NCBI GenBank assembly: GCA_964016885.1
Contig: OZ024742.1
Coordinates: forward strand, 15,252,001-15,316,000
Direction of reading: 5' to 3'
From: Eledone cirrhosa
Taxonomy: Eukaryota
Length of the DNA: 64,000 nt
Part shown: positions 1-64,000 of the stretch, in pieces
How positions within the stretch are numbered: position 1 is the first letter of the stretch
How the letters are laid out: every line of letters begins with the position of its first letter
The notes under the pieces: generated by a model
What the model was told of the DNA's origin: nothing
Database searches by the model: none
Seen by the model: the letters and a program-made list of their open reading frames with translations, nothing else
Position numbers and translations under genes: made by a program

Positions 1-119
1 TATATTTTTAAAAAAAATAAGACTCCAGTTGCATTTTCGATTTCATCTCTTTTTCTTTATACTTTCACTCGTGTAGGACACCTCTGATATTTTTCATTTT
101 GTAAAAAAAAACCTCACAC

Positions 120-582
<463 letters not shown>

Positions 583-988
583 ATATATATATATATATAT
601 ATAATTTTTATATTTAACATATATGTGTGTCTGTATGTACATAATATATATATATATGTGTATGCGTGTAAATATAATTGTAAAGGATTGGAACAATGAG
701 TATATAAAAATTATCACAAAATTGTAGGAATCTCAAATATGGAAGTAGATGTAAAAACAGCCTGCTGCTATCATGCATAGCAAACGTTGGGTTAAAATAT
801 AACCTCATAGGATTGGAAGAATGGTCAGAGAAGGAGGAAGAAAGGGAGATATGTAAATCAATCCAGATATTTCGGTGCCTTTCTTATGTAGATGTTGAAG
901 ATAGTAAAAATTGGACACAATATTGACCTTGAATATAAGCTAACTCCCAGATCATCATACTTCTAGACTTATGAAAATATATGATAGG

Positions 989-1287
989 TTAACCCATTTA
1001 CTATCTTATTTGGAAAATAATGAAGAATTTAAACAGATTTAGTAAAGTAAATGTTGGTATGAAGTAGTTGTTTAGAACATAATTTTATAAAATATTCTTG
1101 AAAAAAATTGATGGAAGGTTTTAATTTAATGAGACAGAGGCAGTGAATATAAAATTGATGACATTATCCTGATTGATAATTTTATTTACATAGTTTTGAA
1201 CATTTTAATTAGATATGAGAGAGAGAAAGAGAGAAGTTAATACAGAATTAGTGGCAACCTTAGGTAGATTGGTACCAAAAGGGTTAA
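989..1287. mobile_element. piggyBac-type non-autonomous element (MITE family B)
   Basis: TTAA-CCCATT...AAAAGGG-TTAA ends; internal similarity to 5982-6225, 22508-22768 and 25008-25309. Confidence 0.6.
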
Positions 1288-1513
1288 GGAAGCTGGGTGT
1301 CTAGTGGAGAGGACAAACTCCTTCTCAGTGAAGTGACTTTTAACATTGTCAACAAATATTTAAATAGAAAAAGAGCAGGCTTCTATGTTTTGCCTCTCCT
1401 GGATGTATTGATTAGCAATATTATTTAGTTCCTTGATTCTCATTGCAAATTTATGATTTGTTATTTGGGAAATTTCTTTGGAGATAACATTGCGGTCTTG
1501 ATTATATATATAT

Positions 1514-1815
1514 ATAATATGGAAAACGAAGAATCAGTGATGCGTCAGATTACAATTGTTTTTCTGGCGAACAGCTCGGGGTGCCATCTGTTTGCGGATC
1601 AAACCTGATTCTGGATTTGCAAGTTCATCAGATACGTCTAGTGCGAATCCAGAATCAGGTTTGATCCACAAACAGATCGCACCTCGAGCTGTTCGCCAGA
1701 GAAACAATTGTAATATGTAATAAATTGTATTCTGACGCATCACTGATTCTTCGTTTTCCATATTATTATAGTCTGCATACCGGCTATGGATGCATCCAAG
1801 CAACCTTACTACAAA
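1514..1815. mobile_element. Fold-back element with hammerhead remnants (PLE pseudo-LTR-like), inserted between TA tracts
   Basis: Inverted arms 1514-1620 and 1643-1766 with a ~22-nt spacer. CTGATGA lies on the - strand in the spacer. GAAACAATTGTA-ATATGT-AATAAA at 1701-1724. The right arm continues as a tail to TTACTACAA before (TA)n. Confidence 0.65.
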
Positions 1816-1824
1816 TATATACAT

Positions 1825-1864
<40 letters not shown>

Positions 1865-2049
1865 GATAAATCTACCAAGAGTTTACGGTAGTGTCCAATC
1901 CGTATGAAGAACTCAATGTATTCCGGATATCATGGAAAGAAGAGATGTAATGAAAAACCACTTTCGGTGAAAGATAAACGGTATACAGAGTCAAGATAAA
2001 ATATTAAACAAATAATGAATAAACAATTCCTTATATTAAACAAAAAAAG

Positions 2050-2206
2050 TTCATTATTTAACGATCGTTTCTAGGATATATATGTGTGTTAGAATTGGTA
2101 TGCATATTCAACAGATCTATGTACAAAATTATACAAAATTATACAAATTATCAAGATTAAATATACATACCAAACACATATATACGCCGTCTTCAGAAAT
2201 AATGAA
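2050..2206 (-). ncRNA. Type I hammerhead ribozyme motif (minimal helix III), - strand copy
   Basis: Reverse complement of 3735-3891, same 157-nt length. Confidence 0.65.
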
Positions 2207-2993
2207 GTATATTTATTGATAATAACAACAATTCAAAATTTCAGGTCCGTTTGGGAACAAAAATTGACCAATGAAAACACAAAGGGTTAAATGCAGTTCG
2301 GTGTGTGTATATACATGTAAAACCCTTACACATATTTTACAAAAATGTATGTATAATTTGTATACGCATACTAAAAGGATGGATGCAAATACAAAATTTC
2401 AAGGTTAATGTCTCTGTGAGTTTATAATGTACAAATAAGATGTGTATAGGTATATACCTTTCTCTTTGTATTTCTATGTTGTGTGATAGTGTAGTGGTGT
2501 TTGTATGTATATACCGATATATAGATGCGTAGGTATTTGTCTGTATGTATATATGTAAGTCTGTATATATTTATGTGTATATATAGCTATGTATGTGTAT
2601 ATCTGTATGTATATTAGTATGTAAGTGTTGTATATGTGCATGTATGTGTGTAGTTATATATATCTGTGTCTGTATAGTATGTGTGATTATATGTATGTGT
2701 GTGTATATGTACGTGTATATGCATATATATGTGTATATATATGTGTATATATATATATATATATATGGTTGTATATATATATATATATATATATATGTGT
2801 ATGTGTATTTGTATGTATATGTGTATATGTATGTATGTGTGTATATGTATAGGTTTATATATGTGTGTGTATGTATGTTCTTAGTGTGGATGTGTGTATA
2901 TGTATGTATGTGTTTATATATGTGTGTATATTTATGTATGGATGTGTGAGTGTCTATGTGTATATATATGTATGTTTTTTATATATATGTGTA

Positions 2994-3036
<43 letters not shown>

Positions 3037-3734
3037 ATATATGTGTATGTGTGTATATTTATTTTCTTGATATATTTCTTTTTTTCTTTTTTCTTTTTTC
3101 TTTTTTCTTTTTTCTGTTTTTCTTTCTATTCTTTCCTCCTTAATGTTTTATTTATTATATTTTATTTTTTTTATTTGTTTATTTTTCTTAGTTTATAGAT
3201 ACATTTATATTAAGCAGTCTGCTCAGACCGTTGAATACTGACCCCCTCCCCCCCCTCCCACCTAATTTCTGTATCTTGATCTGAAAATGTGTGTGCCAGT
3301 GTTTTATGTGAGTGAATTAATATCCATGTGCTTATGATTTTATATCCACATATATAAATGTGAGTGGGGGTGTGTGTGTGTTTGTATGTTCGTGGTTATG
3401 TGTATATTTATGCATATACGCGCGTGTATGTGTGATTGTACGGATGTGTGTGAGTATGAAAAAATATATTTATATACTTAACTTCATAAGTGTCAATACG
3501 CATCTTATTTGTACATTATAAACTCACAGAGACATTAACCTTGAAATTTTGTATTTGCATCCATCCTTTTAGTATGCGTATACAAATTATACATACATTT
3601 TTATAATATGTGTAAGGGTTTTACATGTATATACACACACCGAACTGCATTTAACCCTTTGTGTTTTCATTGGTCAATTTTTGTTCCCAAACGGACCTGA
3701 AATTTTGAATTGTTGTTATTATCAATAAATATAC

Positions 3735-3891
3735 TTCATTATTTCTGAAGACGGCGTATATATGTGTTTGGTATGTATATTTAATCTTGATAATTTGTAT
3801 AATTTTGTATAATTTTGTACATAGATCTGTTGAATATGCATACCAATTCTAACACACATATATATCCTAGAAACGATCGTTAAATAATGAA
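3735..3891 (+). ncRNA. Type I hammerhead ribozyme motif (minimal helix III, long helix II)
   Basis: Helix I TTCATTATTT(3735-3744)/AAATAATGAA(3882-3891). Core CTGAAGA at 3745-3751 and GAAA at 3870-3873. Helix III AC-GATC-GT with a palindromic loop; cleavage triplet GUU at 3879-3881. Helix II CGGCGTATATATGTGT/ACACATATATATCCTA plus TTGGTATGTATATTTAA/TTGAATATGCATACCAA; the first helix II pair is a C-A mismatch. Confidence 0.65.
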
Positions 3892-3936
3892 CTTTTTTTG
3901 TTTAATATAAGGAATTGTTTATTCATTATTTGTTTA

Positions 3937-3980
<44 letters not shown>

Positions 3981-4305
3981 TTAAATTTTAAAAAAATATA
4001 TATATATACTCACATAAATATATATAGTTATGTGAGTATATATATATACTCACATAACTATAAATCTAGGGACATTCCTTATATTGAAGGTGTCAGTATT
4101 TTACTCACTGTCAGTTGACTGTTCAAATTACCCAAGCTAGAGGTAAAAATGACTCAATAATGGAACATTGTGTTATACTGAAGAGATTGACTAAATGAGA
4201 GTTGTTCTGTGATACCAAATTAGTTTTGAGTTGTAATGTATAATATGGTGAAAAAATAAAGAATATATATATATATAGAATGTTGAGAAGTGATACGTGG
4301 GTTGA

Positions 4306-4469
4306 TATATATATAATAGTGAAGACGAAAAAACAGTAGAAAATGCTAATGAGGTTTTCTCATAGAATAACAGCAAAACATTTACAAAAAAGGAATTCCT
4401 TTTTTGTAAATGTTTTGTTATTCTATGAGAAAACCTCATTAGCATTTTCTACTGTTTTTTCTTCTTCAC

Positions 4470-4482
<13 letters not shown>
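4306..4482. repeat. Spacerless ~175-bp palindrome in a TA tract
   Basis: Centre AAAAAAGGAA|TTCCTTTTTT at 4395/4396; arms differ by one 3-nt indel and one substitution. Confidence 0.95.
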
Positions 4483-4895
<413 letters not shown>

Positions 4896-5050
4896 CAAAT
4901 GAATGAGTTAGGAGCCCAATGGCTGAGCTCGCTCAGCCAGATGTGTGTGTTTGTGTGTGTCCCGACTCATTCATATAACTATACTCTACTACCCCAAGTA
5001 TTGAGTACTCTGGTGAGTAATGGTCTAACCAGTTTCTAACTGAATTCATC

Positions 5051-5095
<45 letters not shown>

Positions 5096-5981
5096 CGCTT
5101 TTGAATTTGTTTTGTGAGATTTCTTATCTGAAAACATGTGTTGAAACAGATATTGTTATACTTTGGGATAGTCATGTGTTTTTATTGGCAACATGACCCT
5201 CCCAAAGTAAAACAATATATATATATACATGGTTTAATTGTTAGTTTATTAGCAAGTCTATGATTAGCTACTTCTGTATTACAGATCTGATAGTTTCTCG
5301 GCAAAGCAGAAACGGTTTATTTTCAGAATGTTTAGATATTTTATAAGTTGTTGGAACAGATGTTTTAACTACAAGATGCTCCTTCATATTGTTAAACACT
5401 TAAGTGAGAAATGAGAGTGGTGCATGTTGTCAGCCAGGAAGTCTGAGGCAGTTATGTACCATGTAGGGGATCAACACAAATGGTGTAGTCAAGTTTGAAC
5501 TCTTTATCATATGGCCAGTATTTTGTATCTCTATATACCATCAATTTTCATCACTTTCCATACCATACCATCATCAAGGTGACCACCACCATCATCATCA
5601 TCACTACTGTCATCACTACCTGTATAACATTATCTTTATTTTCTTCATGACTGGTATTGTTATTCATAATTTCAAATGTATGCTTTTGCATGTCATTTTT
5701 TTCTTTTTACTATTATATTTTAAAAGTTACTAACCCTTTCTCTGTTGCTTTCTCTATCCTACCATTAGAAATTGTCTAATGAATATATGCAGATAGAATA
5801 CCATATTAGGAAACTTTATTTGTTTGACATTTTTTATTGAACTATTTTAAACATGTTTCCTTTCTAAAATGCTAGTTACTGTGAAATCCTTCAGTAATGG
5901 GGTTAATTTAATCAACTAAGTGCTTTTACCCCATAATTTCTGACCATGTGTCTATGTTAGAAACAATTATTATTATCATCA

Positions 5982-6225
5982 TTAACTCTTTAGTTACCAG
6001 TCCAACTAAAACCAGTTCTGGTTCTATGAAATAAAATCAAGCATTTTAAAGTTTTCCTATTTAAATTAAAATCTTCCAACATAATCTTATATAAGAACCT
6101 TATATTAAGCTACTACCTTAGTAATGAAATAATTAATAATTTTAGTAAATCCCTCAAAATTCTTAATTAATTAATTAATTCAAATAGAGTTTATTTCATT
6201 AGAAATGCTGCCATCAAAGGGTTAA
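5982..6225. mobile_element. piggyBac-type MITE family B (reverse orientation relative to 989-1287)
   Basis: TTAA-CTCTTT...AAAGGG-TTAA ends; internal sequence is reverse-complement-like to 989-1287 and 22508-22768. Confidence 0.6.
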
Positions 6226-6226
6226 A

Positions 6227-6335
6227 AGGACGGTTGCTTGACAGTCTTGTTAGTGTTGGATAAAATTCCTTATGATAATTGGTTATGTTCAAAGTTTAAA
6301 TCTTGTTGACATCAACTTCACCTTTCATCCATAAT
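6227..6335 (+). mobile_element. 5' half of a decayed tRNA-derived SINE, split by the 20-bp satellite
   Basis: AGTTTAAATCTTGTTGACATCAACTTCACCTTTCATCC aligns to the intact-copy motif AGTTCAAATCCCGCCGAGGTTAACTTTGCCTTTCATCC. Confidence 0.7.
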
Positions 6336-9300
6336 CAATGAGATAAAGTACCAATCTATGAGATAAAGAACCAACCAGTGAGATAAAGTACTAATCAGTG
6401 AGATATAGTACCAATCTATGAGATATAGTACCAATCTATGAGATATAGTACCAATCTATGAGATAAAGAACCAATCAGTGAGATAAAGTACCAATCAGTG
6501 AGATATAGTACCAATTAGTGAGGTAAAGTACCAATCTATGAGATAAAGTAGCAATCAGTGAGATATAGTACCAATCTATGAGATATAGTACCAATCTATG
6601 AGATAAAATACCAATTAGTGAGATATAGTACCAATCTATGAGATATAACACCAATCAATGAGATATAGTACCAATCAATGAGATATAGTACCAATCTATG
6701 AGATATTATACCATTCAGTGAGATATAGTACCAGTCTATGAGATATAGTACCAATCTATGAGATATAGTACCAATCAGTGAGTTATAGTACCAATCAGTG
6801 AGATATAGTACCAATCTATGAGATAAAATACCAATTAGTGAGATATAGTACCAATCTATGAGATATAGCACCAATCAATGAGATATAGTACCAATCTATG
6901 AGATATTGTACCAATCAGTGAGATATAGTACCAGTCTATGCGATATAGTACCAATCTATGAGATATAGTACCAATCAGTGAGTTATAGTACCAATCAGTG
7001 AGATATAGTACCAATCTATGAGATAAAGTACCAATCAGTGAGATGAAGTACCAATCTATGAGATAAAGTACCAATCTATGAGATATAGTACCAATCTATG
7101 AGATATAGTACCAATCTATGAGATATAGTACCAATCTATGAGATAAAGTACCAATCTGTGAGATAAAGTACCAATCTATGAGATAAAGTACCAATCAGTG
7201 AGATAAAGTACCAATCTATGAGATATAGTACAATCAATGAGATAGTACCAATCAGTGAGATATAGTACCAATCTATGAGATATAGAACCAATCTATGAGA
7301 TATAGTACCAGTCTATGAGATATAGTACCAGTCTATGAGATAAAGTACCAATCTATGAGATATAGTACCAATCAATTAGATAGTACCAATCAGTGAGATA
7401 TAGTACCAATCAGTGAGATATAGTACCAATCTATGAGATATAGTACCAATCAATGAGATAAAGTAGCAATCAGTGAGATAAAGTACCAATTGGTGAGATA
7501 TAGTACCAATTAGTGAGTTATAGTACCAATCTCTGAGATATAGTACGAATCAGTGAGATATAGTACCAATCTATGAGATATAGTACCAATAAGTGAGATA
7601 TAGTACCAATCTATGAGATATAGTACCAATCAGTGAGATAAAGTACTAATCAGTGAGATATAGTACCAATCAGTGAGTTATAGCACCAATCAGTGAGTTA
7701 TAGTACCAATCTCTGAGATATAGTACCAATCAGTGAGATCCAGTACCAATCTATGAGATATAGTACCAATCAGTGAGATATAGTACCAATCTATGAGATA
7801 TAGTACCAATCTATGAGATATAGTACCAATCTATGAGATATAGTACCAATCTATGAAATATAGTATCAATCTATGAAATATAGTACCAATCAGTGAGATA
7901 TAGTACCGACCTATGAGATATAGTAACAATCTATGAGATAAAGTACCAATCAATGAGATAGAGTACCAATCAGTGAGATAAAGTACCAATCAGCGAGATA
8001 CAGTACCAATTTATGAGATAAAGTACCAATCTATGAGATATAGTACCAATCTATGAAATAAAGTAGCAATCTATGAGATATAGTACCAATCTATGAGATA
8101 TAGTACCAATCAGTAAGATATAGTACCAATCAGTGAGATATAGTACCAATCAATGAGATATAGTACCAATCTATGAGATATAGTACCAATCAGTGAGATA
8201 TAGTACAAATCTATGAGATATAGTACCAATATATGAGTCAAAGTACCAACCTATGAGATATAATACCAATCTATGAGTTAAAGTACCAATCTATGAGATA
8301 TGGTACCAATCTATGAGATAAAGTACCAATCAGTGAGATAAAGTACCAATCAGTGAGATATAGTATCAATCTATGAGATATAGTATCAATCTATGAGATA
8401 TAGTACCAATCTATGAGATATAGTACCAATCAGTGAGATATAGTACCAATCTATGAGATATAGTATCAATCTATGAGATATAGTACAAATCTATGAGATA
8501 TAGTACCAATCTATGAGATAAAGTACCAATCTATGAGATAAAGTACTAATCTATGAGATATGGTACCAATCTATGAGATATGGTACCAATCTATGAGATA
8601 AAGTACCAATCAGTGAGATATAGCACCAATCAGTGAGATATAGCCCCAATCTATGAGATATAGTACCAATCAGTGAGATATAGTGCCAATCATTGAGATA
8701 TAGTACCAATCAATGAAATAAAGTACCAATCAGCGAGATAAAGTACCAATCTATGAGATATAGTACCAATCTATGAAATAAAGTACCAATCTATGAGATA
8801 TAGTACCAATCTATGAGATATAGTATCTATTAGTGAGATATAGTACCAATCTATGAGATATAGTACTAATATATGAGATAAAGTACCAATCTATGAGATA
8901 TAGTACCAATCTATGAGATATAATACCAATCTATGAGTTAAAGTACCAATCTATGAGATATAGTACCAATCTATGAGTTAAAGTACCACTCTATCAGATA
9001 TAGTACCAATCAGTTAGATAAAGTACCAATCTATGAGATAAAGTACCAATCTATGAGATAATGTACCAATCTATGAGAATAGTACCAATCTATCAGAGAT
9101 GGTACCAATCTATGAGTTAAAGTACCAATCTATGAGATGTACCAATCTATGAGATATAGTACCAATCTATGAGTTATAGTACTAATCAGTGAGTTATAGT
9201 ACTAATCAGTGAGATATAGTACTAATCAGTGAGATGTAGTACCAATCAGTGAGATATAGTACCAATCAGTGAGATATAGTACCAATCTATGAGATATAGT

Positions 9301-12300
9301 ACCAATCTATGAGATAAAGTACCCAGCAGTGAGATATAGTTCCAATCAGTGAGTTATAGTACCAATTAGTGTGATCTAGTACCAATTAGTGTGATCTAGT
9401 ACCAATCTATGAGATCTAGTACCAATCAGTGAAATATAGTACCAGTCTATGAGATATAGTACCAATCTATGAGATATAGTACCAATGTATGAGATATAGT
9501 TCCAATCTTTGAGATATAGTACCAATCTATGAGATAAAGTACCAATCTATGAGATATAGTGCCAATCTATGAGATAAAGTACTAATCTATGAGATATAGT
9601 ACCAATCTGAGATAAGCTACCAATCATGCGATATAGTACCAATCAGTGAGATATAGTACCAATCAGTGAGATAAAGTCCCAATCTATGAGATATAGTACC
9701 AATCTATGAGATAAAGTACCAATCTATGAGATATAGTACCAATCTATGAGATATAGCACCAATCTATGAGATATAGCACCAATCTATTAGATATAGTACC
9801 AATCTGAGATATAGTACCAATCTTTGAGATATAGTACCAATCCATGAGATAAAGTCCCAATCTATGCTATATAGTACCAATCTATGAGATATAGTACCAA
9901 TCTATTAGATAAAGTATCAATCTATGAGATATAGTACCAATCAGTGAGATATAGTACCAATCTATGAAATAAAGTACTAATCTATGAGATATAGTATCAA
10001 TCTATGAGATATAGTACCAATCAGTGAGATATAGTACCAATTCATAAGATAGTACTAATCTATGACATATAGTACCAATCAATGAGATATAGTACTAATC
10101 TATGACATATAGTACCAATCAGTGAAATAATGTACCAATCAGCGAGATAAAGTACCAATCAGTGAGATAAAGTATCAATCAGTGAGATAAAGTACCAATC
10201 AGTGAGATAAAGTACCAATCAGTGAAATATAGTACCAGTCTATGAGATATAGTACCAATCTATGAGATATAGTACCAATGTATGAGATATAGTTCCAATC
10301 TTTGAGATATAGTACCAATCTATGAGATAAAGTACCAATCTATGAGATAAAGTACCAATCTATGAGATAAAGTACCAATCTATGAGATATAGTACCAATC
10401 TAAGAGATATAGTACTAATCTGAGATATAGTACCAATCTATGAGTTAAAGTACCAATCTATGAGATTATGTACCAATCAGTGAGATAAAGTACCAACCAG
10501 TGAGATATAGTTCCAATCAGTGAGTTATAGTACCAATCAGTGTGATCTAGTACCAATCAGTGTGATCTAGTACCAATCTATGAGATATAGTACCAATCAG
10601 TGAGATATAGTACCAATCTATGAGATATAGTACCAATCTATGAGATATAGTACCAATCTGAGATATAGTACCAATCTATGAGATATAGTACCAATCTATG
10701 AGATATAATACCAATCTATGAGATATAGTACCAATCTATGAGATATAGTACCAATCTATGAGATATAGTACCAATCTATGAGATATAATACCAATCTATG
10801 AGATATAGTACCAATCTATGAGATATAGTACCAATCTATGAGATAAAGTACTAATCTATGAGATATAGTACCAATCTATGAGATCAAGTACCAATCTATG
10901 AGATATAGTACCAATCTATGATATAGTACCAATCTATGATATAGTACCAATCTATGAGATATAGTACCAATCTATGAGATTAAGTACCAATCTATGAGAT
11001 ATAGTACCAATCTATGAGATATAGTACCAATCTATGAGATATAGCACCAATCTATTAGATATAGTACCAATCTATGAGATATAGTAGCAATCTGTGAGAT
11101 ATAGTACTAATCAGTGAGATATAGTACTAATTAGTGAGATATAGTACTAATCTATGAGATATAGTACCAGTCTATGAGTTAAAGTACCAATCTATGAGAT
11201 AGAGTACCAATCTATGAGATATACCACCAATCTATGGGATAAAGTACTAATCTATGAGATATAGTACCAATCTATGAGATATAGTACCAATCTATGAGAT
11301 ATAGTACCAATCAGTGAGATATAGTACCAATCTATGAGATATAGTACCAATCTATGAGATATAGTACCAATCTATGAGATATACTACCAATCTATGGTAT
11401 AAAGTACTAATCTATGAGATATAGTACCAATCTATGAGATAAAGTACCAATCTATGAGATATAGTACCAATCTATGAGATATAGTACCAATCTATGAGAT
11501 ATAGTACCAATCTATGAGATATAGTACCAATCTATGAGATATAGTACCAATCTATGAGATATAGTACCAATCTATGAGATAAAGTACTAATCTATGAGAT
11601 ATAGTACCAATCTGAGATAAGCTACCAATCATGCGATATAGTACCAATCAGTAAGATATAGTACCAATCAGTGAGATAAAGTCCCAATCTATGAGATATA
11701 GTACCAATCTATGAGATATAGTACCAATCTATGAGATATAGTACCAATCATTGAGATATAGTACCAATCCATGACATATAGTACCAATCAATGAGATATA
11801 GTACCAGTATATGAGATATAGTACCAGTATATGAGATATAGTACCTATCTATGAGGTATAGTACCAATCTATGAATTAAAGTACCAATCTATGCGATATA
11901 GTACCAATCAGTGAGATAAAGTACCAATCAGTGAGATAAAGTACCAATCAGTGAGATAAAGTACCAATCAGTGAGATAAAGTACCAATCTATGAGATATA
12001 GTACCACTCAATGAGATATAGTACCAATCTATGAGATAAAGTACCAATCTATGAGATATAGTACCAATCTATGAGTTAAAGTACCAATCTATGAGTTAAA
12101 GTACCAATCTATGAGATATAGTACCAATCAGTTAGATAAAGTACCAATCAGTGAGATATGGTACCAATCTATGAGTTAAAGTACCAATCTATTAGATATA
12201 GTACCAATCTATGAGATAAAGTACTAATCTATGATATATAGTACCAATCTATGAGATATAGTACCAATCTATGAGATAAAGTACCAATCTATGAGATATA

Positions 12301-15300
12301 GTACCAATCTATGAGATATTGTACCAATCTATGAGATATAGTACCAATCTATGAGATATAGTGCCAATCTATGAGATAAAGAACTAATCTATGAGATATA
12401 GTACCAATCTGAGATAAGCTACCAATCATGCGATATAGTACAAATCAGTGAGATATAGTACCAATCAGTGAGATAAAGTCCCAATCAATGAGATACAGTA
12501 TCAGTATATGAGATATAGTACCAATCTATGAGGTATAGTACCAATCTATGAGTTAAAGTACCAATCTATGCGATATAGTACCAATCTATAAGATAAAGTA
12601 CCAATCAGTGAGTTAAAGTACCTATCAGTGAGATAAAGTACCAATCTATGAGATATAGTACCAATCAATGAGATATAGTACCAATCTATGAGATAAAGTA
12701 CCATTCTATGAGATATAGTACCAATATATGAGATATAGTACTAATCAGTGAGATATAGTATCAATCTATGAGATATAGTACCAATCAGTGAGTTATAGTA
12801 CCAATCTATGAGATATAGTACCAATCAGTAAGATATAGTACCAATCAGTGAGATATAGTACCAATCTATGAGATAAAGTTCCAATCTATGAGATATAGTA
12901 CCAATCTATGAGATAAAGTACCAATCAGTGAGATATAGCACCAATCAGTGAGATATAGTACCAATCCATGAGGTAAAGTACCAATCTATGAGATATAGTA
13001 CCAATGTATGCGATATAGTACCAATCAGTGAGATATAGTACCAATCTATGAGATATAGTACCAATCTATGAGATATAGTACCAATCTATGAGATAAAGTA
13101 CCAATCTATGAGATAAAGTACCAATCTATGAGATATAGTACCAATCAGTGAGATATAGTACCAATCTATGAGATAAAGTACCAATCTATGAGATATAGTA
13201 CCAATCTATGAGATATAGTACCAATCTATGAGATATAGTATCACTCTATGAGATATAGTACCAATCAGTGAGATAATGTACCAATCAGTGAGATAAAGTA
13301 CCAATCAGTGAGATAAAGTACCAATCAGTGAGATAAAGTACCAATCTATGAGATATAGTACCAATCTATGAGATATAGTATCAATCTATGAGATATAGTA
13401 CCAATCTATGAGATAAAGTACCAATCTATGAGATAAAGTACCAATCTATGAGATAAAGTACCAATCTATGAGATAAAGTACCAATCTATGAGATATAGTA
13501 CCAATCTATGAGATATAGTATCAATCTATGAGATAAAGTACCAATCTATGAGATAAAGTACCAATCTATGAGATAAAGTACCAATCTATGAGATATAGTA
13601 CCAATCTATGAGATATAGTACCAATCTATGAGATATAGTATCACTCTATGAGATATAGTACCAATCAGTGAGATAATGTACCAATCAGTGAGATAAAGTA
13701 CCAATCAGTGAGATAAAGTACCAATCAGTGAGATAAAGTACCAATCTATGAGATATAGTACCAATCTATGAGATATAGTATCAATCTGAGATATAGTACC
13801 AATCTATGAGATAAAGTACCAATCTATGAGATAAAGTACCAATCTATGAGATAAAGTACCAATCTATGAGATAAAGTACCAATCTATGAGATAAAGTACC
13901 AATCTGTGAGATAAAGTACCAATCTATGAGATAAAGTACCAATCAGTGAGATAAAGTACCAATCTATGAGATATAGTACAATCAATGAGATAGTACCAAT
14001 CAGTGAGATATAGTACCAATCTATGAGATATAGAACCAATCTATGAGATATAGTACCAATCTATGAAATAAAGTACCAATCTATGAGATATAGTACCAAT
14101 CTATGAGATATAGTATCTATTAGTGAGATATAGTACCAATCTATGAGATATAGTACTAATATATGAGATAAAGTACCAATCTATGAGATATAGTACCAAT
14201 CTATGAGATATAATACCAATCTATGAGTTAAAGTACCAATCTATGAGATATAGTACCAATCTATGAGTTAAAGTACCACTCTATGAGATATAGTACCAAT
14301 CAGTTAGATAAAGTACCAATCTATGAGATAAAGTACCAATCTATGAGATAATGTACCAATCTATGAGAATAGTACCAATCTATCAGAGATGGTACCAATC
14401 TATGAGTTAAAGTACCAATCTATGAGATGTACCAATCTATGAGATATAGTACCAATCTATGAGTTATAGTACTAATCAGTGAGATATAGTACTAATCAGT
14501 GAGATGTAGTACCAATCAGTGAGATATAGTACCAATCAGTGAGATATAGTACCAATCTATGAGATATAGTACCAATCTATGAGATAAAGTACCCAGCAGT
14601 GAGATATAGTTCCAATCAGTGAGTTATAGTACCAATTAGTGTGATCTAGTACCAATTAGTGTGATCTAGTACCAATCTATGAGATCTAGTACCAATCAGT
14701 GAAATATAGTACCAGTCTATGAGATATAGTACCAATCTATGAGATATAGTACCAATGTATGAGATATAGTTCCAATCTTTGAGATATAGTACCAATCTAT
14801 GAGATAAAGTACCAATCTATGAGATATAGTGCCAATCTATGAGATAAAGTACTAATCTATGAGATATAGTACCAATCTGAGATAAGCTACCAATCATGCG
14901 ATATAGTACCAATCAGTGAGATATAGTACCAATCAGTGAGATAAAGTCCCAATCTATGAGATATAGTACCAATCTATGAGATAAAGTACCAATCTATGAG
15001 ATATAGTACCAATCTATGAGATATAGCACCAATCTATGAGATATAGCACCAATCTATTAGATATAGTACCAATCTGAGATATAGTACCAATCTTTGAGAT
15101 ATAGTACCAATCCATGAGATAAAGTCCCAATCTATGCTATATAGTACCAATCTATGAGATATAGTACCAATCTATTAGATAAAGTATCAATCTATGAGAT
15201 ATAGTACCAATCAGTGAGATATAGTACCAATCTATGAAATAAAGTACTAATCTATGAGATATAGTATCAATCTATGAGATATAGTACCAATCAGTGAGAT

Positions 15301-18300
15301 ATAGTACCAATTCATAAGATAGTACTAATCTATGACATATAGTACCAATCAATGAGATATAGTACTAATCTATGACATATAGTACCAATCAGTGAAATAA
15401 TGTACCAATCAGCGAGATAAAGTACCAATCAGTGAGATAAAGTATCAATCAGTGAGATAAAGTACCAATCAGTGAGATAAAGTACCAATCAGTGAAATAT
15501 AGTACCAGTCTATGAGATATAGTACCAATCTATGAGATATAGTACCAATGTATGAGATATAGTTCCAATCTTTGAGATATAGTACCAATCTATGAGATAA
15601 AGTACCAATCTATGAGATAAAGTACCAATCTATGAGATAAAGTACCAATCTATGAGATATAGTACCAATCTAAGAGATATAGTACTAATCTGAGATATAG
15701 TACCAATCTATGAGTTAAAGTACCAATCTATGAGATTATGTACCAATCAGTGAGATAAAGTACCAACCAGTGAGATATAGTTCCAATCAGTGAGTTATAG
15801 TACCAATCAGTGTGATCTAGTACCAATCAGTGTGATCTAGTACCAATCTATGAGATATAGTACCAATCAGTGAGATATAGTACCAATCTATGAGATATAG
15901 TACCAATCTATGAGATATAGTACCAATCTGAGATATAGTACCAATCTATGAGATATAGTACCAATCTATGAGATATAATACCAATCTATGAGATATAGTA
16001 CCAATCTATGAGATATAGTACCAATCTATGAGATATAATACCAATCTATGAGATATAGTACCAATCTATGAGATATAGTACCAATCTATGAGATATAGTA
16101 CCAATCTATGAGATAAAGTACTAATCTATGAGATATAGTACCAATCTATGAGATCAAGTACGAATCTATGAGATATAGTACCAATCTATGATATAGTACC
16201 AATCTATGATATAGTACCAATCTATGAGATATAGTACCAATCTATGAGATTAAGTACCAATCTATGAGATATAGTACCAATCTATGAGATATAGTACCAA
16301 TCTATGAGATATAGCACCAATCTATTAGATATAGTACCAATCTATGAGATATAGTAGCAATCTGTGAGATATAGTACTAATCAGTGAGATATAGTACTAA
16401 TTAGTGAGATATAGTACTAATCTATGAGATATAGTACCAGTCTATGAGTTAAAGTACCAATCTATGAGATAGGGTACCAATCTATGAGATATACCACCAA
16501 TCTATGGGATAAAGTACTAATCTATGAGATATAGTACCAATCTATGAGATATAGTACCAATCTATGAGATATAGTACCAATCAGTGAGATATAGTACCAA
16601 TCTATGAGATATAGTACCAATCTATGAGATATAGTACCAATCTATGAGATATAGTACCAATCTATGAGATATACTACCAATCTATGGTATAAAGTACTAA
16701 TCTATGAGATATAGTACCAATCTATGAGATAAAGTACCAATCTATGAGATATAGTACCAATCTATGAGATATAGTACCAATCTATGAGATATAGTACCAA
16801 TCTATGAGATATAGTACCAATCTATGAGATATAGTACCAATCTATGAGATATAGTACCAATCTATGAGATAAAGTACTAATCTATGAGATATAGTACCAA
16901 TCTGAGATAAGCTACCAATCATGCGATATAGTACCAATCAGTAAGATATAGTACCAATCAGTGAGATAAAGTCCCAATCTATGAGATATAGTACCAATCT
17001 ATGAGATATAGTACCAATCTATGAGATATAGTACCAATCATTGAGATATAGTACCAATCCATGACATATAGTACCAATCAATGAGATATAGTACCAGTAT
17101 ATGAGATATAGTACCTATCTATGAGGTATAGTACCAATCTATGAATTAAAGTACCAATCTATGCGATATAGTACCAATCAGTGAGATAAAGTACCAATCA
17201 GTGAGATAAAGTACCAATCAGTGAGATAAAGTACCAATCAGTGAGATAAAGTACCAATCTATGAGATATAGTACCACTCAATGAGATATAGTACCAATCT
17301 ATGAGATAAAGTACCAATCTATGAGATATAGTACCAATCTATGAGTTAAAGTACCAATCTATGAGTTAAAGTACCAATCTATGAGATATAGTACCAATCA
17401 GTTAGATAAAGTACCAATCAGTGAGATATGGTACCAATCTATGAGTTAAAGTACCAATCTATTAGATATAGTACCAATCTATGAGATAAAGTACTAATCT
17501 ATGATATATAGTACCAATCTATGAGATATAGTACCAATCTATGAGATAAAGTACCAATCTATGAGATATAGTACCAATCTATGAGATATTGTACCAATCT
17601 ATGAGATATAGTACCAATCTATGAGATATAGTGCCAATCTATGAGATAAAGAACTAATCTATGAGATATAGTACCAATCTGAGATAAGCTACCAATCATG
17701 CGATATAGTACAAATCAGTGAGATATAGTACCAATCAGTGAGATAAAGTCCCAATCAATGAGATACAGTATCAGTATATGAGATATAGTACCAATCTATG
17801 AGGTATAGTACCAATCTATGAGTTAAAGTACCAATCTATGCGATATAGTACCAATCTATAAGATAAAGTACCAATCAGTGAGTTAAAGTACCTATCAGTG
17901 AGATAAAGTACCAATCTATGAGATATAGTACCAATCAATGAGATATAGTACCAATCTATGAGATAAAGTACCATTCTATGAGATATAGTACCAATATATG
18001 AGATATAGTACTAATCAGTGAGATATAGTATCAATCTATGAGATATAGTACCAATCAGTGAGTTATAGTACCAATCTATGAGATATAGTACCAATCAGTA
18101 AGATATAGTACCAATCAGTGAGATATAGTACCAATCTATGAGATAAAGTTCCAATCTATGAGATATAGTACCAATCTATGAGATAAAGTACCAATCAGTG
18201 AGATATAGCACCAATCAGTGAGATATAGTACCAATCCATGAGGTAAAGTACCAATCTATGAGATATAGTACCAATGTATGCGATATAGTACCAATCAGTG

Positions 18301-19338
18301 AGATATAGTACCAATCTATGAGATATAGTACCAATCTATGAGATATAGTACCAATCTATGAGATAAAGTACCAATCTATGAGATAAAGTACCAATCTATG
18401 AGATATAGTACCAATCAGTGAGATATAGTACCAATCTATGAGATAAAGTACCAATCTATGAGATATAGTACCAATCTATGAGATATAGTACCAATCTATG
18501 AGATATAGTATCACTCTATGAGATATAGTACCAATCAGTGAGATAATGTACCAATCAGTGAGATAAAGTACCAATCAGTGAGATAAAGTACCAATCAGTG
18601 AGATAAAGTACCAATCTATGAGATATAGTACCAATCTATGAGATATAGTATCAATCTATGAGATATAGTACCAATCTATGAGATAAAGTACCAATCTATG
18701 AGATAAAGTACCAATCTATGAGATAAAGTACCAATCTATGAGATAAAGTACCAATCTATGAGATATAGTACCAATCTATGAGATATAGTATCAATCTATG
18801 AGATAAAGTACCAATCTATGAGATAAAGTACCAATCTATGAGATAAAGTACCAATCTATGAGATATAGTACCAATCTATGAGATATAGTACCAATCTATG
18901 AGATATAGTATCACTCTATGAGATATAGTACCAATCAGTGAGATAATGTACCAATCAGTGAGATAAAGTACCAATCAGTGAGATAAAGTACCAATCAGTG
19001 AGATAAAGTACCAATCTATGAGATATAGTACCAATCTATGAGATATAGTATCAATCTGAGATATAGTACCAATCTATGAGATAAAGTACCAATCTATGAG
19101 ATAAAGTACCAATCTATGAGATAAAGTACCAATCTATGAGATAAAGTACCAATCTATGAGATAAAGTACCAATCTATGAGATAAAGTACCAATCTATGAG
19201 ATATAGTATCAATCTATGAGATATAGTACCAATCTATGAGATAAAGTACCAATCTATGAGATAAAGTACCAATCTATGAGATAAAGTACCAATCTATGAG
19301 ATAAAGTACCAATCTATGAGATATAGTACCAATCTATG
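6333..19338. repeat. 20-bp satellite, consensus GAGATA(T/A)AGTACCAATC(TA/AG)T, ~650 units
   Basis: Direct tandem periodicity of 20 nt over 13 kb. Confidence 0.99.
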
Positions 19339-19405
19339 GACTCAATTTATCCCACTCCCCAAATTGCTGGCCTTGTGCCTAAATTAGAAACTGTTATTAT
19401 TATTA
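19339..19405 (+). mobile_element. 3' half of the SINE split by the 20-bp satellite
   Basis: CACTCCCCAAATTGCTGGCCTTGTGCCTAAATTAGAAACTGTTATTATTATT matches the SINE tails at 19555-19600 and 25490-25540. Confidence 0.8.
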
Positions 19406-19411
19406 ACAAAC

Positions 19412-19795
19412 TGGTTGCTTGTCAGAATTGGTAGAGCAATGGATGTCTGTTGATGTCATAAATTATCGTACAAAGGTTAGCGTTGCCTTCCATCCTTACA
19501 GGTTTGATAAAACAAAGTAGCAGTAACACACGGGTCAATTTAATCGACTTTCCTCTCCCCAAAATTGCTGGCCTTGTGTCTAAATTAGAAACGATTATTA
19601 AGTGTGTGGTAAAGTGAGGTGGAATGGTAGTATTGGTAGAGCGTTTCACAATATGCTTTGCAGCATTTAGTTATGGCCCTTTCTGTTCTGAGTTCAAATC
19701 CCAGAGGACTGAAAAGTCTCACAGCATTTAATGGTCTTTTCATATCTTGAATTCTGAACCCTTCACACTGAATTTTTATTTTCATTCCCCAGAGT
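19412..19795 (+). mobile_element. Two older tandem copies of the tRNA-derived SINE
   Basis: Heads GTCAGAATTGGTAGAGC and GGTAGTATTGGTAGAGCG; B-box GAGTTCAAATCC; GCCTTCCATCCTTACAGG body; GCTGGCCTTGTGTC tail. Confidence 0.75.
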
Positions 19796-19817
19796 TTATG
19801 AGAGGTTATTATTTCTA

Positions 19818-20003
19818 GTGGATTGGCAGTATCGGTAGAGAGTCGGACACCATGCTTTGAAGCATAGAGTTACGTCCCTTTATGATCTGAGTTCAAATGC
19901 CGCCGAGGTTAACTTTGCCTTTCATCCTTACGGGGTCGATAAAATAAAGTACCAGTAATGTACTGGGTAATTGCTGGCCTTGTGCCTAAAATAGAAACAA
20001 TTA
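19818..20003 (+). mobile_element. Young tRNA-derived SINE with TSD ATTATTTCTAGTGG
   Basis: GGCAGTATCGGTAGAG A-box and GAGTTCAAAT B-box; TSD at 19808-19821 and 20000-20013. Confidence 0.9.
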
Positions 20004-20132
20004 TTTCTAGTGGTTTCCTTGTTTGCAAGGAAGACTCATTAACGAATTAAGAAGCCCCTACGAGCCAACTACAAATACAAATAAATATGCTTAAATATAC
20101 TTTAAAGTACTTAAATTTACAAATATACACAT

Positions 20133-20332
20133 TTAACCCTTTAGTGTTTACATTATTGAATATTCATGGTAAAGGCTTTATCTCACATAATCTCAAGTCT
20201 ACAAGATTGGGATGATGTTATTTATTTGAAGAACAATATCTTAATGTTGGTGGGAGCTGCTTGTTTCAGCTGGTTTCTAAAAAGGGAAAGAATTCTAGGT
20301 GGATACAGCCATTTTAAATGTTAAAGGGTTAA
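20133..20332. mobile_element. piggyBac-type MITE family A
   Basis: TTAA-CCCTTTAGTGTTTA...TTAAATGTTAAAGGG-TTAA; similar to 21901-22112 and 63098-63325. Confidence 0.8.
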
Positions 20333-20783
20333 AGTTAATATCTGTCTGAAGCTTAGAGGCTCATTAGGCTTGAGTTAATTCTGCTTTCCTTGGTGTCAGG
20401 TGACTGAGAGTATAAGACACCCTTCAAGTACCCGTAATATTTTGGTGTGAATTCAATTGACTATGTACCTTTTTTCAAGAAACTGTCATCATTATATTCC
20501 TTATCATCATCATCATGTGCTGACCATTTCTTGCCTTGATCCTAATGTTATTAAAATACCCAAGCTTTTTAATTGGTCTTTTTGTCTTGGTTGCTATTGA
20601 ACTTCATTGAACACGGCTATGTGATTCATATTTTGCCTCTTTTGTTTGCCTCTTTTTTTCTATGTATGTAATTGCATGTTATATATTATATGTACATATA
20701 TATTAACAAGTTTTACTACAAAAACCTTCATTCATTTATCAGTTTTACCTTTTTTTATTCTTTTGTTTTCAATTGGTTATCAG

Positions 20784-20858
20784 ATGCCTGGAGTGATGGG
20801 TTTAGTTGCTGGACAAGTTCAACAGCAGATGTCTATGGATCAGGCACAAACTAACATG
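20784..20858 (+). CDS. Internal coding exon (phase 0/0), MPGVMGLVAGQVQQQMSMDQAQTNM; gene unidentified
   Basis: Pyrimidine-rich tract + TATCAG acceptor; ATG|GTAAGC donor; 75 nt; only one of three frames is open; GC content higher than flanks. Confidence 0.75.
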
Positions 20859-21327
20859 GTAAGCTGAATCTCTATTAATCTTTTCTGTGAAATGTAAGTT
20901 TTCTTTTTCCTTGTTTCTTTGTATTTTCTTATTCATTTTCATAATCATGTAAAATGTCAGTCATGTTGGAAAGGGGCTAGCAAGAGTGTGTATGTGTGTG
21001 GGGAGAGACAGAGAGAGAGTGAGTGAGTGGTGGAAGCAGCTGCAATGCTAAAAAAAAAATCTTTTTTTTTCAATCTTTTGTTGTAACAAGTCTTTATAGA
21101 AACGGGATGGCAAGAGTGTGTATTTGGGAGAGAAAGAAAAAAAAAAGAGATAGAGCTGTGGTGGTTGTAGAAAACATTTTTTTTAGTCCAGATGATTGTA
21201 TTATTTGTGTGTGTATATATATATATATATATAAAACTTAAAAATAAAGCATTTATCTGAAGGCCAGATTGTGATATTAAACCAAACATTGGATTAGGTT
21301 TCCAAACCCTTAACAGTTACAGTCTAA

Positions 21328-21468
21328 CAAGCTTCCATACAGTTTGCATCTACCAAATTTCACTCACAGAGCTTGGGTTGACCTGAGGCTATGGTAGGAG
21401 AGACTTATTTGCAGTGCTATTCAGTGCAATTGAAGCAAACTTCTTAACTACATGGTCATGCCTGCCTT
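21328..21468 (-). mobile_element. Decayed copy of a second tRNA-derived SINE family
   Basis: - strand reads AGGCAGGCATGACCATGTAGTTAAGAAGTTTGCTT...CCATAGCCTCAGGTCAACCCAAGCTCTGTGAGTGAAATTTGGTAGATGCAAACTG, resembling an octopus SINE recalled from memory. Confidence 0.55.
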
Positions 21469-21900
21469 CAGCTAAAGAAGTCGGTAGTTCATATTTGTCT
21501 GTGCTAAGTTTATTTATGGTCTAGACACTTACCTCTCATTAGCTTACTTTGTTGTAAATAGTAGGAATAGCTTACACTGTATAGAATGGGAGTACTGATG
21601 CTTACCATTAATTTAAAGTACTGAGTTGTAATCCTATATGTTAGCTTTGAGAAGGATTGTTTATGTCAGGTTGCCTTGTCCTAGATAAACTACATGAAGA
21701 GAATCTTCAGCAATATTTCAAAAATTTACTCTATCTGAAAGGATTGAACCAAAAGAAAGCCTTAAAAGGATTTCATCTGAGAACAGTAAACTATTATAAA
21801 GCAGTTTATTTTTCTACTGTGTCAGCCATTACTATCACAAAGTTGTTGTCTATGTGATTTGAACACAGAGCCAAAGGTGGTTTCAGGCAGTTAAAAAGGC

Positions 21901-22112
21901 TTAACTTTTAGCATTTACATTACTTTATATTTACTATTGTATTTTCACAGTAAACACTTTATCTCATATAATATTGAATCTGTGAGATTTTGATATTTAT
22001 TTTGGGAACACTATCTTAACATAAGTATGAGCAGCTAGTTATGGCTGGTTTAAACAGAAAGAGGTGAGAGAATTCTGGCCGGATATGGCTGGTTTAAATG
22101 CTAAAGGGTTAA
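21901..22112. mobile_element. piggyBac-type MITE family A
   Basis: TTAA-CTTTTAGCATTTA...TTAAATGCTAAAGGG-TTAA. Confidence 0.8.
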
Positions 22113-22507
22113 GTTGGTGTTTTAGGCATAACTTAGCAAATGTGTTTTACATAAAATGTTTAGATGACTTTAAAATATACAGCTTAGTATCATAGAACTA
22201 AGAGAGGATTCAGGTGGTTTGGCATAAAAAAAACAGTTAATATTTCAACATTCATATTTTCAATGCATTTTACGTTTTTCACTTGCAATATCTTAAAAAT
22301 GTTTTGTGTTGTGTTTGTTTATGAGAAATCTTATAAGAATTAATTAGTAAATTGTTGAAGAATATATTTTTCTCTTATTTACAATTCTTGTGTATAGTCG
22401 CAAGTCAGCCATGACTAAGCACTCTCGCAATTAAATACATTCCAGCTGTAACCTACCCATCTTATTGTATATCTAAGAGTACATTGTCCTATGTGCTTCT
22501 TCATACT

Positions 22508-22768
22508 TTAACTCTTTCATTACCATATTTCTAACGACAGATACTGTGATTTTTGAATAATTTAAAAAATAATCCAGAAATTTGAATGATTTAGTATTAT
22601 AATGAACTTTCTCAGTATTAAGTTGGAGTTCAGAACATAGCTTAATAATTGTTATATAAAATTATGATGGAATGGTTTTAGATAAATACAAACACTTGAA
22701 AAAAAAATCATCAGATTTGTATTGTAGAACCTGGGGCAAATTCAGATGTCTTTGTATTACAGGGTTAA
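22508..22768. mobile_element. piggyBac-type MITE family B
   Basis: TTAA-CTCTTTCATTACCATATTTCTA...ACAGGG-TTAA; start shared with 25008. Confidence 0.6.
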
Positions 22769-23254
22769 TTCGGTAGGGTGTGAGTTGAGGGAGAGTTTAC
22801 TGTGTTATGGTATTACATTATTATCACATGTTTCTGGTTTAACTTAAATGAAACAATCTTTTGTTATTGACTGTTCATTATATATTTATTACAGCTATAT
22901 TTGTTTTCTTTTTGTATTTATAATATGACTGTTTTATTTTAGCTTTTATAAATTTAGTTAATAAATGACTAATATATAATTTATTGAAAAAAACCCAAAA
23001 CATTTCAACTCTAACCATCTAATTCTGTCAGGCATTGTTCATCTAGGATTACATTATCATGATATAATAGCGTGTGATTTGAGGGATATTTTGCTGCTAT
23101 TTCTAGAATGTCAAACTTCCATATAGGGGCTCCTTCATATTATAAATAAAATGAAATTTACAGCTCACATATATACAGGGTCAACTGACTTGCAATGGCA
23201 TCTCTTAGAGAGATTTCTGAAGTGTTTTAATGAGAGGATCACCAGCTATATAAG

Positions 23255-23372
23255 GACATGCAACATGAAATAAAGCCCCTTGTTCAACAACACAATGTAC
23301 TCTCTAGTTCAGGAATTAAACCTATGACCATATGATTGTGAGTTCAACACATTAACCAATTGACCATATACC
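23255..23372 (-). mobile_element. Decayed tRNA-derived SINE head, same family as 246-389
   Basis: - strand GGTATATGGTCAATTGGTTAATGTGTTGAACTCACAATC...GGTTTAATTCCTG...TTGAACAAGGGGCTTTATTTCATGTTGC. Confidence 0.6.
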
Positions 23373-23414
23373 TTAGAGTGCCAAACTAGTGTCTAGATTG
23401 CTAGTACTCACCAT

Positions 23415-23745
23415 TAGCTTTGCCTTTTATCCTTATGGGGTCGATAAAATAAAGCACCAGTAATGCACTGGGGTCGATTTAAATGACTTTCCTCTCCCTC
23501 CAAAATTTGGCCTTGTGCCAAAAAATAGAAACAATTATTATAGAGCCTAAGGGCAGTGGATTGGCAGTATCGGTAGAGGGTCGGACACCATGCTTTGACG
23601 CATAGAGTTACGGGCCTTACCATTCTAAGTTCAAATACCGCTGAGGTTAACTTTGCCTTTCATCCTTACGGGGTCGATAAAATAAAGTACCAGTAATGTA
23701 CTGAGTAACTGTTGGCCTTGTGCCAAAAGTAGAAACAATTATTAT
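23415..23745 (+). mobile_element. 5'-truncated SINE (23415-23540) followed by a full SINE (23551-23740) inserted at its tail
   Basis: TSD ATTATTATAGAGCCTAA at ~23534-23550 and ~23738-23754; shared body CTTTGCCTTT(C/T)ATCCTTA(C/T)GGGGTCGATAAAATAAAG. Confidence 0.9.
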
Positions 23746-24420
23746 AGAGCCTAACCAGAACAGATAATCTGACACAAATCTGGAAACGAGGCTGTCTGAC
23801 AATCAATGTTATCATCACCATCATCATCACGTCCACTTTTAAAAGCTTGCCTGGGTTGGACTTGTCTGTATTAATACCCAGCAATGTATTAGAAGATATA
23901 AAACAATAAAACATTTTTATTAACTGAGAGAAGTCCAGGTTGTTAAAAACTAGCCTGATTAGTATTAGTGTTTTTCAGTATTCTGTTGTTTCCTCTTCAC
24001 ATAATATTCTATCAACACTACCTACATATGCTTACATAATCTCCTCAACCACAATTATATACATTAATCATTTTTCCTCACCTGCTTTTCAACCTTTCAC
24101 CCACCATTCTTCAAGCTGAGCAGCCAATTACCAAATATTCACAGTGCATTGGGAGAAATTTGAAATTTGGAAACGTGTTAGCCATAATGTGGATAACTAT
24201 AAATAATAGTTGGACAGACACCTGCTGGAATATTAATTACTACACATCTCTCGTTTGATTCTTGCAAGTGTCTTTGTCCATCTTTTTCGATCTCCAGGGG
24301 TACTTTTATCAAATTTTCTTAATTATTTATTATAGTGATCCAGTATTGTTATGGTCATTAGCATTAGGACGCACACATTTTATATATATATAAATTGAAG
24401 ATGCAACTGTAGTTTTTTAA

Positions 24421-24567
24421 GAATATTTATTTACTTTACCAGTTTCACAGAATATTTATTTACATTACCAGTTTCACAGAATATTTATTTACATTACCAG
24501 TTTCACAGAATATTTATTTACATTACCAGTTTCACAGAATATTTATTTACATTACCAGTTTCACAGT
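24421..24567. repeat. 29-bp minisatellite x5 (GAATATTTATTTACATTACCAGTTTCACA)
   Basis: Five near-identical tandem copies. Confidence 0.95.
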
Positions 24568-25007
24568 TCTTATGATTATCAAAAATAAAATTGAGATGGA
24601 GGGTTTGTGTTTCTGTTGTGGTGTGTCTCACTTTAGCAACAATAACTTAGTCAGAAATGAAAAAAAAATATATGTATCTAAATTGTTGGTGAATTAGTTA
24701 TGTGTGTGACTATAAATTGTTGGTATCTATTGACTGTATTTTTTTCTTGTTTTTACTTAGTTTTCCATAAAATACATTTAAAAAATAATTCAATATATAT
24801 ATCAATTTTATTCATATTTTTATGTTACATAAACAGTGTTGTGTGTTTATTCTTTCATCTTTCTTATTACTTAATCCTATTGGCTTGGATTCTTGGAAAT
24901 ATTTAGAATTTTGTTTCAGCTTTCCCATTTCTTATTCCTAATGTAAATGACTGAGTCCATAGAGTGCTGGATGACATGGTTTCACTATATTATATTTCAT
25001 TACATTC

Positions 25008-25309
25008 TTAACCCTTTTCTTACCATATTTCTAATGACAAGTTTAATGTAAAATTTATGTTAAGCATGGCATGGATGCAATCTGATGAGGATAATTTCAT
25101 AAAAATACTTTAAATCATAGTCTAATAACAAATGGTATTTTAATCATTAGCAAACCATAATATTTAGAAGAATTATTACCAAGTATAGATTCAGTTACAA
25201 ACCTGTAATTGCTATATTTCTAATGAAAGACATTGCCTAAGGTTTGCAAATCATTTTGAAAATGATAAAGAATTTGAAGGATTTAGTAATATATCATTAT
25301 TAAGTTGGT
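25008..25309. mobile_element. MITE family B left part, interrupted by a SINE
   Basis: TTAACCCTTTTCTTACCATATTTCTAATGAC start matches 22508; the SINE TSD CATTATTAAGTTGGT corresponds to internal sequence at ~22615-22628. Confidence 0.5.
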
Positions 25310-25311
25310 AT

Positions 25312-25733
25312 AGGGCAGTGGATTGACAGTATCGGTAGAGCGTCGCATAACATGCTTTGCAGCATAGAGTTAAGGTCCTTTATGTTCTAAGTTCGAATCT
25401 CACCGAGGTTAGCTTTGCCTTTCATCCTTGCGGGATTGATAAAATAAAGTACCAGTAATTCACTGGAGTTGATTTAATTGACCCCTCCCCCCCCTCTCTA
25501 AAATTGCTAGCCTTGTGCCTAAATCAGAAACCATTATTAAGTTGGTGTGAAGGTGGCAGATTGGTGGAATTGTTAGAACACCAGACAACATGCTTTGTAG
25601 TATTTAGTAATGGTTCTTTACATTCTCAGTTCAAATCCTACCGAGGTCAGGATTACCTTTCATCTTCCCAAGGTCAATAAAACAAAGTACCAGTAAAATA
25701 CTGGGGTTGTTTCAATTGACTTTCTCCTCCCGT
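25312..25733 (+). mobile_element. Two tandem tRNA-derived SINEs (25312-25538 with TSD CATTATTAAGTTGGT; 25550-25733)
   Basis: A/B boxes (GTTCGAATC, GTTCAAATCC); TSD at 25295-25309 and 25532-25546. Confidence 0.85.
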
Positions 25734-25825
25734 AAGGGAGGGTTTTGTATTTTGCTAGAGTTGACTGTTCATCATCTTTAGGTTTGATACAATAAGTATG
25801 AGATAAGTAGTAATGGAGGTCTTCT

Positions 25826-26422
25826 ACCCTCCCCCTTACAATATGTGACCTTGTACTAAAGTAGGGAACTACTTACACCTTCGCTTTACAATATGTCACC
25901 TCGTACTAAAGTAAGGAACTACTTACACCTCCCCCTTACAATATGTGACCTTGTACTAAAGTAGGGAACTACTTACACCTTTCCCTTACAATATGTGATC
26001 TTGTACTAAAGTAGGGAACTACTTACACCTTTCCCTTACAATATGTGACCTTGTACTAAAGTAGGGAACTACTTACACCTTTCCCTTACAATATGTGACC
26101 TTGTACTAAAGTAAGGAACTACTTACACCTCCCCCTTACAATATGTGACCTTGTACTAAAGTAGGGAACTACTTAGACCTTTCCCTTACAATATGTGACC
26201 TTGTACTAAAGTAGGGAACTACTTACACCTTCCCCTTACAATGTGTCACCTTGTACCAAAGTAGGGAACTACTTACACCTTCCCCTTACAATATGTGACC
26301 TTGTACTAAAGTAGGGATCTCTTCTACACCTGTCCCTTACAATATGTGACCTTGTACCAAAGTAGGGAATTACTTTTACACCTTTCCCTTACAATATGCC
26401 ACCTAGTACTAAAGTAGGGTAT
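25826..26422. repeat. 50-bp minisatellite, ~12 copies (CCCCCTTACAATATGTGACCTTGTACTAAAGTAGGGAACTACTTACACCT)
   Basis: Direct tandem periodicity of 50 nt. Confidence 0.97.
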
Positions 26423-26920
26423 TACTGTTTAACGGTTGAGCGCTTACAAAATAGATGTAACTAATTTTGATTTCATATTCTGGTCATTACAATTTTGTTT
26501 CTAATTAGGCATGATCACTACACAATCCCATTTCCTATATCTAAGACTGAATGTATGCAAGAAATAATAATAATAATAATAATTGTTGTTGTTGCTATTC
26601 AGACTTTCACAAATGAATGGCTCTGTTTTGTTCTAGTTGCTATCATTGTTGTTGTTTTTTTTGTTATCACTGTTGCTGTTGTTTATTTTGTTGTCTATGT
26701 TTGCAATATTTTCTTTGGTCTTTGAAACTGTATTGTTTAAAGTAACAATATGTCTTTTTTCTCAAATGCTGAAATCCTTCAACATTTGTGCTTTAGTTGA
26801 AGGACTCTCTCTCTCTCTTTGCAATGTATTATTGCTCTGTCTCTTTTTAGATGCAGTATGCATATTTTTTATATCCATACTGTTGTTATCCTCCACCTCT
26901 TCTTCTTGAAACCTTTAACA

Positions 26921-27024
26921 TAATTGTTTCTACTTTTGGCACAAGGCCAGCAATTACCCAGTACATTACTGGTACTTTATTTTATCAACCCCGTAAGGAT
27001 GAAAGGCAAAGTTAACCTCGACGG
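26921..27024 (-). mobile_element. 5'-truncated SINE with TSD GAAACCTTTAACATAAT
   Basis: Reverse complement of the SINE 3' half; TSD at 26908-26924 and 27025-27041. Confidence 0.9.
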
Positions 27025-27058
27025 GAAACCTTTAACATAATGAAACAATATTATATCT

Positions 27059-27238
27059 GATTGGCAGTATCGGTAGAGGGTCGGACGCCATGCTTTGATG
27101 CATAGTTACGGCCCTTGCCATTTTGAGTTCAAATCCCGCCGAGGTTAACTTTGCCTTTCATCCTTACGGGGTCGATAAAATAAAGTACCAGTAATGCACT
27201 GGGTAATTGCTGGTCTTGTGCCAAAAGTCGAAACAATT
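27059..27238 (+). mobile_element. Young tRNA-derived SINE with TSD ATTATATCT
   Basis: A/B boxes; TSD at 27050-27058 and 27236-27244. Confidence 0.9.
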
Positions 27239-27364
27239 ATATCTATATAACATAAGCATCAACAGAGAAATATAGATATTATAAAATGTGGAACTTCTAT
27301 GGCTCCTGCTAGTAATTACCATTATTATTTAACCTTTCTTGTGTGGGATGTCTATTGACTGCAA

Positions 27365-27485
27365 ATTCAGACATTGAATTAGTTTATAGCTGGATACTCT
27401 CCTAACTTTTGACATCCTCTCATGATTCAGACATTGAATTAGTTTTCTAGCTGGATACTCTCTTTAACTTTTCACATCCTCTCAT
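27365..27485. repeat. ~60-bp tandem duplication
   Basis: ATTCAGACATTGAATTAGTTT...GCTGGATACTCT...ACATCCTCTCAT occurs twice. Confidence 0.9.
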
Positions 27486-28097
27486 CATTTAGTCGAATAT
27501 ATCTAAAATCAAGTTTGTTAATTCAAATGTTTATAGTGTCTTTTCTAGTGGACAGATTGTTGTGAATATTTTTCAGCACACTAAATGAAAGCCTTGAATT
27601 TTTAATGTGATGCAATCATAGTGTAGCTTTGTACTTTCAAGAGTGTCTCACTAATGTGGTTTCATTTGATATAAGACATTAAAAGTTAACTCTTCAACAG
27701 AGTTTGGTTTCAGTTCATTTGCTTTCTCTTAACTTTCTATTAGCTACATAGACTGAGGAATTAGATCAATTTATTCCTACCTAATGATGTAAAATGATGC
27801 TTGTGGCGGAGTTTTTTCTTAAACCAAAGAGTTCTATTGTTTACTCAATCACTGTGCCCCACGCACTTAAAGGCTATGTCTCTTCCCACCTCTATCGTAC
27901 TTACCACTCAACTTTCACTTGTTTAAAACTTAAAACCCTATGCCTTGCTACTAACCTACATCAATCAGCAACTTGGTATTTGTACCACCCACCCATCCAC
28001 CTCTTGCATGTAAATATCATAACAATACACACAGTACCATCATACCCACTGGTATTTACTCACCTCTGATGTCCAGTTATTATTTCTACCACAATAG

Positions 28098-28283
28098 GGC
28101 GGTGGATTGGCAGTATCGGTAGAGGGTCGGACGCCATGCTTTGACGCATAGAGTTACGTCCCTTGCCATTCTGAGTTCAAAGCCCGCCAAGGTTAACTTT
28201 GCCTTTCATCCTCATGGGGTCGATGAAATAAAGTACCAGTAATGCACTGGGTAATTGCTGGCCTTGTGCCAAAAGTAGAAACA
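28098..28283 (+). mobile_element. Young full-length tRNA-derived SINE with 19-bp TSD ATTATTTCTACCACAATAG
   Basis: GGCAGTATCGGTAGAG A-box and GAGTTCAAAGCC B-box; TSD at 28079-28097 and 28284-28302. Confidence 0.92.
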
Positions 28284-28290
28284 ATTATTT

Positions 28291-31200
28291 CTACCACAAT
28301 AGCTCTACCACTTTACCATTCTACCACTTTACCCCTGTACCACTTTACAGCTCTACCACTTTACCATTCTACCACTTTACAACTCTACCACTTTACAGCT
28401 CTACCACTTTACAACTCTACCACTTTACAACTCTACCACTTTACAACTCTACCACTTTACCATTCTACCACGCTACTACTTTACCATTCTACCACTTTAC
28501 CATTCTACCACTTTACCACTTTACAACTCTACCACTTTACCATTCTACCACTCTACCATTCTATCACTCTACCACTTTACCATTCTACCACTTTACCATT
28601 CTACCACTTTACCATTCTACCACTTTACCATTCTACCACTTTAGCATTCTACCACTCAACCACTTTACCATTCTACCACTTTACCATACTACCACCCTAC
28701 CACTTTACCACCCTACCATTCTACCACTCTACCACTGTATCTTTGTACCACTGTACCACTTTAACATTCTACCACTCTACCACTTTACCATTCTACTCCT
28801 CTACCACTCTACCACTCTACCACTTTACAACTCTACCACTTTACCATTCTACCACTCTACCATTCTATCACTCTACCACTTTACCATTCTACCACTTTAC
28901 CATTCTACCACTCTACCACTTTACAACTCTACCACTTTACTACCACTTTACAACTCTACCACTTTACCACTCTACCACTTTACAACTCTACCACTTTACC
29001 ACTCTACCACTTGGCCATTTTACCACTTGCCCATTCTACCACTTTACCACTCTACCATTGTACCACTTTACCACTCTACCACTTTACCATACTACCACCC
29101 TACCACTTTACCACCCTACCATTCTACCACTCTACCACTGTATCTTTGTACCACTGTACCACTTTAACATTCTACCACTCTACCACTTTACCATTCTACC
29201 CCTCTACCACCCTACCACTTAACCACCCTACCACTTTACAACTCTACCACTTTACTTCCCTACCACTTTACAACTCTACCACTTTACTACCCTACCACTT
29301 TACAACTCTACTACTTTACTACCCTACCACTTTACTACCCTACCACTTAACCACTCTACCACTTTACAACTCTACCACTTTACAACTCTACCACTTTACT
29401 ACCCTACCACTTTACAACTCTACCACTTTACCACTCTACCACTTTACTACCCTACCACTTTACCACTCTACCACTTTAGTACCTTACCACTTTACCACTC
29501 TACCACTTTACTACCCTACCACTTTACAACTCTACCACTTTACTACCCTACCACTTTACCACTCTACCACTTTAGTACCTTACCACTTTACCACTCTACC
29601 ACTTTACTACCCTACCACTTTACAACTCTACCACTTTACCACTCTACCACTTTACTACCCTACCATTTTACAACTCTACCACTTTACTACCCTACCACTT
29701 TACCACTCTACCACTTTAGTACCTTACCACTTTACCACTCTACCACTTTACTACCCTACCACTTTACAACTCTACCACTTTACTACCCTACCACTTTAGT
29801 ACCTTACCACTTTACCACTCTACCACTTTACTACCCTACCACTTTACTACCCTACCTTTTTACCACTCTACCACTTTACTACCCTACCACTTTACCACTC
29901 TACCACTTTACTACCCTACCACTTTACCACTCTACCACTTTACTACCCTACCACTTTACTACCCTACCACTTTACCTCTCTACCACTTTACAACTCTACC
30001 ACTTTACTTCCATACCACTTTACAACTCTACCACTTTACTACCCTACCACTTTACCACTCTACCACTTTACTACCCTACCACTTTACCACCCTACCACTT
30101 TACCACTCTACCACTTTACTACCCTACAACTTTACAACTCTACCACTTTACCACTCTACTACCCTACCACTTTACTACCCTACCACTTTACTACCCTACC
30201 ACTTAACCACTCTACAACTTTACAACTCTACCACTTTACTACCCTACCACTTTACAACTCTACCACTTTACTACCCTACCACTTTACCACTCTACCACCC
30301 TACAATTTTACTACCCTACCACTTTACTACCCTACCACTTTACCTCTACCACTTTACAACTCTACCACTTTACTACCCTACCACTTTACCACCCTACCAC
30401 TTTACAACTCTACCACTTTACTACCCTACCTTTTACCTCTCTACCACTTTACAACTCTAGCACTTGCCCATTCTACCACTTGCCCATTCTACCACTTTAC
30501 CATTCTACCACTCTACCACTTTACCACTCTACCACTTTACTACTGTACCACTTTACCATTCTACCACCCTACCACTTTACCATTCTACCACTCTACCACT
30601 ATCTTTGTACCACTGTACCACTTTAACATTCTACTACACTACCATTCTACCACTCTACCACTCTACCATTCTACTACTCTACCACTGTACCACCCTACCA
30701 CTCTACCACTTTACAACTCTACCACTTTACTTCCCTACCACTTTACTTCCCTACCACTTTACAACTCTACCACTTTACAACTCTACCACTTTACCACCCT
30801 ACCACTTTACAACTCTACCACTTTACTACCCTACCTTTTACCACTCTACCACTTGCCCATTCTACCACTTGCCCATTCTACCACATTACCACTCTACCAC
30901 TCTACCACTGTACCACTTTACCATTCTACCACCCTACCATTTAACCACTCTACCACTTTACTACCCTACCACTTTACTACCCTACCACTTTATCTCTCTA
31001 CCACTTTACCTCTCAACCACTTTACCACTCTACCACTTTACTACCCCACCACTTTACCACTCTACCACTCTACCACTTTACTACCCTACCATTTTACCAC
31101 TCTACCACTTTACTACCCTACCACTTTACCACTCTACCACTTTACTACCCTACCACTTTACCACTCTACCACTTTACTACCCTACCACTTTACTACCCTA

Positions 31201-34200
31201 CCACTTTACTACCCTACCACTTTACCACTCTACCACTTTACTACCCTACCACTTTACCACTCTACCAGTTTACTACCCGACCACTTTACCTCTCGACCAC
31301 TTTACTACCCTACCACTTTACCACTCTACCACTTTACTACCCTACCACTTTACCACTCTACCACTTTACTACCCTACCACTTTACTACCCTACCACTTTA
31401 CCTCTCTACCACTTTACAACTCTACCACTTTACTACCCTACCACTTTACAATTCTACCACTTTACTACCCTACCACTTTACCACTTTACTACCCTACCAC
31501 TTTACCACTCTACCACTTTACTACCCTACCACTTTACAACTCTACCACTTTACTACCCTACCATTTACCACTCTACTACCCTACCACTTTACTACCCTAC
31601 CACTTTACTACCCTACCACTTTACCTCTCTACCACTTTACTACTCTACCACTTTACTACCCTACCACTTTACAATTCTACCACTTTACTACCCTACCACT
31701 TTACCACTTTACTACTCTACAACTTTACAACTCTACCACTTTACTACCCTACCACTTTACCACTCTACCACTTTACTACCCTACCACTTTACTACCCTAC
31801 CACTTTACCACTCTACCACTTTACCACCCTACCACTTTACAACTCTACCACTTTACTACCCTACCTTTTACCTCTCTACCACTTTACAACTCTAGCACTT
31901 GCCCATTCTACCACTTGCCCATTCTACCACTTTACCATTCTACCACCCTACCACTTTACCATTCTACCACTCTACCACTATGTTTGTACCACTGTACCAC
32001 TTTAACATTCTACCACTTTACCATTCTACCACTCTACCACTCTACCACTCTACTACTCTACCACTGTACCACCCTACCACTCTACCACTTTACCACTTTA
32101 CAACTCTACCACTTTACTTCCCTACCACTTTACTTCCCTACAACTTTACAACTCTACCACTTTACAACTCTACCACTTTACCACCCTACCACTTTACAAC
32201 TCTACCACTTTACTACCCTACCTTTTACCACTCTACCACTTGCCCATTCTACCACTTGCCCATTCTACCACATTACCACTCTACCACTCTACCACTGTAC
32301 CACTTTACCATTCCCACCACCCTACCACTTAACCACTCTACCACTTTACTACCCTACCACTTTACCACTACCACTTTAATACCCTACCACTTTACTACCC
32401 TACCACTTTACTACCCTACCACTTTACTACCCTACCACTTTACCACTCTACCACTTTACTACCCTACCACTTTACCACTCTACCACTTTACTTCCTTACC
32501 ACTTTACAACTCTACCACTTTACTACCCTACCACTTTACCACTCTACCACTTTACTACCCTACCACTTTACTACCCTACCACTTTACCACTCTACCACTT
32601 TACTTCCTTACCACTTTACAACTCTACCACTTTACTACCCTACCACTTTACCACTCTACCACTTTACTACCCTACCACTTTACTACCCTACCACTTTACC
32701 ACTCTACCACTTTACTGCCTTACCACTTTACAACTCTACCACTTTACTACCCTACCACTTTACTACCCTACCACTTTACAATTCTACCACTTTACTACCC
32801 TACCACTTTACCACTCTACCACTTTACTACTTTACCACTTTACCACTCTACCACTTTACTACCCTACCACTTTACAACTCTACCACTTTACTACCCTACC
32901 ACTTTACCACTCTACTACCCTACCACTTTACTACCCTACCACTTAACCACTCTACAACTTTACAACTCTACCACTTTACTACCCTACCACTTTACAGTTC
33001 TACCACTTTACTACCCTACCACTTTACCACTCTACCACCCTACAATTTTACTACCCTACCACTTTACTACCCTACCACTTTACCTCTACCACTTTACAAC
33101 TCTACCACTTTACTACCCTACCACTTTGCCACTCTACCACTTTACCACCCTACCACTTTACAACTCTACCACTTTACTACCCTACCTTTTACCTCTCTAC
33201 CACTTTACAACTCTAGCACTTGCCCATTCTACCACTTGCCCATTCTACCACTTTACCATTCTACCACTCTACCACTTTACCACTCTACCACTTTATTACT
33301 GTACCACTTTACCATTCTACCACCCTACCACTTTACCATTCTACCACTCTACCACTATCTTTGTACCACTGTACCACTTTAACATTCTACCACTTTACCA
33401 TTCTACCACTCTACTACTCTACCACTGTACCACCCTACCACTCTACCACTTTACCACTTTACAACTCTACCACTTTACCACTCTACCACTTTACTTCCCT
33501 ACCACTTTACAACTCTACCACTTTACAACTCTACCACTTTACAACTCTACCACTTTACTTCCCTACCATTTTACTACCCTACCACTTTACTACCCTACCA
33601 CTTAACTACCCTACCATTTTATCACTCTACCACTTTACTACCCTACCACTTTACTTCCCTACTACTTTACCACTCTACCACTTTACTACCCTACCACTTT
33701 ACTACCCTACCACTTTACTACCCTACCACTTTACTACCCTACCACTTTACTACCCTACCACTTTACTACCCTACCACTTTACCTCTCTACCACTTTACCT
33801 CTCAACCACTTTACCACTCTACCACCCCACCACTTTACCACTCTACCACTCTACCACTTTACTACCCTACCACTTTACCACTCTACCACTTTACTACCCT
33901 ACCACTTTACCACTCTACCACTTTACTACCCTACCACTTTACCACTCTACCACTTTACTACCCTACCACTTTACTACCCTACCACTTTACTACCCTACCA
34001 CTTTACCACTCTACCACTTTACTACCCTACCACTTTACCACTCTACCAGTTTACTACCCGACCACTTTACCTCTCTACCACTTTACTACCCTACCACTTA
34101 CCCACTCTACCACTTTACTACCCTACCACTTTACCACTCTACCACTTTACTAACCTATCACTTTACTACCCTACCACTTTACTACCCTACCACGTTACTA

Positions 34201-34420
34201 CCCTACCACTTTACTACCCTACCACTTTACTACCCTACCACTTTACCACCCTACCACTTTACTACCCTACCACTTTACAACTCTACCACTTTACTACCCT
34301 ACCACTTTACAACTCTACCACTTTACTACCCTACCACTTTACAACTCTACCACTTTACTACCCTACCACTTTACAACTCTACCACTTTACTACCCTACCG
34401 CTTTACCACTCAACCACTCT
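28291..34420. repeat. 8-bp/16-bp satellite (TACCACTT/TACCACTC/TACTACCC), with 1.3-1.4 kb higher-order blocks
   Basis: Octamer periodicity; variant marker CTAGCACTTGCCCATTC at ~30457, ~31892 and ~33213. Confidence 0.98.
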
Positions 34421-34479
34421 AATCACACTCATCAATTTCACAACCACTCAAGCACCATACTTCTATTGTGAAGGGACTC

Positions 34480-34712
34480 GACACAAACATGCAGCCGTCA
34501 CTTCACTAAAATTCTGCCATCACTCCACACAAACTCTGTCATCAATCCACACAAACTCTGCTGTCACTCCACACAAGCTCTGTCATCATTCCACACAAAC
34601 TCTGCCGTCACTCCACACCAGCTCTGTGGTCACTCCACTCAAACATGCAGCTGTCACTCCACACAAACTCTGTCATCACTCCACTCAAACATGCAGCTGT
34701 CACTCCACACAT
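34480..34712. repeat. 22-24 bp minisatellite (CCACACAAACTCTGTCATCACT), ~10 copies
   Basis: Degenerate tandem copies lying between the two large satellites. Confidence 0.85.
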
Positions 34713-34789
34713 ACTTTGCTTCCACATTCACTGATCTCTAACTAAGTTCTGTACCTTTTTTTAATTTGCCAAGTCACATGATTCTCCAC

Positions 34790-37700
34790 CAGCACAGCAC
34801 CACTACTGCACAACAAAGCACCACTACCGTACAAACTGCACAACAAAGCACCACTACTGTACAAACTGCACAACACACCACCACTACTGTACAAACTGCA
34901 CAACACAGCACCACTACTGTACAAACTGAACAACACAGCACCACTACTGTACTAACTGCACAACACAACACCACTACTGTACAAACTGCACAACACACCA
35001 CCACCACCGTATTAACTGCACACCACTACTGTACAAACTGCACAACATAGCACCACTACTGTACAAACTACACAACACCACCACCACCGTACTAACTGCA
35101 CACCACTACTGAACAAACTGCACAACACAACACCACTACTGTACAAACTGCACAACAGAACACCACTATCGTACAAACTACACAACACACCACCACCACC
35201 ACTAGTGTACAAACTGCACAACACAACACCACTACTGTACAAACTGCACAACACAAGACCACTACTGTGCAAACTGCACACCACTACTGTACAAACTGCA
35301 CACCTCTACTGCACAAACTGCACAACACAACACCACTACTGTACAAACTGCACAACACGATACCACTACTATGCAAACTGCACACCACTACTGTACAAAC
35401 TGCACAACACAACACCACTACTGTGCAAACTCCACACCACTACTGTACTAACTGCACAAGACAATAGCACTACTGTACAAACTGCACACCACAACACCAC
35501 TACTGTGCAAACTGCCCAACACAACACCACTACTGTACAAACTGCACAACACAACACCACTACTGTGCAAACTGCACATCACTACTGTACAAACTGCACA
35601 ACACAAGACCACTACTGTGCAAACTGCCCAACACAACACCACTACTGTACAAACTGCACAAGACACCACGACTACTGTACAAACTGCACAACACAACACA
35701 ATTACTGTACAAACTGCACAACACAACACCACTACTGTACAAACTGCACTGCACAACACACCACTACTGTACAAATTGCACAACACAACACCACTACTGT
35801 ATAAACTGCATAATGCAACACCATTACTGTACAAACTGCACACGAATACTGTACAAACAACACAACACCACTACTGTACTAACTGCACAACACAACACCA
35901 CTACTGTACAAACTGCACAACACAACACCACTACTGTACAAACTGAACAACACAACACCACTACTGTACAAACTGCGCACCTCTACTGTGCAAACTGCAC
36001 AACACAACACCACTACTGTGCAAACTGCACACCACTACTGTACAAACTGCACAACACAATAGCACTACTGTACAAACTGCACAACACAACACCACTACTG
36101 TGCAAACTCCACACCACTACTGTACTAACTGCACAACACAACAACACTACTGTACAAACTGCATACCACTACTGTACGAACTGCACAACACAGCACCACT
36201 ACTGTACAAACTGCACAACACAGCACCTCTACTGTACTAACTGCACAACACAACACCACTAATGTACAAAGTGCAAACAACTACTGTAGAAACTGCACAA
36301 CACAACACCACTACTGCACAAACTGCACAACACAACACTAGTGTACAAACTGCACAACACAAAACCACTACTGTACAAACTGCACAACACAACTCCACTA
36401 CTGTACAAACTGCAAAACAACACCACTACTGTACAAACTGCACTGCACAACACAACACCACACCACTACTGTACAAACTGCCCAACACAACACCACTACT
36501 GTGCAAACTGCACAATGCAGCACCACTACTGTACAAACTGCCCAACACAACACCACTACTGTACAAACTGCACAACACAACACCACTACTGTACAAACTG
36601 CACAACACAAGACCACTACTGTGAATACTGCACAACACAACACCACTACTGTACAAACTGCACAACACACCATGACTACTGTACAAACTGCACAACACAA
36701 CACCATTACTGTACAAACTGCACAACACAACACCACTACACCTCTACTGTACAAACTGGACAACACACTACTACTGTACAAACTGCACAACACAACACCA
36801 CTACTGTACAAACTGCACAACACACAACCACTACTGTACAAACTGCACAACACACAACCACTACTGTACAAACTGCACAACACAACACCACTACTGTGCA
36901 AACTGCACACCACTACTGTACAAACTGCACAACACAACACCACTACTGTACAAACTGCACAACACATAACCACTACTGTACAAACTGCATAACACAACAC
37001 CACTACTGTAGAAACTGCACAACACATAACCACTACTGTAGAAACTGCACAACACAACACCACTACTGTAGAAACTGCACAATATATAACCACTACTGTA
37101 CAAACTGCACTGCACAACACAACTACTGTAGAAACTGCACAATACATAACCACTACTGTAGAAACTGCACAACACAACACCACTTCTGTACAAACTGAAC
37201 AACACAACACCACTACTGTACAAACTGCACACCTCTACTGTGCAAACTGCATCACACAACACCACTACTGTACAAATTGCACACCTCTACCGTGCAAACT
37301 GCACAGCACAACACCACTACTGTACAAACTGCACAACACAACACCACTACTGTACAAACTGCACAACACAACACTACTACTGTTCAAACTGCACAACACA
37401 CCACGACTACTGTACAAACTGCACAACACAACACCATTACTGTACAAACTGCACAACACAACACCACTACACCACTACTGTACAAACTGCACAACACAAC
37501 ACCACTACTGTATAACCTGCACAATGCAGCACCACTACTGTACAAACTGCACACGAATACTGTACAAACTGCACACGAATACTTTACAAACTGCACACGA
37601 ATACTGTACAAACTGCACAACACAACACCACTACTGTGCAAACTGCACACCACTAGTGTACAAACTGCACAACACAACACCACTACTGTACAAACTGCAC

Positions 37701-40700
37701 AACACAACACCACTACTGTACAAACTGCACACCTCTACTGTGCAAACTGCATCACACACACCACGACTGTACAAACTGCACACCTCTACTGTGCAAGCTA
37801 CGCAGCACAACACCACTACTGTACAAACTGCACAACACAATAGCACTACTGTACAAACTGCACAACACAACACCACTACTGTGCAAACTCCACACCACTA
37901 CTGTACTAACTGCACAACACAACACCACTACTGTGCAAACTACACACCACTACTGTACAAACTGCACAACACAATAGCACTACTGTACAAACTGCACACC
38001 ACTACTGTACAAACTGGACAACACAACTCCACTACTGTACAAACTACACAACACCACTACTGTGCAAACTGCCCAACACAACACCACTATTGTACAAACT
38101 GCACAACACAACACCACTACTGTGCAAACTGCCCAACACAACACCACTACTGTACAAACTGCACAACACAACACCACTACTGTGCAAACTGCCCAACACA
38201 ACACTACTACTGTGCAAACTGCCCAACACAACACCACTACTGTACAAACTGCACAACACATAACCACTACTGTACAAACTGAACAACACAACACCACTAC
38301 TGTACAAAGTGCACAACACAGCACCACTACTGTACAAACTGCACACCACTACTGTACAAACTGCACAACACAACACCACTACTGTACAAACTGCACAACA
38401 CAACACCTTTACTGTACAAACTGCATAACACAGCACCACTACTGTACAAACTACACAACACACCACGACCACCGTACTAACTGCACAACACAACACCACT
38501 ACTCTACAAACTGCACAACACAGCACCAATACTGTACAAACTGCACACGACTACTGTACAAACTGCACACACAACACCACTACCGTACAAATTGCACTGC
38601 ACAACACAACACCACTACTGTACAAACTGCACACCTCTACTGTGCAAACTGCACAACACAATACCACTACTGTGCAAACTGCACACCACTACTGTACAAA
38701 CTGCACAACACAATAGCACTACTGTACTAACTGCACAACACAACACCACTACTGTGCAAACTGCACACCACTACTGTACAAACTGCACACCTCTACTGTA
38801 CAAACTGCACAACACAACACCACTACTGTGCAAACTGCACACCACTACTGTACAAACTGCACACCTCTACTGTGCAAACTGCACAACACAACACCTCTAC
38901 TGTGCAAACTGCACAACACAATACCACTACTGTGCAAACTGCACACCACTACTGTACAAACTGCACACCTCTACTGTGCAAACTGCACAACACAATACCA
39001 CTACTGTGCAAACTGCACACCCCTACTGTACAAACTGCACAACACAATAGCACTACTGTACAAACTGCACAACACAATACCACTACTGTGCAAACTGCAC
39101 ACCACTACTGTACAAACTGCACACCTCTACTGTGCAAACTGCACAACACAACACCACTACTGTGCAAACTGCACACCACTACTGTACAAACTCCACACCA
39201 CTGCTGTACTAACTGCACAACACAACACCACTACTGTGCAAACTGCACACCAATACTGTGCAAACTTCACACCACTACTGTACAAACTGCACAACACAAT
39301 AGCACTACTGTACAAACTGAACACCACTACTGTACAAACTGTACAAACTGCACAACACAACACTACTGTATAAACTGCACAATGCAGCACCACTACTGTA
39401 CAAAGTGCACACGAATACTGTACAAACTGAACACCACTACTGTACAAACTGCACAACACAACACCACTACTGTACAAACTGCACAACACATAACCACTAC
39501 TGTACAAACTGCACAACACAACACCACTACTGTGCAAACTGCACACCACTACTGTACAAACTGCACAACACAACACCACTACTGTACAAACTGCACAACA
39601 CAACACCACTACTGTACAAACTGCACAACACAACACCACTACTGTACAAACTGCACAACACAACACCAGTACTGTACAAACGGCACACCTCTACTGTGCA
39701 AACTGCATCATACAACACCACTACTGTACAAACTGCACACCTCTACTGTGCAAACTGCACAGCACAACATCACTACTGTACAACCTGCACACCACTACTG
39801 TACAAACTGCACAACACAACACCACTACTGTGCAAACTGCACACCACTACTGTACAAACTGCACACCTCTACTGCACAAACTGCACAACACAACACCACT
39901 ACTGTACAAAATGCCCAGCACAACAGCACTACTGTACAAACCGCACAACACAACATCACTACTGTGCAAACTGCACACCACTACTGTACAGTACAAACTG
40001 CACAACACAATAGCACTACTGTACAAACTGCACACCACTACTGTACAAACTGCACAACACAACACCACTACTGTACAAACTGCACTGCACAACACAAAAC
40101 GACTACTGAACAAACTGCACAACTCAACACCACTACCTATACAAACTGCACAACACTACACCACTACTGTACAAACTGCACTGCACAACACAACACCACT
40201 ACTGTATAAACTGCACAATGCAGCACCACTACTGTACAAACTGCACATGACTACTGTACAAACTGCACAACACAACTACTGTACAAACTGCACAACACAT
40301 AACCACTACTGTACAAACTACAGAACACAACACCACTACTGTACAAACTGCACATGACTACTGTACAAACTGCACAACACAACTACTGTACAAACTGCAC
40401 AACACATAACCACTACTGTACAAACTACAGAACACAACACCACTACTGTACAAACTACACACGACTACTGTAAAAAGTGCACAACACAGCACCCCTACTG
40501 TACAAACTACACAACACAACACCACCACCGTACTAACTGCACAACACTACTGTACAAACTGCACAACACCACTACTGTACAAACTACACAACACACCACC
40601 ACCACCGTACTAACTGCACACCACTACTTTACAAACTGCACAACACAACACCACTACTGTACAAGCTGCACAACACAGCACCAATACTGTACAAACTGCA

Positions 40701-43700
40701 CAACATAACACCACTACTGCACAAACTTCACAACACAACCCCACTATTGTACAAACTGCACAACACTACTACTGTTCAAACTGCACAACACAACACCACT
40801 ACTGTACAAACTGCACAACACAACACCACTACTGTACAAACTGCACAACACAACACCACTACTGTACGAACTGCACAACACAGCACCACTTCTGTTCAAA
40901 CTGCACAACACAACACCACTACTGTACAAACTGCACAGCACTACTGTACAAACTGCACAGCACTACTGTACAAATTGCACATGACTACTGTACAAACTGC
41001 ACAACCCAACACCACTACTGTACAAACTGCACTGCACAACACAACACCACTACTGTACAAAATGCACAACACAAGACCACTACTGTGAAAACTGTACAAC
41101 ACAACACCACTACTGTGCAAACTGCACACCTCTACTGTGCAAACTGCACAACACAACACCACTACTGTGCAAACTGCAACCACTACTGTGCAAACTGCAC
41201 AACACAATACCACTACTGTGCAAACTGCACACCACTACTGTGCAAACTGCACACCACTACTGTGCAAACTGCACACCACTACTGTGCAAACTGCACACCA
41301 CTACTTTACAAACTGCACAACACAAAAGCACTACTGTACAAACTGCACAACACAACACCACACCTGTGCAAACTGCACACCACTACTGTGCAAACTGCAC
41401 ACCACTACTGTACAAACTGCACACCTCTACAGTGCAAACTGCACAACACAACACCACTACTGTGCAAACTGCACACCACTACTGTACAAACTCCACACCA
41501 CCACTACTAACTCCACAACACAACACCACTACTGTGCAAACTGCACACCACTACTGTGCAAACTGCATACCACTACTTTACAAACTGCACAACACAATAG
41601 CACTACTGTACAAACTGCACACCACTACTGTAGAAACAGCACACCACTACTGTACAAACTGCATAACACAACACCACCACCGTACTAACTGCACAACACA
41701 GCACCTCTACTGTACTAACTGCACAACACAACACCACTACTGTACGAACTGCACACTACTACTGTACAAACTGCACAAACAACACCACTAGTGTACGAAC
41801 TGCACAACACAACACCACTATGGTACAAACTGCACAACACAACACCACTACTGTAAAGACTGCAAACACTACTGTACAAACTGCAAAACACAACACCACT
41901 ACTGTACAAACTGTACTGCACAACACAATGCCACTACTGTACAAACTGCACAATGCAGCACCATTACTGTACAAACTGCTCACGAATACTGTACAAACTG
42001 CACAACACACCACTACTGTACAAACTGCATCACACAACACCACTACTGTACAAACTGCACACCTCTACTGTGCAAAATGCACAACACAACACCACTACTG
42101 TACAAACTGCACAACACAACACCACTACTGTACAAACTGCACACCTCTATTGTGCAAACTGCATCACACAACACCACTACTGTACAAACTGCACACCTCT
42201 ACTGTGCAAACTGCACAACACAACACCACTACTGTACAAACTGCACAACACAATACCACTACTGTGCAAACTGCACACCACTACTGTACAAACTGCACAA
42301 CACAATAGCACTACTGTACAAACTGCACAACACAACACCACTACTGTGCGAACTCCACACCACTACTGTACTAACTGCACAACACAACACCACTACTGTA
42401 CAAACTGCACAACACAATAGCACTACTGAACAAACTGCACACCACTACTGTACAAACTGAACAACACAACACCACTACTGTACAAACTGCACAACACAAC
42501 ACCACTACTGTACAAACTGCACAACACAGCACCACTACTGTACAAGCTGCACAACACAACACCACTACTGTACAAACTGCACAGCATAACACCACTACTG
42601 CACAAACTGCACAACACAATCCCACTACTGTGCAAACTGCACAACACAACACCACTACTGTTCAAACTGCACAACACAACACCACCACCGTACTAACTGC
42701 ATACCACTACTGTACAAACTGCACAACACAACACCACCACCGTACTAACTGCACACCACTACTGTACAAACTGCACAACACAACACCACTACTGTACAAA
42801 CTGCACAACACAACACCACTACTGTACAAACTGCACAACACAACACCACTACTGTACAAACTGCACAACACAGCACCACTTCTGTTCAAACTGCACAACA
42901 CAACACCACTACTGTACAAACTGCACAACACAACTCCACTACTGTACAAACTGTACAAACTGCACAACACAACACCACTACTGTTCAACCTGCACAAAAC
43001 AACACCACTACTGTACTAACTTCACAACGCAACACCACTACCGTACAAACTACACAACACACCACCACCACCGTACTAACTGCACACCACTACTGTACAA
43101 ACTGAACAACACAACACCACTACTGTACAAACTGCACAACACAGCACCAATACTGTACAAACTGCACAACATAAACCACTACTGCACAAAACAACCCCAC
43201 TACTGTACAAACTGCACAACACAACACCACTACTGTACAAACTGCACAACACAACACCACTACTGTACAAACTGCACAACACCACTACTGTATAAACTGC
43301 ACAACACAACACTACTACTGTTCAACCTGCACAACACAACACCTCTACTGTACAAACTGCATAACACAACACCACCACTGTACTAACTTCACAACACAAC
43401 ACCACTACTGTACAAACTGCACAACACAACACCACTACTGTACAAACTGCACAACACAAGACCACTACTGTGAAAACTGCACAACACAACACCACTACTG
43501 TACAAACTGCACAACACAACACCACTACTGTAAAAACTGCACACCTCTACTGTGCAAACTGCATCACACAACACCACTACTGTACAAACTGCACACCTCT
43601 ACTGTGCAAACTGCACAACACAACACCACTACTGTACAAACTGCACAACACAATAGCACTACTGTACAAACTGCACAACACAACACCACTACTGTGCAAA

Positions 43701-46700
43701 CTGCACAACACAATAGCACTACTGTACAAACTGCACAACACAATAGCACTACTGTACAAACTGCACAACACAACACCACTACTGTGCAAACTGCACAACA
43801 CAATAGCACTACTGTACAAACTGCACACCACGACTGTACAAACTGCCCAACACAACACCACTACTGTACAAACTGCACAACACAACACCACTACTGTACA
43901 AACTGCACACCTCTACTGTGCAAACTGCATCACACAACACCACTACTGTACAAACTGCACACCTCTACTGTGCAAACTGCACAACACAACACCACTACTG
44001 TACAAACTGCACAACACAATACCACTACTGTGCAAACTGCACACCACTACTGTACAAACTGCACAACACAATAGCACTACTGTACAAACTGCACAACACA
44101 ACACCACTACTGTGCGAACTCCACACCACTACTGTACTATCTGCACAACACAACACCACTACTGTGCAAACTGCACACCACTTCTGTACTAACTGCACAA
44201 CACACCACCACTACTGTACAAACTGCACAACACAATAGCACTACTGTACAAACTGCACTGCACAACACAACACCACTACTGTACAAAATGCACAACACAA
44301 GACCACTACTGTGAAAACTGTACAACACAACACCACTACTGTGCAAACTGCACACCTCTACTGTGCAAACTGCACAACACAACACCACTACTGTGCAAAC
44401 TGCAACCACTACTGTGCAAACTGCACAACACAATACCACTACTGTGCAAACTGCACACCACTACTGTGCAAACTGCACACCACTACTGTGCAAACTGCAC
44501 ACCACTACTGTGCAAACTGCACACCACTACTTTACAAACTGCACAACACAAAAGCACTACTGTACAAACTGCACAACACAACACCACACCTGTGCAAACT
44601 GCACACCACTACTGTGCAAACTGCACACCACTACTGTACAAACTGCACACCTCTACAGTGCAAACTGCACAACACAACACCACTACTGTGCAAACTGCAC
44701 ACCACTACTGTACAAACTCCACACCACCACTACTAACTCCACAACACAACACCACTACTGTGCAAACTGCACACCACTACTGTGCAAACTGCATACCACT
44801 ACTTTACAAACTGCACAACACAATAGCACTACTGTACAAACTGCACACCACTACTGTACAAACAGCACACCACTACTGTACAAACTGCATAACACAACAC
44901 CACCACCGTACTAACTGCACACCTCTACTGTACAAACTGCACAACACAGCACCTCTACTGTACTAACTGCACAACACAACACCACTACTGTACGAACTGC
45001 ACACTACTACTGTACAAACTGCACAAACAACACCACTAGTGTACGAACTGCACAACACAACACCACTATGGTACAAACTGCACAACACAACACCACTACT
45101 GTAAAGACTGCAAACACTACTGTACAAACTGCAAAACACAACACCACTACTGTACAAACTGTACTGCACAACACAATGCCACTACTGTACAAACTGCACA
45201 ATGCAGCACCATTACTGTACAAACTGCTCACGAATACTGTACAAACTGCACAACACACCACTACTGTACAAACTGCATCACACAACACCACTACTGTACA
45301 AACTGCACACCTCTACTGTGCAAAATGCACAACACAACACCACTACTGTACAAACTGCACAACACAACACCACTACTGTACAAACTGCACACCTCTATTG
45401 TGCAAACTGCATCACACAACACCACTACTGTACAAACTGCACACCTCTACTGTGAAAACTGCACAACACAACACCACTACTGTACAAACTGCACAACACA
45501 ATACCACTACTGTGCAAACTGCACACCACTACTGTACAAACTGCACAACACAATAGCACTACTGTACAAACTGCACAACACAACACCACTACTGTGCGAA
45601 CTCCACACCACTACTGTACTAACTGCACAACACAACACCACTACTGTACAAACTGCACAACACAATAGCACTACTGAACAAACTGCACACCACTACTGTA
45701 CAAACTGAACAACACAACACCACTACTGTACAAACTGCACAACACAACACCACTACTGTACAAACTGCACAACACAGCACCACTACTGTACAAGCTGCAC
45801 AACACAACACCACTACTGTACAAACTGCACAGCATAACACCACTACTGCACAAACTGCACAACACAATCCCACTACTGTGCAAACTGCACAACACAACAC
45901 CACTACTGTTCAAACTGCACAACACAACACCACCACCGTACTAACTGCATACCACTACTGTACAAACTGCACAACACAACACCACCACCGTACTAACTGC
46001 ACACCACTACTGTACAAACTGCACAACACAACACCACTACTGTACAAACTGCACAACACAACACCACTACTGTACAAACTGCACAACACAACACCACTAC
46101 TGTACAAACTGCACAACACAGCACCACTTCTGTTCAAACTGCACAACACAACACCACTACTGTACAAACTGCACAACACAACTCCACTACTGTACAAACT
46201 GTACAAACTGCACAACACAACACCACTACTGTTCAACCTGCACAAAACAACACCACTACTGTACTAACTTCACAACGCAACACCACTACCGTACAAACTA
46301 CACAACACACCACCACCACCGTACTAACTGCACACCACTACTGTACAAACTGAACAACACAACACCACTACTGTACAAACTGCACAACACAGCACCAATA
46401 CTGTACAAACTGCACAACATAAACCACTACTGCACAAAACAACCCCACTACTGTACAAACTGCACAACACAACACCACTACTGTACAAACTGCACAACAC
46501 AACACCACTACTGTACAAACTGCACAACACCACTACTGTATAAACTGCACAACACAACACTACTACTGTTCAACCTGCACAACACAACACCTCTACTGTA
46601 CAAACTGCATAACACAACACCACCACTGTACTAACTTCACAACACAACACCACTACTGTACAAACTGCACAACACAACACCACTACTGTACAAACTGCAC

Positions 46701-49700
46701 AACACAAGACCACTACTGTGAAAACTGCACAACACAACACCACTACTGTACAAACTGCACAACACAACACCACTACTGTAAAAACTGCACACCTCTACTG
46801 TGCAAACTGCATCACACAACACCACTACTGTACAAACTGCACACCTCTACTGTGCAAACTGCACAACACAACACCACTACTGTACAAACTGCACAACACA
46901 ATAGCACTACTGTACAAACTGCACAACACAACACCACTACTGTGCAAACTGCACAACACAATAGCACTACTGTACAAACTGCACAACACAATAGCACTAC
47001 TGTACAAACTGCACAACACAACACCACTACTGTGCAAACTGCACAACACAATAGCACTACTGTACAAACTGCACACCACGACTGTACAAACTGCCCAACA
47101 CAACACCACTACTGTACAAACTGCACAACACAACACCACTACTGTACAAACTGCACACCTCTACTGTGCAAACTGCATCACACAACACCACTACTGTACA
47201 AACTGCACACCTCTACTGTGCAAACTGCACAACACAACACCACTACTGTACAAACTGCACAACACAATACCACTACTGTGCAAACTGCACACCACTACTG
47301 TACAAACTGCACAACACAATAGCACTACTGTACAAACTGCACAACACAACACCACTACTGTGCGAACTCCACACCACTACTGTACTAACTGCACAACACA
47401 ACACCACTACTGTGCAAACTGCACACCACTTCTGTACTAACTGCACAACACACCACCACTACTGTACAAACTGCACAACACAATAGCACTACTGTACAAA
47501 CTGCACACCACTACTGTACTAACTGCACAACACACCACCACTACTGTACAAACTGCACAACACAACACCACTACTGTACAAACTGCACAACACAGAACCA
47601 CTACTGTACAAACTGCACAACACAACACCACTACTGTACAAACTGCACAACATAACACCACTACTGCACAACACAACCCCACTACTGTACAAACTGCACA
47701 ACACAACACCACTACTGTTCAAACTGCACAACACAACACCACCACCGTACTAACTGCACACCACTACTGTACAAACTGCACAACACAACACCACCACCGT
47801 ACTAACTGCACACCACTACTGTACAAACTGCACAACACAACACCACTACTGTACAAACTGCACAACACAAAACCACTACTGTACAAACTGCACAACACAA
47901 CACCACTACTGTACAAACTGCACAACACAACACCACTACCGTACAAACTACACAACACACCACCACCACCGTACTAACTGCACACCACTACTGTACAAAC
48001 TGCACAACACAACACTACTACTGTTCAACCTGCACAAAACAACACCACTACTGCACAAACTGCATAACACAACACCACCACCGTACTAACTTCACAACAC
48101 AACACCACTACCGTACAAACTACACAACACACCACCACCACCGTACTAACTGCACACCACTACTGTACAAACTGAACAACACAACACCACTACTGTACGA
48201 ACTGCACAACACAACACAACTACTGTACGAACTGCACAACACAGCACCACTTCTGTTCAAACTGCACAACACCACTACTGTACAAACTGCACAACACAAC
48301 ACAACTACTGTACGAACTGCACAACACAGCACCACTTCTGTTCAAACTGCACAACACCACTACTGTACAAACTGCACAACACAACACAACTACTGTACGA
48401 ACTGCACAACACAACACCACTACTGTACAAACTGCACAACACAACACCACTACTGTACGAACTGCACAACACAGCACCACTTCTGTTCAAACTGCACAAC
48501 ACAACACCACTACTGTACAAACTGCACAACACAACACTACTCCTGTACAAACTGCACAACACAACACCACTACTGTACAAACTGCACAACACAACACCAC
48601 TACTGTACAAACTGCACAACACCACTTCTGTTCAAACTGCACAACACAACACCACTACTGTACAAACTGCACAACACAACACCACTACTGTACAAACTGC
48701 ACAACACAACACCACTACTGTACAAACTGCACAACACAACACCACTACTGTACAGACTGCACAGCACTACTGTACAAACTGCACACAACTACTGTACGAA
48801 CTGCACAACACAACACCACTACTGTACAAATTGCACTGCACAACACCACTACTGTACAAACTGCACAATGCAGCACCACTACTGTACAAACTAAACATGA
48901 CTACTGTACAAACTGCACAACACAACACTACTGTACAAACTGTACAACACAACACCACTACTGTACAAACTGTACACCTCTACTGTGCAAACTGCACAAC
49001 ACAACACCACTACTGTGCAAACTGCACACCTCTACTGTGCAAACTGCACAACACAATACCACTACTGTGAAAACTGCACACCACTACTGTACAAACTGCA
49101 CAACACAATAGCACTACTGTACAAACTGCACAACACCACTACTGTGCAAACTGCACACCACTACTGCACAAACTGCACAACACAGAACCACTACTGTACA
49201 ACCTGCACAACACAACACCACTTCTGTACAACCTGCACAACACAACACCACTATTGTTCAACCTGCACAACACAACACCACTACTGTTCAACCTGCACAA
49301 CACAACACCACTACTGTACAACCTGCACAACACAACACCACTACTGTACAACCTGCACAACACAACACCACTATTGTTCAACCTGCACAACACAACACCA
49401 CTACTGTACAAACTGCACAACACAACAGCACTACTGTACAAACTGCACAAGACAACACCACTACTGTACAAACTGCTCACCACTACTGTGCAAACTGCAT
49501 AACACAGCACCTCTACTGTACTAACTGCACAACACAACACCACTAATGTACAAAGTGCACACAACCACTGTACAAACTGCATAACACAACACCACTAGTG
49601 TACAAACTGCACAACACAACACCACGACTGTACAAACTGCACAACATAACACCACTACTGTAAAGATTGCACAGCACTATTGTACAATCTGCAAAACACA

Positions 49701-52700
49701 ACACCACTACTGTACAAACTGCACACTACTACTGTACAAACTACACGCGACTACTGTACAACCTGCACAACACAACACCACTACTGTACAAACTGCACAA
49801 CACAATACCACTACTGTACAAACTGTACAACACAACACGACTACTGTACAAACTGCACAACACAACACCATTACTGTACAAACTGCACAACACAACACCA
49901 CTACACCACTACTGTACAAACTGCACTGCACAACACAACACCACTAGTGTATAAACTGCACAATGCAGCACCACTACTGTACAAACTGCACAACACAACA
50001 CCACTACTGTACAAACTGCACAACACAACACCACTACTGCGCAAACTGCACACCACTACTGTACAAACTGCACAACACAACACCACTACTGTACAAACTG
50101 CACAACACAACACCACTACTGTAAAAACTGCACACCTCTACTGTGCAAACTGCATCACACAACACCACTACTGTACAAACTGCACACCTCTACTGTGCAA
50201 ACTGCACAACACAACACCACTACTGTACAAACTGCACAACACAATAGCACTACTGTACAAACTGCACAACACAACACCACTACTGTGCAAACTGCACAAC
50301 ACAATAGCACTACTGTACAAACTGCACAACACAACACCACTACTGTACAAACTGCACAACACAACACCACTACTGTACGAACTGCACAACACAGCACCAC
50401 TTCTGTTCAAACTGCACAACACAACACCACTACTGTACAAACTGCACAGCACTACTGTACAAACTGCACAGCACTACTGTACAAATTGCACATGACTACT
50501 GTACAAACTGCACAACCCAACACCACTACTGTACAAACTGCACTGCACAACACAACACCACTACTGTACAAAATGCACAACACAAGACCACTACTGTGAA
50601 AACTGTACAACACAACACCACTACTGTGCAAACTGCACACCTCTACTGTGCAAACTGCACAACACAACACCACTACTGTGCAAACTGCAACCACTACTGT
50701 GCAAACTGCACAACACAATACCACTACTGTGCAAACTGCACACCACTACTGTGCAAACTGCACACCACTACTGTGCAAACTGCACACCACTACTGTGCAA
50801 ACTGCACACCACTACTTTACAAACTGCACAACACAAAAGCACTACTGTACAAACTGCACAACACAACACCACACCTGTGCAAACTGCACACCACTACTGT
50901 GCAAACTGCACACCACTACTGGACAAACTGCACACCTCTACAGTGCAAACTGCACAACACAACACCACTACTGTGCAAACTGCACACCACTACTGTACAA
51001 ACTCCACACCTCTACAGTGCAAACTGCACAACACAACACCTCTACTGTGCAAACTGCACAACACAACACCACTACTGTGCAAACTGCAACCACTACTGTG
51101 CAAACTGCACAACACAACACCACTACTGCGCAAACTGCACACCACTACTGTACAAACTGCACAACACAACACCACTACTGTACAAACTGCACAACACAAC
51201 ACCACTACTGTAAAAACTGCACACCTCTACTGTGCAAACTGCATCACACAACACCACTACTGTACAAACTGCACACCTCTACTGTGCAAACTGCACAACA
51301 CAACACCACTACTGTACAAACTGCACAACACAATACCACTACTGTGCAAACTGCACACCACTACTGTACAAACTGCACAACACAATAGCACTACTGTACA
51401 AACTGCACAACACAACACCACTACTGTGCGAACTCCACACCACTACTGTACTAACTGCACAACACAACACCACTACTGTGCAAACTGCACACCACTTCTG
51501 TACTAACTGCACAACACACCACCACTACTGTACAAACTGCACAACACAATAGCACTACTGTACAAACTGCACACCACTACTGTACTAACTGCACAACACA
51601 CCACCACTACTGTACAAACTGCACAACACAACACCACTACTGTACAAACTGCACAACACAGAACCACTACTGTACAAACTGCACAACACAACACCACTAC
51701 TGTACAAACTGCACAACATAACACCACTACTGCACAACACAACCCCACTACTGTACAAACTGCACAACACAACACCACTACTGTTCAAACTGCACAACAC
51801 AACACCACCACCGTACTAACTGCACACCACTACTGTACAAACTGCACAACACAACACCACCACCGTACTAACTGCACACCACTACTGTACAAACTGCACA
51901 ACACAACACCACTACTGTACAAACTGCACAACACAAAACCACTACTGTACAAACTGCACAACACAACACCACTACTGTACAAACTGCACAACACAACACC
52001 ACTACCGTACAAACTACACAACACACCACCACCACCGTACTAACTGCACACCACTACTGTACAAACTGCACAACACAACACTACTACTGTTCAACCTGCA
52101 CAAAACAACACCACTACTGCACAAACTGCATAACACAACACCACCACCGTACTAACTTCACAACACCACTACCGTACAAACTACACAACACACCACCACC
52201 ACCGTACTAACTGCACACCACTACTGTACAAACTGAACAACACAACACCACTACTGTACGAACTGCACAACACAACACAACTACTGTACGAACTGCACAA
52301 CACAGCACCACTTCTGTTCAAACTGCACAACACCACTACTGTACAAACTGCACAACACAACACAACTACTGTACGAACTGCACAACACAGCACCACTTCT
52401 GTTCAAACTGCACAACACCACTACTGTACAAACTGCACAACACAACACAACTACTGTACGAACTGCACAACACAACACCACTACTGTACAAACTGCACAA
52501 CACAACACCACTACTGTACGAACTGCACAACACAGCACCACTTCTGTTCAAACTGCACAACACAACACCACTACTGTACAAACTGCACAACACAACACTA
52601 CTCCTGTACAAACTGCACAACACAACACCACTACTGTACAAACTGCACAACACAACACCACTACTGTACAAACTGCACAACACAACACCACTTCTGTTCA

Positions 52701-55700
52701 AACTGCACAACACAACACCACTACTGTACAAACTGCACAACACAACACCACTACTGTACAAACTGCACAACACAACACCACTACTGTACAAACTGCACAA
52801 CACAACACCACTACTGTACAGACTGCACAGCACTACTGTACAAACTGCACACAACTACTGTACGAACTGCACAACACAACACCACTACTGTACAAATTGC
52901 ACTGCACAACACCACTACTGTACAAACTGCACAATGCAGCACCACTACTGTACAAACTAAACATGACTACTGTACAAACTGCACAACACAACACTACTGT
53001 ACAAACTGTACAACACAACACCACTACTGTACAAACTGTACACCTCTACTGTGCAAACTGCACAACACAACACCACTACTGTGCAAACTGCACACCTCTA
53101 CTGTGCAAACTGCACAACACAATACCACTACTGTGAAAACTGCACACCACTACTGTACAAACTGCACAACACAATAGCACTACTGTACAAACTGCACAAC
53201 ACCACTACTGTGCAAACTGCACACCACTACTGCTCAAACTGCACAACACAGAACCACTACTGTACAACCTGCACAACACAACACCACTTCTGTACAACCT
53301 GCACAACACAACACCACTATTGTTCAACCTGCACAACACAACACCACTACTGTTCAACCTGCACAACACAACACCACTACTGTACAACCTGCACAACACA
53401 ACACCACTACTGTACAACCTGCACAACACAACACCACTATTGTTCAACCTGCACAACACAACACCACTACTGTACAAACTGCACAACACAACAGCACTAC
53501 TGTACAAACTGCACAAGACAACACCACTACTGTACAAACTGCTCACCACTACTGTGCAAACTGCATAACACAGCACCTCTACTGTACTAACTGCACAACA
53601 CAACACCACTAATGTACAAAGTGCACACAACCACTGTACAAACTGCATAACACAACACCACTAGTGTACAAACTGCACAACACAACACCACGACTGTACA
53701 AACTGCACAACATAACACCACTACTGTAAAGATTGCACAGCACTATTGTACAATCTGCAAAACACAACACCACTACTGTACAAACTGCACACTACTACTG
53801 TACAAACTACACGCGACTACTGTACAACCTGCACAACACAACACCACTACTGTACAAACTGCACAACACAATACCACTACTGTACAAACTGTACAACACA
53901 ACACGACTACTGTACAAACTGCACAACACAACACCATTACTGTACAAACTGCACAACACAACACCACTACACCACTACTGTACAAACTGCACTGCACAAC
54001 ACAACACCACTAGTGTATAAACTGCACAATGCAGCACCACTACTGTACAAACTGCACAACACAACACCACTACTGTACAAACTGCACAACACAACACCAC
54101 TACTGCGCAAACTGCACACCACTACTGTACAAACTGCACAACACAACACCACTACTGTACAAACTGCACAACACAACACCACTACTGTAAAAACTGCACA
54201 CCTCTACTGTGCAAACTGCATCACACAACACCACTACTGTACAAACTGCACACCTCTACTGTGCAAACTGCACAACACAACACCACTACTGTACAAACTG
54301 CACAACACAATAGCACTACTGTACAAACTGCACAACACAACACCACTACTGTGCAAACTGCACAACACAATAGCACTACTGTACAAACTGCACAACACAA
54401 TAGCACTACTGTACAAACTGCACAACACAACACCACTACTGTGCAAACTGCACAACACAATAGCACTACTGTACAAACTGCACACCACGACTGTACAAAC
54501 TGCCCAACACAACACCACTACTGTACAAACTGCACAACACAACACCACTACTGTACAAACTGCACACCTCTACTGTGCAAACTGCATCACACAACACCAC
54601 TACTGTACAAACTGCACACCTCTACTGTGCAAACTGCACAACACAACACCACTACTGTACAAACTGCACAACACAATACCACTACTGTGCAAACTGCACA
54701 CCACTACTGTACAAACTGCACAACACAATAGCACTACTGTACAAACTGCACAACACAACACCACTACTGTGCGAACTCCACACCACTACTGTACTAACTG
54801 CACAACACAACACCACTACTGTGCAAACTGCACACCACTTCTGTACTAACTGCACAACACACCACCACTACTGTACAAACTGCACAACACAATAGCACTA
54901 CTGTACAAACTGCACACCACTACTGTACTAACTGCACAACACACCACCACTACTGTACAAACTGCACAACACAACACCACTACTGTACAAACTGCACAAC
55001 ACAGAACCACTACTGTACAAACTGCACAACACAACACCACTACTGTACAAACTGCACAACATAACACCACTACTGCACAACACAACCCCACTACTGTACA
55101 AACTGCACAACACAACACCACTACTGTTCAAACTGCACAACACAACACCACCACCGTACTAACTGCACACCACTACTGTACAAACTGCACAACACAACAC
55201 CACCACCGTACTAACTGCACACCACTACTGTACAAACTGCACAACACAACACCACTACTGTACAAACTGCACAACACAAAACCACTACTGTACAAACTGC
55301 ACAACACAACACCACTACTGTACAAACTGCACAACACAACACCACTACCGTACAAACTACACAACACACCACCACCACCGTACTAACTGCACACCACTAC
55401 TGTACAAACTGCACAACACAACACTACTACTGTTCAACCTGCACAAAACAACACCACTACTGCACAAACTGCATAACACAACACCACCACCGTACTAACT
55501 TCACAACACAACACCACTACCGTACAAACTACACAACACACCACCACCACCGTACTAACTGCACACCACTACTGTACAAACTGAACAACACAACACCACT
55601 ACTGTACGAACTGCACAACACAACACAACTACTGTACGAACTGCACAACACAGCACCACTTCTGTTCAAACTGCACAACACCACTACTGTACAAACTGCA

Positions 55701-58700
55701 CAACACAACACAACTACTGTACGAACTGCACAACACAGCACCACTTCTGTTCAAACTGCACAACACCACTACTGTACAAACTGCACAACACAACACAACT
55801 ACTGTACGAACTGCACAACACAACACCACTACTGTACAAACTGCACAACACAACACCACTACTGTACGAACTGCACAACACAGCACCACTTCTGTTCAAA
55901 CTGCACAACACAACACCACTACTGTACAAACTGCACAACACAACACTACTCCTGTACAAACTGCACAACACAACACCACTACTGTACAAACTGCACAACA
56001 CAACACCACTACTGTACAAACTGCACAACACAACACCACTTCTGTTCAAACTGCACAACACAACACCACTACTGTACAAACTGCACAACACAACACCACT
56101 ACTGTACAAACTGCACAACACAACACCACTACTGTACAAACTGCACAACACAACACCACTACTGTACAGACTGCACAGCACTACTGTACAAACTGCACAC
56201 AACTACTGTACGAACTGCACAACACAACACCACTACTGTACAAATTGCACTGCACAACACCACTACTGTACAAACTGCACAATGCAGCACCACTACTGTA
56301 CAAACTAAACATGACTACTGTACAAACTGCACAACACAACACTACTGTACAAACTGTACAACACAACACCACTACTGTACAAACTGTACACCTCTACTGT
56401 GCAAACTGCACAACACAACACCACTACTGTGCAAACTGCACACCTCTACTGTGCAAACTGCACAACACAATACCACTACTGTGAAAACTGCACACCACTA
56501 CTGTACAAACTGCACAACACAATAGCACTACTGTACAAACTGCACAACACCACTACTGTGCAAACTGCACACCACTACTGTACAAACTGCACAACACAGA
56601 ACCACTACTGTACAACCTGCACAACACAACACCACTTCTGTACAACCTGCACAACACAACACCACTATTGTTCAACCTGCACAACACAACACCACTACTG
56701 TTCAACCTGCACAACACAACACCACTACTGTACAACCTGCACAACACAACACCACTATTGTTCAACCTGCACAACACAACACCACTACTGTACAAACTGC
56801 ACAACACAACAGCACTACTGTACAAACTGCACAAGACAACACCACTACTGTACAAACTGCTCACCACTACTGTGCAAACTGCATAACACAGCACCTCTAC
56901 TGTACTAACTGCACAACACAACACCACTAATGTACAAAGTGCACACAACCACTGTACAAACTGCATAACACAACACCACTAGTGTACAAACTGCACAACA
57001 CAACACCACGACTGTACAAACTGCACAACATAACACCACTACTGTAAAGATTGCACAGCACTATTGTACAATCTGCAAAACACAACACCACTACTGTACA
57101 AACTGCACACTACTACTGTACAAACTACACGCGACTACTGTACAACCTGCACAACACAACACCACTACTGTACAAACTGCACAACACAATACCACTACTG
57201 TACAAACTGTACAACACAACACGACTACTGTACAAACTGCACAACACAACACCATTACTGTACAAACTGCACAACACAACACCACTACACCACTACTGTA
57301 CAAACTGCACTGCACAACACAACACCACTAGTGTATAAACTGCACAATGCAGCACCACTACTGTACAAACTGCACAACACAACACAACACAACACCACTA
57401 CTGTACAAACTGCACAACACAACACCACTACTGCGCAAACTGCACACCACTACTGTACAAACTGCACAACACAACACCACTACTGTACAAACTGCACAAT
57501 ACAACACCACTACTGTACAACCTGCACAAATCAACACCACGACTGTAGAAACTGCACAACACAACACCACTACTATACAAACTGCACAAGACAACACCAC
57601 TACTGTACAAACTGCACAATGCAGCACCACTACTGTACAAACTGCACACTACTACTGTACAAACTACACGCGACTACTGTACAAACTGCACAACACAAAA
57701 CCACTAGTGTACAAACTACACAACACAAGAACACTACTGTGAAAACTGCACAACACAACACCACTACTGTGAAAACTGCACAACACAACACCACTACTGT
57801 ACAAACTGCACAACACAAGACCACTACTGTGAAAACTGCACAACACAACACCATTACTGTACAAACTGCACAACACAAGACCACTACTGTACAAACTGCA
57901 CAACACAACACTACTACTGTACAAACTGCACTACACACCATGACTACTGTACAAACTGCACAACACACCACGACTACTGTACAAACTGCACAACACAACA
58001 CCACTACACCACTACTGTACAAACTGCACTGCACAACACACCACTACTATACAAACTGCACAACACAACACCACTACTGTATAAACTGCACAATGCAGCA
58101 CCACTACTGTACACACTGCACACGGATACTGTACAAACTGCACAACACAACACCACTACTGTGCAAACTTCAAAACACAACACCACTATTGTGCAAACTG
58201 CACACCACTACTGTACAAACTGCACAACACGACACCACTACTGTACAAACTGCACAACGCATAACCACTACTGTACAAACTGCACAACACAACACCACTA
58301 CTGTACAAACTGCACAACACATAACCACTACTGTACACACTTCAAAACACAACACCACTACTGTGCAAACTGCACACCACTACTGAACAAACTGCATACC
58401 ACTACTGTACAAACTGCACAACACAACACCACTACTGTACAAACTGCCCAACACTACTGTACAAACTGCACTGCACAACACAACACCACTACTGTACAAA
58501 CTGCACAATGCAGCACCACTACTGTACTAACTGCACAATACAACACCACTACTGTACAAACTGCACTGCACAACACAACACCACTACTGTACAAACTGCA
58601 CAACACAACACCACTGCTGTACAAACTGCACAACGCAACACCAATACTGTCACAACTGCACAACACAACACCACTACTGTACAAACTGCACAACACAACA

Positions 58701-59437
58701 CCACTACTGAACAAACTGCACAACACAACACTACTACTGTACAAACTGCACAACGCAACACCAATACTGTCACAACTGCACAACACCACTACTGTACAAA
58801 CTGCACAACACAACACCACTGCTGTACAAACTGCACAACGCCATACCAATACTGTCACAACTGCACAACACAACACCACTACTGTACAAACTGCACAACA
58901 CAACACCACTGCTGTACAAACTGCACAACACAACACCAATACTGTCACAACTGCACAACACAACACCAATACTGTCACAACTGCACAACACAACACCACT
59001 ACTGTACAAACTACACAACACAACACCACTACTGTACAAACTGCACAACACAACACCACTACTGTGCAAACTGCACAACACAACACCACTACTGTACAAA
59101 CTGCACAACACAATACCACTACTGTGCAAACTGCAGACCACTACTGTACAAACTGCACAACACAACACTACTGTACAAACTGCACAACACAATACCACTA
59201 CTGTACAAACTGCACAACACTACTGTACAAACTGCACACCACTACTGTACAAACTGCACAACACAACACCACTACTGTACAAACTGCACACCACTACTGT
59301 ACAAACTGCACACCACTACTGTACAAACTGCACACCACTACTGTACAAACTGCACACCACTACTGTACAAACTGCACACCACTACTGTACAAACTGCACA
59401 ACACAACACCACTACTGTACAAACTGCACACCTCTAC
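34790..59437. repeat. 30/22-bp satellite (CAACACAACACCACTACTGTACAAACTGCA and its 22-bp deletion form), 24.6 kb
   Basis: Tandem periodicity; recurring variant blocks give 3.2-4.1 kb higher-order periods. Confidence 0.99.
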
Positions 59438-59526
59438 CTCTTTCTCTCCAACAAAGCATCTGTCTTGAATACAAAATGTAAAATTAAAACCTTTTTGCCC
59501 TTGTTATCCATCTTGTGTGTTTGCAG

Positions 59527-59629
59527 GCCAAAATCCAGCAACCTGTGAAAACCAAGGATATGCAAGCCATGGGGAATGAACCTCCTGCAAAACGTCAACA
59601 AGTGATGGATGTTCGACAACCCTTGCTTG
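59527..59629 (+). CDS. Internal coding exon [34 protein letters not shown](G); gene unidentified
   Basis: TCTTGTGTGTTTGCAG acceptor. Open in phase 0, compatible with exon 20784-20858. PPAKRQ NLS-like motif. Donor CTTG|GTTTGT; an alternative donor CAA|GTGATG at ~59602 is not excluded. Confidence 0.7.
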
Positions 59630-59660
59630 GTTTGTGTTGTTCACTACTCACCAGTCACTG

Positions 59661-60120
<460 letters not shown>

Positions 60121-60289
60121 ATCATTATCATTTTTGGATCAGGATTTCAAGCTGGCATGGGTTGGATGGGACTTTTTTGAGGCAGTGCGTTATGGTTGAA
60201 TTCTCTTCTTTTAGGTGCCTGTCACAACATGCAGGTATGTGTGTGTGTGTATATATATATGTATATACACATATATATATATATATATA

Positions 60290-60500
60290 AATATACTTTG
60301 GGAATGTCATGCACCTCTTGGATTTCACTTCAATTTATTATTATAACTTCTCAGTTGGTTAGTTTAATAACCGGATGGTTGTTTAGTTGGTGATTGTCAT
60401 CAAAGTTTTTGTCACGCATTCTGTGACCTCCTCAGTGACCACTTTTGTTATTTTGTGTCCTTTGTTCTGTCCTACGCCATCATGTTTTTGTGAGCTGTGT
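60290..60500 (-). mobile_element. Decayed PLE-like terminal fragment with a degenerate hammerhead
   Basis: - strand GTCA-CTGAGGA-GGTCAC-AGAATGC-GTGAC-AAAAAC-TTTGA-TGAC, then AATAAA and a TA tract. Confidence 0.4.
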
Positions 60501-60531
60501 GTGTATATATATATATATACATATATATATT

Positions 60532-60620
60532 TATTAAAATAACAGATTAAAGTTTAAGCAAAGAATCGCTGCTTTCACTCTTGCGATTCTTTGCTTAAAC
60601 TTTAATCTGTTATTTTAATA
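60532..60620. repeat. Perfect 38-bp inverted repeat with 13-nt spacer
   Basis: TATTAAAATAACAGATTAAAGTTTAAGCAAAGAATCGC (60532-60569) and its exact reverse complement (60583-60620). Confidence 0.95.
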
Positions 60621-60710
60621 TATATTTGCTCTAGGGTTCTTATATATTTGATATATATTTATCCTTATCGAGCCTTCTCTGGATTTTAGTCTTCAAATTT
60701 TTATTATTAC

Positions 60711-60745
<35 letters not shown>

Positions 60746-61112
60746 GTTTATATATATATATATATATATACATACACATATCATCATCATCATCACATAC
60801 ATATATACATATAAGGCATTGAATTTGAATGCTCTGTTGAAAGTTTTGCCATATTTGTTCTGACTTTCTTCAGTCTATGTTTAAATCCCACCATGCTCGA
60901 CTTTTCCAACCATACCTTTGCGTTAGATAATTAATACTTTTCCATGCTTTCATGGGTTTGATAGGTCTGCTCTAGTGCAACATCACACCATCTTTTGCAT
61001 ATTTTTCTTGTTTCCTTTGTGAGGTCTTGTGAGATTAGCCATCATTACTTCTCATGTCTTCCTCAGCTATGTACTTCCACTGTTTCCTTTCATTTCAATT
61101 TGTTTGATTATC

Positions 61113-61744
61113 TTTACCCCTCTATCACCTCTACTCCTCTATCACCTCTACCCCTCTATCACCTCTACTCCTCTATCACCTCTACCTCTCTATCACCTCT
61201 ACCTCTCTATCACCTCTACTCCTCTATCACCTCTACCCCTCTATCACCTCTACCCTCTATCACCTCTACCTCTCTATCACCTCTACTCCTCTATCACCTC
61301 TACCCTCTATCACCTTTACCCCTCTATCACCTCTACCTCTCTATCACCTCTACTCCTCTATCACCTCTACCCTCTATCACCTCTACCTCTCTATCACCTC
61401 TACTCCTCTATCACCTCTACCCTCTATCACCTCTACCTCTCTATCACCTCTACCCCTCTACCCCTCTATCACCTCTACCCCTCTATCACCTCTACCCCTC
61501 TATCACCTCTACTCCTCTATCACCTCTACCTCTCTATCACCTCTATCACCTCTACCCCTCTATCACCTCTACCCTCTATCACCTCTACCCCTCTATCACC
61601 TCTACTCCTCTACCCCTCTATCCCTCTATCACCTCTACCCCTCTATCACCTCTATCACCTCTACCCCTCTATCACCTCTACCCCTCTATCACCTCTACCC
61701 TCTATCACCTCTACCCTCTATCACCTCTACCCTCTATCACCTCT
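61113..61744. repeat. 16/17-bp minisatellite (CCTCTATCACCTCTAC[T/C])
   Basis: Tandem periodicity; G-free on the + strand. Confidence 0.97.
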
Positions 61745-61984
61745 TGATAATGATATCAAATGAAACTCAATGTTTCCATTTAGACATTTTATTTACAATG
61801 TCTTCATTTGTGCTGACATATTGCTTTTGTGATCTAACAGACCTCACATTTCTGATCCTCTCAGTGTGTATATATATATATATATATATATTTGCTCTAT
61901 GGTTCTTGTATATTTGATATATATATTTATCCTTATCGAGCCCTCTCTGGATTTTAGTCTTCAAATTTATTATTATTACTATAT

Positions 61985-61986
<2 letters not shown>

Positions 61987-62042
<56 letters not shown>
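61987..62042. repeat. (CA)n microsatellite
   Basis: Pure CA run. Confidence 0.97.
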
Positions 62043-62047
<5 letters not shown>

Positions 62048-62060
62048 TGCATATATATAA

Positions 62061-62177
62061 CCCTGGAATGGACTGGTGTCGTATCCAGGGGGGAGTCTTG
62101 TACTCTCAGTTGCTTCACGCCATAAAACCAGGATATGCACCGGCCTGATGAGCATCGTCGCTCGATACAGACTTTAA
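62061..62177 (+). mobile_element. 3' part of a SINE (MetaSINE-like, from memory)
   Basis: CCCTGGAATGGACTGGTGTCGTATCCAGGGGGAG...GTTGCTTCACGCCATAAAACCAGGATATGCACCGGCCTGATGAG...CAGACTTTA resembles widespread metazoan SINE 3' regions. Confidence 0.55.
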
Positions 62178-62689
62178 AGTGTAATATGTTTCTAGATACA
62201 CTACAAGAGTTATCTTGAGTCCTCCCTTGGTCTCTACTCAGAAGACCACGTAAACCATATTTGTGCCAATAACAGAGATCATGTTTATCATATTTAACCC
62301 CAAGTTATCCACCAAATATTTAGAACTTCCGATGTTATCACATAACATACTAGACATGAAGGCTCAAACTTCACTATGTGGCAGCTGTTCATCATCATTG
62401 TTGTTGTTTTTACTATTGTTGTTGTTATTATTGATGGTTTTTACTGTAAAATATGATTGCTGGGTCATCTATTCTGTTTAGTCTCAACGAGGACCTTATA
62501 TAGACTACCTTTCTGTATTCAGACCTGGAGAGGAGATGGGCTCCGCCAGGTTTAAAAGTGCCGTATGTCAATATCGCACCTCTACGACTCCCTCAGGAGT
62601 TACAGCTCCATACCATACATACTTTTCTGAGTATATTATTATTATTATTATGATTATCATTGTTATTATTATTGTTGTTATTATTATCA

Positions 62690-62902
62690 TAGCGCTGGAT
62701 TGGACAAAATGCTTTGTGGCATTCAGTTACGACCCTTCATTTTTCTGAGTTCAAATCCCACTGAGGTCAACTTTTCCTTTCATCTTTTTGGTGTTGATAA
62801 AAATAAAGTATCAGTCATGTACTGGGGTTAATGCAATCAACTTTTTCCTCCCTCCTCCCCCAAATGTTTGGCCTCGTGCCCAAATTGTAAATCATTATTA
62901 TT
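62690..62902 (+). mobile_element. tRNA-derived SINE copy
   Basis: GAGTTCAAATCCCACTGAGGTCAACTTTTCCTTTCATC...GATAAAAATAAAGTATCAG...GGCCTCGTGCCCAAATTG; preceded by an (ATT)n tract. Confidence 0.8.
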
Positions 62903-63097
62903 TTTAATGTCAAGGGTGATGGAAATTGAGGCTTTGTGCCAGTGACCAATTTTATCTCTTTATTGGAGAACCAAAATGTTTTGTGGTATTTAGCTATTAT
63001 ATTCTTCATGTTCTGAATCGAAACCTCACCGAATTCCATTTTGCTTTCAACCTTTCTAGGTCATTAAAATGAGCACCCTTAATATGCAGGAGTCAGT

Positions 63098-63325
63098 TTA
63101 ACCCTTTAGCATTTACATAACTCTGTATATACTATTATATTTACTATTTTAAAAGCGTTACATCTCATAGTTATCTCACATAAGATCAAATCTATGAGAT
63201 TTTGATATTTTTTTTTGAGAACAATACTTCAACATATGTATGAGTTGCCGGTTACAGCTGGTTTGAACAGAAGCAGGTGAGAGAATTCTGGCTGGATATG
63301 ACCTGTTTAAATGCTAAAGGGTTAA
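63098..63325. mobile_element. piggyBac-type MITE family A nested in a decayed SINE
   Basis: TTAA-CCCTTTAGCATTTA...TAAATGCTAAAGGG-TTAA; SINE body upstream (~63040-63097) and tail downstream (GGCCTTGCGCC ~63360). Confidence 0.85.
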
Positions 63326-64000
63326 TCTGATCTGCATGTCTCCCTCCTTGGAAATTTGTGGCCTTGCGCCATTATATATATTTTTTGAAAATATCATATT
63401 TACATATTTACACATCTTCCTTATCACTATCACCATCATTGTCATCGTCTTCATTGGGGTGAGTGAGTTGACAAAACATGGTAGGTTGATAAGATAGCTA
63501 TGTATGACTATATATATATTTTGTATATTTATATATATATCGTCACCACCGTTTAACATCCATTTTTCTACACATATATATATAAAACCAGACACACACA
63601 TGCATATATAGATACCCACCCACCCACACACTTATTTATATAGAGAGACAGCTGGTGATTCACTCTTTTGCTACCTGGTTTTTCCTGCCATGTGTAAGCC
63701 GTCAGGCAGCACTGTGGTGAACGTGTATTGTATGGCCAGGAGTGGTTAGGTGAAAGATTTTGTGAAGAATGTGCTTATGTTCCCAAACCAATGTTTCAAT
63801 AATGAAGTACTGATCCATACTTTTTGCAGAATCTGATGTTACAAAAAATAGAATGTCCTGATATAAGTGAATAAGTTGGATTATTGCAGGAAAGAACCAT
63901 TGGCTTAGAATGAACTCTTCTACATGTATTGAGTGCTTTTTATCCATTTTATGCATTCTTCTATATAACATAATTATGTATTGTCTGTGGGCATCGCAAT

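What the first reader, a model, noticed from the sequence alone, without database searches (positions are those of the whole stretch)
1860..3945. 450-bp inverted-repeat element carrying a hammerhead ribozyme in each arm
Seen: arms 1996-2447 and 3496-3945 are near-identical. Each holds a complete type I hammerhead layout: a perfect 10-bp helix I, CUGAAGA, an unusually long (~118 nt) helix II whose upper stem has two G-U-compatible differences, GAAAC-GAUC-GU and a GUU cleavage triplet. Known: minimal hammerheads with a palindromic tetraloop in helix III occur in pseudo-LTRs of Penelope-like elements and in non-LTR retrozymes, cleave mainly as dimers, and PLEs often carry inverted pLTRs. Inference: a recently mobile, non-coding, (TA)n-targeting ribozyme retroelement in which either strand's transcript contains one ribozyme. 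Read-through would also fold into a ~450-bp dsRNA, a potential ADAR/siRNA substrate that could mask the ribozyme. Caveat: the C-A mismatch at the base of helix II may impair activity.
Basis: partly seen in the sequence, partly recalled or inferred. Interest (0 to 1): 0.85.

Follow-up and report, generated by a model that had tools for sequence, protein, structure and literature searches.

The report
Penelope-type insertion with oversized hammerhead
This 2.1-kb stretch holds two mirror-image copies of the end of an abundant repeat, likely left by one Penelope-like jumping-gene insertion, and each copy carries a sequence laid out as a self-cutting hammerhead RNA with an unusually long side arm that the standard RNA-family library misses; whether it cuts is untested.

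Summary
In detail: arms 1996-2447 and 3496-3945 are 99.1% identical, and each holds a full type I hammerhead layout (0 of 5,000 shuffles match; no Rfam hit). Reads from four public runs show a high-copy dispersed family ending in (TA)n at two sites 134 nt apart (1996 and 1862). The inversion junction (2447/2448, 12-bp palindrome) is essentially absent from other copies. That is the published anatomy of a Penelope-like (PLE) insertion: inverted truncated copy, one-sided tail, (TA)n target. The mirror arrangement is therefore a by-product of this insertion, not a two-strand design, and read-through would mask the ribozyme. No RT/endonuclease ORF was found, so PLE membership is unproven. The unusual parts: a 118-nt helix II domain shared across the family, a 134-nt tail (30-40 typical), and a downstream 10-nt repeat predicted to strip helix I about 30 nt after it forms. 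Family variants fit the fold (cleavage triplet GUU/GUA; 6 of 6 listed helix II changes tolerated), but no two-sided covariation or cleavage was shown. The scan already reported inverted-arm PLE insertions with hammerheads in other genomes. Verdict: new variant of a known kind, interest 0.4.

The parts
1831..1861 (.). left (TA)n target microsatellite
   Evidence: sequence
1862..1995 (-). 134-nt tail present only on the left copy; ends in a 14-nt mini-hairpin (1862-1875); 1862 is the family's long terminus
   Evidence: loose ends to (TA)n at 1862/1863 in X20 (793 reads), X1 (17+8 contigs), X6 (1 contig)
1996..2447 (-). left arm: inverted, 5'-truncated copy of the element end
   Evidence: 99.1% to the right arm; 1996 also joined to (TA)n in one X5 contig
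2050..2206 (-). hammerhead layout, left copy (core CUGAAGA 2196-2190, predicted cut after 2060)
2010..2019 (-). downstream repeat of the helix I 5' strand, left copy
2448..2459 (.). 12-bp perfect palindrome at the inversion junction; the only palindrome of >=12 bp with >=4 G/C in the element
   Evidence: junction nearly uncovered in X20 reads
2448..3495 (+). 1,048-nt low-complexity, non-coding upstream part of the plus-strand copy (3' UTR or captured DNA)
   Evidence: only low-complexity open frames; no Pfam hit for the 2 longest; first 90 nt are multi-copy at about 85% in X1
3496..3945 (+). right arm, ending at the short terminus
3735..3891 (+). hammerhead layout, right copy: helix I 3735-3744/3882-3891, core 3745-3751, helix II domain 3752-3869, GAAA 3870-3873, helix III with palindromic 8-mer 3873-3880, predicted cut after 3881
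3922..3931 (+). exact repeat of the helix I 5' strand, predicted to capture the helix I 3' strand in a hairpin
3946..3971 (.). right (TA)n target microsatellite

Best explanation
The locus holds two head-to-head copies of the non-coding end of an abundant (TA)n-flanked repeat and is most likely one insertion made by Penelope-like-element (PLE) machinery, its hammerhead predicted to cut only as a dimer or with protein help and only briefly. Shown: a 1.5-kb plus-strand copy (2448-3945), an adjacent inverted shorter copy with a 134-nt extension, (TA)n on both sides, two family termini 64 and 198 nt past the predicted cut, and a junction not shared with other copies. Inferred: a PLE endonuclease nicked (TA)n, reverse transcription began at the two preferred internal sites (giving the short end and the tailed end), and the mirror arm arose during this event. 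Predicted: in the source element's RNA the 2-bp helix III is too weak for a monomer, so two copies pair through the palindromic 8-mer. Helix I is available only until the repeat at 3922-3931 is transcribed. At this locus read-through RNA from either flank folds into a 450-bp duplex that hides the ribozyme, so this copy is likely inert. Whether the source is an autonomous PLE with a long 3' UTR or a non-autonomous derivative is open.
For: Termini: 793 X20 reads, 25 X1 contigs and 1 X6 contig run from 1862/1863 into TA-rich sequence; one X5 contig ends at 1996 in (TA)n. Abundance: 8,257 of 12.47 million X20 reads and 1,860 of 17.1 million X1 contigs lie on 691 bp. X1 depth falls from about 385,000 at the 5' core to about 30,000 at 2258-2329 and 3,500 at 2426-2449, as 5' truncation would give. 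Junction: X20 depth drops from 235 to under 1 across 2449/2450, and an X5 contig leaves the left arm and continues with sequence resembling the right arm's upstream side. The published PLE anatomy matches: inverted 5'-truncated copy, one-sided tail, (TA)n bias (PMC8557442); palindromes at the inverted junction, head-to-head orientation (PMC3846280); tail equals the distance between two RT start sites, and the hammerhead is protein-assisted (PMC11167929). Hammerhead: none of the 40 listed variant rows falls in the 18 core/helix III positions or the 20 helix I positions; position 17 varies U to A in 1,001 of 2,753 X20 reads, an allowed triplet; 6 of 6 listed substitutions in helix II are unpaired (3) or keep the pair by a one-sided change (3), P about 0.04 under a simple null. 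Folding: palindrome duplex -10.0 kcal/mol; monomer helix III about 5% populated; helix I 86-98% with the 3' end at 3891-3915 and 1-2% from 3925 on.
Against: No RT or GIY-YIG sequence in the locus and no protein relative for the tail frame, so the mobilising element is unidentified. None of five short element motifs hit the Naiad, Chlamys or Hydra consensus files of PMC8557442; a sixth gave one 12-13-nt match. The tail is 134 nt against the 30-40 nt reported. One search showed only 40 of 116 variant rows and 19 of 1,936 pieces, so rarer core changes or junction-spanning contigs could be hidden; X1 depth does not drop at the junction (3,500 to 6,700). No two-sided compensatory change was seen, and two of the three pair-keeping changes sit at CpG sites, where decay would give the same transitions. 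X20 is a RAD library, so its depths are enzyme-biased. The lowest-energy monomer fold mispairs the core with the cleavage triplet (-47.2 against -42.8 to -44.0). The downstream hairpin alone is not significantly stable (16 of 200 shuffles as good).
Confidence: 0.72

Rival explanations
1. Same PLE-type origin, but the hammerhead is a dead relic throughout the family: the long helix II and the downstream repeat arose by local duplication in AT-rich DNA, and the family spreads without cleavage.
For: C-A at the base of helix II where G-C is typical (PMC4209133). The monomer misfolds and helix I is displaced in equilibrium. In the anole PLE, hammerhead mutants did not affect insertion in vitro (PMC11167929). 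No two-sided covariation.
Against: Unpaired bases at the helix II base are common in Hydra-clade hammerheads, and a U-U there is reported in natural hammerheads and retains some cleavage. This question is partly independent of the origin question.
Confidence: 0.3
2. One reading: a stand-alone non-coding ribozyme retroelement (retrozyme-like) whose inverted arms are a family design giving each strand a ribozyme.
For: No ORF in 2.1 kb; high copy number; animal retrozymes are proposed PLE derivatives and include monomers (10.64898/2026.07.22.740005).
Against: The junction is private to this locus and copies continue collinearly. No tandem units in the window. Retrozymes are defined as 150-450-bp tandem repeats with canonical hammerheads (PMC7229834). 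The antisense arm precedes and covers the ribozyme on both strands.
Confidence: 0.08
3. A DNA transposon or foldback element with 450-bp terminal inverted repeats inserted at TA, the hammerhead being a passenger or chance.
For: Long near-perfect inverted arms; TA flanks; a roughly 55-bp piece (2262-2320) is shared with another abundant repeat (1,293, 566 and 1,013 loose-end reads).
Against: Ends are asymmetric (134-nt tail on one side); coverage decays inward in X1; the junction is not shared; chance layout 0 of 5,000.
Confidence: 0.05
4. The inverted arm is an assembly fold-back artefact or a later local inversion-duplication of an older single copy.
For: No listed read or contig bridges the junction; the best run holds only 73% of the sampled words, so the locus itself was not seen independently.
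Against: The arms differ at 3 sites, end at two different natural family termini, each in (TA)n, and are separated by 1,048 nt of non-mirrored sequence; the layout matches published PLE insertions.
Confidence: 0.07

Closest known systems
Endonuclease-bearing Penelope-like element insertions (Penelope/Poseidon, Neptune, Hydra, Naiad): PMC8557442, PMC3846280
   Same: Inverted 5'-truncated copy next to the 5' end, head-to-head orientation, palindrome at the junction, tail on one side only, (TA)n target, hammerhead near the 3' end.
   Different: No ORF in this copy; tail 134 nt instead of 30-40; at least 1.3 kb of non-coding sequence upstream of the hammerhead; clade not determined.
PLE hammerheads (minimal and Hydra-clade type I): PMC4209133; File S2 of PMC8557442
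   Same: Type I topology, CUGANGA and GAAA boxes, short palindromic helix III suited to dimer cleavage, unpaired base(s) at the start of helix II.
   Different: Helix II domain of 118 nt. Reported helix II is 6-8 bp in PMC4209133; in the File S2 table stems II are 3-9 nt per strand, with the longest loop about 35 nt in a row marked as deviating. Helix I is 10 bp with a downstream competing repeat.
Poseidon element of the green anole (PAc): PMC11167929
   Same: Two element ends downstream of the hammerhead whose spacing is the tail; AT-rich target; hammerhead inactive without help (here predicted).
   Different: In PAc the ORF starts at helix II; here that frame is closed and no ORF start could be identified.
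Animal non-LTR retrozymes: PMC7229834; 10.64898/2026.07.22.740005
   Same: Non-coding, AT-rich, type I hammerhead, high copy.
   Different: No tandem array seen, unit longer than 450 bp, non-canonical helix II, PLE-type insertion marks.
Discontinuous Clec2 hammerhead of mammals (as summarised in PMC6155905)
   Same: Core halves separated by a long insertion.
   Different: That one is type III with a very large helix I (150-1500 nt) in a host 3' UTR; here it is type I, helix II, in a mobile repeat.

Membership tests
Penelope-like element (EN+) | ORF with telomerase-like RT and GIY-YIG endonuclease | tested here: not met
   Only low-complexity frames in 1860-3945; no Pfam hit for 4 element frames; tail frame has no relative. 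Expected for a truncated or non-autonomous copy, so membership is not claimed.
Penelope-like element (EN+) | Inverted 5'-truncated copy adjacent to the 5' end, formed per insertion | tested here: met
   junction depth 235 to under 1 in X20; junction palindrome
Penelope-like element (EN+) | Optional one-sided tail (30-40 nt reported) | tested here: inconclusive
   A one-sided extension between two family termini is present but is 134 nt
Penelope-like element (EN+) | Partial-tandem direct pLTRs flanking the ORF | not testable with these tools
   No genome held; no direct repeat of the arm in the window
Penelope-like element (EN+) | Microsatellite (TA)n insertion bias | tested here: met
   Both flanks here; 793 X20 reads and contigs in three other runs
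Type I hammerhead ribozyme | Conserved core CUGANGA, GAAA, NUH in three-helix type I topology | tested here: met
   0 of 5,000 shuffles
Type I hammerhead ribozyme | G10.1-C11.1 closing pair of helix II | tested here: not met
   C-A; a typical rather than absolute feature, mismatches occur in natural examples
Type I hammerhead ribozyme | Covariation of helices among copies | tested here: inconclusive
   6 of 6 listed changes tolerated, all one-sided or unpaired; 76 of 116 rows not shown
Type I hammerhead ribozyme | Site-specific self-cleavage | not testable with these tools
   No RNA run available for the stretch; needs an assay
Non-LTR retrozyme | Tandem 150-450-bp units each with a type I hammerhead | tested here: not met
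   No tandem copy in the window; no head-to-tail joint among the 5 listed; genome-wide arrays not testable
Non-LTR retrozyme | Abundant circular RNA | not testable with these tools
   No RNA holder listed
MITE / foldback DNA transposon | Fixed symmetric terminal inverted repeats shared by copies | tested here: not met
   Asymmetric ends and private junction

The most novel reading that the evidence does not exclude
A class of PLE hammerheads with very long helix II domains, invisible to Rfam and to published descriptors, is abundant in this animal lineage, and in this family a downstream copy of the helix I strand acts as a built-in timer that lets the ribozyme fold only in a roughly 30-nt co-transcriptional window or when the element's RT binds the neighbouring terminal hairpin, coupling cleavage to the choice between two priming sites 134 nt apart.
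Probability: 0.2. Interest if true: 0.65.

Novelty: new variant of a known kind. Interest (0 to 1): 0.4.

Why it matters
The insertion architecture is ordinary for Penelope-like elements. What could matter is the ribozyme variant. Published surveys call a PLE clade hammerhead-positive or hammerhead-negative using descriptors with short helix II (7-17 nt between the boxes for core searches, half-cores noted at 35-50 nt). A family-wide 118-nt helix II shows such surveys can miss whole families, and a second, broken example with a 62-nt domain lies 90 bp away. The role of PLE hammerheads is still open, and a family with a predicted on/off competitor and two mapped ends gives a concrete construct for testing whether cleavage is timed or protein-gated.

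Tried and rejected
Own genome: none held, so copy number, tandem arrays and the autonomous partner could not be mapped. Rfam: nothing relevant, only low-complexity miRNA matches. Metagenome scans: 0 hits for the gapped core pattern; 34 hits for an 18-base pattern, none extending beyond 26 nt and none with a matching helix I, so chance. Tail as ORF start: no protein relative. Host gene: one exon-like frame searched, no hit, so an intronic position is not established. Naiad identity: Naiad_Obim, Ovul, Omin, Esco and Adux consensus ends read by eye show no similarity beyond one 12-13-nt word; the Hydra-1_Obim hammerhead is different. The idea that Naiad 'half-cores' are long-helix-II hammerheads was looked at by eye in Naiad_Esco and Naiad_Ovul and not supported. 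No tRNA gene. A copy-number figure was not derived because the tool's depths are not copy numbers and X20 is RAD-biased. Lunse et al. 2017 on PLE hammerhead variants is not held; only its title was seen, and it may already cover long-helix variants.

Full report
Observation. The inverted repeat is real: 1996-2447 and 3496-3945 align at 99.1% over 452 columns, with two substitutions and one 2-nt indel, none inside the hammerhead, and no other copy in the window. Each arm carries a type I hammerhead layout: a 10-bp helix I, CUGAAGA, a 118-nt helix II domain, GAAAC-GAUC-GU and U17 (3881 on the right arm). A relaxed descriptor found only these two sites in 64 kb on both strands. Of 5,000 shuffles of the arm, 0 gave a 10-bp helix I and 1 gave 5 bp or more. 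The insert folds far better than its shuffles (-41.2 against -19.5 +/- 2.9 kcal/mol, n = 500). Rfam does not see it. The left arm continues for 134 nt (1995 to 1862) beyond the point where the right arm ends, and both ends run into (TA)n.

Setting. The window is AT-rich animal DNA, mostly satellite. Its repeats look to me like those of an octopod cephalopod; that label is recalled and comes from no call. No genome was held. The element has only low-complexity open frames, four element frames have no Pfam match, and the tail frame has no protein relative.

The family. I laid 1850-2540 on 4 of the 22 runs listed: contigs of organisms A, B and C (X1, X5, X6) and raw RAD reads of organism A (X20). 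8,257 of 12.47 million X20 reads, 1,860 of 17.1 million X1 contigs, 48 X5 contigs and 3 X6 contigs lie on it, so it is a high-copy repeat present in at least two organisms; the X6 signal is thin. Position 1862 is a sharp terminus joined to (TA)n in 793 X20 reads, in 17+8 X1 contigs and in one X6 contig. One X5 contig ends at 1996 in (TA)n, the same end as the right arm. X1 depth falls about a hundredfold from the hammerhead towards 2447. X20 depth falls from 235 to under 1 across the junction, and an X5 contig leaves the left arm and continues like the right arm's upstream side. X1 depth does not drop at the junction, because other contigs cover the spacer side, and only 19 of 1,936 pieces were shown; none of those bridges it. 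A 12-bp palindrome sits exactly at the junction, the only such one in the element.

What this matches. PMC8557442 (passages) describes PLE insertions as 5'-truncated, often with an inverted truncated copy at the 5' end, a 30-40-bp tail at one end and (TA)n bias. PMC3846280 (passages) reports palindromes at the inverted junction and head-to-head orientation, and long spacers of captured DNA in one family. PMC11167929 (parts 1-2 of 4) shows that the tail is the distance between two RT start sites downstream of the hammerhead, that the hammerhead cleaves only with the protein, and that cleavage is not needed for insertion in vitro. The locus fits all of this except for tail length and the missing ORF. 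So it works like a PLE insertion, while membership is unproven and the clade is unknown. It is not one of the cephalopod Naiad or Hydra consensus ends in the supplement of PMC8557442 (parts 1, 2, 24 and 25 of 59 and motif searches). PMC13282606 (passages) lists 31 recently active PLE families in Octopus vulgaris and does not mention ribozymes.

Is the hammerhead under constraint? One search showed 40 of 116 variant rows, apparently those of highest share. None falls in the core, helix III or helix I, although the 3' half has the deepest coverage. Position 17 is A instead of U in 1,001 of 2,753 X20 reads, 66 X1 contigs and 1 X5 contig; GUA is an allowed triplet (established knowledge). Six rows fall in helix II: three are unpaired in the predicted fold and three keep the pair (two G-U to A-U at the base in the unbulged register, one U-A to U-G). 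The chance of 6 of 6 under a uniform null is about 0.04. This is weak: no two-sided change was seen and two sites are CpG. The long apex is a family trait, since in X1 and X5 its depth is similar to that of the 5' core. It is also the most variable part: 987 X20 reads diverge at 2087, and 65 reads skip or replace 84-88 nt of it. Those 65 occur only in raw reads and could be hairpin-deletion artefacts. The C-A at the base of helix II departs from the usual G-C (PMC4209133, parts 1-2 of 4), but U-U and other mismatches there are common in the Hydra-clade table and are reported in natural hammerheads (PMC3088659 and PMC7229834, passages).

How it would work (predicted). As a monomer the core mispairs with the cleavage triplet: the hammerhead fold is 3-4 kcal/mol above the minimum and helix III is about 5% populated. 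The GUA variant narrows the gap to 1.8, and the palindromic 8-mer gives a -10 kcal/mol dimer duplex. An exact repeat of the helix I 5' strand lies at 3922-3931 (about 0.002 by composition; 1 occurrence in 17.6 kb of other non-satellite DNA). Helix I is 86-98% formed while the 3' end is at 3891-3915 and 1-2% formed from 3925 on. This suggests a short co-transcriptional window, protein gating, or product release. The hairpin on its own is not significantly stable, so it may be an accident of local duplication. At this locus the arms point outward, so RNA coming from either flank makes the antisense arm first; in the folded plus-strand RNA all 157 hammerhead nucleotides pair with it (arm duplex -714 kcal/mol). 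The two hammerheads cannot dimerise in one transcript.

Novelty. Searches for hammerhead with octopus, cephalopod, 'long stem II' or 'elongated helix II' found no description of a PLE hammerhead with a helix II of this size; PMC6962438 (passages) only counts 235 Rfam hammerheads in giant squid. The known long-insert case is the Clec2 type III ribozyme with a large helix I (PMC6155905, passages). Lunse et al. 2017, the most relevant survey of PLE hammerhead variants, was not available (title seen in the references of PMC10085705), and supplements of the 2026 bioRxiv preprint (part 1 of 5 and passages read) were not seen; either could lower the novelty. Earlier notes of this scan report inverted-arm PLE insertions with hammerheads in other genomes, none with a long helix II.

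Verdict. Real feature; ordinary PLE-type insertion architecture; unusual hammerhead variant with modest comparative support and no activity data. New variant of a known kind, interest 0.4.

Noticed in passing
window 1509-1770: A 260-bp fold-back element in TA-rich flanks holds pieces of a second, unrelated hammerhead: CUGAUGA on the minus strand at 1631 and GAAAC-AAUU-GUA on the plus strand at 1701, with a 62-nt helix II region between the equivalent positions and A-A at its base. Neither strand is complete. The plus-strand insert folds as one hairpin (z = -2.6), the minus-strand one does not (z = 0.7).
   Followed up: partly
window 4305-4483, 60527-60625, 4023-4062: Further short palindromic elements sitting in (TA)n and ending in pyrimidine-rich sequence; they look like stump insertions of other (TA)n-targeting families.
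   Followed up: no
window about 60640-60715 and 61915-61980: Two near-identical short (about 65-75 bp) TA-flanked pieces without inversion.
   Followed up: no
window 2262-2320 (and the mirror near 3621-3679): A roughly 55-bp piece of the arm is shared with another abundant repeat (loose ends in 566-1,293 X20 reads). It contains TTAACCCT, a motif found 11 times in the window on either strand and recalled as piggyBac-like.
   Followed up: partly
window 2009-2026 (minus strand): Family variants around the competing repeat: a 9-nt insertion in 505 of 978 X20 reads adds a second near-copy of it, and a change at 2009 would pair with the GUA variant; linkage unknown.
   Followed up: no
window 1862-1875: The long terminus ends in a perfect 14-nt mini-hairpin, a candidate priming or resolution signal.
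   Followed up: no
window about 20784-20858 and 59520-59620: Two plus-strand exon-like stretches with splice-like ends and Gln/Met-rich frames; no relative found for the one searched.
   Followed up: partly
window about 6340-19340, 28280-34400, 34400-59430: Three large satellite arrays (20-bp unit; short CT-rich unit; CA-rich unit) fill most of the window.
   Followed up: no
window 26920-27240: Two copies of a common SINE-like repeat in head-to-head orientation.
   Followed up: no
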